From Candidatus Kapaibacterium sp. (GTDB lineage: Bacteria > Bacteroidota > Ignavibacteria > Kapaibacteriales > Kapaibacteriaceae), in the NCBI GenBank assembly GCA_044224925.1, contig JBGAJM010000001.1, positions 113,021-177,020 of the forward strand: a stretch of 64,000 nucleotides of DNA. The letters run 5' to 3'. The notes beneath the pieces were generated by a model. It was not told where the DNA came from, did no database searches, and saw nothing but the letters and a program-made list of their open reading frames with translations. Position numbers and translations under genes: made by a program. Of this stretch, positions 1 through 64,000 are shown one piece after another (position 1 is the first letter of the stretch; the number at the start of each line of letters is the position of its first letter).

Positions 1-1877
1 GATGACTGTCCGTCGGCATAGTAGACATCTCCATCACCATCGAACGAATACAACCGTTGTTGCGCGATCCCGTCGAACATCAACGGCACAGCATTCTTGG
101 AGGCGAAGATGTTGTTGCGCATGAAGAGCGACGTCCACGTCGGGTTCCACAAGTACAGACCAAACCCATACGTCCCTTCCGAGATGACCGTGTTGTTGAC
201 GAAGTGGATCGTCCCCGTTCCTCGCGTCGTATCACCGGCATTCAGTTTGAGGGCTGTGCTCCAGATAGATGTGGCCAATGAATTGTCGCAGTTCATGAAG
301 AACACATCGTTGTTGTGATTCATCCTATCGGTCATGCGGTACACATTGCGCATGATGAAGGTGGCCTGATAGGCATTGGAGATCAGTGATGTGCCAACCG
401 GACAGTCGAGGATCTGATTATTCCAGATACGTGCATTCATCGTTCCGCCACCGGCACCACCGATGCAATCGATGCCGTCATAGCAGTTCCGCACCACATT
501 ATCGTACACGTCGTGGTCACTCACCACAGCACGTGCAGAGATCCATCCCGCCGTGATCCCTCCCACCACTCCCGTCACCGAATTGTGATGGACATTGTTC
601 CCGCAGATCGAATCATCATTCGCGGGTGCAAAGGCAATGCCTGAGAGTTCGAGGTAGCGTCCGTACGACCCGCGGTCGATCATACTTGCATCGCGCGTTT
701 GCTTGAAGGCACCGTGCGACCAGTATCCCGTGCCATCCGTGATCGTGCAGTGGCGAACGGTGTTGCTGTTGCACGCACCTGAAAAAGCGATCGGTGCATT
801 GGAGTTCGTGAACGTACATCCGTCAACAATGGCATTGTTCACGTTCTCGAAGCGGAAGGTGAACGAGGGGTAGCAATCGATGATCAGACCTATCTCGTTC
901 TGTGTGCAGATATGCGCACCGTAGTCTTGCACGTGTATGCCCGAGAAGACCACGGAGGTGGAACGCGAATTGCCAACGATGGTCATGCAGCGAAATGTAA
1001 TGGAGGTGCGGACCTTGTGTCCGGTCGGATCCGTGCCATCCAGCATCTTCACATACAACGTATTGCCCATGCGATAGAAGCCCGAAACATCATAGCTCAG
1101 GTCCTGAAGGGAAGGGTAGGAAGGGAACAGGGCATTGGGCTGTAGGAAGGCATACGGATACAGGCGCTGTCCGTCGAATGAACAGAGCGACGTGAATTCG
1201 GACCGCGGATCGATCGACGTGGAGTACATGCCCGGTTGTCCCTGCACGGGTGTCCACGGTGTGGTGATCGTCTGTCCACCATCGAACACTACAGAGTCGC
1301 CGGGCCATGCCTTGAACACGATCTGCGACGAGTCGTCGCAACCATCCGGTAGTGTGACGGTCAGGTCGGCAACAGCATAGGTCCCGCCCTTCAGCATCAC
1401 GGTGGTCCCGCATGCAAGGCCGGCCTTGAGTAGGGTCGTCAGATCACCGGGCTCTGCTTCTGTATAGGCCGTGCCACTTCCCGTCGGACTCACCACCTTG
1501 ACGTGATCGCTCGCGTGAATCGTGGGCTCGGCACGTGTTATGATCGTGTCGACGAAGGGTGCGAATCGCCCCGTGGCCGACGTGAACATGGCCTCGACCA
1601 CATAGGCTGTTGCTGGTTCAAGCATCAGGATACTGCCGCGGAACTGATCGACACCACGCACAACACATCGCACGGGATGCGCAGCGGACATGAAGGTCTC
1701 CGATGATAGCGGACGATACCGCAAGGCCAGGCCAAACGTCGTATCCGTCCGTGCCGACCCCTGCAGCGGCACCGTATACCCGATGTTGTGCTGCGTAGCA
1801 CGGTAGAGTGGACGTGATTGCGCTGCGAGCGACACGCTCGACAAGCAAAGCAGGAGGAGAAGGGCAGGAAGGCGCAT
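1..1877 (-). CDS. secreted right-handed parallel beta-helix (PbH1) repeat protein; 5' portion only, reading frame runs off the window start
   Basis: ATG at 1877-1875 followed by a signal peptide, MRLPALLLLLCLSSVSLAAQ. My translation of this minus frame stays open to position 1 (checked down to coordinate 1), and no complete ORF is listed in this frame by the track, which fits a stop lying beyond the window. Repeated beta-helix turn motifs are present (NAIVDGCTFTNSNAPIAFSGACNSNTVRHCTITDG, CGNNVHHNSVTG, VYDNVVRNCYDGIDC, RIWNNQILDC). No other long ORF occupies these 1.9 kb. Confidence 0.55.
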   Translation of the reverse strand, partial: MRLPALLLLLCLSSVSLAAQSRPLYRATQHNIGYTVPLQGSARTDTTFGLALRYRPLSSETFMSAAHPVRCVVRGVDQFRGSILMLEPATAYVVEAMFTSATGRFAPFVDTIITRAEPTIHASDHVKVVSPTGSGTAYTEAEPGDLTTLLKAGLACGTTVMLKGGTYAVADLTVTLPDGCDDSSQIVFKAWPGDSVVFDGGQTITTPWTPVQGQPGMYSTSIDPRSEFTSLCSFDGQRLYPYAFLQPNALFPSYPSLQDLSYDVSGFYRMGNTLYVKMLDGTDPTGHKVRTSITFRCMTIVGNSRSTSVVFSGIHVQDYGAHICTQNEIGLIIDCYPSFTFRFENVNNAIVDGCTFTNSNAPIAFSGACNSNTVRHCTITDGTGYWSHGAFKQTRDASMIDRGSYGRYLELSGIAFAPANDDSICGNNVHHNSVTGVVGGITAGWISARAVVSDHDVYDNVVRNCYDGIDCIGGAGGGTMNARIWNNQILDCPVGTSLISNAYQATFIMRNVYRMTDRMNHNNDVFFMNCDNSLATSIWSTALKLNAGDTTRGTGTIHFVNNTVISEGTYGFGLYLWNPTWTSLFMRNNIFASKNAVPLMFDGIAQQRLYSFDGDGDVYYADGQS

Positions 1878-1886
1878 GGCGCCAAT

Positions 1887-3113
1887 CTAGGCAATCATCG
1901 TGGGATGAGCGATGACGGCCGCAAGCCGCTCTGCACAACGCATGGCCATCACTCCGGCTTCCAGCAACGAGTTCGATGCAAGGCGGTTGCTTCCATGCAT
2001 GCCCGTGCGTGCACATTCGCCAATGGCTGAGATCCGCTCGATGGATGTGGACCCATCGATCGTTGTCGCAATGCCACCACATTGATAGTGCGCAACGGGT
2101 CGTACGGGAACAAGGTCGACGGAAGGATCGATGTCCAATGCTCGACAGTTCTCGATAAACGTTGGGAAGTGCGTAACAAGATGCTGTCGGTCAAGATGCC
2201 GACAATCAAGCCACACACGGTCGACCTCTTCGCGCTGCATCTCCTGTCGCATGGCCGCCACCACCACGTCACGCGTGGCGAGTTCTGCGCGTGCATCGTA
2301 CCGCGGCATGAAGCGCTCACCGGCCGTGTTCCGCAACCACGCGCCGGCACCGCGAATGGCCTCGGTGATCAACGGTGCCGTCCCCGCACACGTCGACGTT
2401 GCAAAGGCCGTCGGATGGAACTGCATCCATTCGAGATCTCGCAACGGCAGTCCAAGTTCTTCAGCGATGCGAAGCGCATCACCCATGGCCGTTGGAGGGT
2501 TGGAGGTGTGTGTATAAAGCTGACCGGATCCGCCCATAGCAAGCACGACCCTTCGGGCGGTGAGCGTGATGTGGTCTCCATCGTGCACGTTCATGCAGGA
2601 GAGCAGTACGTGGTTCGGACGAACCCGCACGGACATGCATCGACAGTGTTCACGGATGCGTACGTTTCGCTGCCGACGGAGTTCGGCATGCAGCTTCTGC
2701 ATCACACGGGCCCCCGTCGCATCCGATGCACGCAGAACGCGCGCGCATTGATGTCCACCCTCGCATGCATACGACGGCGCGCCATGCACGTCGCGATCGA
2801 ATCGAACGCCAAGTGTTTCAAGGACGTGCACCAGGCGCGGTGCATCGCCAATGATGGACCGAACCACGTCGGCATCACAATGTCCATTCCCAGCCGCAAT
2901 TGTGTCGGCAACATGCACATCGGCATCATCGGCACGGTCCACACGTGGTACGGCCATGCCGCCTTGCGCCATCATACTAGCGCATATATCAAGCGACGAC
3001 GCTGTCAGCACCGAGATCGATGCCTCCGCACACCGTCGCGATAGTTCCAGTGCCGTAAGCGTACCGGCAAGACCGCCACCAACGATCACCACATCGTCAA
3101 CAGCGTTGTTCAT
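1887..3113 (-). CDS. nadB: L-aspartate oxidase
   Basis: N-terminal FAD fold VVIVGGGLAGTLTALEL. The C-terminal HYQCGGI...GMHGSNRLASNSLLE segment matches the NadB/succinate-dehydrogenase flavoprotein family. The start overlaps the nadA stop (ATGA). Confidence 0.9.
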   Translation of the reverse strand: MNNAVDDVVIVGGGLAGTLTALELSRRCAEASISVLTASSLDICASMMAQGGMAVPRVDRADDADVHVADTIAAGNGHCDADVVRSIIGDAPRLVHVLETLGVRFDRDVHGAPSYACEGGHQCARVLRASDATGARVMQKLHAELRRQRNVRIREHCRCMSVRVRPNHVLLSCMNVHDGDHITLTARRVVLAMGGSGQLYTHTSNPPTAMGDALRIAEELGLPLRDLEWMQFHPTAFATSTCAGTAPLITEAIRGAGAWLRNTAGERFMPRYDARAELATRDVVVAAMRQEMQREEVDRVWLDCRHLDRQHLVTHFPTFIENCRALDIDPSVDLVPVRPVAHYQCGGIATTIDGSTSIERISAIGECARTGMHGSNRLASNSLLEAGVMAMRCAERLAAVIAHPTMIA

Positions 3114-4039
3114 TGCACCAACTCGAACATGCGGTGGATCGGACGGACGGCACGTGCTGCTAGCTCTGCATCGATCTCGATGCGCGGTGCAAGTGTGCGC
3201 AAGGCGTTGCGCACACCATCAAGCGTGTTCATCTTCATGTGCGGACATGCACTGCAGGCACATTCTGTCACCTGAAGGGGAGGGGCAGGGATCAAGGTGG
3301 CAAGGGGAGCATGGTGGCGCATCTTGTGCAGAATGCCCACTTCCGTGGCCACAATGAAGGAGTCGTGCGGATGGTCCATCACATACGTCAGCAATGCCGA
3401 CGTCGATCCGATCACATCGGCACGTTCCAGCACGGGCGACGGACACTCCGGATGTGCGAGAATTCGCGCGTTCGGGTTTGCGAGTCGTAGGGTATCGAGC
3501 TGCTGTGCATCGAAGGCGGCATGCACTTCGCATTCCGCATTCCACAGGACCATGGGGCGTCCTGTGCGCTGCTGCAGCCAGGCTCCCAGATGTCGGTCCG
3601 GACCGAACACCAACGGTCGATCGTGGGGAAGAGCGGCGATCACACGTTCTGCATTCGCAGACGTGCAGACCACATCGCTCATGGCCTTCATCTCCAGTCC
3701 ACTGTTCACATAACTCACCACCGTATGATCGGCATGCGCTGCAAGGAATTCGCGATAGGCATCGGGCGGACTCTGTTCCACAAGCGAACACGATGCGTCG
3801 AGGGTTGGTGCAAGCACGATCGTGTCGGGGTTGAGCAGCTTTGCCGTCTCCGCCATGAAGCGCACACCGGCCAGCACGATCACATCGGCCTGCGTCTGTT
3901 GGGCAGCCAAGGCAAGTTGCAGACTATCGCCAACAGCATCGGCCACATCCTGGATCTCAGGTCGTTGATAATAGTGCGCCAACACCACAGCATTGTGTTG
4001 GTGCTTCAGTTCTGCGATCTCATCTACGGTCGACATCAT
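3110..4039 (-). CDS. nadA: quinolinate synthase A
   Basis: Characteristic NadA segments are present (LAHYYQRPEIQDVAD, YVNSGLEMKAMSDVVCTSANAERV, conserved Cys residues). The gene is translationally coupled to nadB downstream. Confidence 0.9.
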   Translation of the reverse strand: MMSTVDEIAELKHQHNAVVLAHYYQRPEIQDVADAVGDSLQLALAAQQTQADVIVLAGVRFMAETAKLLNPDTIVLAPTLDASCSLVEQSPPDAYREFLAAHADHTVVSYVNSGLEMKAMSDVVCTSANAERVIAALPHDRPLVFGPDRHLGAWLQQRTGRPMVLWNAECEVHAAFDAQQLDTLRLANPNARILAHPECPSPVLERADVIGSTSALLTYVMDHPHDSFIVATEVGILHKMRHHAPLATLIPAPPLQVTECACSACPHMKMNTLDGVRNALRTLAPRIEIDAELAARAVRPIHRMFELVQ

Positions 4040-4092
4040 GATTTCGGCTCCTGTTGTCCGAAATTACGATGAGGAGATGAAAGGCGCATAAC

Positions 4093-6369
4093 TTAATGTA
4101 CGACGTGAACCATGCTGTTGGTCGTCATGTTTCCAACTTGTACACGTAACAGGTACAAACCTGAAGGCAATTGATGCACATCAATGATGTGTTGATGTGT
4201 ACCAGCATCACGTGAGTTCTCGACAGAATTCTGCACCTCATTGCCCGTGACGTCGATCAATCGAAACGTCACACTACTGCGTTCTTGTAGCTGGTAGGTG
4301 ATCGTTGTAGATGACGCACATGGCGCAGGGCTAATGGAAAGGACGTTGCATGCCTGAACTCGTTGCGATGACTCTGGATGATCACTGTGTACTGACGTGA
4401 TCGAAGACATGCTTTGCTTCCAGATGTGCTCGCCATCAGTGAAGAGCTGTGAAGATCCATTGAGACGTGGCAAATACGCGACTGAATTCGCGCCAGGTTC
4501 TGAAACGACAGGCGATACCCGCCAAGTTCTACCATGATCCAAAGACAGAACCACCGCACCATGTGAAGTGCCAGAAGCTAATATGGTATCCCCTTCGGCG
4601 CTGATACATTCTAGAACACCGGTTAGGGGGTAGTCGATGCCGGGAGGGTGGACCGGTGTCCACGAGGCACCCATATCGGTGGACCGAAGGTATCCCGGTG
4701 TACTTGACATTGCAAGCAACTGCCATGTACCATTTGTGTCGTGAACGGCATTGATACCAGACAATCCAAGGCCATTGTAACCCGATGGTTCGGACCACTT
4801 GGTGCCATTGTTGGTAGAACGTACTACAACGCCGTTATAACAGGCGAACAAATTCGTTTCACCGGCATTGGTACGCAGGGCCACCATACCGGTCACAAAG
4901 CCTGCAAAGTCCGATCCCTTGTTTTCCAAGATCCATGTTGTGCCGTAGTCGGTGCTTCTGAAAATGACCATACCATATGCGCTAACGTAAACATCGGTGC
5001 CCCCACCGCCATCGCCCACAGTCGATATGCACTGAATGAAATTGATCGACGCTACTGGTTCCCACGTATCGCCATTTGTGCCACTGCGAAACACTTTGTC
5101 ATTGGTAGTTGCTAGGAGTATTTCTCCACCATTTGCTGTGCTGCAAACGGCGACACTTCGAAGACTCGTTGCGAAGTACGGAGCATGAAGATCGGTCCAA
5201 TGCGCTCCATCATCGTCACTACGAAACAATCCAAAGCCGTACACATGCATAAAGACACTAGGCCCGTTCACACCCTTTTGTGATGTGGCCATAAGGCGGT
5301 ATCCGATCACTTCAAAACCGCTATTCACCTTTAACCATGTTTTTCCTGCATCTGATGAGTGTAAGACCCCGCCTGCAGCATACAGGCCTGCATATATGTG
5401 CTGCTCACTCGTGGAATCCGTGCTTGCGCATATTCGAAAAATGGCCTGGCCAGAATTCACCCTTTGCACCAACTCCCAACTTGCTCCAAGGTCGGTTGAG
5501 CGGACGAGGCCGGCCCCGGTGCCTGCAATGATGCAGGTTCTTCCATCACGATCTGCTGTGATAACGATGGAAAACACCTGCAAGTCGTCAAGACCATCAT
5601 TCGACTTTGTCCACGTCACTCCATCATCATCCGACAGGTAGAATCCTGCAACATAGGTGCCCAGAACGTGCCTGAATCTGTTCGACCCCAGCTTGACCAT
5701 GGCAGATGCATTTACAGCGTTGCTTGGGATGCCAACGCATCGCGACCATGTGGCACCGCTATTCGTCGACCGAAAAGCTCCATACGTGCCAGTACATGCA
5801 TAGACAATCAATCCGCCTACGCCGTCCGGATAGCCGAACAGTTTGGTCCCGTAGAGACCACCTGAAGGTATGTCCAAATAACGCCAATGAGCGCCGTCAT
5901 CAAATGATTGAAATGCTGCGCCCGAGTCCAAACCGCAAAACAGTGTTCGCTCGAACGGTGAACGCTGAGCTACACTTACAGAGTGAACACCCATATTCAT
6001 TAACTGAATATCAACCGGACTGCTTCTACCATCACGCACAACATGATGTTCAATTCCACCTTCAGAGGCTACAAAGAGTTGAACATCACCATCAGCATCT
6101 AAAAAGGTGCATATGTCATTCCGAGTAACACTGCGGTTAGGCAGGCTGAGATCCCTCCATGACGATCCGTTATCTGAAGAACGAAATACCTTGCTATTTA
6201 TCAGAGCAAAGACAGATCCACCGGCTTCTGATATCGAGCGAACTGAGGCACCCTCTATGCTTTCGCATTTCATCCATTGTGCCCGCAAAGGTTGCACGGA
6301 CCAGAACAACGGTACAAGAAGCCAAAGAAAGAGAAGAGGTAAGTTGCGAGGTTGAGGGCAGGTGTTCAT
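4093..6369 (-). CDS. secreted BNR/Asp-box repeat (sortilin/Ycf48-like) protein with a T9SS C-terminal sorting domain
   Basis: Many S-x-D-x-G-x-T-W Asp-box motifs (SDDDGVTW, SDAGKTW, STDYGTTW, STNNGTKW, STDMGASW, SLDHGRTW). I chose the internal start at M40 (MNTCPQPRNLPLLFLWLLVPLFWSVQPLRAQ), which is followed by a signal peptide. The track ORF extends to 6486. The C-terminal about 80 aa have a Por/T9SS CTD pattern. Confidence 0.7.
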   Translation of the reverse strand: MNTCPQPRNLPLLFLWLLVPLFWSVQPLRAQWMKCESIEGASVRSISEAGGSVFALINSKVFRSSDNGSSWRDLSLPNRSVTRNDICTFLDADGDVQLFVASEGGIEHHVVRDGRSSPVDIQLMNMGVHSVSVAQRSPFERTLFCGLDSGAAFQSFDDGAHWRYLDIPSGGLYGTKLFGYPDGVGGLIVYACTGTYGAFRSTNSGATWSRCVGIPSNAVNASAMVKLGSNRFRHVLGTYVAGFYLSDDDGVTWTKSNDGLDDLQVFSIVITADRDGRTCIIAGTGAGLVRSTDLGASWELVQRVNSGQAIFRICASTDSTSEQHIYAGLYAAGGVLHSSDAGKTWLKVNSGFEVIGYRLMATSQKGVNGPSVFMHVYGFGLFRSDDDGAHWTDLHAPYFATSLRSVAVCSTANGGEILLATTNDKVFRSGTNGDTWEPVASINFIQCISTVGDGGGGTDVYVSAYGMVIFRSTDYGTTWILENKGSDFAGFVTGMVALRTNAGETNLFACYNGVVVRSTNNGTKWSEPSGYNGLGLSGINAVHDTNGTWQLLAMSSTPGYLRSTDMGASWTPVHPPGIDYPLTGVLECISAEGDTILASGTSHGAVVLSLDHGRTWRVSPVVSEPGANSVAYLPRLNGSSQLFTDGEHIWKQSMSSITSVHSDHPESSQRVQACNVLSISPAPCASSTTITYQLQERSSVTFRLIDVTGNEVQNSVENSRDAGTHQHIIDVHQLPSGLYLLRVQVGNMTTNSMVHVVH

Positions 6370-6433
6370 GGAACATCCTATGCGAAAAGTAACTGAGGAC
6401 TGTTCGCAACATAGGTCGTTGAGAGGTATAATG

Positions 6434-6584
6434 AACCTTAGCAAAACCTTAGCAAATAGGGAATCCGCACAATCAGACCACTTCATACTTCACGCAACTG
6501 ACCACAGGATGATAGAAGGTGTGATTCATGTAAGCTTAATGAAAGTTGGTGTGTGCCAAGGCTGCTAAGGTTCTGCTAAGGTTA
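6434..6584. promoter_or_regulatory. inverted pair of tandem 11-bp repeats flanking about 105 bp, in a divergent intergenic region
   Basis: Left arm AACCTTAGCAAAACCTTAGCAAA at about 6434-6456. Right arm CTGCTAAGGTTCTGCTAAGGTT at about 6563-6584, which is the reverse complement AACCTTAGCAGAACCTTAGCAG and matches the left arm at about 21 of 23 positions. The element lies between the divergent BNR-protein gene and the DUF1800 gene. Confidence 0.4.
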
Positions 6585-6604
6585 TCCGTAGGTGCGGAAG
6601 CGCT

Positions 6605-8164
6605 ATGATTGTACCGCGACGCAGACGAATCACCTGTTCACTTGAAGTTCTCCATATGCTGGATGTGTTTGACGAGACGAAAGACGGACCGTGGGGCCGG
6701 CCGCACGCAGCTCACCTGTTACGACGGATGATGATCGGCGCCACGCCGCTCGAGATCACTCGGGCTGTTGCCGAAGGCAGAGAGCGCACGATCGACCGAT
6801 TACTGCGACCGTGGGAAGTGCCAATGGATCACGTGGCGCAGCTCGTGGATGGCGATGTGATGGCAGAGATACAGCCGATCGACATTCCCGAGTACCGACA
6901 GTTCTTCGATACAAAGGACCGGCGCTACATCGAGACCGTGCAATGGTGGGCTGGCATCATGATCCGTGGTGAGTTCTCTGCACAGGAGCGTCTCACGCTA
7001 TGGTGGCACATGTGCATCCCTTCGTCGTTCAACGGATCGCATTTCGCAGAGAACATCATCGATCAGAACAAGACCATGCGACAGCACTGTATGGGCAATG
7101 TGCGGACGATGGTGGACGAGCTCGTGCATGGGATGGCGCTGCAGATCTATCTCAGCGGAACGGAGAATGTCTGGAAGCCGGACTACGATGGGATCAATGA
7201 GAACCTCGCGAGGGAACTTCTCGAGTTGTTCTTGCTGGGTCGGCGAGGATCGAACAACGAGCCAAACTATACGCAGTACGACATAACACAGATCGCCCGA
7301 GCGCTCAGCGGCCTCCGCATCCAGGAGTATCATCGTGTGGATGACAAGGGCATCGACTATCTCTATCGCAAGCGGCGGTTGCAATTCCGCGAAGATCATT
7401 GGGACCCGCAAGAGAAGACGATCTTCGGTCATCAAGGGGCTTTCAAGAGCACAGACGTCTTGGACATCCTCTTCACGACCAAGCAACAACAGATCGCCTA
7501 CCATATCTGTTCACGATGGTATCAGAGCTTTGTCAACGAAGTGCTTGCAGATGACGTTGTCGCAGCCATGGCAGACATTCTCCTTGCGAACGACATGAAC
7601 ATCGAACCCGTGATCCGTGCAGTCCTCAACAGTTCGCACTTCTACGAAGCATCTAATCGCATGTCCATTTCCACCCCTGCCTCCATTACCTTCCTTGGTC
7701 AGTTACGATACGCCGCCGTTGGATACATCCCGGATCTGGATGATGTGGAAGGTGGCAAGGAGGAAGACCTCTTCATTCGCCTTCGGAGTATGGGACAATG
7801 CATGTACTATCCGCCCAATGTGTCGGGATGGCCCACCGGCATGAGCACGGTATCGGGAAGTAGCATAGCGTGGCGACTGGAACAGCATCGCAGACTATGG
7901 CAAGGGAAGTTGTACTTCAAAGACTATCCGGGGGGACGTCAGGTGTATCCCATTGAAAGCGCCGACTTCAATGAAATGTACGGACGTGAGGTGTCCATTA
8001 AAGACCTTGCCGCCCTTGCAACCGTCGATCTCCTTGGCTTGAGTGAAGCAGAAGCGAAGCAAGCGGCGGAAGAGCTGTGCGCAGATCTCCCGGGAGATCA
8101 GGATGCTGCACTGCGACAGATCATGACGGCGGTAACGACTTCACCACGCATGTTGTTCTCATGA
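6605..8164 (+). CDS. DUF1800 family protein
   Basis: Contains the HLLRRMMIGATP motif typical of DUF1800 (H-L-L-R-R-x-G-F-G). It sits immediately upstream of a DUF1501 gene with an 8-bp gap, the canonical DUF1800/DUF1501 pairing. The true start may be the internal Met at about 6656. Confidence 0.8.
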   Translation: MIVPRRRRITCSLEVLHMLDVFDETKDGPWGRPHAAHLLRRMMIGATPLEITRAVAEGRERTIDRLLRPWEVPMDHVAQLVDGDVMAEIQPIDIPEYRQFFDTKDRRYIETVQWWAGIMIRGEFSAQERLTLWWHMCIPSSFNGSHFAENIIDQNKTMRQHCMGNVRTMVDELVHGMALQIYLSGTENVWKPDYDGINENLARELLELFLLGRRGSNNEPNYTQYDITQIARALSGLRIQEYHRVDDKGIDYLYRKRRLQFREDHWDPQEKTIFGHQGAFKSTDVLDILFTTKQQQIAYHICSRWYQSFVNEVLADDVVAAMADILLANDMNIEPVIRAVLNSSHFYEASNRMSISTPASITFLGQLRYAAVGYIPDLDDVEGGKEEDLFIRLRSMGQCMYYPPNVSGWPTGMSTVSGSSIAWRLEQHRRLWQGKLYFKDYPGGRQVYPIESADFNEMYGREVSIKDLAALATVDLLGLSEAEAKQAAEELCADLPGDQDAALRQIMTAVTTSPRMLFS

Positions 8165-8171
8165 GGAGACC

Positions 8172-9686
8172 ATGAAACGCAGACAGTTTCTCACATCGGT
8201 AGGGAAGGCAGGATTGGTGCTGCCGTGCATGCAGTCGGGTATGATGCGTGCATTTGCCGCACCAACGGATCAGATGGGACACCTTGCAACCGAGAGTCTC
8301 GGCGGCGAACGGATACTCGTCGTCCTGCGCATGTTCGGTGGGAACGATGGCTTGAACACCATCGTGCCGATTCACGATGACGAATACTATCGTATCCGTG
8401 GAGGAGGTCGACCATATGATCTCTCGATCCCGCGAGAACGCGTACTCCCCATACCCGATGTTGATGGCTATGGCATGCATCCATCGATGGCGCCCCTCAT
8501 GGAGTTGTACAACGAAGGGTCTGTTGCAATTGTGCAAGGGGTTGGCTATCCGAACATGGACCTGTCGCACTTTCGAGGCACGGACATATGGCTGTCGGCA
8601 AGTGATGCGAACGTCTATCAGCAATCGGGGTGGTTAGGACGAATGTTCGACATGGAGAAGTTCGAGAACGAGACGGATCCGTATGCGATAGAGTACGGCG
8701 ATGCTGTTGGGAGGTTGCTGCATGGAGCTCACGGCGTACATGGTCATACCTATCACGCCTCACATCAGTTTGCGGGAAATGAGGACGTACGAGGATTGAA
8801 CGACGGTCATATCGGCGCGAACGATTTCTCGTCGCGGTTCCAGCGGGCGCAAGTTCACGGTCGGTCGATCGAGCGGGCACTTTCTCTTGTCACACAACAG
8901 ACGCGGCCGTATGACAAGGACTCGCCACTAGCCGGCTCGTTGAGAACAACATCACGACTCATTCGCGCGGGTATGTCGACGCAGGTATACATCATCCACG
9001 CCGGTCAGTTCGATACGCATCACCGTCAGCAAGAGGTCCACGCCCAACAACTCGACGAGCTCTTTCAAGGCGTCCATTCGTTCTATCGCGAGTTGCAAGA
9101 TGCAGGCGATGCAGATCGCGTATGTGTGCTTGTCATCAGTGAGTTCGGACGTCGCGTAGAGCCCACCCAAACAGGCACCGACCACGGCACGGCCGCGCCC
9201 GTCTTTCTCATAGGAGGGAAGGTGCAGGGCGGCATGCACGGAACGGCACCGAGTGTCACCGAACTCGATGCTGACGGAAACCTGCTATGGAACGTCGACT
9301 TCCGACAGATCTATTCCTCGATCCTACGTCAATGGTTCCAAGCCTCACCATCAGCCATAGACGAAGTGATCCTACCACGACTCTTTCAACCGCTCCCACT
9401 CTTTGCAGTGTCGAGTCAGCCACGTCATCCATTCGAGCTCACACCCATTCCGTGCAGTGGTCACCTCACGGTCAACGGCACCGCCCTCACGCCGACGAGC
9501 GCATCGGCCGTCATTCGCGACATCAATGGCCGTCAGGTCCTGCAGACCACACTCGATCTTCAAGTGGCAACGCGCATCCCGTTGCCGTCGCTACCCTCCG
9601 GCGTTTACGTTCTCGACATCACAACAACCTCTGCACACTCTGCACCAATGCAGTACCGCACGGCTTTCCCGGTGGTGCGGGTGTGA
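8172..9686 (+). CDS. DUF1501 family protein with a twin-arginine signal and a T9SS C-terminal sorting domain
   Basis: N-terminus MKRRQFLTSVGKAGLVLP carries the Tat consensus RRxFL. FGGNDGLNT motif present. C-terminal about 80 aa (VIRDINGRQVLQ...LPSGVYVLDIT) match the T9SS CTD pattern. Confidence 0.85.
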   Translation: MKRRQFLTSVGKAGLVLPCMQSGMMRAFAAPTDQMGHLATESLGGERILVVLRMFGGNDGLNTIVPIHDDEYYRIRGGGRPYDLSIPRERVLPIPDVDGYGMHPSMAPLMELYNEGSVAIVQGVGYPNMDLSHFRGTDIWLSASDANVYQQSGWLGRMFDMEKFENETDPYAIEYGDAVGRLLHGAHGVHGHTYHASHQFAGNEDVRGLNDGHIGANDFSSRFQRAQVHGRSIERALSLVTQQTRPYDKDSPLAGSLRTTSRLIRAGMSTQVYIIHAGQFDTHHRQQEVHAQQLDELFQGVHSFYRELQDAGDADRVCVLVISEFGRRVEPTQTGTDHGTAAPVFLIGGKVQGGMHGTAPSVTELDADGNLLWNVDFRQIYSSILRQWFQASPSAIDEVILPRLFQPLPLFAVSSQPRHPFELTPIPCSGHLTVNGTALTPTSASAVIRDINGRQVLQTTLDLQVATRIPLPSLPSGVYVLDITTTSAHSAPMQYRTAFPVVRV

Positions 9687-9882
9687 ATGGTCCTTTACAA
9701 ACTGTCAACATCATTGGGTGAAGATCAGAATGAAGTTATTCTATGCTCAATAGTAAATTGTATTCATGTAAGCGTTGGGTACGGAGTTAAGTGGTCTCAC
9801 TAACGCGGTATCGTGTGGACAATGGACGCGGAATCTCCCAGGCAACGCCAATGAGTGATCAAATAGTTGAATCGGGGAAAGA

Positions 9883-10968
9883 ATGAGTTCCAATGTTGAA
9901 TCAATCGTTGTAAGGCTACTCGAAGATATTGACACCAATTTTGGGTCAAGTCGCGAGGCGCTAGATTTACTCAAAGAGAATACTCTGCTTGATGACGAGG
10001 TGTTTCTGCTTGAGGCAGGTCTGCTTGTTAGGCGAATAATTCATGGTAACAAAAGTGAAGCTATTCGGGTAATAGAACATTCAAACATTGTTCAACAGAC
10101 AAGTAACATGTCGTTTGTGTATGGATGCTTACTGAAATATGAAAATGGCAAGACCGATTACGATGAGCTTCTGACCTTGCAAAGAAACCTGAGAAATCAG
10201 TCTGGTTTCACCCCAATTGAGCGACGATTGACGGTGATCGCTTATGTTCTGGCACTTTTAAGCCTACAATTGCCAATCGTTTGTGTCAACTATTTGAGAC
10301 GGAATGAGGTCGACTCAAGTTGCTGTGTAATCCGACTTCTCTCGTGCGAAGTGTATTTTCAACTGTCGGAGTACAGCGTCCTTTCCGAGGAGTTGAAAAC
10401 TTTGCAACCCGGAGTTGGGGCGGATTGGCAGGCCCGAATCGCTGAATTGGCACTTATTAGGAGTGGGAATCTGGAAGATGCTGTAGCAATGGTGTCAAGT
10501 AAAAGCGATACGGGGCTGCCATTGAACGATGACGTTCTAATTGAGTATTGTATCATAAGCTATCGTCAACATTACTTCAACCCAAGATTTGAAGCATTAG
10601 TTGAATCTAGCCCATATGTAAGTAAACATGCACTCCAACTTTACAAAGCGGTGTGCCAATTCACTCAAGGGAATGTGAAGGATGGTCTCAACATACTTCG
10701 GGAAGTACTTGCGAAAATTGACGACTATCTCGTTCAGACTATGTATTTCGAAAATAGCGCAAAGGTGAATGGAGCAACAGTGCTAGCACGCGAAATAGCG
10801 GATTATAAAGAGCTGTACGGAGAAGATGTTTTTTGGTTTGCCGTAGTATGCGCCATTGAATCGGCGCCTGGCACGCTTGTTAACCCCTTCCTTGAAGATC
10901 CAAGCCTTCCATACGATCAGACCGAGTTTTTCACATACTACAGTATCATTAGTCAGGCACTTGGCTGA
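9883..10968 (+). CDS. hypothetical protein (AT-rich island ORF, likely all-alpha)
   Basis: 361-aa ORF in a markedly AT-richer stretch. Codon usage differs from the flanking genes. No motif recognised. Confidence 0.5.
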   Translation: MSSNVESIVVRLLEDIDTNFGSSREALDLLKENTLLDDEVFLLEAGLLVRRIIHGNKSEAIRVIEHSNIVQQTSNMSFVYGCLLKYENGKTDYDELLTLQRNLRNQSGFTPIERRLTVIAYVLALLSLQLPIVCVNYLRRNEVDSSCCVIRLLSCEVYFQLSEYSVLSEELKTLQPGVGADWQARIAELALIRSGNLEDAVAMVSSKSDTGLPLNDDVLIEYCIISYRQHYFNPRFEALVESSPYVSKHALQLYKAVCQFTQGNVKDGLNILREVLAKIDDYLVQTMYFENSAKVNGATVLAREIADYKELYGEDVFWFAVVCAIESAPGTLVNPFLEDPSLPYDQTEFFTYYSIISQALG

Positions 10969-11172
10969 GTGGAGATACCGCCGAATGTGACCACGAGATT
11001 CCGCTACAATGATTCGATTTAGACAGCACTCACATGTCAAAGCAACTGCAATATAGATCACGGTTTAGCCAATCAAGAAACGACATCGAATGGCGGTCAA
11101 CAGCGTGCGGAAAGAAGTGGTCATGGTGCAGGAATCTCCAATGAGGCGGACTTTGTTGAAAGGAGAGTTGCC

Positions 11173-11733
11173 GTGAGTTCTAAACTGAGAATATTCGAGC
11201 CTATTGTTGCCGATGGATGCGAGATTTGCCATCCAATGGATTCTGATGATTTTAACGTTTTTGCCAGGTTGATCAATTGTGTGTCTAGAGTATCCACCTG
11301 GAGGCCCATTCCGATGAAACTAGTTTCTCAAGACGAGGGTGTTGAAGCTTCATACTCAGACTCCCCTTGGTTGGGGGAGCATACACTAATATTTAGGACC
11401 CCATTGAAAGAGGCTCTGGGTGCGCTATTGATGGCGAATGGTGAACTTCTCCCGTTAGTCTGTTCTGAAGCTGATCTCGTTGTTTTCAACGCTACGAGAA
11501 TGATCGACGCACTCAATGAAGAAGAATCAACTTTGTCGCGATTTAGTGGAGGACAGATCTACTGGATCAAGCGCTATGTGTTTCGTCCGGACGTAGTCGA
11601 CGGTGTTGACATATTCAAGATACCCAACCTTACTGTTAGCCCCACGTTTGTAAGCGAACGATTTGTGGATACTTGGAATGCTTGTGGACTCGTTGGCCTT
11701 GACTTTCTACCTGTTTGGGAACCGCGTGGTTGA
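11173..11733 (+). CDS. putative polymorphic-toxin immunity protein (DUF1629 / Imm11-like)
   Basis: 186-aa ORF. The C-terminal segment IFKIPNLTVSPTFVSERFVDTWNACGLVGLDFLPVW resembles, from memory, the conserved C-terminus of DUF1629/Imm11 immunity proteins. It lies in the AT-rich island. Confidence 0.45.
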   Translation: MSSKLRIFEPIVADGCEICHPMDSDDFNVFARLINCVSRVSTWRPIPMKLVSQDEGVEASYSDSPWLGEHTLIFRTPLKEALGALLMANGELLPLVCSEADLVVFNATRMIDALNEEESTLSRFSGGQIYWIKRYVFRPDVVDGVDIFKIPNLTVSPTFVSERFVDTWNACGLVGLDFLPVWEPRG

Positions 11734-11920
11734 TCGATAGCCATTGCGGCAAGCAGGATTGTTCAGAAACTGTCAATGATCCAAAGATTCCCGATACTCA
11801 TGAAAGCACCACCATCACGTGATCAATCGAGGGCCTTTTGCCATGTAAACCTCCATCCGTAATATGAGAAATGAAGGCCATTGGATTGAAAATCAAACGG
11901 CGGAAATAACAAGGTGACTA

Positions 11921-12193
11921 ATGAGGAATACCCAACGAAGTGTCAGAGTTGAGTTTGTTGGAGACATCAATACTGAGTATCCATATCTGGAGGTCTTTTT
12001 GAATGAAGGTGTTGGGCCTTTTATAGAGATAGGTGTATCACCAAGTAAGGAATTGTATTTCAAGTATTGGGCCACTGACGAGGAGATTGTGCTATGTGCG
12101 GATGATATTGAGTATTTGTTATCTGAAGCAAGGGACTTTTTACCCTATGTCCTCAAGAATGAGGAGGATAATCGCCGTCACTATGGGTTGTGA
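11921..12193 (+). CDS. small hypothetical protein (island ORF, 90 aa)
   Basis: ORF with island-typical composition, on the same strand as its neighbours. No recognisable motif. Confidence 0.35.
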   Translation: MRNTQRSVRVEFVGDINTEYPYLEVFLNEGVGPFIEIGVSPSKELYFKYWATDEEIVLCADDIEYLLSEARDFLPYVLKNEEDNRRHYGL

Positions 12194-12335
12194 CTAGAGC
12201 CTCCGTACACGAAGATCAGCTCAATCCATGGGCAGTTGGCAAAGAGTGATGTAGGGTGCGATACTTCCTAGCTCATTGCTAGATTGCATTTGACTGAACG
12301 TCGAAGCGCAGTACTATATATTCACAGTGGTGTGA

Positions 12336-12938
12336 ATGTTAGTGCGCACACGACACGAAATCGACAATATCGGCTCGCCCGTCATAATAGTGAGAAAGAG
12401 AAACATGGATCAGTTAATTGACATAATGACCGACGTCGATCACTTACTGACTCGGCACGATTTTCAATTGCAAGAGCGATCGGACTTCCTCCTTTCGTAT
12501 GTCAAGAACAATTTGGAAATACGAATTGGTCACAATGTACGAGAGAACTCAAACATCTTTTTCTATGGTGTGCAAGGCTGCACTGCATTTGAGATCACTG
12601 ATCGACTCATTAAAGAGTGCTTTAAATCTGATGTTAGAGTTAATGATCTCACCCTGCCAAAGTTTGCTGAGAATTTGTATGTGTTGTTAAGTGGTGCAGG
12701 AAAAGTGCTCTTGGATGGTGATATAGACACTGTTCTTGGACTTTTACAATATCAAAGGCGAATAGCGACCGAGTACAGCAATGAGTTACTTCATCTTCAA
12801 TACGACCGTATTGTAGAGGAAGCATGGAGGGCAAGGGAGTATCAGAAAGTCATTGAGTATTTGTTGAAAATAGGCGAAGTCAATATGACAAGATCACAGG
12901 GGCTAAAGTTAGAAATAGCCAGACGCAGGGTCGAGTGA
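12336..12938 (+). CDS. hypothetical protein (island ORF, possible immunity-type protein)
   Basis: 200-aa ORF in the AT-rich island. An alternative start at the internal Met (MDQLIDIM) at about 12405 is possible. Confidence 0.45.
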   Translation: MLVRTRHEIDNIGSPVIIVRKRNMDQLIDIMTDVDHLLTRHDFQLQERSDFLLSYVKNNLEIRIGHNVRENSNIFFYGVQGCTAFEITDRLIKECFKSDVRVNDLTLPKFAENLYVLLSGAGKVLLDGDIDTVLGLLQYQRRIATEYSNELLHLQYDRIVEEAWRAREYQKVIEYLLKIGEVNMTRSQGLKLEIARRRVE

Positions 12939-13232
12939 AGCATCGTTTGCAAAGTGATCGTGTGCGACCGTATACGCCATCAGCCAAGATAGGACACACA
13001 AGAGAGCTCATGTTGAGTGAATTATGCCATCTCAGCATCGCATACGAATTCATCGCACTTCGTCAGAGAGTGCTCGTAAAGGCGTATGAAAGGCACGTTG
13101 CTCACGATAGGAGTCGACATCAACAAGACGGAGAATGGTCAAATGTTGTCGTAAATTCATGAGCACTACGCTTCCAGTGATCGTTGGCAGGTTCCGATCT
13201 CACTCGGTGTTTAGTCGAATATCACCACTTCT

Positions 13233-13499
13233 TTGGGTTACAGACTATCTGAACCAAAGTCTTTACTCACCGACAACTATATTGCCGGGAATTCAATGTG
13301 CTTTAAACAAATGTTGGCAATCGGACAAATGCAGTCAGATTATAGTCTGCGTAATCCGCCTGGAACGGTTTGGCACCACCCAGGCGACAATCCTGATGTG
13401 ATGCGTCTTTTGCGAGTGGAAGAGCTTGCCAACCTACATATACAACCGGTGCTTCATCCGAACGGCGCCGGTGGATACAGGAAAATCTATGTCCCCTGA
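13233..13499 (+). CDS. orphan polymorphic-toxin C-terminal module: WHH-type HNH/EndoVII-fold nuclease domain (no N-terminal delivery region)
   Basis: 88-aa ORF with a TTG start. It contains GTVWHHPGDNPDVMRLLRVEELANLHIQPVLHPNGAGG, which gives a WHH motif followed by Asn/His residues consistent with a beta-beta-alpha-Me fold. The frame opens only about 18 nt upstream (stop at 13212-13214). Its stop TGA at 13497-13499 overlaps the ATG at 13489 of the next gene. Confidence 0.5.
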   Translation: MGYRLSEPKSLLTDNYIAGNSMCFKQMLAIGQMQSDYSLRNPPGTVWHHPGDNPDVMRLLRVEELANLHIQPVLHPNGAGGYRKIYVP

Positions 13500-14112
13500 T
13501 CTCATTCGCAAGCAGTCAATTGAGACGGCATCGCGTCTCGGTTATTCAACTAACCACGCGTTGCCGCTCTTAGACGATGTTCAAAACTTGAGAACGATTG
13601 ATGAATCCGTCAACCGCCTCCTGTGCCTGAATGCAGTGGCTGCATGCGCGTACGGCTTCGATAGGCACAAGGCCGTGGAATGGCTGCGGCAGGAAGGCGT
13701 ATTTGATGAACTGGCGACATCAGAACGTCGGTTTATTGAGAACAGTGACGGTGATCCCATTCGCTTTCAAGTTCAGGTCGAAGGGTTATGGGCATTAGCG
13801 TGGGCACTTGGTATTGTGCCTCAACTTGACTTCGGGGAGTACTGTGACGACAATTTCGTCATCCTGATGCCGAATATAAGAAGCGGAGAAACAAGCGACG
13901 TCCTACGCTCGAAGATCAATCCTCGCACAACCGTCGAAGTCCTTGCGGCCTGTGATCTTGCGTATTGTCTTCATTGGGCGGCCAGAGAGGCTCTACTAAC
14001 CGGAGGCAAACTGCCTGGAGATGTGCAACTGTACGTCATCGAAGAAAGAAGGCGCATGCTAGAATGGTTAATTGGTGAAGAGGAATGGGATGAAGTAACA
14101 CTCGATACATAG
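13489..14112 (+). CDS. putative cognate immunity protein for the WHH toxin module
   Basis: ATG at 13489 overlaps the toxin stop (ATGTCCCCTGA). 207 aa. The track ORF starts earlier, at a TTG at 13426. No family assigned. Confidence 0.5.
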   Translation: MSPDLIRKQSIETASRLGYSTNHALPLLDDVQNLRTIDESVNRLLCLNAVAACAYGFDRHKAVEWLRQEGVFDELATSERRFIENSDGDPIRFQVQVEGLWALAWALGIVPQLDFGEYCDDNFVILMPNIRSGETSDVLRSKINPRTTVEVLAACDLAYCLHWAAREALLTGGKLPGDVQLYVIEERRRMLEWLIGEEEWDEVTLDT

Positions 14113-14488
14113 TCTGACGTTGCAATGTGCAGCGACGTCGAGCCGCTATTGTGTGAGGCAATGTCATTTAACTTAGACAACTGTCGATACGTCATTCAGT
14201 TAAGTGTCGCCACTTTCATTTATGCGCACAGGTAAGTCTCCAGGCCGGTCGCCCTCCATGGTAACTATGGATTGAATGAGATAGGGCAAAGGTCGATAGA
14301 TTGGCCAACACACTTCACCACGTAACACTTCGCCACGTGATGCATCGTGTAATTCTTCAATGCGCATTTCTAGATTTCATCTGCCTGGACGTTGATATGC
14401 AGTACTACGTGGTCATTGTGAGGCGGAAGATCGTTGGCATATGACGCAGAGTCGAGCTACTAGAACCCGAACAAAGAGGAAAAGACTG

Positions 14489-14995
14489 ATGAACAGAATG
14501 ATGAACAAGATGTTGTTCGTTCTCACAATTGCGGCTTTCTTCCCTCGAGAAGTAGAAACCTGCTCTTGTGTCGGTGGTGTGCCAAATATATCTAGATCGC
14601 TGAGCAACTTTGAAACAGCATTCATCGGAGTATGCCGTTCTTCAGAGGTGGATACCTTGATCACTTACATTCGAAAACCATTTCGCGATACGATCAAAAG
14701 CGTCGTGTCAACCTCACAGTTTGTCGTTAAGTATGGACTCAAGAATAGTCGGAGAATGGACAACATCACCGTCAGGTCACCGATTGAGAGTAATGCATGT
14801 GGCGTGCACTTTACGGTCGGTGGGTCGTACATTGTTTTCGGTGACGATACAAGGAGTCGCATGCGATATAGCCTGAATGACACAACCGTATTCGTTCTAG
14901 AGGTCAGCAAGTGCAGTGCGACTCAAGTCACCACGAAATCAGCGGTTGATACGTTGCGGAGGCTCACGGGAATGAAGATTGCATTTCCGAAATGA
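14489..14995 (+). CDS. hypothetical secreted protein (signal peptide MNRMMNKMLFVLTIAAFF)
   Basis: ORF 14441-14995, with a hydrophobic signal-like segment after the internal Met at 14489. Last ORF of the island before the tRNA-Lys terminator. Confidence 0.45.
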   Translation: MNRMMNKMLFVLTIAAFFPREVETCSCVGGVPNISRSLSNFETAFIGVCRSSEVDTLITYIRKPFRDTIKSVVSTSQFVVKYGLKNSRRMDNITVRSPIESNACGVHFTVGGSYIVFGDDTRSRMRYSLNDTTVFVLEVSKCSATQVTTKSAVDTLRRLTGMKIAFPK

Positions 14996-15236
14996 CATCA
15001 GATGAAGGTCTCTTCTTTTGTTGATGGCAAAGACCATCTCGGCCAACGAACCATCAGTCGAACTTTGTATTGTAGTATAGGGAGCAAACCCAAGACGAGG
15101 AAGTGATCGATAAGATCGAGCACATTGATTGGTGTGTGACATCTCGCATGTTCGTTGTTTCGCGCGTTCCTTCCAGAGTGACATGCAAACGGACTCTACG
15201 AAGTCAGGCCGTATTCGGAAGGTGCAGCGACAACGC

Positions 15237-15272
15237 AAAAAGCCGCACCAACAATGTTGATGCGGCTTTTCT
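15237..15272. terminator. bidirectional rho-independent terminator hairpin (AAAAA-GCCGCA-loop-TGCGGC-TTTT)
   Basis: A perfect 6-bp GC-rich stem flanked by an A-run upstream and a T-run downstream. It lies directly 3' of tRNA-Lys on the minus strand, and the + strand ORF 14441..14995 (last island ORF) ends about 240 nt upstream of it. Confidence 0.6.
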
Positions 15273-15275
15273 CTG

Positions 15276-15348
15276 TGACCCCGTTGGGACTCGAACCCAA
15301 GACCCTTTGATTAAAAGTCAAATGCTCTACCAGCTGAGCTACGGGATC
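15276..15348 (-). tRNA. tRNA-Lys (anticodon UUU)
   Basis: The reverse complement GATCCCGTAGCTCAGCTGGTAGAGCATTTGACTTTTAATCAAAGGGTCTTGGGTTCGAGTCCCAACGGGGTCA folds as a cloverleaf: 7-bp acceptor stem, D-loop AGCTGGTA, anticodon stem TTTGA/TCAAA with loop CTTTTAA, T-loop TTCGAGT. It closely resembles canonical bacterial tRNA-Lys. CCA is not encoded. Confidence 0.85.
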
Positions 15349-15392
15349 ATCCTTGTCAAAAAACAAGACTGCAAAGATACGAACATTGACCC

Positions 15393-17306
15393 TTAGCGCA
15401 GGGCGTGACGCATCACACTGTCGCTGAGGAAGTCCTTCGTGACGGCGGCGATGCCGGCGGCATCGAGTTGCAGGTCTGCATGGAGCTCTTCTTGTGTGCC
15501 GTGCTCGACGAAGACATCGGGGATGCCGTGAATGCGGAGATCGCAAGCGTGGTCGTGTCCTTGCGCGAGATGCTCGGCAACGGCAGAGCCGAAGCCGGCC
15601 TCGATCTGTCCGTCTTCGACGGTGATGATGCGACCGATGCGACGTGCCACATCGTCGATCATGGCTGTGTCCAGCGGCTTGACAAAACGTGCATTGATGA
15701 CCTCTGCCTTGATCCCTTCCGCCTCCAACAACTCCGCCGCCTTCATGGCATGCGAGACCATCTTACCGATGGCCACGATGGCAACATCGGTGCCGCTGCG
15801 AAGCGTCTCGCTCTTGCCGATCTCGACGGGTTGCATGGGACGCATGGGAATGCCCACGCCATTCCCGCGTGGATAGCGGATGGCAATGGGTCCGGCCGTA
15901 TACGAATACACGGCCGTGTAGAGCATGTCGCGCAGTTCCTGCTCATCCTTTGGTGCCATCACCACCATGCCCTGAATGGTGCGCAGGTAGCCGAGGTCGA
16001 GGACGCCGTGGTGAGTGGGACCGTCAGCGCCGACAAGACCCGATCGATCGAGCGCGAACACCACATGTAGGTGCTGAATGGCACAGTCGTGCACGATGTG
16101 ATCATAGGCACGTTGCAGGAAGGAACTGTAGATGGCCACCACGGGAACGATGCCCTGTGTGGCCAGACCGGCGGCGAAGGTGACGCCATGCCCTTCGGCA
16201 ATGCCCACGTCGTAGACCTTGTCCGGGAAATGCTTCTGCAGAATGTCGAGTCCCGTTCCATCCGGCATTGCCGCCGTGATGCCCACGACCTTCTTGTTCG
16301 TGGAACAGATCTCCACCATGGCCTCGCCGAACACCTTCTGATACGTGGGTGGCGGTGCAACGGCCGGTGGCTTGCTCAGGGACTTGCCCGTGATCTTGTC
16401 CACCTTGCCGATGGCGTGGAGGAATTGACTGTCTCGCTCGGCCGGACCGTAGCCCTTGCCCTTTTGCGTGATGGTGTGCAGGAGAATGGGACCCTTCATC
16501 TCGCGAATGCCTTGCAGCATCTTGACGAGCTGATTGATGTTGTGTCCGTTCACCGGACCGAAGTAGCGGAAGCCCAAGGCCTCGAACATCATGCCCGGCG
16601 TGATCACGGCCTTCACACCGCTTTCCATGCGATGAGCAATGCCGCGAATGCGATCGCCAAGGTTGTCCATCTTGTCGGTGACGCCAAGGATGCTTTCGCG
16701 CAGACGTCGACCGGTGGGTGAGGCGAAGATCTCGCTGAAGTAGTTCGACAAGGCCCATACGTTGGGTGCGATGGACATGTTATTGTCGTTGAGTACGACG
16801 AGGATGTCGCTCTTCAACACACCGCAATTGTTCATGGCCTCATACGCAAGACCACCCGTCATGGCACCATCGCCGATGACGGCCACTACCTTGTAGTTCT
16901 CCTTGAGCTGATCGCGTGCGGCGGCCATCCCAAGGGCGGCACTGATGGATGTGCTGGCATGTCCTGCACCGAAGGCATCGTAATCGCTTTCGGTGATCTT
17001 GAGAAAGCCGGAGAGGCCGTTCTTTTGACGGATGGACGGGAGCTGATCGCGCCGACCCGTGAGGATCTTGTGCGGATAGGCCTGATGCCCTGTGTCGAAC
17101 ACGATCTTGTCGTGCGGCGTGTTGTACACGTAGTGCAATGCCGTGGTGAGCTCGACCGTACCGAGGCCCGCTCCGAAGTGTCCGCCAACCTTGGTGATCG
17201 TGTCCACCAAGCATTCCCGTACTTCATTGGCCACATCACGCAATGCCGTTTCCGGTAAGGCGCGAAGGGCGGCAGGGGAATCGATGAGATCGAGATACCT
17301 ATACAC
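15393..17306 (-). CDS. dxs: 1-deoxy-D-xylulose-5-phosphate synthase
   Basis: 637 aa with the characteristic DXS N-terminus (DLIDSPAALRALPETALRDVANEVRE...GGHFGAGLGTVELT, DKIVFDTGHQAYPHKILTGRR), a TPP-binding region and a transketolase-like C-terminal domain. Confidence 0.9.
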   Translation of the reverse strand: MYRYLDLIDSPAALRALPETALRDVANEVRECLVDTITKVGGHFGAGLGTVELTTALHYVYNTPHDKIVFDTGHQAYPHKILTGRRDQLPSIRQKNGLSGFLKITESDYDAFGAGHASTSISAALGMAAARDQLKENYKVVAVIGDGAMTGGLAYEAMNNCGVLKSDILVVLNDNNMSIAPNVWALSNYFSEIFASPTGRRLRESILGVTDKMDNLGDRIRGIAHRMESGVKAVITPGMMFEALGFRYFGPVNGHNINQLVKMLQGIREMKGPILLHTITQKGKGYGPAERDSQFLHAIGKVDKITGKSLSKPPAVAPPPTYQKVFGEAMVEICSTNKKVVGITAAMPDGTGLDILQKHFPDKVYDVGIAEGHGVTFAAGLATQGIVPVVAIYSSFLQRAYDHIVHDCAIQHLHVVFALDRSGLVGADGPTHHGVLDLGYLRTIQGMVVMAPKDEQELRDMLYTAVYSYTAGPIAIRYPRGNGVGIPMRPMQPVEIGKSETLRSGTDVAIVAIGKMVSHAMKAAELLEAEGIKAEVINARFVKPLDTAMIDDVARRIGRIITVEDGQIEAGFGSAVAEHLAQGHDHACDLRIHGIPDVFVEHGTQEELHADLQLDAAGIAAVTKDFLSDSVMRHALR

Positions 17307-17333
17307 GTGAGGTCCGTAGGAAGTGCAGAGAGA

Positions 17334-19316
17334 TCAGCGACGTGGTGTTTCCACGATCACTTGAACGGTGCGCGAGAGTTGACGTCCGATGGGCATGTCG
17401 TTGGTGAAGATCTGTCGTGTCTCACCAACGCCCGATGCTGTGATGCTCGCGTCCTTTGCCCGAGATGCTAAGAACACGCGAACTGACTCTGCACGTTCCC
17501 GAGAGAGCTTGGCGTTGTAGTCGTCGTTGCCGATCCGGTCCGTATAGCCGATGATGGCCACCTTCGAATTGGACTTGATGGAGGGCAACACCATTTGTTC
17601 GAGGATGCGTTGATTGTCTTCGTTGATGGTGGACTTGTCGAAGTCGAAGAGGATGAGCGAGTACTTGTCGATGGTGCGGTCCGGAAGATTCTCGGTGCGC
17701 TTCTTCACGCTCGAGATATAGTCCACGGGGATCGAGCCACTCACACGTTGCGTGTCGCCTTCGACGGTCGACGCTGTGAACTCATAGTCGATGGGCACTT
17801 GCGCGGCCGAGAGCTCATTTGGCTTGATGGCCCATGTAAGCGCGCCCGGACGTCCTGCGCCGCGCAGGTCACGCAATGTGCGACCTGCTTGACCGATGTG
17901 CATCTGCCAACCGTTGAGCGAGTCCGACGTGGTGATCTTCGTGTGGAAGGCGATCACGTCGGGTGTTGCAATGCGCTGATTGTCGGCCGTGATCGTGAGC
18001 GGCGTGAGTACATCGGGCACGTTGCTCCTGAATTCGATGCGACGGTTCTCGGCAACACCGTCGGGATCGTTGCTGGTCGAGGGTCGTGCAGGAAGGGCAG
18101 ATGTGGTCGTGCTGATCCTGTCGGCCGCGATGTTGAAGGCCGTCACGAGATACGTCTTGGCAAAGTTCGCGCGTTGCGCTGCCAGGTCCTTCGTCTTCCC
18201 TTCCGCCTTGCCATCGGTGGTGCCGATGATGGTGAGCGTTGCCTGCGGATACTTGCGCATCCGTGCGCCAATGATGTTGAGCGTATTGCGATTCACTTCG
18301 ATGGCATCGAGCGGAAGTCCTTCGGGATTGAACTCGCCCTTCTCGGGGGCGATGCCGAGCATCTGCATGTCATCGGACGGTTCGCTCTTGTTCTCTTCGC
18401 AGAACACGTACGGGATCATGGGGAACATTTCGTTGTAGCGAACATCTTCGACGTTCACCACGGAAACGGGCTGCTCGCGACCGTCGCGATCGTAGGCCAC
18501 GATCTTTTCCATTTCCACCGAGAAGCCGCGCTTCGCTTCGGACGGCGGCTCGACAGGAGGGGCAATGGCGAAGAAGATGTTCACGCTCAGGCGGATCTGG
18601 CCGACCTTCCACGGGGTGAAGTTCGGGTCGGACGAGACGTTCGTGAGGGGCAGACGATACGTGAGCTCAGGCTGCAGATAGAACTTCTCGGAGAGCTTCA
18701 TGGTGTATCCCAGACCAAGCATCAGCGCGGCGCGCATGGTGGTGTTCGGGACCTCCCGTCCGTCCGGCAGATTGAGTGTCACGGCCGAGTCGCCATTGGG
18801 CAGCGACTTCTTATAGGCCATCGTTTGCGAGAGACTTGACGAAAGGGGAATGCCGAATTCGAGACCAACGAGCGGATGCAGACTGATACCCGAGAAGAGA
18901 TTGTAGAACTCCACACCGGGCGTGAACTCCAGAAGCGACGTGGATCCGGAGATGCTGTGCTGGATGGTGCCGCCATCTGTGGTGTTCTGTGTGGCCGTGC
19001 TGGACGAGTTGATGTTGTTGTAGCCGAGGCGACCGGTGAAGTGAATCGTCGAGGTGATCGGGAAGCCACCGATCAGACCGAAGGTCCCCGCCAACGTCGT
19101 GCTTCCATTCGCAAAGGAGAGCGAGTCGTTGACGTGCGATCCGAGTTGACCGCTCGTGAAATACGGGGAATTCCAGATCTTGCCGTTCATCGAGCTCATG
19201 TCGATCCCGAGTCCGCCATACAAGCCGATGCGTGCGGGGGGAATGACGTTTTCTTGAGCGATGGAGGACCGGACAAAGCAGAGAAGGGCCGCGAGGGCAA
19301 GGAGGGTTCGATTCAT
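17334..19316 (-). CDS. outer-membrane protein: N-terminal beta-barrel plus two OmpA-like peptidoglycan-binding domains
   Basis: Internal start at MNRTLLALAALLCFVRSSIAQ (signal peptide). The track ORF is N-terminally extended. Two OmpA-family segments are present (IIGTTDGKAEG...NRRIEF and IIGYTDRIGNDDYNAKLSRERAESV). Paralog of 22285..24288. Confidence 0.75.
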   Translation of the reverse strand: MNRTLLALAALLCFVRSSIAQENVIPPARIGLYGGLGIDMSSMNGKIWNSPYFTSGQLGSHVNDSLSFANGSTTLAGTFGLIGGFPITSTIHFTGRLGYNNINSSSTATQNTTDGGTIQHSISGSTSLLEFTPGVEFYNLFSGISLHPLVGLEFGIPLSSSLSQTMAYKKSLPNGDSAVTLNLPDGREVPNTTMRAALMLGLGYTMKLSEKFYLQPELTYRLPLTNVSSDPNFTPWKVGQIRLSVNIFFAIAPPVEPPSEAKRGFSVEMEKIVAYDRDGREQPVSVVNVEDVRYNEMFPMIPYVFCEENKSEPSDDMQMLGIAPEKGEFNPEGLPLDAIEVNRNTLNIIGARMRKYPQATLTIIGTTDGKAEGKTKDLAAQRANFAKTYLVTAFNIAADRISTTTSALPARPSTSNDPDGVAENRRIEFRSNVPDVLTPLTITADNQRIATPDVIAFHTKITTSDSLNGWQMHIGQAGRTLRDLRGAGRPGALTWAIKPNELSAAQVPIDYEFTASTVEGDTQRVSGSIPVDYISSVKKRTENLPDRTIDKYSLILFDFDKSTINEDNQRILEQMVLPSIKSNSKVAIIGYTDRIGNDDYNAKLSRERAESVRVFLASRAKDASITASGVGETRQIFTNDMPIGRQLSRTVQVIVETPRR

Positions 19317-19389
19317 GATGCAAAAATACCTTTTTCGCCGCTTCTGCGTCAGTGGAACATTCTTGGCATTCATTCGTTGGACGCGCACC

Positions 19390-20073
19390 ATGAACAACAT
19401 ATCCTCGCTCCTCGCCACCGTTCTTCTCTCATCCGTTCTTGTTGCAATGCCCATGCGTGCAGCAGACGGCGGATCGCCCGAAGGATTGAAGATCGGCGCA
19501 ACATTCGGTGTTGCCACCCCCAGCGATAAGATCGCCGACGTCTACGATTTCAACAACTCGGTCTCCGGCATGTACTCCGATGCATCGGCCATTGGCATGA
19601 GCCTCGGCGCCCGCTTCCGCTATGGAATGACGGAGCATCTGAGCTTCTGTGGCGGGATCGCCTACAACCGGTTCAATAACTCCGCACAAACGGCCACCAT
19701 CAGTGGCACCGGACAGACCTTTGTGGTGAACACGGCCACGAACATCATTCCGATCCATGCCGGTTTCGATTACTTCCTTCTCTCGTCGCTCATCCGTCCC
19801 TATGTTGGTGCAGAGCTCATGTACACGTATACGAGCACGACGATGATCTCCTCCACGGACGAATCCATTTTGACGTCGATCCTTGTTCCCGGACAGGAAC
19901 TCGAACCCAAGGTGTCGCGCTTTGGCGCAGGCCTGAGCGCAGGACTGGAACTGAACCTTGGTGGCCTGGCCCCGTTCTTCGAAGTGAAGTATGTGATGAG
20001 CAATCTTGTGGGTAAGACCACAGGAGAACCGGAGCGCAACTATCTGAACGTTACGCTCGGTCTGATGTTCTGA
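19390..20073 (+). CDS. small outer-membrane beta-barrel protein (OmpW/OmpA-TM-like)
   Basis: Signal peptide MNNISSLLATVLLSSVLVAMPMRA. Alternating amphipathic strands. C-terminal Phe (TLGLMF) is typical of OMP barrels. The start was moved to the internal Met. Confidence 0.55.
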   Translation: MNNISSLLATVLLSSVLVAMPMRAADGGSPEGLKIGATFGVATPSDKIADVYDFNNSVSGMYSDASAIGMSLGARFRYGMTEHLSFCGGIAYNRFNNSAQTATISGTGQTFVVNTATNIIPIHAGFDYFLLSSLIRPYVGAELMYTYTSTTMISSTDESILTSILVPGQELEPKVSRFGAGLSAGLELNLGGLAPFFEVKYVMSNLVGKTTGEPERNYLNVTLGLMF

Positions 20074-21508
20074 CGCGTTTGAACAGCCAATAGAACGGCA
20101 CGCCGGTCAGCAGCAGCACGGCACCGTACACCGTATTCAAGATCGGTTCTTCCCCAAGGGCCGATCTTGTGTTGTAATTATCCACGTCGGCCCAGATACT
20201 GAAGACCAGAAAGACCAAGGCGAACGTGATGAAGATGATGGGAACCCAAGGGTAGCCCCACACTTTGTACGGACGTGGTGCATCCGGCATGCGCTTGCGC
20301 AAGATGAACACGCCATAGGCCCCGAGTGCATAGAAGGCCCAGCTCACGAAGATGAGCATCTCCGTCAGCATATCGAACGTCCCCGTGAAGATCAACACAC
20401 ACGTCCACACACACTGCCAGATCAGGGAGCGGGAGGGAGTATGGAAGCGAGGGTGGACGTGGCCGACGGACCGAAAGAACATCTTCTCCTTGGCCATGGC
20501 ATAGTATACGCGCGAGCTCACAAGGATGGTGCCGTTCGAGGTGCCGAGTGTGGCCACCATCACGGCAATGCTCACGAAGGTGAGTCCCCATGCTCCAACG
20601 GAACGCAGCGCCGTATCCGCTGCAACACTTTGCGACGTGGCCATCTGATCGATGGGCATCACATAGAGATAGGCAAGATTGATCAGGATGTACACCACGA
20701 TCACTGTTCCGGTGCCGATCATCAAAGCCTTCGGTATGGTCTTCTGCGGCTCGCGGATCTCGCCCGCCACATAGGTGATGTTGTTCCATCCGTCGTAGGC
20801 CCAGAGCGCCTTGTTCATGGTAAGGACAATGGCGGCGAGGAGGGCCATGCCAATGGGTGGACCCGTCGTAGCGTCGAGCGTGAAGTGGGCCACGGAACCC
20901 GAGCCGAAGGCAAAGGCGCAGAACACGAGGAAGAGAATGGCCGCTACCTTGGCCACGGTGAAGAATCCTTGCACCCTGCCGCCTTCCCGCACTCCAAGGT
21001 AGTTCACCACGGTGAGCAGGATCACAATGCTGCAGGTGAGCAGCTTGATGCCGATCTCCTGTAGTGGATAGATGGTGCCAAAGGGAAGTCGAAGGGCGAT
21101 GGACGTGGCCACGTCGGGCGGGAACTCGGGCAAGGGCCACAACGTGTGGAAGTAGTAGCTGAAGACGTAGGTGATGGAGGCGATGCTGCCGCTCTGGATC
21201 ACGGCGAAGAGGGCCCAACCGTAGAGATATGCGGTGAAGTCGCCATACATGGTGCGGAAGTACTGGTACTGTCCGCCCGTTGCCGGAATGATGCTCGTGA
21301 CCTCTGCATTCGTGAGTGCGCCGAACACCGTGACGAGTCCGGCACCGACCCACACCAGTAGCAGGATCTCCGGCGAGCGGACAAGGGCAGCCATGGATGC
21401 GGGGTTCTTGAAGATCCCGGAGCCGATGATCCCACCGACCACGAGTGCCGTGGTGGTGAAGAGGCCAAGGGTGGGAAGGAGCGAGGCGGAAGATCGTGCG
21501 TCGGACAT
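20051..21508 (-). CDS. amino acid permease (APC superfamily)
   Basis: 486-aa protein with about 12 predicted TM segments and an APC-family pattern (GSGIFKNPASM, GAEVTSIIPATGGQYQYF). The track ORF 20051..22312 is N-terminally extended by about 268 codons of antisense read-through of the LysE gene, so the start was moved to MSDARSSAS at 21508. Confidence 0.8.
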   Translation of the reverse strand: MSDARSSASLLPTLGLFTTTALVVGGIIGSGIFKNPASMAALVRSPEILLLVWVGAGLVTVFGALTNAEVTSIIPATGGQYQYFRTMYGDFTAYLYGWALFAVIQSGSIASITYVFSYYFHTLWPLPEFPPDVATSIALRLPFGTIYPLQEIGIKLLTCSIVILLTVVNYLGVREGGRVQGFFTVAKVAAILFLVFCAFAFGSGSVAHFTLDATTGPPIGMALLAAIVLTMNKALWAYDGWNNITYVAGEIREPQKTIPKALMIGTGTVIVVYILINLAYLYVMPIDQMATSQSVAADTALRSVGAWGLTFVSIAVMVATLGTSNGTILVSSRVYYAMAKEKMFFRSVGHVHPRFHTPSRSLIWQCVWTCVLIFTGTFDMLTEMLIFVSWAFYALGAYGVFILRKRMPDAPRPYKVWGYPWVPIIFITFALVFLVFSIWADVDNYNTRSALGEEPILNTVYGAVLLLTGVPFYWLFKRVRTSDRA

Positions 21509-21544
21509 AGCGCCCAAGATAGATGCATTTTTGTAGATTATCAC

Positions 21545-22258
21545 ATGCTCCTCGCCCTCATTCTCGGTGCTGTGATCGGTTACGTCCTGGCAATCCCGCC
21601 CGGACCCATTGGTATGGCATCTATTCGCACGGGTGTGAACGACGGATGGCGTCAGGCCATGAAGCTCGCCATCGGAGCGGGCATCTTCGATCTGCTCTAT
21701 TGCGCCTTGGCCATGATGGCCACGTCGGCCATTGTTGGGATGATGGATGAATGGGGCACACAATGGCCACTCTTCCGACCCGGCTTTCAGGTGCTCGTCG
21801 TCGTGCTCATGATCGTCTTCGGTGTGCATCAGATGCGCGTGAAAGCGCCCGAAGCACGCCTCGTTCCGAGCAAGCGCGCGGGGTCCATCGTGTCGAAGGC
21901 GGCATCGCACGGACCGTTCTTTGTGGGCGTGGGGTTTGCCGTGGCGAACCTTGCCAATCCGACCTTCATCCCGTCGTTGGCCGCCATGACGGCCTTCGTG
22001 CAGAAGAGCGACCTCTACGAATCGACCGTGTTGAGTAACGTTGCCTTCTCTGTGGGGTTTGGCGTTGGCAATGTGCTTTGGCTGTTCACGCTCGTGCGCA
22101 TCGTTCTGGCCTTTCGTGAACGCATGACGCCGATGTTCATCAAGCGCATTCAGCAGATCTCCGGTGCCACACTCATCGGATTCGGCACGTTCTATGGTGT
22201 TCGCGTCTTGGTCATCACGAAATGGGCAGATCTTTTTCGACTGGCATTTGCCATCTAA
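21545..22258 (+). CDS. LysE/RhtB-family amino acid exporter
   Basis: 237-aa membrane protein with the N-terminal IPPGPIGM motif of LysE-type translocators and 6 predicted TM helices. Divergent from the permease. Confidence 0.7.
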   Translation: MLLALILGAVIGYVLAIPPGPIGMASIRTGVNDGWRQAMKLAIGAGIFDLLYCALAMMATSAIVGMMDEWGTQWPLFRPGFQVLVVVLMIVFGVHQMRVKAPEARLVPSKRAGSIVSKAASHGPFFVGVGFAVANLANPTFIPSLAAMTAFVQKSDLYESTVLSNVAFSVGFGVGNVLWLFTLVRIVLAFRERMTPMFIKRIQQISGATLIGFGTFYGVRVLVITKWADLFRLAFAI

Positions 22259-22284
22259 GTGCGCAGTAGCACTCGGAATCCTCC

Positions 22285-24288
22285 ATGCATCGTTCGTTCC
22301 GGCTTTGTACATCGATCATCGTCTTCCTGATTGCGGCCGTGCTGTCGGCGCAACCACCCATCATCGGTATCACCGGTGGGTACCACTACATCTGGAACAC
22401 ATCCCAGATGCCCATCCTGGCGGGTTCCACGGACTGTGGCACGTTTGAGAGCGGTACGTCCAACGGGTTCTTTGGCGGTCTGACCTTTGGGTATCCGTTC
22501 CTTGACGGACTCTTCGAAGCCTCGGCCGCCGTGATGTATTCATCCCGTCCCGCCACGCTCACGGCACGCAGTGCCGATAATGCACAAGTGCTCGATCCCG
22601 TCACCAATACCTACGTTCCCTTCGTGCGTGACCATGTCTACGAGGCCTCGCTTGGCTACGTGATGGTCGACCTCGGCATTCGCATCCGTCCGGTGGCAGA
22701 CCTTCCGTTCTACCTTCGCGTTGGTGGCGATGCGGGGAATCCGATCGTCGCGTCGACGTTCACGCAAACGGAACAGGTGGTCTCTCCGGAGAGTGTGTTG
22801 TTCCCGGGTGGACTCAAGCAGCGCGTCGTCGGCTCGGGCGACATTCCGCAAACGAACACATCGTATGGTGTGAGTGGAACACTCGGTGCAGAGTTCATGC
22901 TCTCGAAGAACGTGTCCATCGCACCCGAGATCTCGTACCGACGGGGATTGAACTCCATTGCCAAGAACACGGAGTGGACGCAGTCGTTCGCATCGGGCGG
23001 CATTCATCTGCGCTATCGTCTCGACTTCGACGAGGAGGTGCCCCCGCCGCCTCCACCCCCTCCACCGCCTCCTCCTCCCGTCGAAGCGCCTCCACCTCCG
23101 CCACCGCCTGTGGTGGCCGCCGTGGTCGTGCCTCCGGTGCTCATTCAGTCGCTCACCACCCAACCGCTCGAGATCAACGAGACGGTGGTCACGCAGACGT
23201 TCCCGTTGCTGCCATATCTGTTCTTCGATTCGGCATCGGCGGCCGTGCGCTCGCGGTACGTGAGCACGGAGTCGACGCAGACCTTCTCCGAACAAGCACT
23301 GCCAAAGCAGACGTTGCCGATCTACTATCGCATGCTCGACATCGTAGGCAAGCGCATGGCCACGTCACGCGCAACTCTCGTGGTGACCGGTACCACAGAT
23401 GGAATGGAAGGCGGCACGGCGGAAGGGCGGAAGAAGTTGGCCGAAGACAGGGCCAAGGCCGTTGTCGACGTGATGCGCCGCCGTTGGGGACTCGACGCCT
23501 CGCGCTTCGTGATCCGCGCCGTGGAGAAGCCAACGGTCTCGTCGAACGATGCCTATGCCGAAGGCGTGGCCGAGAATCGCAAGGTGGAGCTCTCCAGTGC
23601 CGATCCGGCGCTGCTGGCACCGGTGGTGCATACGCGGTTCAACGAGTATGTGCCGGTGCAGCGCCGACATGATTTCAGCGTAGCTGTAAAGAATCCGGAA
23701 CTCGCGGGTTCATGGACGCTGAACGTCCGACGTGCGGGCGTGCTGCTGGGAACCAAGCAGGGGACCGGGCAGCCACCGTCGACGGTCACGTTCGATCTCA
23801 CGCAGGAGATCACGGACAAGATCGGTCCGCTCATGGGACAAAGCGATACGCTCGAGGCAACGATGACCATTCTGCAGACAAGCGGAGAGCCCGTTGAGTC
23901 GGTTCGACGCTTCGCCGTGAACAAGTCGGTCAGTACGTACGAAGTGAGTAGATTGAGTCTGATCGTGTTCGACTTCGACCAGAGCACCATTTCGGATGTG
24001 AATCGCGACATGATGAAGAAGGTGATCGCCTCGTCGGCACAGCCTACGAGCGTGGCCACCATCAAGGGATCGACGGACAAGCTTGGAGAGCTTGCGCATA
24101 ACATGGACCTCTCGGCGGCGCGTGCACGAGCAGTGGAACAGTATCTGCGAACGACAGCGCCATTTGTGAAGATCGAGTCGGTGACCGGCATTGGTCCTTC
24201 CGAATTGCCCTACGACAATTCATTGCCCGAAGGCCGGTACTACTGTCGAACGGTTTCGTTGTTCATTAAAACGCCAATACTTCGATGA
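22285..24288 (+). CDS. outer-membrane protein: beta-barrel, poly-proline linker and two OmpA-like domains
   Basis: Signal peptide MHRSFRLCTSIIVFLIAAVLSAQ, then a linker PPPPPPPPPPPPPVEAPPPPPPPVV. OmpA-like segments are present (TGTTDGMEGGTAEGRKKLAEDRAKAV...ENRKVEL and KGSTDKLGELAHNMDLSAARARAVEQYL). The gap to the DUF1800 gene downstream is 18 bp. Confidence 0.75.
   Translation: MHRSFRLCTSIIVFLIAAVLSAQPPIIGITGGYHYIWNTSQMPILAGSTDCGTFESGTSNGFFGGLTFGYPFLDGLFEASAAVMYSSRPATLTARSADNAQVLDPVTNTYVPFVRDHVYEASLGYVMVDLGIRIRPVADLPFYLRVGGDAGNPIVASTFTQTEQVVSPESVLFPGGLKQRVVGSGDIPQTNTSYGVSGTLGAEFMLSKNVSIAPEISYRRGLNSIAKNTEWTQSFASGGIHLRYRLDFDEEVPPPPPPPPPPPPPVEAPPPPPPPVVAAVVVPPVLIQSLTTQPLEINETVVTQTFPLLPYLFFDSASAAVRSRYVSTESTQTFSEQALPKQTLPIYYRMLDIVGKRMATSRATLVVTGTTDGMEGGTAEGRKKLAEDRAKAVVDVMRRRWGLDASRFVIRAVEKPTVSSNDAYAEGVAENRKVELSSADPALLAPVVHTRFNEYVPVQRRHDFSVAVKNPELAGSWTLNVRRAGVLLGTKQGTGQPPSTVTFDLTQEITDKIGPLMGQSDTLEATMTILQTSGEPVESVRRFAVNKSVSTYEVSRLSLIVFDFDQSTISDVNRDMMKKVIASSAQPTSVATIKGSTDKLGELAHNMDLSAARARAVEQYLRTTAPFVKIESVTGIGPSELPYDNSLPEGRYYCRTVSLFIKTPILR
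23041..23110 (+). repeat. CCN-rich low-complexity tract encoding the poly-proline linker of the OmpA-like protein
   Basis: cccccgccgcctccaccccctccaccgcctcctcctccc...cctccacctccgccaccgcct. A simple-sequence tract prone to length variation. Confidence 0.8.
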
Positions 24289-24306
24289 ACTCACTATCCA
24301 AAGGGT

Positions 24307-25878
24307 GTGCCCATGAATAGGCGAGAGCTCTTCACGAGCTTACTCCGATCGAGCGCACAACGACAATCGATCGACGGTCCACCACTCGTGACCGCAACAG
24401 GAGTGGAACCCTATACATCGCCACTGACGCTCGACGAGGTCTACCACCTCTTGCGCAGACTTGGCTTCGGAGCAACGGTCCAGCAGGCCGCGGGCTATGT
24501 TGGCAAGACGGCCGACGTGGTCGTGGAGGAACTCCTCGGATCCAATACCGAAACGGAACCGGCCAAGCCGGGAACGTGGGTGGATGCGGTGACGGAGAAT
24601 CCTGCGGGAGCCGACCTGCAAACGCGAGGCTCCATTTGGTCGGCCTGGCGTTCCAACATGGCGGCCTTCTCGAACTGGTGGCTCAAGGCCATGGCGGCAG
24701 ACACGAAGGCCGTCGAACGCATTACCTCGTTCTGGAACGCACACTTCATTTCCGAGTTCTCCTTTGACTCGGAAACGATGATCCCGCCGCAATCGCTGTA
24801 CCGTCAGTACCTGATGTTCCGCAAGGACCGACTCGCAGACTTCAAGCAATTGGTCCTCGACGTGTCCATCGATAACTCCATGGTCTTCTACCTCGGCGGA
24901 AATCTCAACAAGGTTGGGAAGCCCAACGAGAACTATGCACGCGAGCTCATGGAACTCTTCACCACCGGCATCGGATGGTACACGGAAGGCGATGTGAAAG
25001 AGGCCGCACGTGTGCTCACCGGTTGGAAGTCCGCCTTCTTCAACGACGAGCCGGCGAACAACGGATACTACAGTTCGTACTTCGTTCCGACTGACCACGA
25101 CGCGGGTCAGAAGACCGTCCTGGGTACGTCGATCGCCGCACGCACAGCCGACAACAACACCGAGTATCAAGTGAAGATGGAAGAGGTGTTCAAGCTGGTG
25201 GAGATCATCCACGAAGCGAGACCCGAAGCCGTTTCACGGTTCATCGCGACGAAGCTGTACAAGTTCTTCATCTATGCATCACCCATCGATACGAACACAC
25301 AGTTCGTCGATGATCTCGCAAAGGTGTTCCGCGATAACAACTTCGCCATCCGTCCGATGCTCAAGGCATTGTTCACGAGCTCGCACTTCTTCGATCCTGC
25401 CTTCCGTGGTGCCCAGATCAAGACCCCTATCGAATGTGTGGCCGGTCTCATGCGGCAGCTTGGCGTGACGGTGAACGACGGAGCGTCATGGACGAGCAAG
25501 ATGGATCAGACCATCTACGATGCACCGAACGTTGCAGGATGGCCGGGCTATCACTACTGGATCAGCACGAACACCTATCCGGTGCGTCGGCAGTTCGCAC
25601 GGACGGTGATCATGGCCATGACCGATGCACAGGTGACCGCGTTCATCAAGCAGTTCCCGGACTACACGGACGTGCACAAGTTCACCAAGAACGTGTGTGC
25701 CTATCTGTTGCCACTGCCGCTTTCGAGCGAGCGGTACAAGAACTACGAGAACTCGCTCTTGAGCGGTGCTCCCGATTACGACTGGCCCTCGATCGTCAAC
25801 GATCAGGCAACGGCCGCTGCGCGCGTGCGCAATTTCCTCGTGGCGATCTCCAAGGCGCCCGACTTTCAGCTCTGCTAA
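24307..25878 (+). CDS. DUF1800 family protein (second copy)
   Basis: YHLLRRLGFGATVQQ motif. The N-terminus MNRRELFTSLL has a weak RR motif. Followed 20 bp later by a DUF1501 gene. Confidence 0.85.
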   Translation: MPMNRRELFTSLLRSSAQRQSIDGPPLVTATGVEPYTSPLTLDEVYHLLRRLGFGATVQQAAGYVGKTADVVVEELLGSNTETEPAKPGTWVDAVTENPAGADLQTRGSIWSAWRSNMAAFSNWWLKAMAADTKAVERITSFWNAHFISEFSFDSETMIPPQSLYRQYLMFRKDRLADFKQLVLDVSIDNSMVFYLGGNLNKVGKPNENYARELMELFTTGIGWYTEGDVKEAARVLTGWKSAFFNDEPANNGYYSSYFVPTDHDAGQKTVLGTSIAARTADNNTEYQVKMEEVFKLVEIIHEARPEAVSRFIATKLYKFFIYASPIDTNTQFVDDLAKVFRDNNFAIRPMLKALFTSSHFFDPAFRGAQIKTPIECVAGLMRQLGVTVNDGASWTSKMDQTIYDAPNVAGWPGYHYWISTNTYPVRRQFARTVIMAMTDAQVTAFIKQFPDYTDVHKFTKNVCAYLLPLPLSSERYKNYENSLLSGAPDYDWPSIVNDQATAAARVRNFLVAISKAPDFQLC

Positions 25879-25898
25879 TAACCGAGATGTGGTGAACC

Positions 25899-27473
25899 AT
25901 GAAGCGTCGCAATTTTCTCAAGACAACAGCAGCAGCGGCCGTCGGAACGCAAGTGCTTGGCGGTATCCCGCTGCGCGCCTTCTCTCCGGTGCAGTTGCTC
26001 AACACATTGAATGCGGACGGAGATCAGATCCTGATCGTGATCCAGTTGTTCGGAGGGAACGATGGTCTGAACACGATCATCCCTGCCGACGACTCGGCCT
26101 ATTACGACATCCGACCTGATATCGCCGTTCCGAAGGACAAGACCGTTCCGGTGCTTGGCAAGGTCTACATGCACCCTGCGCTCGATCCGAAGAACACGTA
26201 CAACTTCCGTCGCATGATGGAAGACGGCAGACTTGCCGTGATCCAAGGCGTGGGATATGAGAATCCGAACCTCTCGCACTTCCGCTCCACGGACATCTGG
26301 CTCAGTGGTCTGAATCCGAAGCCGTGGGAAGACACGAAGCTGATCTATGGATGGCTTGGCAACTTCTTTGCCAACACGCAACCGGGGTTCCCGGACGTGC
26401 TGCCACCGGATCCGCTTGCCGTGCAGATCGGCGGATCGCTGTCCATGCTCTTCCAGAGTCCGAAGGGAGATGTGGGCATAGCGTTGACGGATCCGGACAA
26501 GTTCTTTGAACTTGGTCAAGGTCTGTCGCCCGACATGGATCCGATGTCCGATGAAACCTTCTACGGCAAGGAGTTCAACTTCGTACGTCTCGTCGCCGAG
26601 AAGTCCGACTTCTATTCGGCCAGCGTGAAGAATGCCTTCGACAAGGGCAAGAACATGGCCACGTACGATCAGACGAATGGCTTCGTACGTCAGATGCAAC
26701 TCGTTGCACGACTGATCAGCGGTGGACTGAAGTCGAAGGTCTACATGGTCTACATGGGTGGCTTCGATACGCACGTGCAACAACAGAACGTCGACCTCAC
26801 CGGTCTGCATCCCTTCCTCCTTGAATCCCTCTCAAAGGGCGTTGGAACGTTCATGCAGGACATGCTCTTGCAAGGACAGGCAGAACGCATCGTTGGCTAT
26901 ACGGCCTCCGAGTTCGGTCGACGTCCCTACGAGAACGGCTCGCGCGGTACCGATCACGGTGCTTCGTCCGTGCAGTTCGTCTTCGGTAATCGCGTGCGCT
27001 CCGGCGTGTTCGGGAACAACCCTGATCTGAAGAACCTTGATGGCAATGGCGATCTTCGGTATCAGTACGACTTCCGTCGTGTCTATGCCGATGTGATGGA
27101 AACATGGTTCGGTGGTTCGCCCGCCGACACCGAGGCCATCTTCGGTGAGCGGATCCTTCCGCTTGGCGTGCTCACGAATCCTGTGAGTGTGCACGACGCA
27201 TATCGCGGCAACGAACCGGTGAACATCTCGGTGCGCGCCTATCCGAATCCGACAGCATCGATGGCAACGCTCGAATGGCAGCAGGCCGTGCCGGCATCGG
27301 TGAGCGTGGAACTCTACAGCACCGAAGGTCGCTACGTCGAACGTGTCTTTACCGGCAATGTGGATGTTGGCACGGTGCGCATGCCGATCAAGGCAACAAC
27401 GTCGGGCGTGTACGAATGTGTGGTCACGGTCAATGGCTTGCGGAACGTTGTTCCTGTAGCATTCTTGCGATAA
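25899..27473 (+). CDS. DUF1501 family protein with a Tat signal and a T9SS C-terminal domain (second copy)
   Basis: MKRRNFLKTTAAAAVG carries the consensus Tat motif RRNFLK. FGGNDGLNT motif present. The C-terminus YPNPTASMATLEW...VELYSTEGRYVERVF...SGVYECVVTVNG is a textbook T9SS CTD. Confidence 0.85.
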   Translation: MKRRNFLKTTAAAAVGTQVLGGIPLRAFSPVQLLNTLNADGDQILIVIQLFGGNDGLNTIIPADDSAYYDIRPDIAVPKDKTVPVLGKVYMHPALDPKNTYNFRRMMEDGRLAVIQGVGYENPNLSHFRSTDIWLSGLNPKPWEDTKLIYGWLGNFFANTQPGFPDVLPPDPLAVQIGGSLSMLFQSPKGDVGIALTDPDKFFELGQGLSPDMDPMSDETFYGKEFNFVRLVAEKSDFYSASVKNAFDKGKNMATYDQTNGFVRQMQLVARLISGGLKSKVYMVYMGGFDTHVQQQNVDLTGLHPFLLESLSKGVGTFMQDMLLQGQAERIVGYTASEFGRRPYENGSRGTDHGASSVQFVFGNRVRSGVFGNNPDLKNLDGNGDLRYQYDFRRVYADVMETWFGGSPADTEAIFGERILPLGVLTNPVSVHDAYRGNEPVNISVRAYPNPTASMATLEWQQAVPASVSVELYSTEGRYVERVFTGNVDVGTVRMPIKATTSGVYECVVTVNGLRNVVPVAFLR

Positions 27474-27476
27474 CAC

Positions 27477-29078
27477 ATGGCGTCACGTCGCGACTTCATT
27501 CGAACAATAGTTCTTGGCACAGGGGCGATCTACACGGTCGCCCTTGGTGCATGTGAACGTCCGCGTCCGTCCGTCACCAAGCGCTCGACACCACCACTTC
27601 GAACCTCGGCACAACGGTTTCGTGATGCACATGCCTACCTGCGTGATCACGGTGCGGCCGCTGCCATCACGACACAACGCACGAGTGATGTGATCGTGGT
27701 CGGCGGGGGACTCTCCGGTCTTGCCGCCACACATCTGCTGCGAAGCGAAGGACGACACGTCACCCTCATCGAGAACGAACCACGCATCGGTGGTGCGGCC
27801 GTGTCCGAGCTCGTGGCCGGAGTGCCGACGTCACTTGGATCCGTGTACTTCGTGGATCGCTCTCCATTGTTGATGGATCTCATGAAGGCGGCATCGGTTG
27901 TCGACGTGGTCTGTCCCACCGATGGCTACATGCTGCATGGCACCTTGCATGCGAACATCTGGCGCGACGCCGACATCATGCGCTTTGCCACGTCCGAGCA
28001 AGACCGCACAGCGATGCGTCGGTTCCGCGACGATCTGCTGGCAATGTCCGATACCGATCTTCCTTCGTATCCGTTGCCGGCAACTCTTCCTGCGAAGTGG
28101 GCCGCCTACGATGCCATGTCCGGTGCCGACTTCCTCGCCCCCTACAACTCACCGCTCCTCTCCACCGTGCTCGATGCCTATGCGCGTTCGTCCATGGGTG
28201 CGGGCATTGACACGGTCAACGCCTACTGTCTGCTCAACTTCTATGCATCCGAGTTCGATCTCACCGAGATCGTTGAACGCTACACGTTCGATGGCGGCAT
28301 GGGTGGACTCACGCGCGGACTCGCCAACGTCATGCACGATTCCGTGCATACGAACGAGGTCGTCATCCGCGTGGAGAACACAGGCACCGGCGTTCGCGTG
28401 CTCTCCGTCGACGCGCACGGCGCTGTGATCGAGACCACGGCAGCACGCGCCATCGTGGCCACGCAGAAGTTCATGGCACCGTTCCTCATTCCTGAACTTG
28501 GCACGGCACAGCGCGATGCCATGCGTGGACTTTCCTATGCGCCATATGCGACCATTCATCTGCATTCCACGCGACCATTGGTGGATGCGTCGACCATCGA
28601 TACATGGTATCTGCCAACATCGCCACTCTTCTCCGATGTGATCAATCCGCAGGCAGTGTGGAAGGGCGGCACGGAGGGATATGTGTGTTCCATCTATGCA
28701 CCCATGCCACGCGATGCACGGGCGATGTTGCAAGACGATGCATCGTTCGCAGCACACGTGGCCGATGTGGTGCGGGCATTTCTTGCGCACGTCGACGATG
28801 CAACGGCCGAGAGCGTCACGGAGATCTATGCATGGGCGTGGGGACACAGTCTCGTGATCCCGACCCGCGGTTCACACAATGGTCCGGCACAACTGGCGTC
28901 TGCACCCGTAGGGAACATCTTCTTTGCCAACACAGATAACGACGCATCACCGGCCGTGGAGAGCGCGCTGGCAAGCGCCACGGCAGCAGCAGAGGGAACT
29001 CTGCGATCGCTCGCGCACTCTACCGGACGCGCAACAGCGTACGCTCCTAACCACTCACATTCAAGGATCTCACAATGA
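27477..29078 (+). CDS. FAD-dependent amine oxidase-like oxidoreductase with a Tat / lipoprotein-type signal
   Basis: MASRRDFIRTIVLGTGAIYTVALGAC has an RRDF Tat motif and a possible lipobox. The dinucleotide-binding motif VIVVGGGLSGLAATHLL...LIENEPRIGG is typical of flavin amine oxidases. It starts 3 bp after the DUF1501 stop. Confidence 0.7.
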   Translation: MASRRDFIRTIVLGTGAIYTVALGACERPRPSVTKRSTPPLRTSAQRFRDAHAYLRDHGAAAAITTQRTSDVIVVGGGLSGLAATHLLRSEGRHVTLIENEPRIGGAAVSELVAGVPTSLGSVYFVDRSPLLMDLMKAASVVDVVCPTDGYMLHGTLHANIWRDADIMRFATSEQDRTAMRRFRDDLLAMSDTDLPSYPLPATLPAKWAAYDAMSGADFLAPYNSPLLSTVLDAYARSSMGAGIDTVNAYCLLNFYASEFDLTEIVERYTFDGGMGGLTRGLANVMHDSVHTNEVVIRVENTGTGVRVLSVDAHGAVIETTAARAIVATQKFMAPFLIPELGTAQRDAMRGLSYAPYATIHLHSTRPLVDASTIDTWYLPTSPLFSDVINPQAVWKGGTEGYVCSIYAPMPRDARAMLQDDASFAAHVADVVRAFLAHVDDATAESVTEIYAWAWGHSLVIPTRGSHNGPAQLASAPVGNIFFANTDNDASPAVESALASATAAAEGTLRSLAHSTGRATAYAPNHSHSRISQ

Positions 29079-29782
29079 AGGTACTCGCATCTGGTCTCCT
29101 CGTTGGAGCACTCGCCATTGGCATGATGTCCTGCAAGTCTTCCACGAACCCTGCAGGCGAAGGTTCGCTCTCGATGGAAACATCGATCCCAACAGCCACC
29201 GTCCAGTCCATGACGATCAAGGGCGAACACGCTGAAGCATTGAACTGCGATAGCGTTCGTATCTCCCGTGTACGACTTCTTCTGTCGCGCATCAAGCTTC
29301 AGGCGATCAACGACGATTCGGGTACGGGTGGACGTGACGTGAAGGCCGGACCGGCCGTGATCACGTTCGAACGCGGCAAGGTCACATCGGTCTTCGCAAC
29401 CACCGTCCCTGTCGGCAAGTACGATCGCATCAAGCTGGAATCCCATCGATTCACACCACCGGAAGTGACCACATGGGCCGGTGATGCCGTCTTCGGCGAC
29501 TTCGCAACAGCTGATCGTCCAACGGTGATCATCGAAGGTACCGTCTGGAATGGCGGCGTGGCAACAGACTTCGTGCAGACGAGCGATAACACGGAGAACC
29601 TGACCATCAAGGCCGAACCGTACTTCGAGATCACGGAATCCACGGCGACAACATTGAAGATCAACTTCGATGCTGTTGAGTGGCTCAAGGTTGGCGGCAA
29701 GATCCGCGACCCGCGTGATAGCGACAACAAGAACGACATGAAGCTTCGCCTGAAGTCCTTCTTCAAGCTGATGCGCAAGTAA
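29075..29782 (+). CDS. lipoprotein of unknown function
   Basis: MKVLASGLLVGALAIGMMSCKSS has a lipobox-like motif ending in Cys. The start overlaps the preceding stop by 4 bp. Followed by a strong terminator. Confidence 0.6.
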   Translation: MKVLASGLLVGALAIGMMSCKSSTNPAGEGSLSMETSIPTATVQSMTIKGEHAEALNCDSVRISRVRLLLSRIKLQAINDDSGTGGRDVKAGPAVITFERGKVTSVFATTVPVGKYDRIKLESHRFTPPEVTTWAGDAVFGDFATADRPTVIIEGTVWNGGVATDFVQTSDNTENLTIKAEPYFEITESTATTLKINFDAVEWLKVGGKIRDPRDSDNKNDMKLRLKSFFKLMRK

Positions 29783-29796
29783 ACGGACCTTCGTCC

Positions 29797-29842
29797 AAAA
29801 AAAAACGGGTACGACCATTTGGTCGTACCCGTTTTTCGTTTC
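29797..29842. terminator. bidirectional rho-independent terminator (A9 - ACGGGTACGACC - ATTT - GGTCGTACCCGT - T5)
   Basis: Perfect 12-bp stem flanked by a poly-A run upstream and a poly-T run downstream. It lies between the + strand lipoprotein gene and the minus-strand tRNA-Leu. Confidence 0.7.
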
Positions 29843-29846
29843 GATG

Positions 29847-29930
29847 TGCGGAAGACGGGACTTGAACCCGTACGCCCTTGCGAGCGCCACCCCCTCAAGA
29901 TGGTGCGTCTGCCAATTTCGCCACTTCCGC
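29847..29930 (-). tRNA. tRNA-Leu (anticodon GAG), type II with a long variable arm
   Basis: The reverse complement GCGGAAGTGGCGAAATTGGCAGACGCACCATCTTGAGGGGGTGGCGCTCGCAAGGGCGTACGGGTTCAAGTCCCGTCTTCCGCA has a 7-bp acceptor stem, anticodon loop TTGAGGG, a 15-nt variable arm and T-arm ACGGG-TTCAAGT-CCCGT. Length is 84 nt. Confidence 0.8.
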
Positions 29931-29958
29931 ATCGAGGGATTACAAATATAGGGAAATC

Positions 29959-31059
29959 TCAGAAAACGCGACGCGTTCGAAGTGCAAGAAAGATGGGAAC
30001 GGCCGCGGAGACGACAACAGAGATGGCGATATAGGTGGTCCGGTCCACAAGATCCCGCTGCGAGTACAGTGGATGCAAGGCCGCCAACAGTGCTGTCGCC
30101 ACCAGGAAGACCACCGTGACGGCGTCCATGCGCACCCAACGCTGGAGGATCACCGCCAACAGACCGTAGAAGGCCACAAACGTCGGAGCCACCAGTCGCT
30201 CCACGTCCTTCCCCGCAAAACTGGCCACCACCACGAGGGCGACGAGGACGGCAAGGTGCATGTTCTTGCGCACAAGGTCCGGCAGACGGGATGCGGCGAC
30301 AACGGGCAGGAGCGTGAACGGGATCATGCAGTTCACGCACAACCGATACCATGCCACCGGATCCGTGAGCTTCCATGCATACACCGCATAGTTGCCGATC
30401 AGGTCCCATCCCTGATTCTCGGGCGACATCATGCTGCGCAATGCGAAGAAGGGCACCATGGCCGGTGCTGACGCGGCCAGTGCCATGCGCCATTGGCGCG
30501 ACGGCCATGCGACGATGATGGCAACAGGGACCATGAGCATGCACGTTTCCCGCGTGGCCGCACCAATGCACAACAGCACGGCATAACGCCACCATGCACC
30601 ACGTTCGATGGCGATGATCGAGGCCATGATCACCAACAACGAAAGTGCGTCGGTGAGCTGATAGGGATTGAAGAGGGAGGCGCCGACCACATGGGGTGAG
30701 GCGGCAAGGAGGCATGTGACGAACAACGATGTGCGCGCATCGATGTCGCGGCTGAGCAACCACCGACGGAACAGAAGCAGACAACAAAGCAGCGACGCAA
30801 CGGTCAGCAAACGGAACGCTTGCACCTGCGAACCAACGAGCGGTGTGAGCGTTCCTGCAAGAAGCGGTGGAAGGACGCGATAGACGAAGGGGGCAGGGAC
30901 GTGCGGATCGATGTGCGGAGCCGCCGTGGCCATGCGCTGGTAGTGCACCAGATCCAACTCGCTCTGCGATGCAAAGGCAGAGGGGTCGATCTCTCCATAC
31001 CATGCCACCATGATCCCGACCACACAGACCACGATCAGATCGTACCAGTGTGGCTTCAT
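29959..31059 (-). CDS. polytopic integral membrane protein (function unknown)
   Basis: Start at MKPHWYDLIVVCVVGIMVAWYG, the internal Met of track ORF 29959..31218. About 10 hydrophobic helices. The overlapping 725-aa track ORF 28826..31003 is rejected. Confidence 0.55.
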   Translation of the reverse strand: MKPHWYDLIVVCVVGIMVAWYGEIDPSAFASQSELDLVHYQRMATAAPHIDPHVPAPFVYRVLPPLLAGTLTPLVGSQVQAFRLLTVASLLCCLLLFRRWLLSRDIDARTSLFVTCLLAASPHVVGASLFNPYQLTDALSLLVIMASIIAIERGAWWRYAVLLCIGAATRETCMLMVPVAIIVAWPSRQWRMALAASAPAMVPFFALRSMMSPENQGWDLIGNYAVYAWKLTDPVAWYRLCVNCMIPFTLLPVVAASRLPDLVRKNMHLAVLVALVVVASFAGKDVERLVAPTFVAFYGLLAVILQRWVRMDAVTVVFLVATALLAALHPLYSQRDLVDRTTYIAISVVVSAAVPIFLALRTRRVF

Positions 31060-31069
31060 GATGCGCGTA

Positions 31070-33316
31070 TTATCGCGTGACGGCGAGCTTGCCCACGGCT
31101 GCTTCCTTGGTGGAAGCCGAGAGAGCATGGATGATGTAGACGCCGGGTGGGACGGTGCGACCTTGCACGTCCTTACCGTTCCACAGTGCCTGACGTCCGT
31201 TCGTTTGCACGGCGGCAACCAGTTCGCCGGCCGCCGTCATGATGCGCACGTCGGAATCGGCGGCAAGTCCATCGATGGTGATCACACCATCGGCGTCGGG
31301 TCTAAACGGCTGCGGATAACAGCGAATGGCGTAGGAGTCGAGCGGCTTGACGCTCTGCGTGAGAACCGACGAACAACCGCTCATCGTTCCGAAGTAGGCG
31401 CGTCCGGTCCGATCGTCCACGACAACGCTCTTCACGTTGTCCGTCAGCAGAGGAGAGTTGTTCTGCGTGATGATGGAGAGCACTTCCGTGCCGTCTTCGT
31501 TCAAGACATAGACGCCATTCGATGTGGCGATCCACTTGTTGTTGACAGCGTCAACGAAGATGTCGTTCACATTCAATGCCGAGAGTGCCGTGATGCGACG
31601 AACGAAGGGAATGGTCGTGTTGGACACGGTGGAAGGTGAAGCGATCACGGACACACCGCGCGCCGTGCCGATCCACAGAGCACCATTCTTATCGATGCGC
31701 AAGGCGCGGATCACATTGTCCTGGAGTTGCGTGTTGGACGAGCGGAGCATTTGACAGACATCGTCCGCTTCGTTGTTCGGTGTGTTCTTATCGTGGAAGG
31801 CAAGCAGACCGTTGCCGGTGGGACCGGCCATCCATTTCGTCCCGCCGTTATCGATGGCGATCACGCGATACTGATTGGCGCGCAGATCGTAGCAGTTCTT
31901 GAAGTAGCCGAAGTTCTGATCCTTGTCGCGCGTGACGAGCAATCGATCCGCGCCAAGTTCATTCACGATCCAAAGCTTGCCGTTGCGATCCGTGATGGCA
32001 TCGCTGGTGACCACGTAGTTCGCATCGTTACTGATGCCCACGAGGGGACTGTTCGTGTTGTTCCACTTTTGCAGGACCACGCCGCCTTCTGCCTTCTTGG
32101 CCTCGACAATGCCATAGCCCCAGCTTGACAGCCACACACTTCCATCGGGTTGTGCATTCACGCGGTGATAGGAGTTCGAACCCATCTCGGCATTTGCTTC
32201 CTTGGTGAACTCGAACCACGTGGTCCCATCGAAGGCCATCACGCCTTGTCCCGTGCGGAACGGTTCTTCGTCGGTGGCAGACCACAGCCAGCCATCGCGG
32301 TCGATGGTCAGGTGTGAGAACTGATTCGTGCGTGGTGAGTTCACAAAGACGTCTTGTCGGTCCGTACCATCGACGATGGCAAGCGGAAGGTTGACCACAA
32401 AGGCGATCACCACGGTACGTCCGTTTCGTGTGGTGGTGGCATGGCCGTTCACTTGGCCGGGGAAGGAGACGGGAAGCGGACCTGACAAGGTGCGCACGAA
32501 CGACTCTTCCGATGCATAGACCTCGGTCGCCGTGGTCGTGAGTCCAACAAGTGTTGCGCCACCGGAGTATACCGTACGGAACGACGAACCTTCGGCGATC
32601 AGAATGGCGCCCGCAGCCGTTGCAAAGACATCGTTGGCGGTGGCACGTACGAACGACACGGCAGGCACCGGAAGGCCATTGGACGTACCGAAGAGCTTCC
32701 AGACGCTTGGAAGACGCAACGTTTCGGATGAGAGCGGTGCGACCACGATGCCGGAATCAGTCGAGGCCCAAATGGAATCGCGCAATGTTGTTAGCGAGGT
32801 GACGCGAGTCTTCTCTTGCAAGGGACCGATGCGATCGACGGTCTCGCGGAACACATCGTTGGCGGGATCGAAGGACACGATGCCGAAGTCCGTGGCGATG
32901 TAGAGCAGACCGTTCTTCAACAGGAAGTCGTTGATCCGTCGACGTTGATACACCGTGGCACGACGGATGTCGGTGATGTTCTTGAACTGCAGGTCTTCGG
33001 TGACGATGGTGAGCGATCCGTCGAAGCATCCAACGAAGACGCGCTTCGAAGCTGTGTCGCACAGGATGGCCGTCACATCCAGGTTCAACAACGCGCCAAC
33101 GTTGCGATACTCCTGAATGGAACTGTCGGCAGCGCTATACACAAAAAGACCGCCCGGAGTGGCGGCCCAGATGCGACCTTTGGAATCGACAGATGCGGCG
33201 CGTACGGTGCGCATGGTCGAGAATGTTTGCCAGTCGCTCAAACTGATGGTCGATTGCGCCGAGAGGGTCACGGCGGCAAGGAGCAAGGCACAGAGGATGC
33301 TGATACGTGTGGTCAT
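31070..33316 (-). CDS. secreted two-component-regulator-propeller (Reg_prop) repeat protein with a T9SS C-terminal domain
   Basis: Signal peptide MTTRISILCALLLAAVTLSAQ. Many beta-propeller blade repeats (GGLFVY, GLLYIATDFGIVSFD, DGSVWLSSWGYGIV, GALWIGTARGVSVI, NKWIATSNGVYVL). C-terminal CTD with GRTVPPGVYIIHAL. Confidence 0.7.
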   Translation of the reverse strand: MTTRISILCALLLAAVTLSAQSTISLSDWQTFSTMRTVRAASVDSKGRIWAATPGGLFVYSAADSSIQEYRNVGALLNLDVTAILCDTASKRVFVGCFDGSLTIVTEDLQFKNITDIRRATVYQRRRINDFLLKNGLLYIATDFGIVSFDPANDVFRETVDRIGPLQEKTRVTSLTTLRDSIWASTDSGIVVAPLSSETLRLPSVWKLFGTSNGLPVPAVSFVRATANDVFATAAGAILIAEGSSFRTVYSGGATLVGLTTTATEVYASEESFVRTLSGPLPVSFPGQVNGHATTTRNGRTVVIAFVVNLPLAIVDGTDRQDVFVNSPRTNQFSHLTIDRDGWLWSATDEEPFRTGQGVMAFDGTTWFEFTKEANAEMGSNSYHRVNAQPDGSVWLSSWGYGIVEAKKAEGGVVLQKWNNTNSPLVGISNDANYVVTSDAITDRNGKLWIVNELGADRLLVTRDKDQNFGYFKNCYDLRANQYRVIAIDNGGTKWMAGPTGNGLLAFHDKNTPNNEADDVCQMLRSSNTQLQDNVIRALRIDKNGALWIGTARGVSVIASPSTVSNTTIPFVRRITALSALNVNDIFVDAVNNKWIATSNGVYVLNEDGTEVLSIITQNNSPLLTDNVKSVVVDDRTGRAYFGTMSGCSSVLTQSVKPLDSYAIRCYPQPFRPDADGVITIDGLAADSDVRIMTAAGELVAAVQTNGRQALWNGKDVQGRTVPPGVYIIHALSASTKEAAVGKLAVTR

Positions 33317-33343
33317 GCGGAATGCCGACGAGTCAGTTCCCAT

Positions 33344-33838
33344 TTATAGTGTACGGATCTGTTCGTAGATCGAGATCATCTCCAATGCGGCCACGGCCGC
33401 CTCGTATCCTTTGTTGTCGCCCTTCACCCCTGCGCGCTCCATGGCCTGGTCGACGGTGTTCACCGTGAGCACGCCGAAGATGCAGGGAATGCCGGTTTGC
33501 ATGGCCACGGAGGCAATGCCGGTGGAGACCGGACCGGAGACGTATTCGAAATGCGGTGTGTCGCCACGGATCACCGCACCGAGGGTGATGATGGCATCGG
33601 GGCGCAAGGTCTGCGCAGCGTGCAGCGCCACCGAAGGGACCTCGTAGCTGCCCGGACAGTACACGATGGTGATATCGGCATCATCCACACCGTTCGCGCG
33701 AAGTGCCTCGAGGGCACCTTCTTGCAAACGGTTCACGATGAACTCATTCCAACGCGCGGCAACGATCACGATGCGACGTCCGGCTCCCTGCAAGGTGCCG
33801 TGAACACTACGAGGCATGGACCTTCTCCTGGATGGCAT
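33344..33838 (-). CDS. ribH: 6,7-dimethyl-8-ribityllumazine synthase
   Basis: GAVIRGDTPHFEYVSGPVSTGIASVAMQTGIPCIFGVLTVNTVDQAMERAG is a close match to the RibH core. The start may be the internal Met at 33817. Confidence 0.85.
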   Translation of the reverse strand: MPSRRRSMPRSVHGTLQGAGRRIVIVAARWNEFIVNRLQEGALEALRANGVDDADITIVYCPGSYEVPSVALHAAQTLRPDAIITLGAVIRGDTPHFEYVSGPVSTGIASVAMQTGIPCIFGVLTVNTVDQAMERAGVKGDNKGYEAAVAALEMISIYEQIRTL

Positions 33839-34649
33839 TGAGATGCTCTTGCGTCACACCGAACACGCCAAGATTACGCTCGTCATACTCACGCGAACCA
33901 TGATAGTCGCTGCCGCCTGTGATCAAGAGTCCGTGCTGTAGAGCGAGCGCCTTGTAGTATTCGCGTGTGACGTACCAATGCGATGGGTGATAGACCTCGA
34001 CACCGTCGATGCCACTGGTGCGCAGTCCCAAAAACAGTCGCGGATCGTGATAGGTCTTGCCGGGATGGGCGATCACGGCGATACCACCGGCACCATGGAT
34101 CATGTCGGCGGCCATCTTCACGGAATACGGCGCCTTCGACACAAAGGCAGGCTTGCCCGTGTCGAGGTAGACGTCGAAGGCATTCTGGAGGTTCTTCGAA
34201 AACCCGCGCTGAACCATAACGGCAGCAACATGCGGACGTCCGATGGGTGCCGTTCCTGCATGGTCTTGCACTTCGTCGAACGAGATGTTCACGCGTAGAC
34301 GTTGCAGACGTTCCACCATCTCGCGAGCACGACGCTCACGGTCCGTCTTGAAGAAGTCGATGTAAGCACGGAGCGTTGGGTCTTTGTGGTCGATGTAGTA
34401 GCCCAGCACGTGCACATCGCGTCGGTCTTCCGTACACGATACTTCGATGCCGGGGATCAACTTCACCGGTCCGTTATATCCTTCCATGCGCAGGACATCG
34501 TAGGCCGCAAGGGTGTCGTGGTCCGTGATGGAGATGGCACCCAGTCCAACGGCCTCTGCCTTCTCCATCAGTCGCGATGGGGTGAGCAGTCCGTCGGAGC
34601 ACGTCGTGTGACAGTGCATATCGGCAACGATGTCGACAAGGTTGTTCAT
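33807..34649 (-). CDS. PHP-domain metal-dependent phosphoesterase
   Basis: N-terminal ADMHCHTTCSDGLLTP...ISITDHDT PHP motifs. Overlaps proS by 4 nt. Confidence 0.75.
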   Translation of the reverse strand: MNNLVDIVADMHCHTTCSDGLLTPSRLMEKAEAVGLGAISITDHDTLAAYDVLRMEGYNGPVKLIPGIEVSCTEDRRDVHVLGYYIDHKDPTLRAYIDFFKTDRERRAREMVERLQRLRVNISFDEVQDHAGTAPIGRPHVAAVMVQRGFSKNLQNAFDVYLDTGKPAFVSKAPYSVKMAADMIHGAGGIAVIAHPGKTYHDPRLFLGLRTSGIDGVEVYHPSHWYVTREYYKALALQHGLLITGGSDYHGSREYDERNLGVFGVTQEHLNAIQEKVHAS

Positions 34650-36358
34650 GCGAGTCCATTCAAGAGTGATCGAACGTCGGCGCGCACCTCGTCGAGTGCC
34701 ACGATGCGACGCTCGCCCGTCCGTCGAACTTTCACTTCAATGTTTCCGGCCGAGAGGTTCTTATCGCCAACGATCACCTGCAAGGGCATGCCCAACAGAT
34801 CGGCATCGTTGAACTTCACACCCGGCGATTCATCACGGTCGTCGAACAGCACATCGATCCCTGCCGCCATAAAGGCCTTCTCGAGTTCTTCACAGACGGC
34901 GCGCACCGACTCGCTCTTCTTCATGCCGAGGCCGAGCAGGTGGACGTGATAGGGTGCGAGCGACATGGACCATGTGATGCCGCGCTCGTCGTGGTTCTGC
35001 TCGATGAAGCAGGCCATGATGCGCTCGATACCGATGCCATAGCTTCCCATGATGATCGGATGTTCTTTTCCGTTCTCGTCAAGGAAGGTGGCTCCAAGTG
35101 CTGTTGAATACTTCGTGCCAAGCTTGAAGATGTGACCGACCTCGATGGCATTCACCACGCGAAGTTCCTTGCCGCATCCTGTCGGACAGAGTTCGCCGGC
35201 ACGCACAGTGCGCACGTCGTGATAGCCTTCGATGGTGGCATCACGATCGAGATCGATGTTGCGCAAATGGAAACCGTCCTTGTTGGCACCACTCACGAGA
35301 CCGTTCAGGTGTTGCAGTCGTTGATCGGCGATCACGCGCATCGGTGTGCGCAGACCGATCGGACCGATCGATCCGGCATGGGCACCGGTCCATGCGAACA
35401 ACTCCTCTGCCTCTGCCGGACGGAGCGCTGTGGCTCCAAGCACACCTTGCAGCTTCGATTCATTGAGCTCGTCGTTGCCGCACATGAGAACAAGGATGGG
35501 CTGATCGTCGGCCACATAGACCACGCTCTTCGCGCAACGCTCTTCGGGAATGGAGTACTTCTGAATGAGATCGTCGATCGTCTTCGCGCCCGGCGTTGCG
35601 AACTCTTCGATGGAAGGGTTCTCGGCAAGGCGGGGAATGGCGGCAAGGATGGACGTGGCCACTTCGATGTTCGCTGCATAGGAGAGGTCGTCGCACACGG
35701 CACAGGTGTCTTCGCCGAAGGGCGACTCCACCATGAACTCTTGCGACTTGCTTCCGCCCATGGCACCACTGGATGCACCGACGATGAAGAAGCGCAGACC
35801 GCAACGTGTGTAGATGTTGCGATACGCTTGCTCATGCTTGTCGTAGGCGGCATCGAGTCCTTCCGTCGTGGAATCGAGCGAGTAGGCATCCTTCATCGTG
35901 AACTGACGTCCGCGAAGCACGCCACTCTTTGGCCGTGGCTCGTTGCGGAACTTCGTCTGGATCTGATACCAGATCTGCGGCATGTCGCGATACGAGTGCA
36001 CGTGCTGACGTGCATGGAAGGTGATGATCTCTTCGTGCGTTGGTGCGAGGACCAGACCTTCGCGATTCTTGATGTGGAACATCACGTCGCCCATGGCCTC
36101 GACACGACCTGTCTGTTCCCAGATCTCGATCGGATTGAGGGCCGGCATGTGGAATTCCTGTCCACCGATCGCATCCATCTCCTGACGTACGATGTCGCAG
36201 ATCTTCTTGTGGACGCGATAGCCCAAGGGCAGGAAGCTGAAGACGCCGGCAGCGAGCTGACGGACCATGGCTGCCCGAACCATCAATTGATGCGATGGGA
36301 TCTGTGCCTCGTTCGGAACTTCCTTGAGCGTTGGGAGGAATTGTGTGGACTGACGCAT
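34646..36358 (-). CDS. proS: proline--tRNA ligase
   Basis: 570 aa. Bacterial-type ProRS N-terminus (QLMVRAAMVRQLAAGVFSFLPLGYRV, class II motifs) with an editing-domain insertion. Confidence 0.9.
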   Translation of the reverse strand: MRQSTQFLPTLKEVPNEAQIPSHQLMVRAAMVRQLAAGVFSFLPLGYRVHKKICDIVRQEMDAIGGQEFHMPALNPIEIWEQTGRVEAMGDVMFHIKNREGLVLAPTHEEIITFHARQHVHSYRDMPQIWYQIQTKFRNEPRPKSGVLRGRQFTMKDAYSLDSTTEGLDAAYDKHEQAYRNIYTRCGLRFFIVGASSGAMGGSKSQEFMVESPFGEDTCAVCDDLSYAANIEVATSILAAIPRLAENPSIEEFATPGAKTIDDLIQKYSIPEERCAKSVVYVADDQPILVLMCGNDELNESKLQGVLGATALRPAEAEELFAWTGAHAGSIGPIGLRTPMRVIADQRLQHLNGLVSGANKDGFHLRNIDLDRDATIEGYHDVRTVRAGELCPTGCGKELRVVNAIEVGHIFKLGTKYSTALGATFLDENGKEHPIIMGSYGIGIERIMACFIEQNHDERGITWSMSLAPYHVHLLGLGMKKSESVRAVCEELEKAFMAAGIDVLFDDRDESPGVKFNDADLLGMPLQVIVGDKNLSAGNIEVKVRRTGERRIVALDEVRADVRSLLNGLA

Positions 36359-36382
36359 TGTGTTCTTTCTGTCGTTTCGTTG

Positions 36383-36724
36383 TTATTCTCGGATGAACCA
36401 GGCACGTGTGATCCGGTCGTTCGCCGTTTCATACGTGGCAATGGCATGGACATTCCCGTCGCTGCGCAGACCGGCCACTTGCTCTTCGTCGATGACCATG
36501 GTGCCGCACACCATGCGATGCACAAGCGTGCAGTGCAGGAGCGGGTGTTGCTCGAACATCGCACCATAGCGCTCACGCATGGCGTCGATCCCCGTGCACG
36601 TGGCCTTGCCGCTCACGAGGTCGTACAAGACCACGTCGTCGGCATACACCGCACAGAAGGCCTCGATATCTCGCGCATTGTAGGCGTCGAGCTGTGCTTG
36701 GGCCAGATCGGATGGAGAACGCAT
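36383..36724 (-). CDS. NTF2/SnoaL-like small protein (DUF4440-like)
   Basis: 113-aa protein (MRSPSDLAQAQLDAYNARDIEAFCAVYADDVVLYD) with an NTF2-like fold signature. Confidence 0.5.
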   Translation of the reverse strand: MRSPSDLAQAQLDAYNARDIEAFCAVYADDVVLYDLVSGKATCTGIDAMRERYGAMFEQHPLLHCTLVHRMVCGTMVIDEEQVAGLRSDGNVHAIATYETANDRITRAWFIRE

Positions 36725-36762
36725 AGGCGGCAAAGATACGAACTTCGTTGAGCTATAAGGGC

Positions 36763-37773
36763 TTAGCTCATGATGCGCACAAGCATCGATTGCAAGACGA
36801 GGGTGGGGTCGGTCGACGAGGACTTGATCGTGGCGTCGGCCGCACTCAAGGCAGCAATGGCCGCTTCGATGTGGGCAGGATGATAGCGCTGCAACACATC
36901 CAGGTATTCATTCACGAAGTAGGGTGGGATGCCAACGGTCCGCGCGATCTCGCCATTGTCGTTGATCACGCCGCGCACATCGGTCAGTCGAAAGAGGGTG
37001 ACGAAGTAGCGTGTGAGCATCGTGATGATCAACATGTCGAGTCGCTCCGCCTCCATCATCTTCGTGCAGATGGTCATGGCGGCAGGGAGGTCACGTCGAC
37101 CGATGGCCTTCTGCAATTCGAAGATCGTATACGTCTTTCCTGAACCGGCGATCTCGTTCACATCATCGACGGTCACGTCGGTGCGATCGCCCATGTACAA
37201 CGTGAGCTTGTCGAGCTCCATCGACAGGTCGCGGAGCGACGTGCCGCATCGTGCGACGAGGTAGTCCGATGCATCGGGTGTGATGGTCCGACCAAGTGCC
37301 TTCGCACGATCGCGTACCCATGCGGCCACCTGATGTTCGCGCATGCGCGGATACTCGATCACCGATGCATGCTGGAACAAGGCATTCCAAGGGAACTTTG
37401 CCGTGGACTTGTTCTTGACGGGTGGAAGGGTGGCGGTGAGCAAGAGGAAGGTCGACTCAAGCGGCTGCTTCACATACTGCAACAGCGGATGATCGCCCTT
37501 CTTGCCTTCCCGCCCTACCGACACCTTTTCGAATCGGCGGACCCAGAGCACGCGTCGTTCCGACATCATGGGATAGGAGCGTGCGACGGAGAGGATGGCA
37601 TCAAGCGCAACGTCTTCGCCATCCATCATGTCGGCATTCATGCCCGTGGTATCAAGCGTGGAGGCGGCGGCGAAGAGTTGCTCGGCCGCGTGATCGATCA
37701 GATATTCCTCTTCGCCACAGATGAGCAACACCGGTGGGAAGATCTTCTTCGAGATCATCGTTTGCAGGTCCAT
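36763..37773 (-). CDS. holA: DNA polymerase III subunit delta
   Basis: PVLLICGEEEYLIDHAAEQL matches the typical HolA N-terminus. Length about 336 aa. The start was taken at the ATG at 37773, 2 nt after the permease stop. The track ORF extends to 37938 across the upstream gene. Confidence 0.7.
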   Translation of the reverse strand: MDLQTMISKKIFPPVLLICGEEEYLIDHAAEQLFAAASTLDTTGMNADMMDGEDVALDAILSVARSYPMMSERRVLWVRRFEKVSVGREGKKGDHPLLQYVKQPLESTFLLLTATLPPVKNKSTAKFPWNALFQHASVIEYPRMREHQVAAWVRDRAKALGRTITPDASDYLVARCGTSLRDLSMELDKLTLYMGDRTDVTVDDVNEIAGSGKTYTIFELQKAIGRRDLPAAMTICTKMMEAERLDMLIITMLTRYFVTLFRLTDVRGVINDNGEIARTVGIPPYFVNEYLDVLQRYHPAHIEAAIAALSAADATIKSSSTDPTLVLQSMLVRIMS

Positions 37774-37775
37774 GC

Positions 37776-38822
37776 TCACCGCTGCATGGTCTTTGGATCG
37801 AGCGCATCGCGAAGTCCGTCGCCAAAGAGATTCAAGGCGAACACGGCAATGGCCATGGCGAACGATGGATAGAGCGCCATGCCGAAGTTGGTGCCAACGG
37901 CAATGTAGCCGTAGCCATCGCGGATCATCTGTCCCCACGACGGCATCGGTGGCTGCACGCCGAGTCCGATGAAGGAGAGCGATGCTTCACTGATGATGGC
38001 CGTGGCAAAGCCGGCCGTGGCGATCACGATGATCGGACCGGCGGCATTGGGAAGCATGTGCCGGAAGATCACACGGAACGTTCCAAAGCCGAAGGCGCGT
38101 GTTGCTTCGACGTACTCTTGCTCGCGGATCGAGAAGAACTGTCCGCGAACGATACGCGCAATGTCGACCCACGACGAGATCCCGATGGCCACGAAGGCCT
38201 GCCAGTATCCTTGTCCAAGGATGACGCTGAAGGCGATGACGAGAAGGATGGTCGGGAACGACCACACCACATTCGTCACATACATGATGGCATCGTCCAC
38301 CTTGCCGCGATAGAATCCGGCCAGCGCTCCAAGCAGGATGCCGATGGTAAGCGCGATGGACTCCGAGATCAGGCCCACACTCAACGACACGCGCATGCCA
38401 TAGACGAGACGCGTGAACATGTCGCGACCGAATCGATCGGTGCCAAGCAGGAACAAGGGCTGTCGATGCCAATCCGATTCCGATGTGCCGTAGAGCGTCG
38501 ACGTTGCAATGCGATAGGGCATTCCCGTCGGGTCCTTGTAATGCACGCTGTCACCGCGGATCTCGAACGTCGACACGGCAATGATGGACGGACGATCAGG
38601 ATCGGCGATGTTCTTCTTCATGATCACGTTGCCACGAAAGCCGGACGGCTTCACGGCATACTCAAGGATCTGCGTGGTCGGGTCGAAGGGCGTGATCAAC
38701 GGAGCGAAGACGGCCATCACGATCATGATGCCAAGCACGCCAAGTCCGAGCACGGAACCTTTGTTCTTCTTCAACCGACGCCACGCGATGTGACTCAGGC
38801 TCTCAACTTCGTTGTTGCTCAT
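37776..38822 (-). CDS. ABC transporter permease (DppC/OppC type)
   Basis: Binding-protein-dependent transport inner-membrane motif (EASLSFIGLG, EAA loop). About 6 TM helices. Confidence 0.85.
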   Translation of the reverse strand: MSNNEVESLSHIAWRRLKKNKGSVLGLGVLGIMIVMAVFAPLITPFDPTTQILEYAVKPSGFRGNVIMKKNIADPDRPSIIAVSTFEIRGDSVHYKDPTGMPYRIATSTLYGTSESDWHRQPLFLLGTDRFGRDMFTRLVYGMRVSLSVGLISESIALTIGILLGALAGFYRGKVDDAIMYVTNVVWSFPTILLVIAFSVILGQGYWQAFVAIGISSWVDIARIVRGQFFSIREQEYVEATRAFGFGTFRVIFRHMLPNAAGPIIVIATAGFATAIISEASLSFIGLGVQPPMPSWGQMIRDGYGYIAVGTNFGMALYPSFAMAIAVFALNLFGDGLRDALDPKTMQR

Positions 38823-39739
38823 CCTAGTCGCACCTTGGGATCGATGAATGCATAGACAATGTCGGCAATGGTGTTCACGACAACGAAGATCACAGCCGAG
38901 AACAGCACCACACCTTGGATCATGGGATAGTCAAGCTTTTCAATGGCGGAGAAGGCGGCAAGGCCAACACCGGGCCAGTTGAAGATGAACTCGATGAAGT
39001 AGGTGCCGGCCAGCAATCCTGCGAACCAGGCACTGACGGTGGTGACCACAGGATTCAGTGCGTTGCGAAGTGCATGACGGATGAAGACGGTGGTGTTGCT
39101 CAGACCCTTGGCGCGTGCGGTGCGCACATAATCTTGTCCGAGCACGTCGAGCATGCTCGATCGCGTCACACGAGCAACGATGGAGAGCGGTCGAATGGCT
39201 AGCGTGATCATCGGCAACACGAGATGCTCGATGCCACGATCGATGTAGCCCGAGATCGGGAACCAGTCGAGCACGATGCCGAACACCAGCACCATGAGCA
39301 GACCAACGACGAAGGCCGGAAGCGAGATGCCGAAGAGTGCCGTGCCCATCGTCAACGAGTCGAGCCAAGAGTTCGGTCGCAACGATGCCACTACACCAAG
39401 CGCAATACCCAAGAGTGTTGCAATGCCCATGGCCGTGAACGCAAGGAGTGCCGTCGGAGGAATGCGTTCGACGATCGTTTCGAGCACATCGCGATTCGTT
39501 GCAATGGAGCGACCCATGTTGCCCTGTGCAAGGTTGAGCATGTACTTGCCGACCTGGACAGGGAGAGGTTTATCGAGTCCGAGTTGCTGACGTAATGCGG
39601 CCACGGAGGAAGAGTCAGCACGCTGTCCAAGAAGAACGCGTGCAGGATCACCCGGCGGACGGATGAAGAACGTGAGGACGACCACACCTGCGAGGACCGG
39701 AATGGCGTACAGGATCTTGCGAAGGAGGAACATGAACAT
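38819..39739 (-). CDS. ABC transporter permease (DppB/OppB type)
   Basis: LGLDKPLPVQ...GNMGRSI signature and an EAA motif. Overlaps the downstream permease by 4 nt. Confidence 0.85.
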   Translation of the reverse strand: MFMFLLRKILYAIPVLAGVVVLTFFIRPPGDPARVLLGQRADSSSVAALRQQLGLDKPLPVQVGKYMLNLAQGNMGRSIATNRDVLETIVERIPPTALLAFTAMGIATLLGIALGVVASLRPNSWLDSLTMGTALFGISLPAFVVGLLMVLVFGIVLDWFPISGYIDRGIEHLVLPMITLAIRPLSIVARVTRSSMLDVLGQDYVRTARAKGLSNTTVFIRHALRNALNPVVTTVSAWFAGLLAGTYFIEFIFNWPGVGLAAFSAIEKLDYPMIQGVVLFSAVIFVVVNTIADIVYAFIDPKVRLG

Positions 39740-39744
39740 GGTCG

Positions 39745-40590
39745 TTAGGACTCCTCGTGTTCGATGTGTGGCAATGTGAGGTGGTCCACGCTCACGCGGA
39801 CCGGTTCGTTCACCGAGATGCCCAGGAACTGCCGTGCGAGAATGGGGAACGACGGCGTGTTGTCGGTCAGGTAGAAGTAGATGGACGGCGTTGATGTGAT
39901 CGGCTCATCATCGACCGAACCATTCATCTCTGCTGCTACGGTGGCCGTGCACTCGCCGCAATCGATCAGTCGCACATCGGGTAGCATCGACGTGAGCATG
40001 GGCTTGAGCAGGGGATAGTGCGTGCATCCCAGCACGAGCGTGTCGATCCGATTGGCCACCAACGGACGCAGGTACTCACCGGCGATCAGACGTGTGGCGG
40101 GCGTATCCAACCATCCTTCTTCGACAAGGGGGACGAAGAGCGGACATGGTTGACTGTGGACGATGATGTTCTTGTCGGGCGCGGCCTGTTCAATGGCGCG
40201 AGCATAGGAGTTCGACGAGATCGTGGCACGTGTGCCGATCACGCCCACCATGCGAGATGTGGTCGCTCGTGCTGCTTCGGCTGCGGCAGGCTCGATCACG
40301 CCGAGCACGGGAACAGACACGTCGCGACGCAACACGTCCAGTGCGAGGGCCGATGCCGTGTTGCAGGCCACCACGATCATCTTCACGTTGTGCTGCAAGA
40401 GGAAGGCCGCACACTGCATGCTGTAGGCCTGCACGGTCTCTGCGGACTTGTTCCCGTACGGAACACGGGCCGTATCGCCCAGATACACGAATCGCTCGCC
40501 GGGCATCAGGCGCACGAGGTGCTTGAGCACGCTCAGTCCGCCAATGCCGGAATCGAAAACGCCGATCGGTCGTTGATCTTCTGCCATCAT
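39745..40590 (-). CDS. murI: glutamate racemase
   Basis: IGVFDSGIGGLSV hallmark plus VVACNTASA and GCTHYP motifs. The start was moved to Met27 of the track ORF. Confidence 0.85.
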   Translation of the reverse strand: MMAEDQRPIGVFDSGIGGLSVLKHLVRLMPGERFVYLGDTARVPYGNKSAETVQAYSMQCAAFLLQHNVKMIVVACNTASALALDVLRRDVSVPVLGVIEPAAAEAARATTSRMVGVIGTRATISSNSYARAIEQAAPDKNIIVHSQPCPLFVPLVEEGWLDTPATRLIAGEYLRPLVANRIDTLVLGCTHYPLLKPMLTSMLPDVRLIDCGECTATVAAEMNGSVDDEPITSTPSIYFYLTDNTPSFPILARQFLGISVNEPVRVSVDHLTLPHIEHEES

Positions 40591-40639
40591 GGCGTTCAAG
40601 ATACGGAAGGAAGACCTTCCGCTTCGTACCTTTGGCGCC

Positions 40640-42175
40640 ATGATCCTTTCCCTGCGCATCCGTCTCACCTTGATGTACAGTGCACTCGTTGCACTGACCG
40701 TGATGGCGTTTGCCGTGGTGGCCTACTATACGGTATCGAACGAGCTCAGCACCAACCTCGACGCCTCGCTGTCGCGCGTTGCTCAGTCGCTACACTCCGT
40801 CATCAAGAAGGAACAACAGTCCGTCAAACGTCCGCTCACTCCCGTCAAGAAGGAGAAGCGTGGCAAGGGGCAGGGGGCCGACTATTTCGAATTCCTTCGC
40901 AAGAGTTCGTTGCGCGACTTCGTTGGTCCGATCCCACCCATCGACACGGTGGAAACGAGCGAGACCGATCCCGTGTGGTCGGCCGTGTACGAGCACATGC
41001 TGCTCAACTCGTCGAACTATCTCATCCAGGTGTCGGATCAGAGCGGTCGGACGGTGTGGAGGACGGAGAATCTTACCGTCGACAGTCTACCCACCTTCAA
41101 GCAGTTCTCCGCTCGCGGCGCCACGGTGATCGACGATCGCATCTACTCCTATTACATGATGCGTGGCACGCGGTATCGCATGGTGATGTACCGCGGCGAT
41201 GTGGCCGAGGTCACGGCGGCCTATCCTGCCGACGAAGTGGATGCAACGTTGCGCAAGCTCTTTGGCTATCTGCTCTATGCACTCCCGTCGACGTTGTTCA
41301 TCTCGCTCTTCGCAGGATACATCCTTGCGCAGCGGTCGTTACGTCCGGTGGACGTGATCACGCGCTCGGCCCGACAGATCACGGCGCGCAATCTTGCCCA
41401 ACGTCTGCCCATGCCGCCAACCAACGACGAGATCGCGCGACTCACCGAGACGCTCAACGAGATGATCGCCCGACTCGAAACATCGTTCGCGCAGATCCGC
41501 CAGTTCACGTCCGATGCATCGCACGAACTCAAGACACCACTGGCCATCCTCATGGGCGAGCTCGAGATCGCCATGCGCAAACCACTCAGCACCGAAGAGT
41601 ATCGCGCAACGCTCACCAGCTGTCTGGAAGAGGTGGAGCGACTCACGAGTGTGGTCCAAGGTCTGCTCGATCTCTCGCGCGCCGACACAGGTCAGTTCCA
41701 CATCGATCTCCGCCCTGTCAACCTTTCCTCCATGCTCAACGACATCACGGACGATGTGCTCATCCTTGCGGATCAGCAGCATGTGGACGTCGACAGTGCC
41801 ATTGCATCCGGCGTGGTGGTGGCTGGCGATAAGGTGCGTCTGCATCAGGCATTGCTCAACGTGTTGGAGAATGCCGTCAAATACACACCCGAAAAGGGCC
41901 ACGTCTCGGTCACCCTCACCACATCCGGCACCGATGCCGTTGTGACCATTCGTGATACCGGCATCGGCATACCGGCCGATGAGCTGCCCTTCATCTACGA
42001 TCGGTTCTATCGCGTCGACAAGGCCCGCTCGCGTGGAACGCAGGGAGCCGGTCTCGGTCTGTCCATCGTCAAATGGATCGTCGACGCACATCACGGCACC
42101 ATCGGCGTGACAAGCGAAGAGGGAAGCGGCACGACCTTCGTGATCCGTTTACCCCTTCACGCAGATGTTCCGTAA
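40640..42175 (+). CDS. sensor histidine kinase (TM - HAMP - HisKA - HATPase_c)
   Basis: H-box SHELKTPLA, N-box NAVKYT, G-boxes DTGIGI and GLGLSIVK. Two N-terminal TM segments. No response regulator gene is adjacent. Confidence 0.8.
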   Translation: MILSLRIRLTLMYSALVALTVMAFAVVAYYTVSNELSTNLDASLSRVAQSLHSVIKKEQQSVKRPLTPVKKEKRGKGQGADYFEFLRKSSLRDFVGPIPPIDTVETSETDPVWSAVYEHMLLNSSNYLIQVSDQSGRTVWRTENLTVDSLPTFKQFSARGATVIDDRIYSYYMMRGTRYRMVMYRGDVAEVTAAYPADEVDATLRKLFGYLLYALPSTLFISLFAGYILAQRSLRPVDVITRSARQITARNLAQRLPMPPTNDEIARLTETLNEMIARLETSFAQIRQFTSDASHELKTPLAILMGELEIAMRKPLSTEEYRATLTSCLEEVERLTSVVQGLLDLSRADTGQFHIDLRPVNLSSMLNDITDDVLILADQQHVDVDSAIASGVVVAGDKVRLHQALLNVLENAVKYTPEKGHVSVTLTTSGTDAVVTIRDTGIGIPADELPFIYDRFYRVDKARSRGTQGAGLGLSIVKWIVDAHHGTIGVTSEEGSGTTFVIRLPLHADVP

Positions 42176-42183
42176 ATTGCGCG

Positions 42184-45100
42184 ATGTTCGAACCACTCCC
42201 TGACGATCTGTCCTATCCCGTACTTGAAGAAGAGGTCCTCTCCTTCTGGGATGCCAACAACATTTTTGCAACGTCGCTTGAGCAACGTGCCGGTGCGCCG
42301 ACCTTCAGTTTCTTCGAAGGTCCGCCCACGGTGAACGGAAAGCCTGGCATTCACCATCTGCTTGCCCGCACCATTAAAGACATTGCATGTCGGTACAAGA
42401 CCATGCAAGGGTTCCTCGTACGGCGGCAGGGCGGCTGGGATACGCATGGTCTGCCCGTGGAGCTTGCTGTTGAGAAAGAACTCGGCATCACGGACAAGTC
42501 GCAGATCGATGCACTTGGCGTGGACGTCTTCAATGCGAAGTGCAAGGAGTTCGTGTATCGCAACATCTCCGACGATATGGGATGGCGCACGTTCACCCGT
42601 CGCATGGGCTATTGGCTCGACATGGACACGGCCTACATCACGTGCACGAACGACTACATCGAATCCGTGTGGTGGGCCCTTGCCCAGTTCCATGCAAAGG
42701 GACTCATCTATAAAGGCTACAAGGTCGTTCCGCAATCGCCAACGCTGGGAACGCCACTCTCATCGCACGAGCTCTCGCAGAACTATAAGGACGTTCGCGA
42801 TCCAAACGTCTACCTGAAACTCAAGATCACGGGATCGCCCATCGCTGCTGTTGTTGGTGCGAGTGTGATGGTGTGGACGACCACGCCATGGACACTGTTC
42901 GCCAACGTTGCCTTGGCCGTGGGCGCGAACATCACGTATGTGCTCGTGCGCAACACGCGAACGGTCGGCGAGACCTCGGTCGCCGAGTTGCTCGTGCTTG
43001 CAGAGTCACGTCTGTCCATCCTCGAAGGAGATGTCGAGGTCCTTGCCACCTTCCCCGGCTCCGACCTTGTTGGATCTGCCTATGAGCAGATCTTCTCCGA
43101 TGTGGTGCTCGATGCGGTCAAGCATCCCAATGTGTTGCATGTGTTGGCGGGTGATTTTGTGTCGACGGAGGACGGCTCCGGCGTCGTCCACCTTGCCCCT
43201 GCCTTCGGTCAGGACGACTTCGAAATGTCGAAGCGCTACAACCTTCCTGTCCCTCAACCCGTCACGCCGCACGGTCGGTTCACCAACGAGATCAAGGCCT
43301 TTGCCGGTCGAGTGGTCAAGACCTTCACGTATGCCGATCACAAGGAAGAGGGGAGCGACCGGGACATCGTCAAGCAACTCAAGCTCGACGGAAAGATCTA
43401 TCGCGCGGCCTTCGATTATCTGCACTCCTATCCGCATTGCTGGCGCACGGACAATCCTGTGATCTACTATGCGCGGGATTCGTGGTTCATCCGATCGCCG
43501 GAATACAAAGACAAGCTCATCGCGCTCAACAAGACCATTAACTGGCATCCCGAAGACATCGGTAGCGGTCGCTTCGGCAACTGGCTCGACGAGGTCAAGG
43601 AATGGTCGCTCTCGCGCGATCGGTATTGGGGCACGCCGCTTCCGCTCTGGGTCAGCGAAGACGGCACGGATGTCTTCGCCGTCGGCTCCATCGCCGAACT
43701 CTCGGAAGGACTCTATGAGACAGAGGGTGGGAAGCGCGTACCGGTGAAGGAGGCAGGGATCCCTGTCGACCTGCATCGTCCCTTTGTGGATAACGTTGTC
43801 TTCGAGCGCAACGGTACCACGTATCGTCGCACGAAGGAAGTCATCGACGTATGGTTCGATTCCGGTTCGATGCCCTTTGCACAGTTCCATTATCCGTTCG
43901 AGAACAAGGAGCTCTTCGAGCAGTCGTTCCCGGCCGATGTGATCGCCGAGGGGATCGACCAGACGCGCGGATGGTTCTACACGCTGCATAATATCTCGAC
44001 GGCGCTCTTCGATTCGGTGGCGTACAAGAACGTCGTCGTGAACGATCTGGTGCTCGACAAGAGCGGACAGAAGATGTCGAAGTCGAAGGGCAACACCGTC
44101 GATCCGTACGACATCATGTCGCGCTTCGGTGCCGATGCCGTGCGTTGGTTCTTCATGGTGAGCTCGCCCATCTGGAAGCCGAAGCTCTTCAACGAAGAGG
44201 ACATTGCGAAGACCGTCATCGCCGATTTCTTCCGCTCGCTCACGAACACGTATGAGTTCTTCGCCATGTATGCGAAGATCGACGGACACACGTCGGATGC
44301 GCCACTGGTGCCGGTTGCAGAGCGACCGGAGATCGATCGATGGATCATCTCCAAGCTCAACACCGTGCTTGCCGAGTATCGTACGGCCATGGATGAATAC
44401 GAGTACACGAAGGCATGTCGCGCCGTACAAGACTTCGCCATCAACGATGTATCGAACTGGTATGTGCGTCGCAATCGACGTCGATTCTGGAAAGGCGAGT
44501 ACGACGACGACAAGCGTGCTGCGTATCAAACATTGCACGAAGTGTTGTTCTCCATCGCGCAGATGATCGCACCGATCACTCCATTCCTCGGTGAATTTAT
44601 TTTTCAACGTCTACGTTCACCTCTTGACAATGTGAGTGTTCATTGTAGTATATTGCAAACGTCGGATTCAGGATTGATCGATAATGATCTTGAACGCCGA
44701 ATGTGGCAAGCACAACAGATCGTTTTTCTTGCCCGTTCTTTGAGAGAGAAAGCGAAGATCAAAACGCGACAACCACTTCGTCGCATTCTTCTTCCGGTTG
44801 ATTCACCAACAGTTCGCCGACAAGTGCAAACGGTTGAGGACATCATCCTCGAAGAGATCAACGTGAAGGCCATCGAATACGTGAGCGACGACACGAACAT
44901 CGTGCAACGCTCCGCTCGACCGAACTTCAAAGTGATCGGGAAGAAGTATGGCGGACTGACGCAGGCAGTTGCGAATGCGATCAAAGCGCTTTCAACCGAA
45001 CAGGTGCGCAGGCTCGAACAGTCTTCGGTATTGGCACTCGTCATCAATGACGAAACCGTGCAGATCGATTTCGAAGACGTTGAGATCGTAAGCGAGGACA

Positions 45101-45423
45101 TCGAAGGATGGCTCGTTGCATCGGACCAGGGGATCACCGTGGCATTGGATACGGAGATCGACGAAGGTCTGGAACAGGAGGGCCTGGCACGCGAGTTCGT
45201 AAGTAAGATCCAAAAAGTTCGCAAGGACTCAGGATTTGAAGTGACGGACAGGATCACCATCCTGTTCAGCGCGGATGATCAGATGAAGTTGGCGCTGCAG
45301 TCCATGCGTTCGTACATTTCGACGGAAACACTTGCTGATCGGATCGAGGAATCCTCCCAGTCTCTCGATACCGAACTCGACATCAATGGTCGAACGGTGA
45401 GTGTGCGCGTTCAGCGCATATGA
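42184..45423 (+). CDS. ileS: isoleucine--tRNA ligase (long, type-2 form)
   Basis: PTVNGKPGIHHLLARTIKDI provides the HIGH motif (the P-x-x-N-G-x-P-H-x-G-H signature). KMSKS motif present. 1079 aa from MFEPLPDDLSYP. The track ORF is N-terminally extended. Confidence 0.9.
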   Translation: MFEPLPDDLSYPVLEEEVLSFWDANNIFATSLEQRAGAPTFSFFEGPPTVNGKPGIHHLLARTIKDIACRYKTMQGFLVRRQGGWDTHGLPVELAVEKELGITDKSQIDALGVDVFNAKCKEFVYRNISDDMGWRTFTRRMGYWLDMDTAYITCTNDYIESVWWALAQFHAKGLIYKGYKVVPQSPTLGTPLSSHELSQNYKDVRDPNVYLKLKITGSPIAAVVGASVMVWTTTPWTLFANVALAVGANITYVLVRNTRTVGETSVAELLVLAESRLSILEGDVEVLATFPGSDLVGSAYEQIFSDVVLDAVKHPNVLHVLAGDFVSTEDGSGVVHLAPAFGQDDFEMSKRYNLPVPQPVTPHGRFTNEIKAFAGRVVKTFTYADHKEEGSDRDIVKQLKLDGKIYRAAFDYLHSYPHCWRTDNPVIYYARDSWFIRSPEYKDKLIALNKTINWHPEDIGSGRFGNWLDEVKEWSLSRDRYWGTPLPLWVSEDGTDVFAVGSIAELSEGLYETEGGKRVPVKEAGIPVDLHRPFVDNVVFERNGTTYRRTKEVIDVWFDSGSMPFAQFHYPFENKELFEQSFPADVIAEGIDQTRGWFYTLHNISTALFDSVAYKNVVVNDLVLDKSGQKMSKSKGNTVDPYDIMSRFGADAVRWFFMVSSPIWKPKLFNEEDIAKTVIADFFRSLTNTYEFFAMYAKIDGHTSDAPLVPVAERPEIDRWIISKLNTVLAEYRTAMDEYEYTKACRAVQDFAINDVSNWYVRRNRRRFWKGEYDDDKRAAYQTLHEVLFSIAQMIAPITPFLGEFIFQRLRSPLDNVSVHCSILQTSDSGLIDNDLERRMWQAQQIVFLARSLREKAKIKTRQPLRRILLPVDSPTVRRQVQTVEDIILEEINVKAIEYVSDDTNIVQRSARPNFKVIGKKYGGLTQAVANAIKALSTEQVRRLEQSSVLALVINDETVQIDFEDVEIVSEDIEGWLVASDQGITVALDTEIDEGLEQEGLAREFVSKIQKVRKDSGFEVTDRITILFSADDQMKLALQSMRSYISTETLADRIEESSQSLDTELDINGRTVSVRVQRI

Positions 45424-45428
45424 AGGTG

Positions 45429-45460
45429 GCATACCGGGGGGTATGCTAGTTTTCATGTTT
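45429..45460. terminator. putative ileS terminator hairpin (GCATACC-GGGG-GGTATGC followed by a T-rich tract)
   Basis: 7-bp perfect stem 6 nt after the ileS stop. The downstream T tract is interrupted (TAGTTTTCATGTTT). Confidence 0.4.
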
Positions 45461-45482
45461 AATTTTCTGTGAGGTACGTCCT

Positions 45483-45731
45483 ATGGCAGCAGCAAAGAAG
45501 GCAGCAGCCAAGAAACCGGCAGCCAAGAAGCCGGCAAAGAAGGCAGCCAAGAAGGCAGCCAAGAAGACAGCGGCTAAGAAGCCAGCTGTAAAGAAGGCCG
45601 CGGCTAAGAAGCCAGCAGCGAAGAAGGCAGCCAAGAAGGCCGCCAAGAAGCCTGCAGCGAAGAAGGCAGCCAAGAAGGCCGCCAAGAAGCCGGCCAAGAA
45701 GGCCGCTGCAAAAAAAAAAGCAGCCAAGTAA
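45483..45731 (+). CDS. histone H1-like lysine/alanine-repeat basic protein; likely the N-terminal part of a longer gene (see A10 frameshift finding)
   Basis: 82 aa, composed entirely of (A)AKK(P)AAKK repeats. It ends 3 codons after an A10 homopolymer. Confidence 0.55.
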   Translation: MAAAKKAAAKKPAAKKPAKKAAKKAAKKTAAKKPAVKKAAAKKPAAKKAAKKAAKKPAAKKAAKKAAKKPAKKAAAKKKAAK

Positions 45732-45850
45732 GGCCTAGCCGTACTACTGCTAGTCCTACGAAGGCTTCGAAAGCGACTTCATCTTCAGCGTCCAAAAAGC
45801 GTACGGCAAAGAGTAATCCCGCAAAGTCCAAGTCAGCATCAAGTAGGAAC

Positions 45851-46708
45851 GTGACGACAAAGAAGTCTCCCAAGAAGTCTTCCGGGACAGTAAAAACTGC
45901 TGCTCCGGTAGTGAAAAAAGCTGCCGGAGCAGCTTCTGTTTCCAAGAAGGCAACCGCCGCGAAGAAACCCGCACCTGCGACCACTAAGGCCGTAGCTAAA
46001 AAGTCCGTTCCGGCTCCGAAGCCCGAAGCGGCAAAACCTGCAAGTAAGCCTGCAGCCAAGAAGTCCGTCGCTGCAAAACCTGCTGCGCCGGCACCTTCAC
46101 CAGCTCCTGCCCCAAAGCCCATTACAACTGCCGGTCCGAAGCCGCGCACGCAAGGAAAGACCAAGGCACAACTTCGTGGTATCACGAACTTGCCTACGCC
46201 TGCAAAGGTCGGTCCGATCCCGCAAGCCGTGCCGATGCAAAAGGCAGTTGCGCCGAAACAATTGGTGCCGATCCCGCCGAAGCCGGGTACGAAGTACTCT
46301 GAGAAGGACCTGACCATGTTCAAGGGCATCATCGAGAAGGCTCGAGTTGATGCGCTTGAAGAGCTTCGTATGCTCCGTGAGCGTCTCGAAGATCTCACGA
46401 ATAGCGAGGCCGCCGAAGAAAGTGCCATCTATTCAATGCACATGGCAGAGCAAGGTTCCGAGGCGATAGAGAAAGAGAAGACCTATGCGCAGATCCAACG
46501 CATCCAGGACTATATCCGCAAGCTTGACGAGTCGATGCAGCGCATCGCCGACAAGACCTACGGTATCTGTCGGATGTGCGGTATCCTGATCGCCAAGGAA
46601 CGACTTCTCGCCGTACCGATCACCACGCTCTCCGCTTCGTATAAGATCCATCAGAAGTGTCCGTCCGACGGCGTTGATCGTATCGTGGCCAAAGACGCTC
46701 TGAAGTGA
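45851..46708 (+). CDS. DksA/TraR-family C4-type zinc-finger protein with a Lys/Ala/Pro-rich N-terminal extension
   Basis: C-terminal coiled coil plus YGICRMCGILIAKERLLAVP...HQKC TraR/DksA signature. The track start is a GTG. The frame stays open and K/A/S/T-rich upstream through 45722 into the A10 run (I verified codon by codon to 45722), so the real N-terminus is uncertain. Confidence 0.7.
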   Translation: MTTKKSPKKSSGTVKTAAPVVKKAAGAASVSKKATAAKKPAPATTKAVAKKSVPAPKPEAAKPASKPAAKKSVAAKPAAPAPSPAPAPKPITTAGPKPRTQGKTKAQLRGITNLPTPAKVGPIPQAVPMQKAVAPKQLVPIPPKPGTKYSEKDLTMFKGIIEKARVDALEELRMLRERLEDLTNSEAAEESAIYSMHMAEQGSEAIEKEKTYAQIQRIQDYIRKLDESMQRIADKTYGICRMCGILIAKERLLAVPITTLSASYKIHQKCPSDGVDRIVAKDALK

Positions 46709-46718
46709 GCGCCGTTCC

Positions 46719-47348
46719 ATGCGTGCGATAGCGAATCGGGCCTTCCTCCTTGCCGCCTTCCTCATCGTGATCGATCAGATCACGAAGGTGTGGGTGCATA
46801 CCAACATGTTCCTGGGTGAGTCGTTCCCGCTTCTCGGTGAAGTGGTTCGCTGTACCTATGTGCAGAATCCCGGAATGGCCTTCGGCATCAGCTTTGGTGC
46901 CGGAAAGATCCTGCTCACGCTGTTCACCATCGTGATCTCCGTCCTGCTGGCATGGTATCTGCGTCGCCTTCGACCGTTCCATCCGCTCGTACGCGTGGCC
47001 GTGATGCTGATCTTCGCAGGGGCCGTCGGGAATTTGATCGACCGAATGTTCTACGGGGTGATCTTTGGAGAAGACCCACTGATGTTCGGCAAAGTGGTGG
47101 ACTTCATACAAGTGGACATTCCCGATGTGTCGTGGTTTGGAGAGATCTACACGCACTATCCCGTCTTCAACATCGCCGACTCATGCGTGTCGTGCGGCGT
47201 GGTTCTGCTCATCTTCGTGAGCAAGTACATGCCAACAGCAGCAGAGTTGAAGCTCGGTGCCTATCTGTCCAAGGAGCAACACGACGATGGAATCAACAAC
47301 GCAACCCAACCCCTCGGACTTTCTGGAGAAGATCGAGAAGGTCTATGA
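46719..47348 (+). CDS. lspA: lipoprotein signal peptidase II
   Basis: NPGMAFGI and NLIDRM...FNIADS motifs with 4 TM helices. Conserved ileS-dksA-like-lspA linkage. Confidence 0.85.
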   Translation: MRAIANRAFLLAAFLIVIDQITKVWVHTNMFLGESFPLLGEVVRCTYVQNPGMAFGISFGAGKILLTLFTIVISVLLAWYLRRLRPFHPLVRVAVMLIFAGAVGNLIDRMFYGVIFGEDPLMFGKVVDFIQVDIPDVSWFGEIYTHYPVFNIADSCVSCGVVLLIFVSKYMPTAAELKLGAYLSKEQHDDGINNATQPLGLSGEDREGL

Positions 47349-48393
47349 GTTCACGATCCCGGCAAAGCAAAAGCCGGAGCGACTCGATGCATTCCTGACG
47401 CATGCCGTAGAAAATGCAACGCGTACCAAGGTGCAGAAGGGGATCGAGTCCGGCAACGTCCTCGTGAACGGTGCTCCATCGCGCGCCAACTACAAGATCA
47501 AGCCGCATGATGTGATCACATGCACCGTGATGCGCATGCCGCCGATCCAGCTGATCCCCGAAGACATCCCGCTCGACATTCGCTATGAGGACGATGATCT
47601 TGTGGTCATCGAAAAGCCCGCCGGTATCTCCGTCCACCCCGGACTCGGACATCGTAGCGGTACCATCGTGAATGCCATGCTCTATCACATGGGCATCCGA
47701 GAAGCGATCGACGTGTCGACGGACATTGTGCCTTGGGATGAAGAGGATGAATCGGTCGACACGACGGAAGAAGCATCCGAAGCATCGATCTTCGCATCGG
47801 CTGAAGTACGTCCGGGCATCGTCCACCGTCTCGATCGTGATACCACCGGACTCCTTGTCGTTGCCAAGAACTATGGCGCCTCGCTTGCCTTGGCCACGCA
47901 GTTCAAAGACCGCACGGTGCACCGTGAATACGTGGCCCTCGTCTGGGGCGTGATGCGCGACGATTCCGGTCTGATCGAAACACAGATCGGCTACAACTCA
48001 CGCAATCGAAAACTGCGTGCCGTCGTCGACAAAGGCGGCAAGGACGCAGCCACGGAATACACCGTGCTCGAGCGCTATGAATGCGCAACCCTCGTGCGAT
48101 TGAAGCTTCGCACCGGCAGAACACATCAGATCCGCGTCCACATGGCCCACTTGCATCATCCTGTTGTGGGTGATAAGGATTATGGCGGCAGGGATCAGGC
48201 CATTCAAGGTGTGTATCATGCCTATCGGAAGTTGGCCAAGGATATCCTTGCGCATCTCGACCGACAAGCCCTGCATGCACGGACCATCGGGTTCACGCAT
48301 CCCGTGACGAAAAAGGTCATCGACGTTCAGAGCGAGCTGCCCGCCGATATGCAGGCTGCCATCGACCTCTGTCGTGCATCCGCTACGGCCTGA
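47287..48393 (+). CDS. RluA/RluD-family 23S rRNA pseudouridine synthase (S4 domain plus catalytic domain)
   Basis: S4-like KPERLDAFLTHAV...NGAPSRANYKIKPHDVI. Catalytic HRLDRDTTGLLVVAKN with Asp. Unusual acidic insertion (WDEEDESVDTTEEASEAS). The start was set at the internal ATG, 62 nt into lspA. Confidence 0.8.
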   Translation: MESTTQPNPSDFLEKIEKVYEFTIPAKQKPERLDAFLTHAVENATRTKVQKGIESGNVLVNGAPSRANYKIKPHDVITCTVMRMPPIQLIPEDIPLDIRYEDDDLVVIEKPAGISVHPGLGHRSGTIVNAMLYHMGIREAIDVSTDIVPWDEEDESVDTTEEASEASIFASAEVRPGIVHRLDRDTTGLLVVAKNYGASLALATQFKDRTVHREYVALVWGVMRDDSGLIETQIGYNSRNRKLRAVVDKGGKDAATEYTVLERYECATLVRLKLRTGRTHQIRVHMAHLHHPVVGDKDYGGRDQAIQGVYHAYRKLAKDILAHLDRQALHARTIGFTHPVTKKVIDVQSELPADMQAAIDLCRASATA

Positions 48394-48395
48394 CC

Positions 48396-49085
48396 TTACT
48401 TTGGCAGCGGCATTCCTCGCATCCGTCCCGCAATGAACGAAGCGCGCTTGCGCGTATAGGCCGAAGGTGCATCGGCATGGAACCGACGTGGATTGGGCAC
48501 CACAGCCGCTAACAATGCGGCATCGGCGTTCGTGAGTTCCGATGCGGGTTTGTGGAAATAGTATCGCGACGCAGCATCCACTCCGTACAGTCCGTCGCCC
48601 CACTCGATCATGTTCACATACACCTCAAGGATGCGCTGCTTGCCCCAGATCGCTTCGATGAGATAGACGAAGTACACTTCAAATGCCTTGCGCACCATCG
48701 ACCGCCAGGGGACGAGGAAGACGTTCTTCGATGTTTGCATCGTGATGGTGCTTGCCCCCAATGGCGGCTTGCCACGCTTGACCCGTCCCGCATTCACATG
48801 CTTGGCGCGCTCCACGGCCTTCCAGTCGATACCGTTGTGACGGAGGAACTTCCCGTCCTCTCCACTCTGCACCGCACGAAAGATGGCGGGCGAGCAACTC
48901 CCGTACGAGATCCACGAATGTGCCATCGTCATGCGATGTCCGGTGAACGGTGCCTGCACAAAACGCATGGCCATCAAGGGCGTGATGGCGGGAGGGACGA
49001 TGCGGAAAATGGCCACGACCAGCACGGATCCCACGAGGAAGGCCACGATCGTCCGCCATGTCCACACGAAAAAGTTTTTCACCAT
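48396..49085 (-). CDS. mtgA: monofunctional biosynthetic peptidoglycan transglycosylase
   Basis: GT51 motifs GEDGKFLRHNGIDW, GASTITMQTSKN and RILEVYVNMIEWG. N-terminal TM anchor. Confidence 0.85.
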   Translation of the reverse strand: MVKNFFVWTWRTIVAFLVGSVLVVAIFRIVPPAITPLMAMRFVQAPFTGHRMTMAHSWISYGSCSPAIFRAVQSGEDGKFLRHNGIDWKAVERAKHVNAGRVKRGKPPLGASTITMQTSKNVFLVPWRSMVRKAFEVYFVYLIEAIWGKQRILEVYVNMIEWGDGLYGVDAASRYYFHKPASELTNADAALLAAVVPNPRRFHADAPSAYTRKRASFIAGRMRGMPLPK

Positions 49086-49161
49086 ACTTGCGCCAATCCC
49101 TTAAAGAAATTAGGTTTGCAGTGCCCAGAGGTTAAGAATCTAAAGAAACGCCGACCAAAAC

Positions 49162-49614
49162 ATGCTCAAAGACCTAGACCGACAGATCTGTGAACTCCTC
49201 CAGACGAATGCCCGGACCAGCTTGAGCGAGATCGCCGAGAGTGTGGGAACATCCATCCCCACCGTGAGCGACCATGTGCGAAAACTCGAAGAGGCGGGCT
49301 TCATCCACGGATACACGGTCGTCCTCGACGCTGCCCAATGCGGCTTCGACGTCACGGCCTTCATCTTCGTCGACATGGACTCGAGCTCTCACTACGAATC
49401 CTTCCGCAAGAGCTGCCGCCAACGCGCCGACATTCTGGAATGTCATGCCATCACCGGAACTGCCTCGCACCTGATCAAGGTACGCGTTAAAAATACAGCA
49501 GCGCTCGAGCAACTCCTATCGGCCATTCAACTTTGGAAAGGTGTCACGCGCACTCTCACCAACGTCGTCCTCAGCACCCACAAGGAATCACTCGCCCTGC
49601 CGCTTTCGTCATAA
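49162..49614 (+). CDS. Lrp/AsnC-family transcriptional regulator
   Basis: N-terminal HTH ([44 protein letters not shown]) plus a C-terminal RAM domain. 150 aa. Confidence 0.8.
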
Positions 49615-49616
49615 AC

Positions 49617-49672
49617 TCGTCACTCGTCACTCGTCACTCGTTACTCGTCACTTGTCACTCGTCACTTTTAAC
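49617..49672. repeat. heptanucleotide microsatellite (TCGTCAC) with 7 copies plus one degenerate copy, between the lrp stop and the glnN start
   Basis: tcgtcac tcgtcac tcgtcac tcgttac tcgtcac ttgtcac tcgtcac ttttaac, read directly. The glnN ATG is at 49682. Confidence 0.85.
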
Positions 49673-49681
49673 TCTCTTCCT

Positions 49682-51856
49682 ATGTCTTCCTTCCACGAAT
49701 TCGACGTGATCTCCGCAGCCCGCACGTGGCGCAATGATGCAACAGCGGATCCCTTGCCAACATCGACGCTCAAGGACGTCTTCGCCGACGATGTCCTCAC
49801 GGCCGATCAGCTTCGACAGCGGCTTTCCAAGCCCGTCTGGAAGTCGCTTCAGGCCACGATGGAGAAGGGAAGCACCATCGACCCGGCCATTGCCGATACC
49901 GTGGCCCTGGCCATGATGACGTGGGCACTTGAGAAAGGGGCCACGCACTACACGCACTGGTTCCAACCACTCACGGGCAGCACAGCAGAGAAGCACGACA
50001 GTTTCGTGATGCCGACATCCGATGGAAATGCGATCGCGCAGTTCCACGGCAAGGAGCTCATTCAGGGTGAGCCGGATGCATCGTCGTTCCCGAGCGGTGG
50101 ACTCCGTGCAACGTTCGAAGCGCGTGGGTACACGGCATGGGATCCAACGTCGCCCGCCTTCATCATGCGACACTCGAACGGCGCAACGCTTTGCATCCCG
50201 ACGGCCTTTGCATCGTGGACGGGAGAAGCGCTCGACCTGAAGACGCCATTGCTTCGCTCGCTCGAGTGCTTGAACACAAGCGCACTGCGAGCGATGAAGT
50301 TGTTCGGTCATGACGACGTGTCCAAGGTCTCGTCCACCGTTGGTGTGGAGCAAGAGTACTTTCTCATCGACGAAGAATTCTATTTCCGTCGGTCCGACCT
50401 GGTGATGAGCGGACGGACGTTGTTCGGTGCGAAGCCACCACGTGGACAGGAACTCGAGGACCATTACTTCGGCTCCATTCCGGACCGCGTGCTGAGCTTC
50501 ATGGCCGACGCAGAACATCAGCTCTACAAGCTTGGCATTCCGATCCGAACACGACATAACGAAGTGGCACCCGGTCAGTACGAAGTGGCACCGCTCTTCG
50601 AGGGCAGCAACATCGCTGCCGATCATCAGCAACTCATCATGCAGGTGCTGAAGAACACAGCACGCAAGTTCGGTCTGGTCTGCTTGCTCCACGAAAAGCC
50701 CTTTGCCGGTGTGAACGGAAGCGGCAAGCATGTGAACTGGTCGATGAGCACCGACACAGGATTGAACCTGCTGGAGCCGGGCGAGACGCCACATGAGAAC
50801 ATGATCTTCCTGTTCTTCTGCGCCGCGGTGATCCGCGCCGTCGATACCCATCAAGACCTTCTGCGCGCAAGCGTTGCATCGGCACCGAACGATCATCGTC
50901 TGGGTGCCAACGAAGCACCACCGGCCATCATCTCGATGTTCCTTGGCGATCAACTCACGGAGATCTACGATCGCATCGAGTCCGGCAAGGGCGGCTCCTC
51001 CAAGCGCGCCGGCTTGCTCGGCCTTGGAACACCAGTGCTGCCAACGCTTCCACGTCATGCCGGCGATCGCAACCGCACATCGCCCTTTGCCTTCACCGGC
51101 AACAAGTTCGAATTCCGCGCACCGGGTTCATCTCAGTCCGTCTCGTTCCCGATCACGGTACTCAATACCATCGTCGCCGAATCCATCGATGCGCTTTCGC
51201 GCTCCATCGAGGCACGACTCAAGAAGAAGCAAACCTTCGAGGTCGCTTTGCAAGAGACGCTTCGCGAAGTGTATGCATCGCACAAGCGCATCATCTTCAA
51301 TGGCGACGGATATGCGGCGAAGTGGCATCGCGAAGCAGAGAAGCGCGGACTCTTGAATCTGCCGACGACCCTTTCCGCCCTTCATCACCTTACGAGCGAC
51401 AAGAACACGAAGCTCTTCTCCGACTATGGCGTGCTGTCGCATCGCGAGATCGAAGCACGTGCAGAAGTGATGTACGACCAGTACTTCAAGACGGTGAACA
51501 TCGAAGGGGAGACCACGGAATGGGTGGCGCAAACGCAGATCCTGCCGGGTGTGCTGCAGTACTTGCAAGACCTCGCACAAACGTCCGTGGCCATGCATGG
51601 CGGTTCGCTCGCAACGACGCGCACCATCGAGCAGATCTCGCAAGGTGCGGATCAACTCTCGCATGCATTGGAACATCTGCGCTCGATGAATCTCGAGCTC
51701 GGCGGTGATACATTGCTGGAGAAGGCCCAACACATGCACGAGAACGTGTTGCCGGCCATGTTGGCTGTGCGCAAGGCCGCCGACCAATTGGAGCGCGTGA
51801 TGGCCTATAAGCACTGGCCGCTTCCGGGCTATCGCGAAATGCTATTCGTGAAGTAG
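49682..51856 (+). CDS. glnN: glutamine synthetase, type III
   Basis: 724 aa from [15 protein letters not shown]. The length and the GSIII-specific N-terminal domain plus catalytic core ([20 protein letters not shown]) fit type III GS. The track ORF start at 49541 runs through the heptamer repeat and is rejected. Confidence 0.85.
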
Positions 51857-54055
51857 GATCGGCACCGATCGCACACTGAACGGCGATAGCAGTTGCAACA
51901 GATACAGTCCATGTGCCAGCGATGTTCGCGGCATGTGGACTGTATGCGTTTCAGCAGCATCCGACGTGTGATCGAACGCTGCGCTTGCAACGAGTCCGCC
52001 ATCGATCGATCGAAGGTCGATCCGATGCATGCCGCGCTCTTGCGTGAGCACGTCAACATCGATCACATCGGCATCGTCCACATGCAATCGTTCGATGCGC
52101 AGTGGTTGCAGGAAGCGCACCATCCGCCCTTCGAGAAAACACGTCGTGACCGTGCACGATCCATCCTGCGTGCGCACCGGATGAGAGCCGGCAGGGGAGA
52201 TCGTGATCGACTCGAACGTCAGCGGCGTTGACGATGGCACGTCGAGCAGCGTGTTGACGATCAGGTCCGTCACATGCGATGAACGCGCCGGATGCACATC
52301 GAGCACGCGGAACTGCACACGCCGCACGGAATCGTCCATGCTTTCACTGATGTACAGTCCGTTGCTCACACCGCGCGAGATCAACAACGTGCGCTTGAAG
52401 CGGATCATCCCCTCAACGTCGATCGCCTCGCCGCCCTCCATGGTCCCTTCGACCGTCACGGAGATCGGCAAGGCCACGGTCGTACCCGCTGCGACGGTGG
52501 TATCAGGCAAGGAGAAGAGCAAGGTGGCAGGGGGCGGGGCATCGATGGCCGATGCAATGATGGTCGACGTGAGATCTGTTGCACAGTCGGACAGCAGTTC
52601 GCACTGCATGCGGAGTGTGGTGGTGTCGACAACCGTGGGAGACCATTCGAGCGTGAGCGTCACGGTGCGTCCGGGATCGACGAGGCGTGGAAGTGTTGGA
52701 GCGATCACGCGTATCGGTGGCACCGATGGCGTGAAGGAGATGTTCATGATGCTGAAGGGCGTGGTGCCTGTGTTCTGCACGTCGACGTTGATGCGGGCCG
52801 TGCTGCCCACCGTCGTCGGACCGAGGACCACCGGATCTGCAATGGTGGCCGTTGGTGTTGCACCGGCCAACACTTCGAAGAAGGCCGTGTCCGAACAGTT
52901 CTCAAGTGTTGTGGCGATCACGCGATAGATACCGGCGGCGTTCACATCGATCGATGGTGTGCGATCTCCGGTGTTCCATGCATAGATGGCAATACCCGGT
53001 GTGGCGGAGAGGGTGAAGCGGTCGCCCGGACAGACGATGCGTGGACCCGTGATGTCGACGGATGGCAGGGGATGAACGAAGACCTCAAGTGTGTCCGACG
53101 TTCCGGTGCACCCGCTGGAGTCAACAAGGTCCACCCAATACATGCCGGATCGCGAAACGTGGATCGTCGACGTGGTGTCACCCGAGTTCCATCGATACGA
53201 CAGGTAGCCATTGCCAACACGAAGCTCCGTGGAGTCACCTTCGCAGATGTTCCGTCGGTTGAAGAGCAACTCCGGTCGCAGTCGCGCACCTACGCGCACG
53301 GCATACTGTGCCACCGATGCACATACCTGTGCATCCGGTCGCGGCAGTGACGTGGTGAGCTCCACCTGTCCGCTCCCATTCCACCGCACACGAATGGCCC
53401 GCGTGTTCTGTCCTTGCAGGATCGTCCCGCCCACCACATTCCACGCATAGGAGGCGCCGGGCACGTTGTTCGCCACATAGGTGGCCTCGGAGCCTCTGCA
53501 TGCAGCGTTGGGTCCGTTGATGGCCGACGTGGGCACGGGTAGGAACTCGACCACCAGACTGTCGCTGCTTCCCACACATCCGTTGCTATCCATCACCGTC
53601 ACTCGGAACACGCCGTTCTTCGTGATGGAGATCGTTCGCGTTGTATCGCCGGTGTTCCATCGATACCACACGAACAGGTCGGGCGCTTGCAGGGCGGCCA
53701 CATCACCTTCGCACAGATACTGCCGTCCGTTCCCGATGAACGGATGCGGCTTGGGCACGTCGCGGATCACGATACGCCCCGAATCAAGCGAACCGTTCCG
53801 GTTGATGGCATAGACCACATAGGTGCCACCCACATTCACGTAGATCGTCTGCCCTCGTTCACCGGTGCTCCACACGTAGTTACTGTAGCCGGAATCCGCC
53901 GTGATCGCTTGTGCACTCGACCCCTCGCAGATATGCTGCGGACCGGACAGACCGATCCCCGCCGCCTTGCCGCCGTAGGGGACAAGACAGAACAAAAGCA
54001 TGATCATGACGGCGGCGTGCGACAGCAACGTTCTCCTTCCTATATTCGGCATCAA
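51842..54055 (-). CDS. secreted multi-Ig/SprB-like repeat protein with a T9SS C-terminal domain
   Basis: Repeated units of about 75-85 aa with conserved Cys/Gly/Trp ([31 protein letters not shown]...[29 protein letters not shown]). C-terminal [23 protein letters not shown]. The alternative start at Met17 (54007) gives a better signal peptide. Confidence 0.65.
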
Positions 54056-54083
54056 GTTACCGAGATTTCACCGAGGGCATTCC

Positions 54084-57000
54084 ATGCGTCAAGGATACCT
54101 GTTCCTGATCCTCCTGCTGGCAACGTTCCTGCCCCTGCACGCCCATCGCGGATGCATGCTCAAGCCCTTGCCCCTGCACGACCGACTTCGCAGTGCCCAT
54201 GCCATTGTAGAGGGTGTGGTGGGCACGTCGACCACCGAGATCATCAACGATCGCATTCACACACGATGGCACATCGATGTGGTGCGTGCATGGGACCTGC
54301 CCGTTGCACGTCCATCGATCGACGTCGTCATCGAAGGTGGGACCTATCAGCAACAACGCCTTGTCGTGATCCCCAATGCCAGTGTGCACAGCGGTGAACA
54401 TGTGGTGTTGATGCTCGATCCGTTCGATGCACAAACGAACACGTATGTGATCTCGAGCGGACCGCAAGGCGTGATGACCGATCGCGAAGGATCGTTCGTC
54501 GATGCCATCGGCACCCGCGTTGCCGACATGGATCTCTTCGCACAGGTCTCCGCTGTACGCGGACGTATGCCGAGCTTCCCCGGTGGTGGCGTGATGTTCT
54601 CCGAACCCATCATGCGTTCATCCAAGCAGCACGAATCAACGCAGGCGCTTGCCGTTACCAGCTTGAGCCCGACAACCTTCAATGCGGGCACGTTGACCAG
54701 CCTCACCATCAAGGGCACGGGCTTCGGAGTGAAGGGTGCGAACAGCACGGTCAGATTCGTCAGCGCTGATGAGGGTGGCGAGGTGTTCGGAACATTGCCG
54801 CCGTTCCATATTCAATCATGGAACGACACGATCATCGTTGTCCACGTTCCGTGTACCGCCGATGACAATCCGACAGCCGGGACCGGAAAGGTTCGCGTGA
54901 TCACGGATGGCAATGAGATCCTCACAACAACACAGACCATCAACGTCAACTGGGCACAGTTCACGAATCAGAACACAGCGGGTGCGCAGGTGGATCAATG
55001 GTCACCGGTGGAGTTGGTGAACGATAACGGACAGAACGGATACACCTTCACTCTGAATGCCGGACTCGCTGCACAGAATGCGGCCAACCTTGCCGTGCGT
55101 CGTGCACTGTCGACGTGGCGATGCAAGACGGGCGCCAACCTTGCCGTTGCAGCCGGCACCACGAACGTTGCCTGTACGAATGGTGCCGACGGTATCAATG
55201 TGATCACGTTCGACGGTGCAGCCTGTCAGTTGCCCAACGGCGTTCTTGGCGTGTGTTACTTCTACTATGCAGCATGCACACAAGGCGGTACACAGTATTG
55301 GCGCGTCGATGATATCGACCTGATCATGGACGGCGGAACGAACTGGCAGTATGGGCCGGCCGCTCCGGTGGCCCCGCAAGTGGACTTTGAAACGGTCGTC
55401 CTCCATGAGATCGGACACGGACTTGGTCTTGGTCATGTGCGCGACGCCGCGGCCGTGATGTACTGGGCACTTGCTGCCGGCGATCAACGACGCACGCCCT
55501 TGGCCTCGAGCGATAGTACCGGTGGTCGGTCCATCGTGAACAGATCGACCGTGGCCCATGCATGCGGTCCTACTGCCATGAACGCCGTTGGCGCGGGCGT
55601 ATGCAACCTGGCTCCTCCCGCTGCCTCGTTCACGACCAACGTTGTGCGCGGCTGTTCGCCACTGACGGTGACGTTCACGAATACGAGCACCAACGAACCG
55701 ACCAACACGAACTGGGATGTCAACAACGATGGCGTTGTGGACTACACGTCGACGAATTGTACGCACACCTATACAACGTCCGGCACCTACACCGTACGGA
55801 TGGCCGTATCGAATGCCTTTGGCACCGACGAGATCATCAAAACGAATTTGATCGTTGCGCTGAGCGTACCACTCGTGAATGCGGGACCGGACGATACCGT
55901 CTGTCTTGGATCTTCAGCGACACTGGGTGCAACGCCCGTTGCGACGGGGAACACACCATTCGTGTATCGTTGGCGACCAGGCAACGTGTTGAACGATTCA
56001 ACGGTTGCCAATCCTATAGCCACCATCACCACGACGACCACATTCTCCGTTACCGTCACCGATGTGAACGGATGCGTCCGTGCAGACACGATGGTGCTTA
56101 CGGTGATCCCTCGTCCGATCGTGAACACCGGTGCCGATACGTCGCTCTGTCAAGGTGATGCAAAGACACTCAATGCCGTTGTGACGAGCGGTCTCGCTCC
56201 GTACCAATTCCAGTGGACGCCGGCTGCAGGACTGAACGACCCAACGATCCAGAAGCCTGTTGCGACGCCATCAACAACAACGTCCTATGTGCTGACGGTG
56301 ACCGATGTTCGCGGCTGCGTGCAGGCGGACACGATGAAGATCACGGTGCATCCGTTGCCAGTGGTGAATGCGGGACCGGACACGGTGATCATCTGCGCCG
56401 GTGGTTCGATCCAACTCCAGCCCACGATCGTGTCAACAGCACTGCCGCTTTCATATCAATGGGAACCATCGGCAGGGTTGTCTGCTGTGAACACGCCGAA
56501 TCCGATCGCATCGCCGATATCATCGCAGGTGTATACGCTCACCGTGACCGACAACAACGGTTGTTCGAAGAGCGACCAACTGTTGATCCGCGTGATCGAG
56601 CTTCCGAAGCCCGTGATCACGACGCCCACCACGGGCACGCTTTGCGAAGGACAGACCGTGCGCCTTGATGCGGGTGCCGGATTCGCAACCTATCTATGGT
56701 CCACCGGTGCCACGACGCGCACCATCGATGTGACGACATCCGGATCGTACACCGTCCGCGTGACGAATTCCTTCGACTGTGAAGGGCAGTCCGTTCCCTA
56801 TGTCTTGACGTTCAACAGAACACCAGCACCGCAGGTCACGGGCCCATCGCAGACATGTGTGAATGCAACGGCTGTGTATTCCGTGACGGCCGTGAGTGGC
56901 GACGCGTATGCATGGACGGTCACGAACGGCACCATTCGGAATGGAGCGGGCACGCCGACGATCTCTGTGCAATGGGGAAGTACCGGCACAGGTACCGTTG

Positions 57001-57758
57001 CCTGTACACAAACGTCGGCAGCGGGATGCGTGGGGACGTCGACGACCATGAACGTCACCTTCGGCTCCGTCATCGTTCCAACGATCACAGTGTCGGGTTC
57101 CACCTCGCTCTGCGACGGCGAGAGCATCGAGCTCGACGCAGGTGTCTACAACACCTATCAATGGTCAACAGGAGCCACGACGCGCAAGATCACGGTCAAC
57201 AAGGCAGGCTCATACACCGTCACCGTCTCCGAACCCGGCGGCTGCACGGGTACGTCGACACCGATCGTCGTGACCACGAAACCCGCACCGGCCACACCTT
57301 CCATCGTTCGCACACAGAACACCTTGGAATGCAGTGTCGTGGGTGCCGCCTATCAATGGTCGGAGTCCAACACACCCATTCCCTTTGCAACGCAGCGCAC
57401 CTACACGGTGGTGACACCGGGCTCCTATCGCGTGCGTGTGACGGCCGAGAATGCCTGTTCGGCAACATCGGAACCGTTCGTCGTGAATACGGTCGGTGTT
57501 CGTGAAGAAGAGGTCGTGGATGACGTGACCATCTCACCAAACCCTGTGACGGATCAATGCATGATCACGACGCAGGGAAGGTGGCAGGGAGGCGAGGCCA
57601 TCATTGTGGATGCACGCGGCGTGCGCCGTGCCTCCCTTGTTCTTCCGAGTGGCACATCGGAGTTCGCCTTCGATACTTCATTCCTCGATGCCGGCGTGTA
57701 CACCATGATGGTGCAGCACGATGGACGGAGCCTTCGCCTTCGATTCGTGAAGCTGTAG
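54084..57758 (+). CDS. secreted metzincin-type zinc metalloprotease with a PKD domain, about 9 SprB-like Ig repeats and a T9SS C-terminal domain
   Basis: Signal peptide MRQGYLFLILLLATFLPLHA. HEIGHGLGLGH matches the metzincin HExxHxxGxxH zinc site. PKD-like segment (NWDVNNDGVVDYTSTNCTHTYTTSGTYTVRMAVSN). Repeats of the form VNAGPD..C.G....L.A..G.PY.Y.W.P...L.........P......Y.VTVTD.NGC. The C-terminus ISPNPVTDQCMI... is a T9SS CTD. Confidence 0.75.
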   Translation: MRQGYLFLILLLATFLPLHAHRGCMLKPLPLHDRLRSAHAIVEGVVGTSTTEIINDRIHTRWHIDVVRAWDLPVARPSIDVVIEGGTYQQQRLVVIPNASVHSGEHVVLMLDPFDAQTNTYVISSGPQGVMTDREGSFVDAIGTRVADMDLFAQVSAVRGRMPSFPGGGVMFSEPIMRSSKQHESTQALAVTSLSPTTFNAGTLTSLTIKGTGFGVKGANSTVRFVSADEGGEVFGTLPPFHIQSWNDTIIVVHVPCTADDNPTAGTGKVRVITDGNEILTTTQTINVNWAQFTNQNTAGAQVDQWSPVELVNDNGQNGYTFTLNAGLAAQNAANLAVRRALSTWRCKTGANLAVAAGTTNVACTNGADGINVITFDGAACQLPNGVLGVCYFYYAACTQGGTQYWRVDDIDLIMDGGTNWQYGPAAPVAPQVDFETVVLHEIGHGLGLGHVRDAAAVMYWALAAGDQRRTPLASSDSTGGRSIVNRSTVAHACGPTAMNAVGAGVCNLAPPAASFTTNVVRGCSPLTVTFTNTSTNEPTNTNWDVNNDGVVDYTSTNCTHTYTTSGTYTVRMAVSNAFGTDEIIKTNLIVALSVPLVNAGPDDTVCLGSSATLGATPVATGNTPFVYRWRPGNVLNDSTVANPIATITTTTTFSVTVTDVNGCVRADTMVLTVIPRPIVNTGADTSLCQGDAKTLNAVVTSGLAPYQFQWTPAAGLNDPTIQKPVATPSTTTSYVLTVTDVRGCVQADTMKITVHPLPVVNAGPDTVIICAGGSIQLQPTIVSTALPLSYQWEPSAGLSAVNTPNPIASPISSQVYTLTVTDNNGCSKSDQLLIRVIELPKPVITTPTTGTLCEGQTVRLDAGAGFATYLWSTGATTRTIDVTTSGSYTVRVTNSFDCEGQSVPYVLTFNRTPAPQVTGPSQTCVNATAVYSVTAVSGDAYAWTVTNGTIRNGAGTPTISVQWGSTGTGTVACTQTSAAGCVGTSTTMNVTFGSVIVPTITVSGSTSLCDGESIELDAGVYNTYQWSTGATTRKITVNKAGSYTVTVSEPGGCTGTSTPIVVTTKPAPATPSIVRTQNTLECSVVGAAYQWSESNTPIPFATQRTYTVVTPGSYRVRVTAENACSATSEPFVVNTVGVREEEVVDDVTISPNPVTDQCMITTQGRWQGGEAIIVDARGVRRASLVLPSGTSEFAFDTSFLDAGVYTMMVQHDGRSLRLRFVKL

Positions 57759-57767
57759 ATCGGTCGA

Positions 57768-60088
57768 TCAGCTTGACGTTTTCTTTGCGGCCTTCTTCGC
57801 TGCGGGTTTCTTCGCGGCAGTTTTCTTTGCGGCCTTCTTCGCTGCCGGCTTCTTCGCGGCGGTCTTCTTTGCAGCAGCTTTCTTGGCGGCAGCGGGTGAC
57901 ACCTTTGGTGCCTGTTGCGCTGCAAGGGCAAGACAGTCTTCCAACGTCAGCGACGTTGGTTCAGTGCCCTTCGGAATGCGCACGTTCTGCTTGCCAACGA
58001 CCACAAAGGCTCCCCATCTGCCTTTCAGCACCTTCACGGATGGATCTTCAGGGAAGGTCTTGATCGTGCGGTCGATGATGGACTGTCGCTTCAATTGGAT
58101 CAGTTCAATGCCGCGTGCTGCTTCGATGGTATGGATGTCGTCGGTCTTGGGGATCGAATAGAACGATCCTGCATGTTCGATGTAGGGACCGAACCTTCCC
58201 ACCTTCACCTCCATCACACTGCCTTCGAACTCGCCAATGGGACGTGGGAATTTGAAGAGCTCCATGGCCTGTTCGAGCGTGATGGTCGCGATCGACAGCG
58301 TGCCGGGAAGTCCCTTCTGACGTTTGTCTTCGTCGTCCTGATCGCCGATCTGCACAAGCGGACCAAAGCGTCCGAGACGCACCGATACGCGACGTCCCGA
58401 CACGGGGTCCACACCAAGCTCGCGCTCACCGCTTTGACGTTCGGCCGTGGCGCTTGTGAGTTTGAGGCGTTCTTCGAACGGACCGTAGAAGTCACGGATC
58501 ATGTCGTTCCACTTCACATGACCTTGCGCGATCTCGTCGAACTGCTTCTCGACACTGGCCGTGAAGTTGTAGTCGAGGATGCTGTCGAAATGCTTCGTCA
58601 AGAAATCGGTGACCACCATACCGATGTCGGTAGGGAAGAGCTTCGACTTCTCGGCACCCGTGTTCTCCGTTTCGACCACGCGCGAGATCTTGTCGTTCAC
58701 AAGTGTGAACATCCGCACTTGACGTGTCCATCCGTCGCGGTCCTCCTTGACCACGTACTTGCGTGCCTGGATGGTGGAGATCGTTGGCGCATACGTGGAA
58801 GGACGGCCGATGCCAAGCTCTTCGAGCTTCTTCACCAGCGATGCTTCCGTGTAGCGGGATGGCGGTCGTGCATAGCGTTCTTGCGCCTGCATCTGCACCA
58901 ATTGAAGCAATTCGCCAACGCTCAGCGGTGGCAGCATCTTCGAACTGTCCTCGTCCTGTTCTTCATCGGTCGACTCAAGGTAGACCTTCAAGAATCCGTC
59001 GAACACCAACACTTCGCCCGTTGCCGTGAGCGTATCGGGCAGTGTGCTCACACTGATCGTTGCGATCGTGCGCTCAAGCTTCGCATCGGACATCTGTGAT
59101 GCCAACGAACGCTTGTAGATCAAGTCGTAGAGCCGCTTCTCGGGGTCGCCCCCGGGCACGGTCCGCTTCGACAGATCCGTTGGTCGAATGGCCTCGTGTG
59201 CTTCTTGTGCACTGGCAACCTTCGTGGTGTAGTTGCGCGGATTCGAATAGCCATCGCCGTACGTTGTGAGGATCTCTGTGCGTGCGGCATCGATAGCGAA
59301 CTCCGAAAGGTTCACAGAGTCGGTACGCATGTACGTGATATGTCCGCCCTCATACAGATCCTGCGCCAGCTTCATCGTTCGTGCCAGCGAATAGCCCAGC
59401 TTCCTGCTGGCCTCTTGTTGCAGGGTAGAGGTCGTGAAGGGCGGCGAGGGACTCTTCTTGGCGGGCTTGACCTCGAGGGCCGTGATGGCAAAGGATGCAC
59501 CCTTGCAGCGCTCGAGGAAGTCGCGTGCTTCTTCTTCGGTGTCGAACCGACGTGGCAGTTCGGCCACGAGCGACTTGCCGTTCACATCGAAGGTCGCCGT
59601 GACCTTGAACTGACTCGTCGACGTGAAGTTCTGAATGTCGCGCTCACGCTCGACCACGAGACGCACGGCCACGCTCTGCACACGTCCGGCCGAAAGGTTC
59701 TTCTGCACCTTGCGCCACAACACGGGCGAGAGACCATAGCCGACGAGACGGTCCAGCACACGACGTGCCTGCTGCGCATCGACCAAGTGCTGGTCGATCT
59801 GCCGCGGGTGGTCGATAGCGTTGAGAATGGCCTTCTTCGTGATCTCGTGAAACACGATCCGACGTGTCTTCTCGGCCGGAAGGTCGAGAGCCTCTGCGAG
59901 GTGCCAGGCGATCTGTCTTCAGAAACCTCGTAGACCGGTTCGAAATTGCCCTTGGTGTCGATCGCCTGATCGTTCCCCGGCAGGTCTCGAATGTGGCCCA
60001 TGCAGGAAGTGACCACGTATTGGTCGTCCAGGAACTTCTGGATGGTCTTGGCCTTCGAGGGTGACTCTACGATCACGAGATTCTTCAT
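57768..60088 (-). pseudogene. topA: DNA topoisomerase I, disrupted (frame change with about 27-33 codons missing, including the Toprim DxDxE motif); lysine/alanine-rich C-terminal tail
   Basis: Frame A from ATG 60088 gives [37 protein letters not shown]...[10 protein letters not shown] (58 aa), then non-homologous sequence. Frame B opens after a TGA at 59919-59921 and reads [31 protein letters not shown]..., continuing as TopA to 57768. The conserved ...K.VV..L....K.AD.VYLATDxDREGEA... segment between them is absent. The C-terminus is AAKKAAAKKTAAKKPAAKK... Confidence 0.6.
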
Positions 60089-60564
60089 GCTTCGTCGCCT
60101 TTATTGTGTTCGCAGGTGACCGGATCGGGGCACACAGCGAAGATCTGCAGTGAGTGATTGACGGCCGTCATACCGAGGCCCTGGGCCACGCGTTCACCGA
60201 TATCGTCGATGCCGCGCTCGCGGAACTCGACGATGCGCCCGCATTCAACGCAGATCAGGTGGTCGTGGTCCGGCATTCTGCTCGACAGCTCGTAGTGCGC
60301 GCTTTCGCCCTGGAAGCGGTGCTTCATCAGGATCGTGCACTTCGTGAGCAGATCGAGCGTGGAATAGACGGTCGCCCGGGAGATCCGATCTCCCTTGGCA
60401 TTCATGGTCACATAGAGCTCATCGGCCGAGAAATGGCGGTCCATTTCGGCGATCCGATCGAGCACTTTTCCCCGTTCCGGAGTGTTCCGGTATTGCTTCC
60501 GTCGCAGGAATTCTGCGAACTGATGTTTGAGCGTTTCGATGTCGGTTTGTGGTGCCATGAACAT
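60085..60564 (-). CDS. Fur-family metalloregulator
   Basis: 159 aa with a DNA-binding winged helix and metal-binding [15 protein letters not shown]...C motifs. Its stop overlaps the topA ATG (ATGA). Confidence 0.8.
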
Positions 60565-60635
60565 CTAATATACGATAGCCCTCCACTTTCGTTAATTTTG
60601 GGGCTGTTTTTCTCCACGCTAACCGGAAATAGCCC

Positions 60636-62531
60636 ATGCGCAAATGGCGGACCGAAGATTCGATGGAATTGTATAACGTCTCAGGGTGGGGCATCGGATA
60701 CTTCGGCATCAACTCGAAAGGCAACGTCGTTGCCGCGCCTCGGAAGGCAAAGGGCTCCCAGATCGACCTCAAGGAACTCGTGGACGAGCTGGTGCTGCGC
60801 GACGTGAGCGCCCCGGTGCTGCTCCGGTTCCCCGACATCCTGGACGACCGGATCGAGAAGATCTCCGGTTGCTTCACGAAGGCGGCTGAGGAATACGACT
60901 ATCACGGCAAGTACTACAGCGTCTATCCGATCAAGGTGAACCAGCAACGTCCGGTGGTGGAAGAGCTGGTCCGCCACGGCAAGAAGTTCAACATCGGACT
61001 GGAAGCAGGCTCGAAGCCCGAACTCCATGCCGTGCTGGCCATCATGGACAATTCGGAAGCGCTGATCGTTTGCAACGGCTACAAGGACGAAGAGTTCATC
61101 GAACTGGCCTTGCTGGCGCAGAAGATGGGCAAGCGCGTCTACATCGTGGCCGAGAAGCTGAACGAGCTCAAGCTGATCAAGACCGTCGCCGAACGCGTCA
61201 AGGTGCGCCCGAACATCGGCATTCGCATCAAGCTCTCGGCCTCGGGCTCGGGCAAATGGGAAGAGTCCGGCGGCGATCTCAGCAAGTTCGGTCTGAATGC
61301 CTCCGAATTGCTGGAGGCCGTGGACTATGCTCGCGACAACGATCTGTTGGACTGTGTGAAACTGATCCACTTCCACCTCGGGTCGCAGATCACGAACATT
61401 CGGAAGATCAAGGCCGGCTTGCGCGAAGTATCGCAGTTCTATGTGCAGCTCATGAACATGGGCTGTGCTGTGGAATTCGTCGACATTGGCGGCGGTCTTG
61501 GCGTGGATTACGACGGCTCCCGTTCCTCGGTGGCCTCGAGCATCAACTACTCCATCCAGGAATATGCCAACGATGCCATCTCGACGATGGCGGACGCGGC
61601 ACAGAAGCACAACCTTCCGCATCCGAATGTGATCACGGAATCCGGTCGTGCCCTCACGGCCCACCACTCAGTGCTCGTCTTCAACGTGTTGGAGACCACG
61701 AGCGTGCCACTGTGGGGTCGGAAGGACAAGATCTCGAAGAAGGACCACGAGATCGTGCAGGAGATGCACAACCTGTTGAACGGCCTGAACACACGCAACA
61801 TGCTGGAGTCGTGGCACGATGCGCAGCAACTGCGCGAAGAAGCGCTTGACCGATTCTCGCTGGGCTTGCTCGATCTACGTTCCCGTGCACAAACGGAGAA
61901 GTTGTACTGGTCCATCGCCCAGCAAGTGTGCGATGTGAGTGCAGATCTCAAGGCCATGCCCGAAGAGTTCCGTGCGCTGCCGAAGATGCTCGCCGACAAA
62001 TACTTCTGCAACTTCTCGCTGTTCCAGTCACTTCCGGACTCATGGGCCATCGATCAGCTCTTTCCGATCATGCCCATCCATCGGTTGAACACCAAGCCCA
62101 CGCGTGCCGCAACACTGCAGGACATCACGTGCGATTCCGATGGGAAGATCGATCACTTCATCGGCGTGCGCGACCTTGCCCACTCGCTGCCCTTGCATGA
62201 CCTTCGCGAAGACGAGCCCTACTACCTTGCCGTCTTCCTTGTGGGTGCCTATCAGGAGATCCTTGGCGATCTGCACAATCTGTTCGGCGATACCAATGCC
62301 GTGCACGTTGTGTGCACCGACAAGGGCTATGAGATCGAACAGGTGATCGATGGTGAATCGGTGGCCGATGTGTTGGACTATGTGCAGTTCAACGCCAAGA
62401 AGCTCGTGCGCACCATGGAGGCATGGGTGAGTGCGTCGGTGAAGGAAAAGCGCATCACCATTCACGAAGGCAAGGAATTCCTGGCCATCTATCGAAGCGG
62501 ACTCTACGGCTACACGTATCTGGAGGAGTGA
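60636..62531 (+). CDS. speA: biosynthetic arginine decarboxylase
   Basis: 631 aa. The SpeA-specific N-terminus (YNVSGWGIGYFGINSKGNV), the PLP-binding Lys region (YPIKVNQQ) and the C-terminal domain match. Confidence 0.9.
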   Translation: MRKWRTEDSMELYNVSGWGIGYFGINSKGNVVAAPRKAKGSQIDLKELVDELVLRDVSAPVLLRFPDILDDRIEKISGCFTKAAEEYDYHGKYYSVYPIKVNQQRPVVEELVRHGKKFNIGLEAGSKPELHAVLAIMDNSEALIVCNGYKDEEFIELALLAQKMGKRVYIVAEKLNELKLIKTVAERVKVRPNIGIRIKLSASGSGKWEESGGDLSKFGLNASELLEAVDYARDNDLLDCVKLIHFHLGSQITNIRKIKAGLREVSQFYVQLMNMGCAVEFVDIGGGLGVDYDGSRSSVASSINYSIQEYANDAISTMADAAQKHNLPHPNVITESGRALTAHHSVLVFNVLETTSVPLWGRKDKISKKDHEIVQEMHNLLNGLNTRNMLESWHDAQQLREEALDRFSLGLLDLRSRAQTEKLYWSIAQQVCDVSADLKAMPEEFRALPKMLADKYFCNFSLFQSLPDSWAIDQLFPIMPIHRLNTKPTRAATLQDITCDSDGKIDHFIGVRDLAHSLPLHDLREDEPYYLAVFLVGAYQEILGDLHNLFGDTNAVHVVCTDKGYEIEQVIDGESVADVLDYVQFNAKKLVRTMEAWVSASVKEKRITIHEGKEFLAIYRSGLYGYTYLEE

Positions 62532-62547
62532 TCGCGAAAGCGATCAC
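62528..62547. terminator. perfect palindrome GTGATCGC-GAAA-GCGATCAC between the convergent speA and rqcH-like genes (possible bidirectional terminator; no U-tract)
   Basis: 8-bp stem with a GNRA tetraloop. It overlaps the speA stop codon. No T-run follows on either strand. Confidence 0.3.
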
Positions 62548-62557
62548 AAACTCGCGA

Positions 62558-64000
62558 TTACTCAGCAGAGCCCGCGGGTAGCGACGGCGAGACCATGATC
62601 ACGCGTTCCCGCTCGAGCGTGACGGCGCCAACGTTCGCACCCTTGGGCTTGCGAACGTACTTGCGTAGCGTGTAGACCACGGGCGTGTACGATGCATTGC
62701 GTGCATTGGAGTAGTACGCGGCGATCGCTGCCGCCTGCTCGAGGATCTTCTTGGGCGGATGCTCCGTGTCGGGTCCACGAAGAATGGCATGCGAGCCGCT
62801 CACACCGCGCGCATGGAACCAGAGGTCGTTCTGCTTCGCAAAGCGCATCGTGAGTTCGTCGTTGTTGGCGGCACTCTTCCCAACGTAGACGGTATGGTCA
62901 TCGTCGAGCACGAAGACGCGATACTTCTTGACAACGTCGTCGGCACTGACGGCGTTCTTCTTCTTGGGATCGGGTGCAGTGGTCATGGTGTCGATCTCAT
63001 CCAAAGTTGCTGATCGCAAACGCTCCAACTGTCGCTCAAGCTGTTCGCATTGTTTCTGCAGTGCCGGCAAACGAATGGCACGCACACGTGCCGCCTCGTC
63101 CGATGCACGGGCCTTCGCAAAATAGGCGTGGGCGTTCTCGATCACGGTCTTCCTCGCATCGAGGGCAATGGTGAGCATGGTGCCATCGTGGTCCTCGACG
63201 TCGATGCTCGTCCGTCCGGTATCGCGACTCACCGGCAGTGAAAGGAGCAGAGAGCCTTTGTGCCGATACAGCGTGGACCGATCTGCTGTGGCCGCATCGC
63301 TCGTCATGCCGCGAATGCTTCGTTGTGCTCGATGGAGCTGACGTTCCACATCGTCGATGGCCTTCTTGCGTTGTTGCAGGATGCGCTCGATCGATCGACG
63401 TCGACCGATCACCGTGCGTAACATCATGAAGATGTTGTCGGAGGTGCGCACCACGTCGTAGCCTTGCAATGGAAGCAACGAGAAGACCACGTCGGTAGAG
63501 CGTTGCAGCATGTAGTACGTCGACGTTGCACGGGCTTCATCACGTACTTTCTCGCCTTGCTCCCATGCCGCCTTGCGAAGACCTTCCTCCATGGCGCTGA
63601 GCGGCGTGGCGGTGTCGATGTTCAATCGCTCGCAGACCTCATGTGCATAGTAGGGACCGAGCAACAACTCGCACGAGGCAAGTGCACGCTCGATGGTGGT
63701 GCTCGTTGGCAGTTCGACGAATGGCGTCGGACGATACGGCGTGATGGTGAACGGTGTGCCGATCAGCTCGCGCTCACGCAGGACATCGGTGATCGTTCCG
63801 TTCTCCACGGCCACGATGTTGCCACGTCCGGCACTGAAGAAGAGCACATGCAATTGATGCGTTGTGAACCACAGCGTGATGATGCGATCGTCGGGATGCT
63901 TCGTGACCATGGCGAGGCTCTGACCGCAGAGAGCGGGGAACACGTCGAGCGTGTTCTTGCGCGCGCGATTGGCCGCATCGTGCATCGTAAGACAGCCCAT
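62558..64000 (-). CDS. RqcH / fibronectin-binding protein A-like (NFACT family) protein; 3' portion, extends beyond the window end
   Basis: C-terminal DUF814/NFACT-R motif (HARGVSGSHAILRGP...) and a coiled-coil middle region. The ORF runs to the last base of the window. Confidence 0.7.
   Translation of the reverse strand: MGCLTMHDAANRARKNTLDVFPALCGQSLAMVTKHPDDRIITLWFTTHQLHVLFFSAGRGNIVAVENGTITDVLRERELIGTPFTITPYRPTPFVELPTSTTIERALASCELLLGPYYAHEVCERLNIDTATPLSAMEEGLRKAAWEQGEKVRDEARATSTYYMLQRSTDVVFSLLPLQGYDVVRTSDNIFMMLRTVIGRRRSIERILQQRKKAIDDVERQLHRAQRSIRGMTSDAATADRSTLYRHKGSLLLSLPVSRDTGRTSIDVEDHDGTMLTIALDARKTVIENAHAYFAKARASDEAARVRAIRLPALQKQCEQLERQLERLRSATLDEIDTMTTAPDPKKKNAVSADDVVKKYRVFVLDDDHTVYVGKSAANNDELTMRFAKQNDLWFHARGVSGSHAILRGPDTEHPPKKILEQAAAIAAYYSNARNASYTPVVYTLRKYVRKPKGANVGAVTLERERVIMVSPSLPAGSAE

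Follow-up and report, generated by a model that had tools for sequence, protein, structure and literature searches.

A putative OmpR/PhoB-type activator box at the divergent promoters of a BNR-repeat gene and a DUF1800–DUF1501 operon in Candidatus Kapaibacterium

INTRODUCTION

Head-to-tail half-sites that lie one helical turn apart and abut a weak −35 region are the hallmark of winged-helix activators of the OmpR/PhoB type. A related arrangement is found with SARP regulators, whose heptamers repeat head to tail every 11 bp, next to or overlapping the −35 region of activator-dependent promoters. Head-to-tail sites also occur in the attP arms of lambda, which carry the arm-type sites of Int and the X1, X1.5 and X2 sites of Xis. 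The closest described promoter boxes follow the same direct-repeat grammar. The CiaR box of streptococci reads NTTAAG-N5-TTTAAG, stands 10 nt from the −10 and serves a single regulon through several unlinked promoters (PMC3091779). The pmra-box reads XTTAAY-N5-XTTAAY, and its two half-sites at Klebsiella pbgP are CTTAAT and CCTAAG; the box stands in for the −35 in a class-II-like recruitment of RNA polymerase, and PmrA contacts its TAA bases (PMC10570014). On pstS, PhoB binds from −25 to −41 (PMC10570014).

Here we analyse a 64-kb stretch of the genome of Candidatus Kapaibacterium sp. (hereafter the window; all positions count from its first base), in which a first-pass annotation had pointed out an inverted pair of tandem 11-bp repeats between divergent genes for secreted proteins. 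That annotation had read the pair as a possible invertible promoter switch or, alternatively, as paired operator sites of a multimeric regulator. Comparison with related loci leads us to another arrangement, in which a putative activator box of the OmpR/PhoB type at each promoter probably co-regulates the BNR gene and the DUF1800–DUF1501 operon.

RESULTS

Two tandem boxes between divergent genes

The repeats in the window are real. The 10-mer TGCTAAGGTT occurs twice at 11-bp spacing in each of two arms, at 6434–6454 on the minus strand and at 6563–6583 on the plus strand, and these four perfect copies, all inside the same 150 bp, are the only ones in the 64 kb. The left arm has the sequence AACCTTAGCAAAACCTTAGCA and the right arm TGCTAAGGTTCTGCTAAGGTT, the latter spanning 6562–6583 if a leading C is counted. 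Both arms are exact tandem duplications of an 11-mer, each 21 nt long, and, separated by 108 nt, they are complementary at 20 of 21 positions, confirming the earlier description of near-perfect inverted copies; the right arm had been placed off by one base. A search for the 21-mer with up to 3 mismatches returned only these two sites in the window and no match in 100 dinucleotide shuffles. Read toward its own downstream gene, each arm is 5′-TGCTAAGGTTnTGCTAAGGTT-3′, so the apparent inverted repeat amounts to two equally oriented copies in front of divergent genes.

Annotation bore out the flanks as a T9SS-cargo gene of the BNR type on the minus strand and a DUF1800–DUF1501 operon on the plus strand (Table 1). 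For the BNR gene, the most likely start is 6369 and not 6486, which yields a product with a signal peptide and agrees with the call in an independent Logan contig. For DUF1800, alignment with orthologs most likely places the start at 6656 and not at 6605, and the open reading frame as listed, from 6605, would begin within the −10-like hexamer described below. No close homolog of the BNR protein was found for a promoter comparison, the best match having 26–29% identity.

Table 1. Features of the divergent promoter region and its flanking genes (window coordinates; −10-like hexamers and transcription starts are predictions)
Feature	Position	Strand	Remarks
Insertion of ~2.4 kb relative to L052 (BNR gene, its promoter, left box)	4085..6510	.	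BLASTN
BNR/Sortilin-Vps10 repeat protein, 758 aa	4093..6369	−	T9SS C-terminal sorting domain; N-terminal signal peptide
BNR −10-like hexamer TATGTT	6408..6413	−	21 nt past second TAAGGT; predicted transcription start about 6401
Left tandem box TGCTAAGGTT-T-TGCTAAGGTT (minus-strand reading)	6434..6454	−	Faces BNR gene; within insertion
Spacer between boxes, 108 bp	6455..6562	.	Beyond about −50 of both predicted promoters
Right tandem box TGCTAAGGTT-C-TGCTAAGGTT	6563..6583	+	Faces DUF1800
Third degenerate in-phase unit GTAGGT (CGTAGGT)	6588..6593	+	Kept in L052 and L053
DUF1800 −10-like hexamer TATGAT	6604..6609	+	Kept in L052 and L053; predicted transcription start about 6616
DUF1800 gene	6656..8164	+	Ortholog-supported start
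DUF1501 gene	8172..9686	+	Second gene of operon; alkaline-phosphatase-like superfamily; T9SS C-terminal domain

Layout of the predicted promoters

Four independent promoters, namely the right and left ones of the window and those of two orthologous DUF1800 loci (L005 and L006), were aligned on the second TAAGGT. All four share the layout TAAGGTT-N4-TAAGGT-N21-TAnnnT, in which the last element is a −10-like hexamer. At offset +27, that is, 21 nt past the second TAAGGT, the hexamers TATGAT, TATGTT, TAGATT and GATATT together match TATAAT at 17 of 24 positions, and every other offset from +8 to +49 gives at most 10 of 24; A at the second and T at the sixth position occur in all four promoters at offset +27 alone. 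The sequence that would serve as −35 hexamer, 17 bp upstream of the −10-like hexamers, is poor in three of these promoters. Within the window, the two 21-nt spacers show no similarity to each other, so only the box and the hexamer are common to both promoters, and the arms are not a recent duplication of one promoter. The third, degenerate unit in phase with the right box (Table 1) has weak equivalents in L005 and L006, and the BNR promoter has none. If transcription starts about 7 nt past the hexamer, the centre of the two-unit box is predicted to lie near −41.5; both the −10 and the transcription start positions are predictions.

Conservation upstream of DUF1800

The two orthologous loci in this alignment are distant ones. 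Their DUF1800 proteins have 52% (L005) and 48% (L006) amino acid identity to that of the window, and the tandem sites upstream are aaCTAAGGTTtccaTAAGGTgtg and cattTAAGGTTttcaTAAGGTgtc, respectively. Both loci keep a single TAAGGTT-N4-TAAGGTG before DUF1800, the other intergenic sequence being unrelated; in L006 only 49 bp make up the entire intergenic region, and the first unit of its site reads ATTAAG. The start-to-start spacing of 11 bp is kept in L005 and L006 and likewise in two close relatives, L052 and L053. When TAAGGT-N5-TAAGGT was scanned with up to 2 mismatches over the window and over DUF1800 loci that had been fetched independently of the pattern, the matches were confined to the box-bearing sites of DUF1800 and BNR promoters. 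The box is absent upstream of DUF1800 in L002–L004 (56–58% amino acid identity) and in the more distant homologs L054–L056 (30–35% identity). From its presence in L005, L006, L052 and L053 and its absence from these six loci, we conclude that the association with DUF1800 is real and limited to one clade.

The left box lies in an insertion

The close relatives L052 and L053 belong to the same DUF1800 protein cluster, with at least 90% amino acid identity in DUF1800. Each has a single box before this gene, CTGCTAAGGTTCTGCTAAGGTG in L052 and CTGCTAAGGTTTTGCTAAGGTA in L053, and both the inverted partner box and the BNR gene are absent from their contigs. Relative to L052, the window carries an insertion (Table 1) with a GC content of 49.8% versus 57.8% and 55.5% in the flanks, whose right junction, approximately at 6505–6516, falls between the two arms. 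The right-hand ~50 bp of the spacer are diverged yet homologous to the sequence upstream of the box in L052, with which they align significantly (score 9, compared with a mean of −7.9 and sd of 3.7 for shuffled sequences). In L053, which lacks nadB–nadA, homology to the window by BLASTN starts exactly at the box, at position 6562, and in both relatives the indel breakpoints adjoin the right box. Logan run SRR28480386 provides a second, independent assembly of this strain, which does not differ from the window over 6300–6700, orientation included. As judged from these alignments, the two arms are separate sites and not one unit.

Comparison with described boxes

The sites share with the CiaR box a direct-repeat grammar, a fixed distance to the −10, which here is a predicted one, and a near-identical half-site (TTAAG there, CTAAG here). 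The distance itself differs, being 10 nt for CiaR, whereas here 23 nt separate the G of CTAAG from the −10-like hexamer. The pmra-box, the site of PmrA/BasR at pbgP, ugd and pmrCAB of Klebsiella and Salmonella, likewise consists of direct-repeat hexamers with N5 and an 11-bp period, and its half-site CCTAAG is one base apart from GCTAAG here; unlike in the PmrA system, the conserved core here extends 3′ (TAAGGTT), and the host is a T9SS-bearing, Bacteroidota-like bacterium, a placement to which its T9SS domains and the Bacteroidota/Kapabacteria-like names of related proteins point. With the −10 as predicted, the box here is ~11–13 nt, about one helical turn, farther from the −10 than in CiaR and PmrA promoters. 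The third in-phase unit would bridge this one-turn gap at the DUF1800 promoter, though not at the BNR promoter. The Pho box of PhoB also has tandem direct repeats of 11-bp period at the −35, as predicted here, but its half-site CTGTCAT is unrelated. Because DUF1501 falls in the alkaline-phosphatase-like superfamily, phosphate control of the box is conceivable, which is speculation, and the neighbourhood contains no pst or pho genes. No convincing resemblance was seen by eye to sigma-54, ECF, sigma-H or Bacteroidetes −33/−7 promoters, to the cyanobacterial Pho box or to the alphaproteobacterial LexA site GTTC-N7-GTTC.

We also scanned the pattern GCTAAGGTTNNGCTAAGGTT in one genome per GTDB species, a set without the source genome, setting minisatellite arrays aside. 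In two independent lineages a GCTAAGGTT-NN-GCTAAGGTT box directly follows an operon for an OmpR-family response regulator and a histidine kinase (RR-HK) and precedes a target operon. The order in four Clostridia MAGs (L009, L012, L021 and L027) is RR-HK operon, box, 10 nt, TATTCT or TATCCT, ribosome-binding site and a VTC-domain gene, and these Clostridia copies of the GCTAAGGTT box match the N5/N10 spacing of CiaR exactly. In a Desulfobacula MAG (L018) the box stands between the RR-HK operon and feoAB. No REC-domain or OmpR-type (Trans_reg_C) protein was found among the products of the orthologous loci and the 64-kb window, nor did two OmpR-family regulators, used as phmmer queries, match any ORF of the window. 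Full-text literature searches for GCTAAGGTT and AACCTTAGC returned primers and unrelated matches only.

Copies of the left-arm sequence on mobile DNA

The exact 22-mer TTGCTAAGGTTTTGCTAAGGTT, which is the left arm, recurs in Bacteroidota, Gemmatimonadota and Acidobacteriota with dissimilar flanks. In L031, a Bacteroidota MAG, 57 bp separate it from the attR copy of a tRNA-Leu(UAA), within a 5.6-kb integrated element that has the full tRNA at 1296–1384, an integrase at 1467–2522 and an 86-bp direct repeat at 6973–7060; degenerate copies of the box, TGCTAACGG and TGCTAATGGTT, stand just upstream of int. Related copies precede tRNA-Leu genes in L038 and L048. In an Acidobacteriaceae MAG (L015, the same sequence as L046) an integrase ORF begins 17 nt downstream of the 22-mer, and a tRNA-like fragment is found at a distance of about 210 bp. 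In Gemmatimonadaceae (L022, L035 twice, L042) a conserved block of ~170 nt has the 22-mer at its 5′ edge and closes with a T-arm and acceptor like those of a tRNA; the sequence beyond is unrelated, with a terminator-like hairpin in L035b. A −10-like hexamer at +27 was not found at the mobile-element copies of the box, and PHROGs annotation gave nothing informative on the neighbouring genes in L031 and L014. These copies may be arm-type or excisionase sites, regulatory sites that face outward or toward int, or targets of a conserved host factor.

DISCUSSION

We propose that each arm is a cis-regulatory site of its own, made of two head-to-tail half-sites with the core TAAGGT, spaced by the 11 bp of one helical turn. 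On some signal, a head-to-tail dimer of a regulator would occupy the box at both promoters and, bound near −41.5, would recruit RNA polymerase to promoters whose −35 is weak. The best candidate for the regulator is a winged-helix response regulator of the OmpR/PhoB type, whose gene would lie elsewhere in the genome. The outcome would be co-induction of the BNR protein and the DUF1800–DUF1501 operon, with DUF1501 and the BNR protein exported through the type IX secretion system. In this proposal, a BNR cassette with its own box-bearing promoter inserted beside the resident box-bearing promoter of DUF1800, and the apparent inverted repeat would have arisen because the insertion put two box promoters back to back. 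Binding by a protein, its OmpR type, activation and the transcription start positions are what we infer from this layout. Since the window and the orthologous loci hold no REC protein and the box is one turn farther out, we file the element as one that would work like an OmpR/PhoB-type box. The earlier suggestion of operator sites for a multimeric regulator of both transcription units survives in modified form, as the comparisons support two independent tandem direct-repeat sites, one per promoter; a single paired palindromic operator is not what was found. As a predicted cis-regulatory element, the box is well supported but ordinary.

The resemblance to an invertible switch of the Bacteroides/fim type, in which a recombinase would flip the 108-bp segment and redirect transcription, comes from the near-perfect 21-bp inverted repeats around about 108 bp between divergent genes, just as those switches have inverted repeats of ~20 bp around a short intergenic segment; the recombinase, moreover, could act in trans. 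Unlike the arms of such switches, those here are themselves tandem direct repeats and are found singly elsewhere: L052, L053, L005 and L006 have one arm only, the pair is not conserved together, and the left arm belongs to the insertion. A sigma-70 and terminator scan of the bracketed segment gave no site in 6455–6562, and by eye neither strand of this segment contains TAnnTTTG. Since both −10-like hexamers stand on the gene side, outside the repeats, a flip of the segment would change neither promoter and would be functionally silent. The two independent assemblies, the NCBI-derived window and Logan, show one orientation, a BLASTP search of the window detected no integrase homolog, and 108 bp is, to our knowledge, shorter than the known invertible switches. 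With single-armed relatives, a left arm carried by an insertion and no promoter in the 108 bp, the switch originally suggested is extremely improbable. Slippage can also produce tandem 11-mers, and other genomes do contain minisatellite arrays of this unit, but functionless local duplications, or a MITE-like element with terminal inverted repeats, are very improbable here, given that four identical 10-mers stand in two unrelated sequence contexts and that the box is kept across genera before the same operon at a fixed spacing to the −10-like hexamer. For a MITE, we found no target-site duplication at 6433/6584, no further copies in the 64 kb and a single arm in the relatives, and this candidate was rejected. 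An RNA element was rejected as well, with no Rfam match over 6000–7000 (E up to 1) and no room for an upstream promoter in L006.

The copies on mobile DNA bear on which protein might bind the box. An exact 22-mer in several phyla suits a very conserved protein better than a lineage-specific regulator, the conserved blocks of the Gemmatimonadaceae repeat start exactly at the box, and the reverse complement TAGCAAAACCTTA is one mismatch off the E. coli IHF consensus, WATCAANNNNTTR. The binder could accordingly be a conserved host factor (IHF-like, or another tandem-binding regulator such as a ribbon-helix-helix or Xis-like one) that reads the box both at promoters and in mobile-element att arms, or the box could be the upstream element of an alternative sigma factor. 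We consider either unlikely, because both half-sites are fully kept in L005 and L006, including positions outside the IHF-like core, no by-eye match to the sigma-54, ECF, sigma-32 or Bacteroidetes −33/−7 consensus was seen, and the 21-nt spacer is too long for TAAGGT itself to be a −35 hexamer; OmpR-type proteins are favoured instead by the RR-HK operons next to the box in two lineages. A role in recombination, with the arms as arm-type or excisionase sites of an integrase or as scars of a mobile cassette, and the pair marking the junction of the BNR cassette, would fit the presence of the same 22-mer in the att arms of L031 and L015/L046, where it is placed like the tandem direct repeats of about one-turn spacing in lambda-type att arms. 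It would also fit the junction of the BNR insertion between the arms (about 6505–6516) and the indel breakpoints that adjoin the right box in L052 and L053. However, the window differs from lambda-type att arms in having no integrase, att core or tRNA duplication, and the conservation of the box is promoter-like. BLASTP queries drawn from the mobile-element loci (every ORF of 60 aa or more, three integrases among them) found no integrase in the window, none is present among the annotated larger ORFs from about 1.9 to 19.5 kb, and a duplicated tRNA-Lys fragment (att) was not found in the window. Across genera the right box stays with the DUF1800 operon and keeps its spacing to the −10-like hexamer, which is how a promoter behaves, and the 21-mer pattern has no match in IMG/VR. 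The box-adjacent integrases are only 25–34% identical, so a common exact arm-site specificity is unlikely. Taken with these observations, we give the recombination-related origin only a slim chance.

Because the 22-mer occurs in att arms without the +27 hexamer, we reserve a minority probability for a binder other than an OmpR-type protein and for a portable module. It is rather improbable that TTGCTAAGGTTTTGCTAAGGTT is a portable regulatory module of 22 bp, carried on horizontally moving DNA and read in Bacteroidota, Gemmatimonadota and Acidobacteriota by a single conserved, so far undescribed DNA-binding factor. If it were, its carriers would be the arms of tRNA-integrating elements, the tRNA-like block of Gemmatimonadaceae and the acquired BNR cassette; it would face the integrase gene or point outward across attR into tRNA genes, and incoming genes would be plugged into a host regulon that already holds the DUF1800–DUF1501 operon. 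The cross-phylum 22-mer on mobile DNA is in any case a modestly interesting loose end.

To return to the activator box that we favour, the locus also holds a caution for scans that work from sequence only: back-to-back promoters with a common activator box mimic the signature of an invertible switch. The motif and its spacing rule, TAAGGTT-N4-TAAGGT-N21-TAnnnT, can be scanned across the genomes of the lineage for the regulon and its regulator. If our reading is correct, the box would provide a regulatory handle on the DUF1800–DUF1501 pair, which is very widespread and of unknown function, and on an orphan BNR/Sortilin-like T9SS protein.

Local features of the DUF1800 locus

The longest DUF1800 open reading frame in the window begins with an ATG at 6605, within the predicted -10 hexamer, and comparison with orthologs supports a predicted start at 6656. 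In the close relative L053 (region L053:3930-3965), a TAG replaces the conserved N-terminal Trp codon of DUF1800; this copy is truncated, a pseudogene or affected by a sequencing error. The spacer between the two tandem boxes carries a pair of 15-nt direct repeats with a 30-bp offset, the first of which (6509-6523) contains GAAGGTGTG, similar to the TAAGGTGTG half-site of the distant orthologous loci L005 and L006. These repeats may be weak half-sites in the upstream part of the DUF1800 promoter. The tandem box was absent from the DUF1800-DUF1501 loci of the more distant homologs L055 and L056. At both of these loci DUF1800 directly follows a tRNA gene, and a gene for a LexA-like repressor is located a few kb 3' of DUF1800.

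Between DUF1501 and tRNA-Lys(UUU), a low-GC (45.7%) stretch encodes Imm11 and DUF4272 immunity-like proteins together with several family-less ORFs. Its genes are present in a changed order in the relative L052 and replaced in L053, and it looks like a variable island of the polymorphic-toxin immunity type. Neither an integrase nor a tRNA duplication was seen.

The box on mobile elements and beside tRNA-like sequence

The exact 22-mer of the window's left arm, TTGCTAAGGTTTTGCTAAGGTT, was found again in Bacteroidota, Acidobacteriota and Gemmatimonadota, with dissimilar flanks. It usually sits either in an arm of a tRNA-integrating element or just 5' of a tyrosine integrase gene, and it always points toward the tRNA or int. 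The Bacteroidota MAG L031 harbors a 5.6-kb integrated element. Alongside an intact tRNA-Leu(UAA) and an integrase, it comprises ORFs without known function, an M78/ImmA-like ORF and the tandem box, after which comes attR, where 86 bp of the tRNA are directly repeated.

In Gemmatimonadaceae, a block of ~170 nt begins exactly at the tandem box, and L035 holds two copies 2.7 kb apart. The block contains four CCGGACA-like repeats and ends 3' in a canonical T-arm (GCGGG-TTCAAAT-CCCGC) plus an acceptor-like strand; the sequence beyond is unrelated, with a terminator-like hairpin there in L035b. ARAGORN predicted no tRNA in the block and no Rfam family scored above threshold. The block may be a tRNA-like sRNA that has escaped annotation, or else a decayed att site.

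Coordinates of the features described
Feature	Location	Remark
15-nt repeats	window 6509-6523; 6539-6553	ATGATAGAAGGTGTG; ATGAAAGTTGGTGTG
Low-GC stretch	window 9687-15274	
tRNA-Lys(UUU)	window 15275-15348	
Region with tRNA gene and DUF1800	L055:5700-6000; L056:5700-6000	
Integrated element	L031:1296-7060	
TTGCTAAGGTTTTGCTAAGGTT copy	L031:6895-6916	
TTGCTAAGGTTTTGCTAAGGTT copy	L038:992-1012	
TTGCTAAGGTTTTGCTAAGGTT copy	L048:1426-1446	
TTGCTAAGGTTTTGCTAAGGTT copy	L015:6732-6753 = L046:2653-2673	
TTGCTAAGGTTTTGCTAAGGTT copy	L014:300-321	
Gemmatimonadaceae block	L035:2590-2765; 5280-5457	minus strand
Gemmatimonadaceae block	L022:6250-6437	
Gemmatimonadaceae block	L042:440-618	
RR-HK operon, box, target operon	L009:1927-3898	orthologs in L012, L021, L027
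RR-HK operon, box, target operon	L018:1474-3644	

The box beside two-component operons

In four Clostridia MAGs (L009, L012, L021 and L027) and the Desulfobacula MAG L018, GCTAAGGTT-NN-GCTAAGGTT lies directly 3' of an operon encoding an OmpR-family response regulator (RR) and a histidine kinase (HK), and is followed by a target operon. In the Clostridia the target is a polyphosphate-related gene with a VTC domain; in Desulfobacula it is feoAB. Each of these loci is probably an uncharacterised two-component regulon whose box is CiaR/PmrA-like.

Follow-up and report, generated by a model that had tools for sequence, protein, structure and literature searches.

What kind of element is the AT-rich island that lies between a DUF1501 gene and tRNA-Lys in this genome? 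The initial annotation had read it as an array of orphan toxin/immunity cassettes without an integrase, possibly including undescribed families, and our profile, locus and toxin searches support that reading. Composition, computed across the 64-kb window (the whole stretch of DNA analyzed), confirmed the island itself: GC is 45.7% for positions 9690-15237 against 57.5% in the rest of the window, each 500-nt bin from 10001 to 15000 falls at 0.42-0.52 where both sides run at 0.55-0.61, and this is the lowest-GC 5.5-kb stretch of the window (mean of all such stretches 56.4%, sd 3.2%; runner-up non-overlapping stretch 52.6%). Its seven ORFs (O1-O7; Table 1) have GC3 values of 0.43-0.53, compared with 0.61-0.74 in flanking and housekeeping genes, and they lie where the initial annotation had placed them, all on the plus strand and separated by long gaps of 142-376 nt. 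We consider the stretch probably to belong to a hypervariable array of orphan cassettes for interbacterial immunity, of which it is the low-GC part; the array is chromosomal and situated between NadA/DUF1501 and tRNA-Lys in the genome of an uncultured Kapaibacteria-like bacterium.

Table 1. Features of the variable zone and its right border (window coordinates).
Feature	Positions	Strand	Basis or remark
Lower-GC block, BNR/Sortilin-like gene with T9SS sorting domain (4093-6369)	4084-6515	minus	Pfam; blastn breakpoints
Array element copy 1, full length	6453-6611	plus	nhmmer E 1e-30 (training copy)
DUF1800 (6605-8164) and DUF1501 with Por_Secre_tail domain (8172-9686)	6605-9686	plus	Pfam
29-nt border unit	9697-9727	plus	just 3' of DUF1501 stop
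Partial array element (3' two thirds)	9736-9838	plus	nhmmer E 7.9e-4, 8e-13 after iteration
O1, 361 aa, helical	9883-10968	plus	no family
Inverted array element	10971-11139	minus	nhmmer E 3e-6, iterated 1e-20
O2, Imm11 (DUF1629) immunity-family protein	11173-11733	plus	Pfam E 4.4e-10, 39.6 bits (cut-off 22.1)
O3, 90 aa	11921-12193	plus	no family
Array element copy	12192-12347	plus	nhmmer E 4.3e-15, non-training
O4, 200 aa	12336-12938	plus	no family
29-nt unit, second copy	13267-13295	plus	5' edge of O5-O6 cassette
O5-O6 cassette	13268-14165	plus	blastn vs L082
O5, truncated 3' remnant of WHH-like HNH/EndoVII nuclease toxin domain	13296-13499	plus	open frame from TTG 13233
O6, DUF4272	13489-14112	plus	Pfam E 1.2e-43
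Array element copy, degenerate 5' part	14313-14443	plus	nhmmer E 8.6e-12, non-training
O7, secreted 168-aa protein	14489-14995	plus	ORF from 14441; signal peptide
tRNA-Lys terminator-like hairpin	15238-15270	minus	right border, conserved
tRNA-Lys(ttt)	15275-15348	minus	3' end points toward island

Profile searches confirmed the Imm11-like protein that had been proposed, O2 scoring above the Pfam cut-off, and newly assigned O6 to DUF4272. O5 had been described as a WHH-type toxin tip coupled to a downstream gene; WHH matches run through its family and the coupled gene is DUF4272, but the window copy is a truncated remnant and not an intact tip. It retains only the last ~57-67 codons of the nuclease domain, about 60% of which is missing, it falls below the gathering score for Pfam WHH on its own (E 0.12), a family-conserved His (EH; all other members) is replaced by Leu, and its AlphaFold model is unusable (pLDDT 48). 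Across the family, all 11 members match Pfam WHH (best E 2.3e-4), 5 of the 11 match Colicin-DNase, and the motif NPPGTVWHHP...QPxLHPxGxGG is invariant. A full-length toxin bearing this tip, for which the initial annotation had suggested a search, was found in another metagenome (L094): a 2306-aa RHS-repeat protein in which the O5-type domain forms the C-terminus after the Rhs core motif, with DUF4272 directly downstream. This domain shares 58% identity with O5 (E 3e-21) and 50-63% with the longer family members over 109-159 aa. The domain is followed by DUF4272 with the same 11-nt stop/start overlap in all five contexts examined (the window, the related genome L082, L083/84, L090 from Sphingosinicella, and L094), and in L083/84 the pair is preceded by an Rhs/Tox-ART-HYD1 toxin gene together with its DUF6881 gene.

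Against L082, dN/dS is 0.18 for DUF4272, 0.55 for Imm11 and 0.71 for O5, with flanking genes at 0.03-0.12; the O5 value corresponds to near-neutral evolution. Because of its constant overlap with the toxin domain and its purifying selection, O6 is likely the immunity protein of the O5-type toxin. DUF4272 also occurs solitary amid housekeeping genes (L088/89, L091), and it may have a role other than immunity. The comparison shows O5 to be a non-functional stub, the 3' end that remained after capture of an Rhs-CT/immunity module. A self-contained toxin-antitoxin addiction module, unrelated to the other ORFs, would fit the small coupled O5-O6 pair and the shortness of most O5 homologs found (67-154 aa in a word-indexed search), but the domain ends a very large Rhs protein and is also found 3' of the L083 Rhs toxin locus, and the window copy is both truncated and evolving near-neutrally, which leaves this explanation extremely unlikely.

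The DUF1501-tRNA-Lys interval varies between genomes, as had been anticipated. L082 carries a shuffled array whose homology to the window consists of the flanks and two cassettes in swapped order, the O2 cassette (11141-11834, 86.5% nucleotide identity) occupying another position there. A second related genome, L093, has a different array in which the O7 cassette (14308-15106) is the sole shared cassette, and the closest genome, L001, with a 93% identical flank, has at the same tRNA-Lys a different island, also low in GC, that encodes a Phage_integrase. These comparisons show that close relatives have gained and lost cassettes and changed their order. An assembly chimera was rejected, independent Logan contigs from two samples spanning all junctions at 100% identity; contigs from one sample end at 11155 and 11853, around the O2 cassette.

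The remaining ORFs (O1, O3, O4 and O7) have no immunity-family match, with noise only in Pfam and PADLOC, and we infer their functions solely from their position in the array. O1 has only 2 relatives among 1.84 billion representative proteins; O1, O3 and O4 are all missing in L082. In O4, ATG 12405 may be the true start. O7 has an N-terminal CSC, four conserved Cys and a weak match to Pfam NTR (E 0.028), with only 4 relatives found and dN/dS of 0.22-0.41. Could these be unrecognized defense genes, in an anti-phage island at a tRNA hotspot that has nothing to do with interbacterial immunity? PADLOC returned two noise-level matches on the seven ORFs (E 0.0025 and 0.0037), and all three assignable ORFs fall in polymorphic-toxin biology. 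We therefore hold this to be very unlikely, even though low GC and variability are typical of defense islands, the L001 island encodes HTH, Peptidase_M78 and Beta_protein at the same site, and one protein of the L093 array, assigned to HATPase_c_3, weakly matches SduA_C.

The spacers of the immunity-cassette array are themselves informative. Where the initial annotation saw no direct repeat, they contain an array-specific repeat of ~160-180 nt, bounded by 11-nt inverted repeats, which fills much of the long gaps and is also found upstream of DUF1800, one copy being inverted. An nhmmer profile trained on four copies (copy 1 included) and then iterated gave non-training matches at E 4e-15 to 1e-22; there was no Rfam match, and neither the rest of the 64-kb window nor 1.4 Mb of related loci yielded a further copy. 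In the partial element at 9736-9838 the terminal repeat on the right is perfect (GCGGAATCTCC, 9828-9838). The inverted element has the ends GGAGATaCCGC (10971; second copy 10994) and cAGGAATCTCC (11129), and the element preceding the same Imm11 cassette in L082 is in forward orientation. The copy at 14313-14443 heads the O7 cassette, the window/L082 breakpoint falls within copy 1 just upstream of DUF1800, and the 29-nt border unit stands in tandem in L082. For approximately half of the cassette breakpoints we counted an element at the breakpoint itself or no farther than about 25 nt away, a closeness no greater than expected since both features are intergenic. Promoter-like sites are not enriched (15 found vs 10.7 +/- 3.4 expected); TTGACT-N16-TACTAT occurs at 12290-12317, within the copy at 12192-12347.

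A CALIN, in which integron-type cassettes stand without an integrase and the spacers are attC sites, would also present co-oriented ORFs mostly without recognizable promoters, a repeat in between and terminal inverted repeats. However, attC sites, about 57-141 nt long, are conserved in structure, whereas this element is 160-180 nt and conserved in sequence. RNAalifold found no conserved pairing among ten copies, single copies fold at z-scores of only -0.9 to -2.1 with just the 11-12-nt ends pairing consistently, and no integrase was found in the island or the large ORFs tested, so that we give the integron explanation scarcely any credence.

The variable, element-punctuated zone of the immunity array reaches leftward to the NadA end (4084). 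The lower-GC block there (GC3 0.48) is missing in L082 and L093, with blastn breakpoints at 4083/4084 and 6515/6516, and marks the left part of the variable NadA-to-tRNA-Lys zone. The DUF1800-DUF1501 block has host-like GC. It is kept in L082 (91% identity) and missing in L093, and is therefore cassette-like, with array elements on both sides.

At the right border the question is whether the array could be a decayed integrative island that a tyrosine integrase inserted at the tRNA-Lys 3' end and that has since been stripped of both this gene and the att repeats, its toxin/immunity cargo being incidental. The island is compositionally foreign and adjoins the 3' side of the tRNA, as had been claimed, but its border lies past the terminator hairpin (15237), about 37 nt beyond the tRNA and not inside it, and L001 homology begins at this same position. 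No copy of the tRNA-Lys 3' end or other tRNA-derived repeat was found in the window, L001 or L082; with no att repeats, classical tRNA-targeted integration of the island is therefore not demonstrated. The absence of a recombinase or Rhs gene, also claimed earlier, was confirmed for the island and for the ten large ORFs of the window that were tested. The integrase-bearing island of L001 occupies the same site, yet its integrase is 5 kb from the tRNA and the array element is absent from it. Many related contigs stop just past this tRNA-Lys, which is linked to dxs in about 46 of 80 related loci, and Bacteroides AID-1 elements integrate at tRNA-Lys (bioRxiv 10.1101/471110), both in keeping with an integration site. 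Reordered L082 cassettes and the cassette shared with L093 nevertheless argue for cassette-wise turnover and not a single insertion, the array element is present left of DUF1800 as well, and we regard the decayed island as unlikely.

The best label for the immunity-cassette array is a variant of the rAID/polyimmunity arrays that lacks a recombinase and is mixed with orphan modules of Rhs type. Imm11 is listed as immunity to Tox-AHH/HNH/SHH and as common in polyimmunity loci, which are reported to be never toxin-interrupted, to have short intergenic distances and often to lie beside XerC/D (Zhang et al. 2012, PMC3482391). Like the heterogeneous loci of this kind, the window has tandem same-strand unrelated immunity families including Imm11, and strain variation, but it differs from them in its toxin remnant, its wide gaps and the lack of an adjacent recombinase. 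With the rAID arrays of gut Bacteroides (2019; bioRxiv 10.1101/471110; PMC12247911) it shares repetitive spacers, several unrelated orphan immunity families and between-strain differences. Unlike those arrays, it has no XerD-like recombinase at its 5' end or across the 64 kb, its GC is 45.7% where theirs is 41% or lower, its host is an environmental Kapaibacteria-like lineage, a toxin stub is present, and its repeat is the 160-180-nt element bounded by 11-nt inverted repeats. The immunity gene cluster at tRNA-Lys recalls Bacteroides AID-1 ICEs (bioRxiv 10.1101/471110), from which the window differs in its border beyond the tRNA terminator and in lacking ICE genes as well as an integrase and att repeats.

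The O5-O6 cassette resembles orphan rhs-CT/immunity modules in pairing a C-terminal toxin fragment with an immunity gene, homologous to the L094 Rhs tip and its immunity gene, and its family forms the downstream module in the L083 Rhs locus. In a related species (L006), the homologous array has a copy of the same array element adjoining tRNA-Lys, and an Rhs_assc_core module (E 5e-17) comes after it. Unlike orphan rhs-CT/immunity modules, the window has no parent rhs upstream, the O5 stub lacks a shared region for tip swapping, and most neighboring cassettes carry no toxin fragment; neither a delivery system nor a full-length toxin from the same organism is visible.

If this reading is correct, the element would give each cassette a promoter or leader, be the substrate for shuffling, or both, and shuffling could be homologous or rely on a recombinase encoded elsewhere. 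The protein of each cassette would neutralize a toxin that competitors deliver; nucleases of the AHH/HNH/SHH type would be the targets of Imm11, and the WHH-like nuclease at an Rhs toxin C-terminus would be that of DUF4272.

The AT-rich stretch between the DUF1501 gene and tRNA-Lys is best explained as a set of orphan immunity genes on the chromosome, accompanied by a single toxin stub and renewed one cassette at a time. Established components of this explanation are the families of O2 and O6, the placement of O5 as WHH-like, the differences in selection between these genes, the mosaic make-up of the locus and an array-specific repeat. The initial annotation had described a sharp drop in base composition with different codon usage, and both are borne out by computation. 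GC is 0.42-0.52 in all 500-nt bins of 10001-15000 against 0.55-0.61 on either side, and the island as a whole (9690-15237) has 45.7% GC versus 57.5% for the remainder of the window, about 12 points lower, making it the window's minimum among 5.5-kb stretches (mean 56.4%, sd 3.2%). GC3 is 0.43-0.53 in the seven ORFs and 0.61-0.74 in neighbouring and housekeeping genes. The ORFs (O1 to O7) do all lie on one strand, the plus strand, with the long gaps that had been described (142-376 nt). A start at 9690 holds for the low GC but not for the variable zone, which is punctuated by the repeat element and extends over 4084-15237, because an element copy also precedes DUF1800 and the breakpoint against locus L082, from a close relative, falls inside that copy.

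A chimeric assembly does not account for this structure: Logan contigs from two independent samples (1-11155, 10945-11867 and 11853-24987) cover all junctions at 100% identity. In one of the samples, SRR28480386, contigs L081 and L086 stop at 11155 and 11853, within ~20 nt of the edges of the Imm11 cassette, suggesting polymorphism or repetition of this cassette within that community.

Few of the seven genes belong to recognizable families. O2 (11173-11733), proposed from the outset to be Imm11-like, scores 39.6 bits with Imm11 (PF07791; cut-off 22.1) in a match that spans 83 of the 194 profile positions, at the C-terminal end, and the gene coupled to the WHH-like ORF, O6 (13489-14112), is a full-length DUF4272 (PF14094; 149 bits, E 1e-43). 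No Pfam family matched O3 or O4, only 2 relatives of O1 were found among 1.84 billion representative proteins, and O7 has 4. All seven proteins are singletons or members of two-member clusters at 90% identity; PADLOC and NCBIfam gave noise-level matches for the seven, and searches of PDB sequences with single O1, O4 and O6 returned nothing meaningful. In O7 (14489-14995; dN/dS 0.22-0.41) a CSC comes after the signal peptide, four cysteines are conserved and the NTR/TIMP module is matched weakly (E 0.028). With a Matrixin (M10) protease that carries PKD domains encoded in the same window (54000-57758), a TIMP-like inhibitor is conceivable, but an AlphaFold2 model from 4 sequences was unusable (pLDDT 31.8).

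The clearest link to a toxin system comes from O5 and O6. On its own, O5 scores 12.5 bits (E 0.12) against Pfam WHH (PF14414), below the gathering cut-off of 25.1, but when it is taken together with 10 homologues all 11 sequences match WHH (best E 2.3e-4) and 5 of the 11 match Colicin-DNase. The family shares an invariant NPPGTVWHHP...QPxLHPxGxGG, including the WHH and LHP histidines, and a conserved 'EH' whose His is Leu in the window O5. Its profile found no match among PDB sequences, and an AlphaFold2 model from the 11 sequences was unusable (pLDDT 48.5). The initial annotation took O5 for the tip of a larger toxin, and such a toxin was found in the metagenome locus L094, where residues 2250-2306 of a 2306-aa RHS-repeat protein are 58% identical to O5 (last 57 residues; E 3e-21) and the toxin domain is 50-63% identical to longer family members over 109-159 residues. 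The domain is placed after the ...DPMGEG core motif of the Rhs protein, and a DUF4272 gene starts 11 nt before the toxin's stop. A stand-alone toxin-antitoxin pair, as O5-O6 might appear within the window, is contradicted by this context, in which the domain is the C-terminus of an Rhs toxin. The coupled pair occurs in five contexts: L094; L083/84, behind a giant RCC1/DUF6531/Tox-ART-HYD1 toxin plus a DUF6881 gene; L090 (Sphingosinicella terrae), where the O5-like partner is an unannotated ORF; L082; and the window. In L083, no region is common to the N-terminal part of orphan P0006 and the adjoining Rhs toxin.

The window O5 corresponds to the last ~57 codons of a toxin domain of roughly 155 aa, with stop codons upstream and no remnants in other frames. 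Between the window and L082, dN/dS is 0.71 for O5, 0.18 for DUF4272 and 0.55 for Imm11, against 0.03-0.12 for flanking genes, and on this contrast we read O5 as a decaying toxin stub and O6 as a maintained gene. At the sequence level, these comparisons establish the Rhs origin of O5 and its conserved pairing with DUF4272, and the evidence points to DUF4272 as the putative immunity partner of a divergent WHH-like Rhs nuclease; we infer an immunity function for O6 itself. The partner listed for Tox-WHH by Zhang et al. is Imm37, not DUF4272, and Imm11 is listed there as a partner of Tox-AHH/HNH/SHH (PMC3482391); 'DUF4272' was not mentioned in the searchable literature. DUF4272 also occurs without an O5-like gene in ordinary neighbourhoods (L088/L089 6001-6624, L091 6001-6639), one solitary copy directly following a MurD-like ligase gene among cell-wall genes. 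Such copies fit an immunity gene that has outlived its toxin, without being proof of that role, and the family may have another role, outside immunity.

The position of the array next to a tRNA gene raises the alternative that it is a decayed genomic island that had targeted tRNA-Lys. This reading is weakened by several observations. The island border (15237) lies beyond the tRNA-Lys terminator hairpin, no copy of the tRNA 3' end occurs as a direct repeat in the window, and att repeats are absent. The integrase claimed to be missing is indeed missing: the seven ORFs have no recombinase match in Pfam or NCBIfam, and tblastn of the 64-kb window with the integrase of L001, a locus from MAG SZAS-90, gave zero matches. 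Ten large window ORFs examined encode housekeeping or secreted proteins. Positions 19894-19911, within a coding region, match the T-arm region of tRNA-Lys over 17-18 nt (GGAACTCGAACCCAAGG), probably by chance.

The cassette mosaic among relatives further argues against a single tRNA-targeted insertion. The window organism is Kapaibacteria-like. In most of 80 related loci (about 46) dxs and tRNA-Lys are linked; the region beyond tRNA-Lys is not conserved between genera. The initial annotation read the DUF1501-tRNA interval as an orphan cassette array, and its content does differ between the window and L082, L093 and L001. In L082 (dxs 97.8% identical, DUF1501 93%) the same interval holds another array, with an O5-like gene, DUF4272, Imm11 and three unrelated ORFs in that order. 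Nucleotide homology to the window ends at 9727 on the left and resumes at 15275 on the right; between these flanks it covers two cassettes only, that of Imm11 (11141-11834) and that of O5-O6 (13268-14165), and their order is swapped. L093 matches the window to the end of NadA (4083), after which only the O7 cassette (14308-15106) is common to both; it lacks BNR758, DUF1800 and DUF1501 and has a HATPase_c_3 gene and other ORFs after NadA. L001, the closest genome, is 93% identical to 15237-27307, breaks exactly at 15237, and carries a different island of 43-46% GC at the same tRNA-Lys (12072-17900). In L006, from a related species (dxs 83%), co-oriented ORFs adjoin tRNA-Lys; among them is an Rhs_assc_core module (TIGR03696, E 5e-17), and a small membrane protein is encoded behind it. 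Directly after this tRNA-Lys, CCTTGCAGGCGA is repeated three times in tandem (7213-7260). A metagenome scan with DUF1501 returned one locus, L085, which is non-syntenic. Contigs end less than 1 kb beyond tRNA-Lys in 15 of the 31 most similar dxs loci (L002-L031 set), a point at which assemblies break throughout the group, and these ends, with the Logan breaks around Imm11, fit population-level heterogeneity, though they are not proof of it.

Some of these neighbours are compatible with a defence island. The L001 island encodes an XRE-type HTH protein, a Peptidase_M78 (ImmA/IrrE-like) protein, a Beta_protein, several orphan ORFs and, 5 kb away from tRNA-Lys, a tyrosine integrase (Phage_integrase); with the regulator-like genes that come next, it looks like a defence or prophage-like element. 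In L093 the first cassette after NadA (6190-8328) encodes a HATPase_c_3 protein of 712 aa that weakly matches SduA_C (Shedu), and array slots can therefore hold defence-type genes too. The defence reading does not, however, match the assignable genes of the window array.

The lower-GC block 4084-6515 (GC3 0.48) holds a minus-strand gene for a BNR/Sortilin-like protein that carries a T9SS sorting domain; the block is absent from L082 and L093, its right breakpoint lies inside an array-element copy, and a similar BNR/Por_Secre_tail gene occurs near the O7 homologue in locus L092. A second, paralogous DUF1800/DUF1501 pair, kept in many relatives, lies 9 kb beyond dxs (24307-27473) and is ~25-34% identical to the pair at 6605-9686, which suggests that the pair adjoining the array is an accessory copy.

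The cassettes are separated by a 160-180-nt element that was recognized from weak blastn matches between spacers and then with a profile from four copies. It is present in five window spacers and in the arrays of L082, L093, L092 and L006 (see table), and no further copy was found in the remainder of the window, in related loci totalling 1.4 Mb or in non-Kapaibacteria toxin loci.

Coordinates of the tRNA-Lys features and of copies of the intergenic element (window coordinates unless a locus is named)
Feature	Locus	Coordinates	Strand	E value	Remark
tRNA-Lys(ttt)	window	15275-15348	minus		
Hairpin after tRNA-Lys	window	15238-15270			
Element, non-training copy	window	12192-12316	plus	4e-15	
Element, non-training copy	window	14338-14444	plus	9e-12	
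Element, non-training copy	window	11143-11019	minus	3e-6	
Element, non-training copy	window	9737-9821	plus	8e-4	
Element, non-training copy	L093	9812-9942		1e-16	
Element, after one profile iteration	L006	7450-7605		5e-22	240 nt from tRNA-Lys
Element copy before DUF1800	window	6453-6611			breakpoint vs L082 inside copy

At their ends, full copies carry 11-nt inverted repeats, GGAGATTCCGC...GCGGAATCTCC, a pair that is perfect in L082 (at 8950 and 9118), and ATTCCGC/GCGGAAT motifs recur within the element. Upstream of Imm11, the element has the inverted orientation in the window and the forward one in L082. A separate 29-nt unit occurs after the DUF1501 stop and before O5, and is in tandem in L082. 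An Rfam scan of 9000-16000 (E <= 1) reported the tRNA only, leaving the element copies unmatched. Since no target-site duplications were seen by eye at the element ends, a simple MITE insertion is not supported, though it may still have taken place. One copy contains TTGACT-N16-TACTAT, although the promoter scan gave no overall enrichment of promoter-like sites; AACTGTCRAY, a pattern defined post hoc and part of the larger element, has three exact matches, all in the island.

Comparison with known systems places the array near, but not within, several described types. The definition of rAID-1 loci asks for an XerD-like recombinase at the 5' end, short low-GC genes in one orientation and repeats in the intergenic regions, with criteria of a recombinase at least 44% identical to BF9343_RS08045, at least 2 co-directional downstream genes and GC of at most 41% (bioRxiv 10.1101/471110; PMC12247911). 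The window array is alike in its seven co-directional genes and in having repetitive intergenic sequences; it differs in having no recombinase (island ORFs by Pfam/NCBIfam, the 64 kb by tblastn) and in an island GC above the threshold, which is Bacteroidales-based. Polyimmunity loci (Zhang 2012, PMC3482391) share its uniform gene orientation and variable content, but they have small intergenic distances and no toxin interruption, whereas the window array has long gaps and holds the O5 remnant. The O5 fragment followed by DUF4272, homologous to the L094 Rhs C-terminus with its DUF4272, resembles orphan Rhs-CT/immunity arrays, except that the parent rhs gene is absent from the 64-kb window, throughout which no Rhs core was found. 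An integron or CALIN was rejected on structure: the window spacers have no attC sites or attC-type conserved palindromes, and the element is not attC-like because it has no conserved secondary structure (0 consensus pairs) and its folding z-scores are weak.

In this explanation, DUF4272 and the four ORFs without an assigned family (O1, O3, O4 and O7) would protect against incoming toxins, and the element would serve as a promoter provider and/or a recombination substrate. That an undescribed cassette system operates through the ~170-nt element is a more speculative step, which we regard as rather improbable. On one reading of it, a recombinase encoded elsewhere would capture and reorder immunity cassettes at the element, and the system would be a sequence-based integron analogue of Kapaibacteria. 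On the other, the element would be an invertible promoter that switches single immunity genes on or off, a reading that draws on the differing orientation of the Imm11 element between the window and L082.

Most work on orphan-immunity arrays concerns gut Bacteroidales (rAID/AID), with a few other lineages besides. The window array would add to these an environmental lineage of the Bacteroidota/Chlorobi group that is uncultured, and it does so with no adjacent recombinase and with a repeat of its own that matches no Rfam family. The candidate pairing of a WHH-like Rhs-CT with DUF4272 is new and gives an unannotated Pfam family a testable role, and the repeat offers a handle on the assembly or regulation of such arrays.

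Follow-up and report, generated by a model that had tools for sequence, protein, structure and literature searches.

A DUF4272 gene behind the remnant of a toxin tip is probably an orphan immunity gene

Orphan CT/immunity modules of rhs genes are said, after Koskiniemi et al. in 2014, to be reloadable by recombination, and Ross et al. reportedly described the AID and rAID immunity islands of Bacteroidales in 2019. Classical CDI/Rhs orphans comprise a whole CT that begins at a VENN or PxxxxDPxGL/DPxGL demarcation motif. They are toxic when expressed, and a full-length cdiA or rhs gene precedes them. Two nuclease families matter for what follows, Colicin-DNase and WHH, which are both HNH/His-Me finger nuclease domains. 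Functional WHH domains have a signature of one Trp and four His, the fourth of which is needed for toxicity (PMC13515810). The RhsP paper PMC6156420 has been retracted and is not relied on here. In effector displacement, a new effector–immunity module replaces an old effector and spares the 3' end of that effector together with its immunity gene (PMC5361080). The resulting arrangement, a stub followed by an orphan immunity gene, is common and already known.

Here we analyze a pair of overlapping ORFs in a 64-kb window, the term used below for the whole stretch of DNA analyzed. The first ORF resembles the C-terminal tip of a toxin, and the second encodes a DUF4272 protein. We consider it probable that the locus is an orphan immunity gene, DUF4272, that carries the stub of a former toxin. 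The coordinates of the features are collected in Table 1.

Table 1. Coordinates of the islet, the ORF pair and neighboring features in the window
Feature	Coordinates	Strand	Remarks
Low-GC variable islet	9728..15274		about 5.5 kb, between DUF1501 gene and tRNA-Lys
Imm11 immunity gene (putative orphan)	11173..11733	+	PF07791, E 4.4e-10, 39.6 bits, cut-off 22.1
88-codon ORF / toxin stub	13233..13499	+	TTG start, 88 aa (ORF list)
Remnant and immunity cassette	13268..14165	+	86.9% identical to L003 9974-10870 (blastn)
DUF4272 gene	13489..14112	+	207 aa; PF14094, E 8.4e-44, 149.6 bits, cut-off 27
tRNA-Lys (anticodon UUU)	15275..15348	-	ARAGORN; Rfam tRNA 72.4 bits; right islet edge

The pair lies in an islet whose GC content is mostly 0.42-0.47, rising to 0.52 across the DUF4272 gene; the flanks have 0.55-0.60. 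A DUF1800/DUF1501 gene pair bounds the islet on one side, and tRNA-Lys(UUU) and dxs bound it on the other. Within it are a 361-aa ORF, an Imm11 gene, a 90-aa and a 200-aa ORF, the remnant/DUF4272 pair and a 184-aa ORF. The 361-, 90-, 200- and 184-aa ORFs match no family, and an NCBIfam scan of the islet proteins gave no matches. Imm11 appears to be the second orphan immunity gene of the islet. The large ORFs of the window encode IleRS, glutamine synthetase III, a topoisomerase, PorZ, T9SS-sorted proteins and similar products; a polymorphic toxin gene, whether Rhs, CdiA or of another type, was not found among them. Because 64 kb alone was examined, the rest of the genome may still encode a full-length toxin that ends in this tip.

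Comparison with a sister genome, L003, shows how this islet varies. The flanking genes are 91% identical between the two. The syntenic islet of L003 has the same two recognizable cassettes, in another order and with other companions. Its remnant and immunity cassette sits directly after the DUF1501 gene, and its Imm11 copy is 86.5% identical to that of the window but lies elsewhere in the islet. The segment 13268..14165 may thus behave as a mobile or shuffled unit. Since the left edge at 13268 is common to both genomes and abuts DUF1501 in L003, the truncation predates the split between the window and L003. Among the islet ORFs there are no integrase or recombinase genes, and a search for attC-like or direct repeats at the cassette edges gave only short two-copy matches of chance quality.

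The initial annotation had described an 88-aa ORF with a WHH signature, a frame that opens about 6 codons before the TTG, and a stop codon that overlaps the ATG of a 207-aa ORF. All three points are borne out. The ORF list and the translation contain the ORF and its WHH motif (...GTVWHHPGDNPDVMRLLRVEELANLHIQPVLHPNGAGGYRKIYVP). A stop codon lies exactly 6 codons before the TTG, the in-frame upstream translation being GV*SNITTS-L. At 13489-13499 the sequence is ATGTCCCCTGA, with the ATG at 13489 and the TGA at 13497-13499; the two ORFs therefore overlap by 11 nt. Public gene calls start the small ORF at the ATG at 13296, which gives 67 aa (P0001, 100% identical). The toxin-derived sequence of the stub begins at about 13268. 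Because the DNA shared with L003 starts only there, the ~12 codons that follow the TTG belong to the junction and not to the toxin.

What the small ORF derives from is clear from its homologues. A phmmer search of 5.8e9 proteins found ten, with E values from 1e-40 to 1e-10, and an HMM made from five long homologues matches the ORF at E 3.6e-23. The similarity of the 88-aa ORF to toxin tips is far beyond chance. In the longer homologues the conserved unit is ~120 aa, and its N-terminal half (…N-YE-L-E-PI-G--R-AHR-SAN…) precedes the part kept in the window. A profile of the tip family, searched against 1.84e9 cluster representatives, gave 482 matches, 77 of them below 1e-30. In all 482 the match runs to the very C-terminus of the protein, and many of the matched proteins are 1,200-3,091 aa long. 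The long tip proteins examined, among them proteins of 1,813-3,091 aa, carry RHS_repeat and DUF6531 with M23 or transglutaminase modules, and an Acidovorax protein (L012) has the Rhs core-end DPIGL motif ~165 aa before its C-terminus. These architectures point firmly to a true toxin tip, placed at the C-terminus of polymorphic, Rhs-type toxins. The initial annotation had likened the peptide to the C-terminal toxin domains of polymorphic toxins, and the homologues, predicted WHH-like HNH/His-Me tips on Rhs-type toxins, agree with it.

Several lines of evidence bear on the type of nuclease. Sixty members of the tip family were scanned singly against Pfam. At E ≤ 1, Colicin-DNase (PF12639) is matched by 40 of the 60 (best E 6.5e-6), over profile positions 23-90, and WHH (PF14414) by 37 (best E 3.7e-5); every other family is matched by at most two. 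Members of the family for which bit scores are available reach 12.5-17.7 bits, below the gathering thresholds of both WHH and Colicin-DNase, and full-length homologues reach 15-18 bits against WHH. Residues that are invariant or nearly so in the 60 tips are, in the numbering of the complete tip P0008, N107, P108, W113, H114, H115, L125, H131, H141, G146 and G147, with G57, R60, R64, A67 and N68 in the N-terminal half. The family is marked by an N-terminal half with the conserved pattern G-R-R-AN and by a C-terminal tail, HP-GG-GG-F/Y. The one W and four His conserved across it are the WHH signature. The AF2 model of P0008 has a pLDDT of 97-98 over residues 45-150, and in it WHH ends the first strand (beta-1), after which come beta-2 and a helix. 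A PDB sequence search with the tip profile gave no match, and Foldseek found nothing significant for the model in the PDB, with 8bd1_A ranked second at E 5.5. From this we infer that the tip is a predicted WHH-like/colicin-DNase-like HNH (beta-beta-alpha-metal) nuclease.

The window holds only part of this domain. Its ORF covers positions 83-138 of the 140 in the HMM of five long homologues, and, with stops masked, the same HMM finds no homology to the N-terminal half in any of the three forward frames across 12700-13500. A stretch upstream in the same frame, …VPIS…, was taken by eye for a decayed N-terminal half and was rejected on this result, the HMM finding nothing before position 83. Of the nuclease domain, the stub retains the final ~56-67 residues, and the conserved G-R-R-AN half is missing. 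The Pfam Colicin-DNase model does not match the window ORF, which is without the N-terminal part that this model matches. Within what remains, Leu65 replaces the third signature His, a residue kept in at least 90% of the family, and the changes at conserved positions are H65L, T66A, P68L and H32Q. W47, H48, H49 and H75 are kept; with Leu65, the four-His signature is incomplete. The module had been thought merely to lack its delivery region, a view that must be revised since the cut lies inside the nuclease domain. Because the predicted beta-beta-alpha core, the W, three of the four His and the GG motif are retained, residual activity of the stub is possible on sequence grounds. The stub is most likely non-toxic, to judge from its truncation and substitutions.

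The two members of the pair have evolved differently since the split from L003. The comparison of the window with L003 gives the stub a dN/dS of 0.71, an estimate that rests on 67 codons only, against 0.18 for DUF4272, 0.08 for DUF1501 and 0.03 for dxs. Amino-acid identity is 64% for the stub and 89% for DUF4272. The non-synonymous rate is higher in the stub than in DUF4272 (Fisher p = 8e-6), with equal rates at synonymous sites (p = 0.70). When the two kinds of site are compared inside the stub, their rates are alike (p = 0.52). The substitution pattern of the stub is indistinguishable from neutral, and DUF4272 is under purifying selection. Two lineages that stand at a dS of ~0.3 from each other both have an open stub frame and a usable start for it. 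This retention is uninformative, because its chance probability over 38 substitutions is ~0.20. A metagenomic relative that is 97.5% identical (L015) has no differences from the window in 13155-13522 and 27 in 13813-14369. The substitution-free block looks like recombination mosaicism; it could also reflect constraint.

The DUF4272 gene is intact. It matches its family at full length (profile positions 1-208 of 208) and retains every invariant family column, and its AF2 model is all-helical with a pLDDT of 95.4. The PDB holds no specific relatives of it by sequence or by fold, and no mention of DUF4272 or PF14094 was found in the literature searched. All 13 independent loci examined have DUF4272 directly 3' of the tip or its remnant, and it usually overlaps the stop codon of the toxin. 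The tip and remnant loci (L001/L002/L006, L003 and L004-L014) come from Verrucomicrobiota, Sphingosinicella, Acidovorax, an Akkermansia MAG and a Flavobacteriales MAG. Because it follows the tip in all 13, DUF4272 is very probably a cognate immunity protein; linkage by itself makes it the most likely partner of the whole tip family. The initial annotation had cast the downstream ORF as the immunity partner of a toxin, and it has turned out to be the conserved neighbor of the tip. What is new here is modest, namely the provisional naming of DUF4272 as an immunity family.

The loci can be arranged in a series that runs from full toxin to lone immunity gene, with DUF4272 intact throughout. At one end are full toxins followed by DUF4272, of 2,071 aa (L005), 2,175 aa (L008), 1,601 aa (L012) and 2,636 aa (L014). 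At L021 the full tip is part of a 260-aa protein in front of DUF4272. At L001 a complete 151-aa orphan tip with DUF4272 stands behind a toxin longer than 3,424 aa (RCC1/DUF6531/Tox-ART-HYD1) and then DUF6881, and the stop/start overlap is 11 nt, as in the window. Independent 5'-truncated stubs with different cut points are found at the window/L003, L004, L007 and L010, and at L011 a stub is fused in frame to DUF4272. The remnant at L020, behind a large SpvB/TcdB/RHS toxin, has in-frame stops, including one at the WHH Trp. At the far end, L018/L019 have DUF4272 alone, between MurD-like and PALP genes, with the remnant absent. L018/L019, L020 and L021 were obtained by sampling in reverse, from DUF4272 genes on long contigs. 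The gene order at L010 is LHH-nuclease toxin, SUKH-1 immunity gene, stub and DUF4272, which is the layout expected from effector displacement (PMC5361080).

The history that we propose begins with an ancestor, or a donor of the cassette, that would have had a polymorphic toxin with a ~120-aa C-terminal WHH-like/colicin-DNase-like HNH tip and then DUF4272, whose start would have overlapped the toxin stop. A deletion or a displacement would then have taken the delivery region and, from the nuclease domain, its N-terminal half. Left behind would be ~56-67 codons of the toxin 3' end and the complete DUF4272 gene. The stub probably survives because the start codon of the immunity gene, and probably its initiation or promoter region, lie inside it. 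The DUF4272 protein, which would act in the cytoplasm, may bind and block nucleases of this family that arrive from neighbors on Rhs-type toxins. It would be one of several immunity genes, with Imm11, gathered in a low-GC, reshuffled islet by tRNA-Lys.

Other readings of the locus were weighed against this one. The ORF could be a chance frame or, as the initial annotation had allowed, the frameshifted tail of an unrelated gene, with the WHH coincidental. The Pfam WHH match of the ORF alone, a check that the annotation had proposed, is indeed not significant (12.5 bits, E 0.12, against a cut-off of 25.1). This idea is refuted, with next to no probability left to it, by the homology of the ORF to a large toxin-tip family, at E values down to 1e-23, and by the cassette boundary at 13268, which marks unrelated DNA to its left; nothing upstream matches in any frame. 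The annotation had also seen a recombination reservoir here. By this account the pair is a silent but functional toxin/immunity cassette that is reloaded by recombination onto an rhs or filamentous toxin elsewhere. Reloadable orphan CT/immunity modules are documented for CDI systems (PMC3150448), the complete orphan tip at L001 stands behind a large toxin, and the conserved stretch NPPGTVWHHP in the stub could act as a homology patch. Against this, the window copy is missing both the N-terminal nuclease half and the pre-toxin/core-end (DPxGL-like) recombination arm, and neither an rhs nor another delivery gene was found in the 64 kb. Reloading would need a crossover inside the domain, and the resulting tip would carry Leu in place of the third signature His. 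The stub evolves near-neutrally, and remnants elsewhere gain stops or vanish while DUF4272 remains intact. We regard such a reservoir as very unlikely.

A further possibility fits the orphan immunity reading rather than opposing it. The stub may be a translated leader that couples ribosomes to DUF4272, maybe with a promoter, in which the frame is kept and the sequence is free. The TGA of the stub ends 8 nt past the immunity ATG, and a stop/start overlap is kept across phyla, with gaps of -1 to -38 nt, including the same 11 nt at L001. Five independent truncations (window/L003, L004, L007, L010 and L011) keep at least ~40 open codons of the toxin 3' end. The last ~20 codons and NPPGTVWHHP are the best conserved parts of the stub between the window and L003, and a near-neutral dN/dS with a maintained frame is the pattern of a pure leader ORF. 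An open frame through 38 substitutions is, however, expected by chance at ~0.20, and DUF4272 is intact both at L020, where the remnant has in-frame stops, and at L018/L019, where there is no remnant. A sigma-70 scan around the pair was also at chance level, with 3 promoter-like sites against 2.3 expected, and found no terminators. A leader of this kind is unlikely on balance. A bolder form is that orphan DUF4272 genes, and perhaps orphan immunity genes generally, need a translated toxin 3' remnant for coupling or as an internal promoter, and that DUF4272 is an unrecognized immunity family for a WHH/colicin-DNase-like tip missed by Pfam. A dependence of expression on the remnant would account for the independent deletions in different phyla, all of which stop at least ~40 codons before the immunity start. 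Taken as a whole we offer this proposal tentatively, as a doubtful possibility.

On the preferred reading, that of an orphan immunity gene with a stub, the ORF is the scar of a weapon and not a stored weapon, which corrects an over-reading. The locus series shows cleanly, in nature, how an immunity gene becomes an orphan and is then kept, and it is seen in lineages beyond the well-studied Proteobacteria and gut Bacteroidales. The tip family, with its one W, four His and G-R-R-AN half, is below the Pfam thresholds where scored and merits its own model. DUF4272 can be annotated provisionally as the immunity partner of a defined family of nuclease tips.

The closest described nucleases are those of the Pfam WHH and Colicin-DNase families, such as RhsP-WHH (PDB 8bd1) and Yersinia pestis YPO3609 (PMC13515810). 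Like the tip family, these have one W and four His, and they form the C-terminus of Rhs toxins with an immunity gene directly downstream; their beta-beta-alpha core is predicted for the tip family too. The immunity partners differ. The partner of the tip family is DUF4272, whereas that of YPO3609 is a SUKH/SMI1 protein (YPO3610). PDB 8bd1 includes the immunity protein RhsPI, yet DUF4272 has no homologue by sequence in any PDB chain.

At the level of the locus, orphan cdiA-CT/cdiI pairs (Poole et al. 2011, PMC3150448) are like the window in that an immunity gene comes after a piece of toxin CT that has no delivery region. In both, the CT fragment has a poor initiation context and the immunity gene has its own start. 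The putative cognate immunity gene directly follows the CT in the window, as in the classical orphans, but there is no complete CT from a demarcation motif, the window CT being cut mid-domain, and no full-length cdiA or rhs gene was found in the 64 kb. Because the CT is incomplete and a delivery gene is not adjacent, the window is not a classical orphan CT/immunity module.

AID and rAID islands (Azhieh et al. 2025, PMC12247911) share with the window immunity genes without their cognate effectors and a compositionally foreign character. They too vary among close relatives, and they presumably protect against the toxins of neighbors. The window islet resembles an AID-like cluster in that it holds Imm11 and DUF4272, effector genes were not found in the 64 kb, and it is variable relative to L003. 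Unlike AID/rAID islands, it has no recombinase or integrative-element genes and no repeat-bounded cassettes, it has just two recognizable immunity genes, and its protective role is a prediction. Because a recombinase is absent, the islet is not an rAID.

The T6SS immunity arrays of Vibrio cholerae (Kirchberger et al. 2017, PMC5361080) offer a close parallel. As in the window, an intact immunity gene follows the 3' end of a former toxin and has outlasted it, in arrays of mixed content and reshuffled order. In contrast to the Vibrio arrays, the window has an array without an adjoining active effector or secretion-system cluster, its islet is flanked by a DUF1501 gene and tRNA-Lys in a genome with a T9SS, and its toxin and immunity families are different ones. 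By analogy, then, the window locus appears to act like the Vibrio orphan immunity genes with effector remnants and like the immunity islands of Bacteroidales.

Differences between the window and its close metagenomic relative L015 are unevenly distributed. This contig is 97.5% identical to window positions 13043-14376, with no differences across 13155-13522, two across 13523-13812 and 27 across 13813-14369. The mosaic suggests recent recombination within the DUF4272 gene, the putative immunity partner of the truncated WHH-like tip.

The islet that holds DUF4272 also carries an Imm11-family immunity gene (E 4.4e-10). No toxin remnant is present 5' of it, and the DNA shared with L003, the syntenic sister-genome locus, begins just 32 nt ahead of the gene. 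For an intact gene it has a high dN/dS in the comparison with L003, 0.55. Also within the islet, directly 3' of DUF4272, lies a 184-aa ORF, in which a signal-peptide-like stretch is followed by C-S-C (…FFPREVETCSCVGGVP…ETAFIGVC…). TIMP/NTR metalloprotease inhibitors have an N-terminal CxC, and the C-S-C recalls this motif; the Pfam NTR match is weak (E 0.028 only). Just four homologues were found among 5.8e9 proteins, each lineage-restricted, and one of them, in locus L017, is close to an IS21 fragment. The product could be a periplasmic inhibitor or an immunity-like protein.

At the right edge of the islet, a perfect-looking 16-nt inverted repeat (AAAAGCCGCACCAACA / TGTTGATGCGGCTTTT) adjoins tRNA-Lys and could represent either a terminator or what is left of an attachment site. 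In the DUF1501 protein that borders the islet on its other side, a T9SS C-terminal sorting domain is weakly matched (Por_Secre_tail, E 3.9e-5, slightly under cut-off). PorZ and further Por_Secre_tail proteins are encoded elsewhere in the window, which indicates a host from the FCB group (Bacteroidota-like).

Features of the islet, its borders and related loci
Feature	Sequence	Positions	Strand
DUF1501 protein gene	window	8172-9686	+
Imm11-family immunity gene	window	11173-11733	+
184-aa ORF	window	14441-14995	+
16-nt inverted repeat	window	15238-15270	
Polymorphic toxin and DUF6881 locus	L001	1-8004	
Remnant-DUF4272 fusion	L011 (MAG)	1830-2711	
Tip remnant	L020	~6828-6993	
Displacement-type array	L010 (Akkermansia MAG)	3059-5604	

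A different toxin is found in L001, a polymorphic one that exceeds 3,424 aa and combines RCC1 repeats, DUF6531 and Tox-ART-HYD1. Next comes a 94-aa DUF6881 protein (E 9.6e-36), an order that suggests DUF6881 as immunity partner to this toxin's ADP-ribosyltransferase tip.

Tip remnants accompany DUF4272 in other loci. In L011 the remnant, whose residues correspond to 39-76 of the window ORF, is joined in frame to DUF4272, forming a single 293-aa open frame. In L020 a remnant of the tip seen in the window lies between an SpvB/TcdB/RHS toxin exceeding 2,163 aa, on its 5' side, and DUF4272, on its 3' side. This remnant is interrupted by in-frame stop codons, one of which replaces the Trp of WHH. 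In L010 a 455-aa LHH-nuclease protein is followed by a SUKH-1 immunity gene, a 54-aa WHH-like stub and DUF4272, an array that is a textbook displacement layout.

Follow-up and report, generated by a model that had tools for sequence, protein, structure and literature searches.

A conserved OmpA-type, DUF1800 and DUF1501 gene core with predicted dual Tat and T9SS targeting and a variable tail in a Kapabacterium

The window analyzed here, a 64,000-nucleotide stretch of Candidatus Kapaibacterium sp. DNA, contains a string of five genes in which, judged by gene order across relatives, the conserved unit is an OmpA-type protein, a DUF1800 protein and a DUF1501 protein only, and the flavin amine-oxidase-family protein and small lipoprotein that follow are one-lineage add-ons. 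The most interesting feature of the locus is the dual Tat and T9SS targeting predicted for the DUF1501 protein. Sequence comparison places it in a large subfamily, found in T9SS-bearing bacteria, in which DUF1501 carries an RR signal and a type A C-terminal sorting domain (CTD) and DUF1800 carries no signal. As an explanation of the locus as a whole we favor, with moderate confidence, a conserved core with a variable tail, in which DUF1501 would be exported by Tat and then by the T9SS.

Organization of the gene string

All five open reading frames lie on the + strand (Table 1), separated by gaps of 18, 20, 3 and −4 nt. An earlier, sequence-only reading of this DNA had listed these genes, their domains and their tight spacing, and all are present and co-oriented. 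That reading also placed a strong terminator at the end of the string, in agreement with the GC-rich hairpin found there, which folds at −31.8 kcal/mol (z = −6.48; 0/200 shuffles fold as well) and is followed by a T run, as expected of an intrinsic terminator. A terminator scan found no + strand terminator inside the five-gene string, although the same scan missed the strong hairpin at 29806-29835. A promoter scan with the sigma-70 consensus, which is not informative for the host phylum, gave no match. Given the tight spacing, the shared orientation, the lack of an internal + strand terminator in that scan and the strong terminator at the end, co-transcription of the five genes is plausible and, on these sequence features, probable. 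The earlier proposal of one operon therefore stands in its spacing and terminator and needs amendment at the 5′ end, where a co-oriented LysE-family gene stops 26 nt short of gene 1, the intergenic sequence containing no hairpin. The same arrangement, LysE directly 5′ of gene 1, is seen in 14 genome loci (13 of group A, the loci with the oxidase behind DUF1501, plus L043) and in three from metagenomes, L045, L046 and L049, and the transcription unit probably starts with LysE. The interval is thus probably one transcription unit of LysE and the five genes, in which a variable tail follows a conserved core. At its 3′ end the string has a variable boundary, marked by tRNA-Leu(GAG), which is present in 8/9 relatives checked, on a strand that varies among them.

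Table 1. Features of the gene string, its flanks and its paralogues in the window.
Feature	Coordinates	Strand	Basis or remark
Paralogous DUF1800 gene, without signal peptide	6605..8164	+	25% identical to gene 2
Paralogous DUF1501 gene, with RR signal and T9SS CTD	8172..9686	+	30% identical to gene 3
Paralogous two-OmpA-domain outer-membrane protein	17334..19316	-	26% identical to gene 1
LysE-type translocator gene	21545..22258	+	Pfam LysE 43.6 bits
Gene 1, outer-membrane protein	22285..24288	+	Sec signal, N-terminal barrel (probable), proline-rich linker, two OmpA-like domains
Gene 1 proline-rich linker	23032..23139	+	~residues 250-285: 13 P, VEA, 7 P; read from translation
Gene 2, DUF1800 protein, all-alpha, without signal peptide	24307..25878	+	Pfam DUF1800; N-terminal MNRR motif conserved
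Gene 3, DUF1501 protein	25899..27473	+	Twin-arginine signal residues 1-29; predicted type A sorting domain for the T9SS at residues 444-524
Gene 4, Tat-signal, lipobox flavin amine-oxidase-family protein, accessory 3′ gene	27477..29078	+	Pfam Amino_oxidase
Gene 5, small lipoprotein, MbnP/DUF4382-like beta-sandwich, variably present	29075..29782	+	Lipobox Cys20
Bidirectional intrinsic terminator hairpin	29806..29835	.	A run 5′, T run 3′
tRNA-Leu(GAG)	29846..29930	-	ARAGORN
PorZ, T9SS component	31070..33343	-	NCBIfam T9SS_PorZ 370 bits vs 260; Pfam PorZ_N_b_propeller

Gene 1 matches Pfam OmpA (PF00691) in two stretches (56.8 bits against a gathering score of 27.2), and NCBIfam OmpA/MotB-type models match residues 347-437 and 557-661. 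An N-terminal β-barrel is probable from a weak match to OMP_b-brl_2 (19.5 bits, under the 27-bit cutoff), and the poly-proline linker described earlier is visible in the translation.

Conservation of the core and its tail

Conservation was assessed in 80 metagenomic loci centered on DUF1501 relatives and in 7 further, more distant DUF1800-orthologue loci. Inspection of the 80 reveals DUF1800 directly 5′ of DUF1501 in 75, and four of the five exceptions are contig ends; in the window, likewise, DUF1800 immediately precedes DUF1501 on the same strand. What follows the pair in other lineages varies among GH18, FGE-sulfatase, Laminin_G_3 and Nramp genes. A link between the FGE-sulfatase and DUF1501 was rejected, because L041 and L044 are its sole instances and DUF1501 lacks a C/S-x-P-x-R motif. 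A connection to chitin, raised by the GH18 gene of L038 and by a study of chitin synthases (PMC5122149), was rejected because these are single cases.

The sequence-only reading had gathered all five proteins into one periplasmic/outer-membrane system for oxidative uptake or processing, in which the oxidase would act on a product or substrate of DUF1800/DUF1501. The short gap between genes 3 and 4, the overlap of genes 4 and 5, the terminator they share and the envelope targeting of every protein are consistent with such a system, as is the order from gene 1 to gene 4, which recurs, genes 3 and 4 side by side, in 19 genome and 5 metagenome loci. Wider sampling argues against it. The oxidase is present in 5/80 DUF1501-centered loci, all of them close relatives, and in 0/7 of the more distant DUF1800-orthologue loci, and it adjoins DUF1501 only where the relative's DUF1501 is at least 64% identical. 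The loci without the gene 3-gene 4 adjacency include L043 and L047, which share the window synteny and pass from DUF1501 directly to tRNA-Leu and PorZ with neither oxidase nor lipoprotein. Gene 5 is found in 9/16 assessable loci, once on the opposite strand. The gene-neighborhood and co-occurrence comparison, which the earlier reading had itself proposed as its check, thus finds conserved co-occurrence of the five families largely absent, the very outcome it had named as contrary.

The history of the oxidase points the same way. An exhaustive profile search (E <= 1e-30) recovered 416 relatives of the oxidase along its full length, whose source names ("FAD-dependent oxidoreductase", "protoporphyrinogen oxidase", "hypothetical") are uninformative. 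The oxidase tree resolves into two clean clades by context, one behind DUF1501 and the other behind MerR-WD40-CRD/OmpA, so that the joining of oxidase and DUF1501 was a single event. Group B oxidases, which make up about half of the orthologues, lie behind MerR-WD40-CRD/OmpA in 14/14 assessable loci, none of which has a DUF pair within 10 kb; that is to say, sister-clade orthologues keep wholly different partners. A neighbor of the oxidase in that clade was considered as PorE and rejected (T9SS_PorE 45-52 bits against 600, on model positions 421-596 of 648 only). Taken together, a five-protein system is improbable. Because the gene 3-gene 4 spacing is short in 19/19 group A loci, a local functional link between these two genes may nevertheless exist within the group A clade, where oxidase identity falls to 36-48% outside the genus of the window.

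Gene 4 itself gives a full-length match to PF01593 of 77 bits (gathering score 19.8), in which residues 79-506 align to model positions 1-440 of 443, and a 48.8-bit match to NAD_binding_8, as an FAD-binding Rossmann protein would. Across 32 homologues neither its RR motif nor its lipobox Cys26 varies, which upholds the twin-arginine and lipobox assignment made earlier; these signals would place the oxidase outside the cytoplasm. The flavin amine oxidase superfamily includes MAO, polyamine oxidase, L-amino-acid oxidase, PPOX and, as a periplasmic member with a Tat signal, Pseudomonas aeruginosa SpdH. Gene 4 shares the full-length PF01593 match and the FAD-binding N-terminus with flavin amine oxidases. 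In contrast to the characterized subfamilies, it reaches no subfamily model, NCBIfam equivalogs included (TIGR00562 33 against 97.85, PigB 60 against 850, HpnE 37 against 283, CrtI 25 against 238), and combines the Tat signal and lipobox with invariant motifs of its own, NAYCLLNFY and WGHxLVIP. Its PDB matches are mostly limited to the FAD-binding N-terminus, the best being PPOX 2ivd and MAO-B. An assignment as PPOX/HemY was rejected on the score, far under the equivalog cutoff, and on the extracytoplasmic signals.

Gene 5 has no Pfam match and no NCBIfam family, and the window copy does not reach the gathering scores of MbnP (PF20243) or DUF4382 (PF14321). MbnP (PDB 7l6g) is the copper-binding partner of MbnH; compared with it, gene 5 lacks the four-Cys motif, has no invariant His, Met or Trp, and has no MbnH-like dihaem enzyme nearby. 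Gene 5 as a true MbnP was rejected on the missing Cys motif and MbnH partner.

At the 5′ side of the pair, orthologues of gene 1 are found in all close relatives, and full-length orthologues precede DUF1800 in group A loci and in L038, L040, L041, L043 and L044. Among the 80 DUF1501-centered loci an OmpA-type protein precedes the pair in 10, and the link of gene 1 to the pair is lineage-limited, since most distant DUF pairs (70/80) lack gene 1. It could be argued that only DUF1800 and DUF1501 are functionally linked and that gene 1, LysE, the oxidase and gene 5 are neighbors by inherited synteny. The order of DXP synthase, the paralogous OmpA gene, the amino-acid permease, LysE and PorZ is indeed kept in the same loci, and gene order within the clade is weak evidence of function because this wider synteny is also conserved there. 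Gene 1 nevertheless stays 5′ of the pair in L038, L040, L041/L044, L056/57 and L061/62, where the flanks are wholly different, and we consider it improbable that the pair alone is functionally linked.

The earlier reading further described a partial second copy of the module, duplicated and partly dispersed across the window. Paralogues do exist at the sites it gave; at 25-30% identity they are old paralogues and not a module copy, and a recent module duplication was rejected on these identities. Each of the two OmpA paralogues is conserved in its own right throughout the lineage. The second adjoins the DXP synthase gene and has orthologues 45-52% identical in the same loci, with alignments starting near residue 63-68 of its long ORF. 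The paralogous DUF1501 protein lies at or above the TIGR04183 cutoff of 23 (23.6).

Dual targeting signals of the DUF1501 protein

Gene 3 matches DUF1501 (PF07394) at 64.6 bits against 27, and 20/20 relatives match the family too. Its N-terminus, MKRRNFLKTTAAAAVGTQVLGGIPLRAFS, in which R3, R4 and F6 are invariant, presents the S/T-R-R-x-F-L-K motif, hydrophobic core and AxA-type cleavage site of a Tat substrate, and Pfam TAT_signal, just under its 22.7 cutoff in the window copy (20.1 bits), matches 15/20 relatives. The C-terminal sorting domain (bases 27228-27470) scores 24.0 bits with Por_Secre_tail against a cutoff of 27 and 22.5 with TIGR04183 against a cutoff of 23. Among complete DUF1501 relatives, RRxFL is found in 64/75, the CTD in 71/75 and both in 60/75, so that the Tat and T9SS signals attributed to DUF1501 in the sequence-only reading hold at family level, the window copy being just sub-cutoff. 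The presence of PorZ in the window indicates that the host organism has a T9SS, and another window protein also carries a CTD.

The sub-cutoff scores of the window copy, together with the lack of any known Tat-dependent T9SS cargo (bioRxiv 10.1101/2023.03.31.535141), would fit a C-terminal domain that is merely a CTD-resembling Ig-like β-sandwich on a periplasmic protein, with the T9SS uninvolved. The family evidence runs against this. Por_Secre_tail matches 18/20 DUF1501 relatives (best E = 8.9e-8) and 9/10 distant RR-bearing relatives, 6/10 of the latter scoring at or above the cutoff, and in every case the domain occupies the extreme C-terminus. An HMM built from the clade's DUF1501 C-termini matches the bona fide CTD of the BNR protein at 4093-6486 in the window with E = 2.8e-13, and the PDB profile matches of gene 3 are CTD-bearing chains (5jvk, 8glk_D). 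An Ig-like domain is therefore unlikely, and we retain the prediction of a T9SS sorting domain.

With regard to the body of the protein, residues D55, S126/H127, D290/H292 and D352/H353 are invariant and compatible with an alkaline-phosphatase-type metal site/nucleophile. From these residues and the Pfam clan of DUF1501, which we take to be that of alkaline phosphatase, we infer hydrolase chemistry. PDB searches with gene 3, by single sequence and by profile, gave no solved relative and only CTD-like C-terminal matches, and the profile search returned no alkaline-phosphatase-superfamily structure. A literature search found no functional study of DUF1800 or DUF1501.

The DUF1800 partner

Gene 2 matches DUF1800 (PF08811) at 295.3 bits against 26.1 over model positions 1-418 of 419, with a weak match to PSD2 (20.6 bits); it has no NCBIfam family, and PDB sequence searches gave no solved relative. 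By comparison with its homologues, its true start is probably the ATG at 24313 (MNRR...) and not the GTG at 24307. A hydrophobic N-terminus or signal peptide was found in 0/68 DUF1800 partners.

A protein with no signal peptide, paired universally and tightly with DUF1501, could remain in the cytoplasm as a maturation or proofreading factor for its Tat substrate, in a role like TorD/DmsD, and the use of Tat by DUF1501 accords with this, Tat being a route for proteins that require cytoplasmic folding or cofactor loading (a view put forward in PMC3542564). The N-terminus of DUF1800 is more difficult to reconcile with such a role: R5 and R6 are invariant across 46/46 aligned close homologues, which counts against a chaperone because a cytoplasmic chaperone needs no N-terminal MNRRxF motif, although the motif is found in only 24/68 partners of the broader metagenome sample. 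DUF1800 is also, at 520 residues, far larger than any Tat chaperone known to us. The detection of DUF1800 proteins in the Entotheonella membrane-vesicle fraction (PMC12981691) hints at an extracytoplasmic location. We regard a cytoplasmic role for DUF1800 as possible, if doubtful.

In the model that we favor, DUF1800 may instead be exported together with DUF1501. Tat hitchhiker complexes are known from hydrogenase HybO-HybC and from DmsA-DmsB, and the pair resembles them in joining an RR-signal subunit to an always-adjacent, signal-less partner, the complex here being a proposal. In contrast to known hitchhikers, close DUF1800 homologues (46/46) have themselves retained an RR motif, although no hydrophobic core accompanies it, and to our knowledge this is not a feature of any hitchhiker described. 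Taken together, the dual signals of DUF1501 and the lack of one in DUF1800 suggest that the two may leave the cytoplasm through Tat as a folded pair and then be secreted by the T9SS.

Discussion

Our working model has a core that runs from a two-OmpA-domain outer-membrane protein through DUF1800 to DUF1501. DUF1501 would be a hydrolase of the alkaline-phosphatase/sulfatase type, dependent on metal, whose folding and loading take place in the cytoplasm; Tat would carry it across the inner membrane, possibly with DUF1800 as a hitchhiker. DUF1501 would then pass to the T9SS and end on or outside the outer membrane, presumably displayed at the surface, and the OmpA-type protein would tether that region of the envelope to peptidoglycan. 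The tail, a periplasmic lipid-anchored flavin amine-oxidase-family enzyme and an MbnP/DUF4382-like lipoprotein, would have joined once, in one Kapabacterial clade, at a rearrangement-prone spot by tRNA-Leu, and would not be an obligatory partner of the core.

DUF1800 (PF08811)-DUF1501 (PF07394) pairs have been described beside bacterial chitin synthases acquired by horizontal transfer (PMC5122149). The locus here is like known pairs in adjacency, strand, order and the twin-arginine motif on DUF1501; it differs from the chitin-synthase pairs in that DUF1501 ends in a predicted T9SS sorting domain, a gene for a two-OmpA-domain outer-membrane protein precedes the pair and a chitin synthase is absent. 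PSCyt/PSD1 (DUF1549/DUF1553)-DUF1501 modules of Planctomycetes and Verrucomicrobia (PMC3542564) likewise join a Tat-signal DUF1501 to a large partner, and the weak PSD2 match of gene 2 recalls them, whereas the partner here is a DUF1800 without a cytochrome c motif and the host a Kapabacterium with a T9SS. With T9SS type A cargo, gene 3 has in common a Por_Secre_tail/TIGR04183-type domain at the extreme C-terminus and a PorZ gene 1.3 kb away. In contrast, the signal at its N-terminus is twin-arginine, whereas 102/102 experimentally proven T9SS cargo have a Sec signal and none has a Tat signal (bioRxiv 10.1101/2023.03.31.535141), and a Tat-to-T9SS route is accordingly without precedent. We propose, tentatively, that the DUF1501 subfamily may be the first class of T9SS cargo to use Tat instead of Sec, traveling pre-folded and metal-loaded, possibly as a heterodimer with DUF1800.

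DUF1800-DUF1501 is among the commonest unexplained bacterial gene pairs, and the present analysis separates its true companions from one-lineage neighbors, with an OmpA-type anchor accompanying the pair in some lineages. A search for substrates should not begin with the amine oxidase, as this is merely a one-lineage neighbor. The combination of dual Tat/T9SS targeting with a signal-less partner provides a concrete, testable localization model. If it is true, the accepted rule of Sec-dependent T9SS cargo would be extended by a Tat-to-T9SS relay for a folded complex, and prediction pipelines that discard Tat-signal proteins would be missing a whole class.

Organization of the five-gene string

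Inspection of the window places all five ORFs on the forward strand at the positions assigned in the sequence-only reading, with gaps of 18, 20, 3 and -4 nt between them, and Pfam confirms the earlier domain calls for genes 1-4; gene 5 has no Pfam match. Gene 1 carries two OmpA stretches, a weak Pfam match to a barrel and a long proline run, and gene 2 is a DUF1800 protein (295 bits). Gene 3 is a DUF1501 protein whose TAT_signal and Por_Secre_tail matches fall slightly below their cutoffs, and gene 4 is a full-length Amino_oxidase. The GC content of the five genes (0.57-0.60) is the same as that of the remaining window. Because homologues begin MNRR, the start of gene 2 is most likely ATG 24313. 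A co-oriented LysE-family gene lies 26 nt upstream of gene 1 with no hairpin in between. The strong terminator described at the 3' end is real, as folding gives a hairpin of -31.8 kcal/mol (z = -6.5) preceded by an A run and followed by a T run, with tRNA-Leu(GAG) 3' of it on the opposite strand. A consensus terminator scan missed this strongest + strand hairpin of the region (29783-29845), which folding confirmed.

Features of the window and of relatives' loci (L-numbers denote genome or metagenome loci of relatives)
Feature	Locus	Position	Strand
BNR/sortilin protein	window	4093-6486	
Paralogous DUF1800-DUF1501 pair	window	6605-9686	
Imm11 immunity-family ORF, in low-GC stretch 9883-15000	window	11173-11733	
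DUF4272 ORF, in low-GC stretch 9883-15000	window	13426-14112	
tRNA-Lys(TTT), end of low-GC stretch	window	15275-15348	
Paralogous OmpA ORF	window	17334-19316	
OMP_b-brl ORF	window	19261-20073	+
Gene 1, OmpA-type	window	22285-24288	+
Gene 2, DUF1800	window	24307-25878	+
Gene 3, DUF1501	window	25899-27473	+
Gene 4, oxidase	window	27477-29078	+
Gene 5, small lipoprotein	window	29075-29782	+
Terminator hairpin	window	29806-29835	+
tRNA-Leu(GAG)	window	29846-29930	-
PorZ	window	31070-33343	-
tRNA-Leu(GAG)	L001; L005; L015; L049		-
tRNA-Leu(GAG)	L043	11265-11349	+
tRNA-Leu(GAG)	L047	5363-5447	+
tRNA-Leu(GAG)	L004	6055-6139	+
tRNA-Leu(GAG)	L008	9922-10006	+
MerR-WD40-CarboxypepD_reg+OmpA context	L003, L016, L018, L020, L022, L023, L025-L028, L031, L034, L035, L037	~3 kb upstream of oxidase match	

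The DUF1800-DUF1501 pair as the conserved unit

Seven loci with DUF1800 orthologues (44-52% identical) all lack the oxidase and gene 5; immediately upstream, five of the seven carry a full-length orthologue of gene 1. The relative's locus L043 keeps the window synteny (DXP synthase, paralogous OmpA, permease, LysE, genes 1, 2 and 3, PorZ), with nothing between DUF1501 and tRNA-Leu/PorZ. A metagenome scan with the DUF1501 alignment gave 80 loci at 33-95% identity. DUF1800 lies directly upstream of DUF1501 in 75 of these, and four of the five exceptions sit at contig ends. Upstream, 10/80 loci have a gene 1-like protein, and gene 5 occurs in 2/80 plus one weak case. The oxidase is present in 5/80, all with a DUF1501 at least 64% identical; this frequency, and its absence from the DUF1800-orthologue loci (0/7), speak against a conserved co-occurrence of all five families.

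The conserved unit is the DUF1800-DUF1501 pair. In Kapabacteria/Ignavibacteria-like lineages this unit extends to a trio with gene 1; genes 4 and 5 form an accessory tail. Transcription of the string as one operon is plausible. The proposed five-family functional module is not supported. The window's gene string is a composite that is specific to its lineage and built around a pair already known but unexplained. In two lineages, at L041 (11368-12636) and L044 (11494-12705), the OmpA-DUF1800-DUF1501 trio precedes a PKD+FGE-sulfatase-domain protein and a GFO/IDH/MocA oxidoreductase; other 3' neighbours are a GH18 chitinase with a T9SS tail (L038), Laminin_G_3 proteins (L038, L040) and Nramp (L039).

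The paralogues previously taken as a partial second copy of the module do exist, but their identities reach only 25% (DUF1800), 30% (DUF1501) and 26% (OmpA), and a duplicated module is not supported. In its long version, the paralogous OmpA ORF has a 5' end (19316-19517) that overlaps the OMP_b-brl ORF; homologue alignments favour the shorter start at 19316, as first chosen. Elsewhere in the window, GC falls to 0.45-0.46 across 9883-15000, and this stretch looks like a foreign island or an immunity-gene cassette inserted at a tRNA.

One earlier paper notes DUF1800 and DUF1501 sharing an operon beside transferred chitin synthases, with the function of the pair unknown (PMC5122149); another notes that DUF1501 carries a Tat signal and pairs with PSCyt/PSD proteins in the PVC superphylum (PMC3542564). 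A literature search found no functional study of either family, and a sequence search of the PDB found no solved relative of DUF1501. Alignment of DUF1501 reveals an invariant Asp/His/Ser set, which is compatible with membership of the alkaline-phosphatase clan, to which Pfam assigns the family.

Two genomic contexts of the oxidase

The oxidase, a full-length and divergent flavoprotein with the amine-oxidase fold, carries both a Tat signal and a lipobox. It falls below every NCBIfam subfamily cutoff, and its family, which has no name, comprises about 416 clusters (E <= 1e-30). Over the locus, protein identity is 91-98% to the closest public sequence, a Bacteroidetes/Kapabacteria MAG, and only Kapabacteria or Ignavibacteria-type MAGs occur among the relatives. 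We aligned 32 oxidase homologues and scanned one genome per species, and the resulting 37 loci were sorted by tblastn with all window proteins. Group A (n = 19) holds LysE and genes 1-4 with PorZ downstream. Group B (n = 17) holds an oxidase orthologue 36-43% identical, and tblastn detected nothing homologous to genes 1-3 within 10 kb of it at any of the 17 loci. Upstream of the group B oxidase lie a MerR regulator, a WD40 propeller and a CarboxypepD_reg+OmpA protein, in 14/14 loci that extend upstream. Among NCBIfam models, the latter protein best matches the C-terminal third of PorE, a T9SS protein, and combined with the WD40 propeller it resembles a split PorE. With PorE-like proteins near the group B oxidase and PorZ near that of group A, the oxidase appears to lie beside T9SS-related genes in both clades. 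A neighbour-joining oxidase tree separates the two groups cleanly, and the oxidase-DUF1501 adjacency therefore represents one historical event.

Of the 16 group A loci that could be assessed, nine have gene 5; in one case the gene lies on the opposite strand, and in one it is duplicated. The gene string ends at tRNA-Leu(GAG) in 8/9 relatives checked, with the strand of the tRNA differing between lineages. Its occurrence on either strand marks this as a site prone to rearrangement, at which the oxidase and gene 5 are gained and lost.

Targeting signals of DUF1501 and DUF1800

The N-terminus of gene 3 reads MKRRNFLKTTAAAAVGTQVLGGIPLRAFS, in which R3, R4 and F6 are invariant in the alignment. Its C-terminal domain has a Por_Secre_tail match in 18/20 relatives, and an HMM of this gene 3-type domain matches the C-terminus of the BNR/sortilin protein (E = 2.8e-13), whose own T9SS C-terminal sorting domain (CTD) scores above the Pfam cutoff. 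Among 75 complete metagenomic DUF1501 relatives, RRxFL is found in 64, the CTD in 71 and both in 60. Pfam independently matches the CTD in 9/10 distant DUF1501 members bearing the twin-arginine motif (RR), six of the ten at cutoff. PorZ lies 1.3 kb downstream of the five-gene string. The twin-arginine signal of gene 3-type DUF1501 contrasts with proven T9SS cargo, where a T9SS prediction study lists 102/102 experimentally proven proteins with a Sec signal and without a Tat signal, and removes Tat proteins by rule (bioRxiv 10.1101/2023.03.31.535141).

None of 68 DUF1800 partners has a hydrophobic N-terminus, and 24/68 keep an N-terminal RR. The window's paralogous DUF1800 likewise lacks a hydrophobic N-terminus. 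In a comparison of DUF1800 N-termini from the window (24313-24360) and L045-L124, the MNRRxF motif is invariant among close relatives, with no hydrophobic core after it; more distant members lack any N-terminal extension.

The simplest model that fits would be Tat export of DUF1501 followed by T9SS secretion. DUF1501 would be exported by Tat in folded form, perhaps with DUF1800 attached during this step, and would subsequently be secreted by the T9SS. The lead of real interest is a DUF1501 subfamily, widespread and bearing both Tat and T9SS signals, whose DUF1800 partner lacks a signal.
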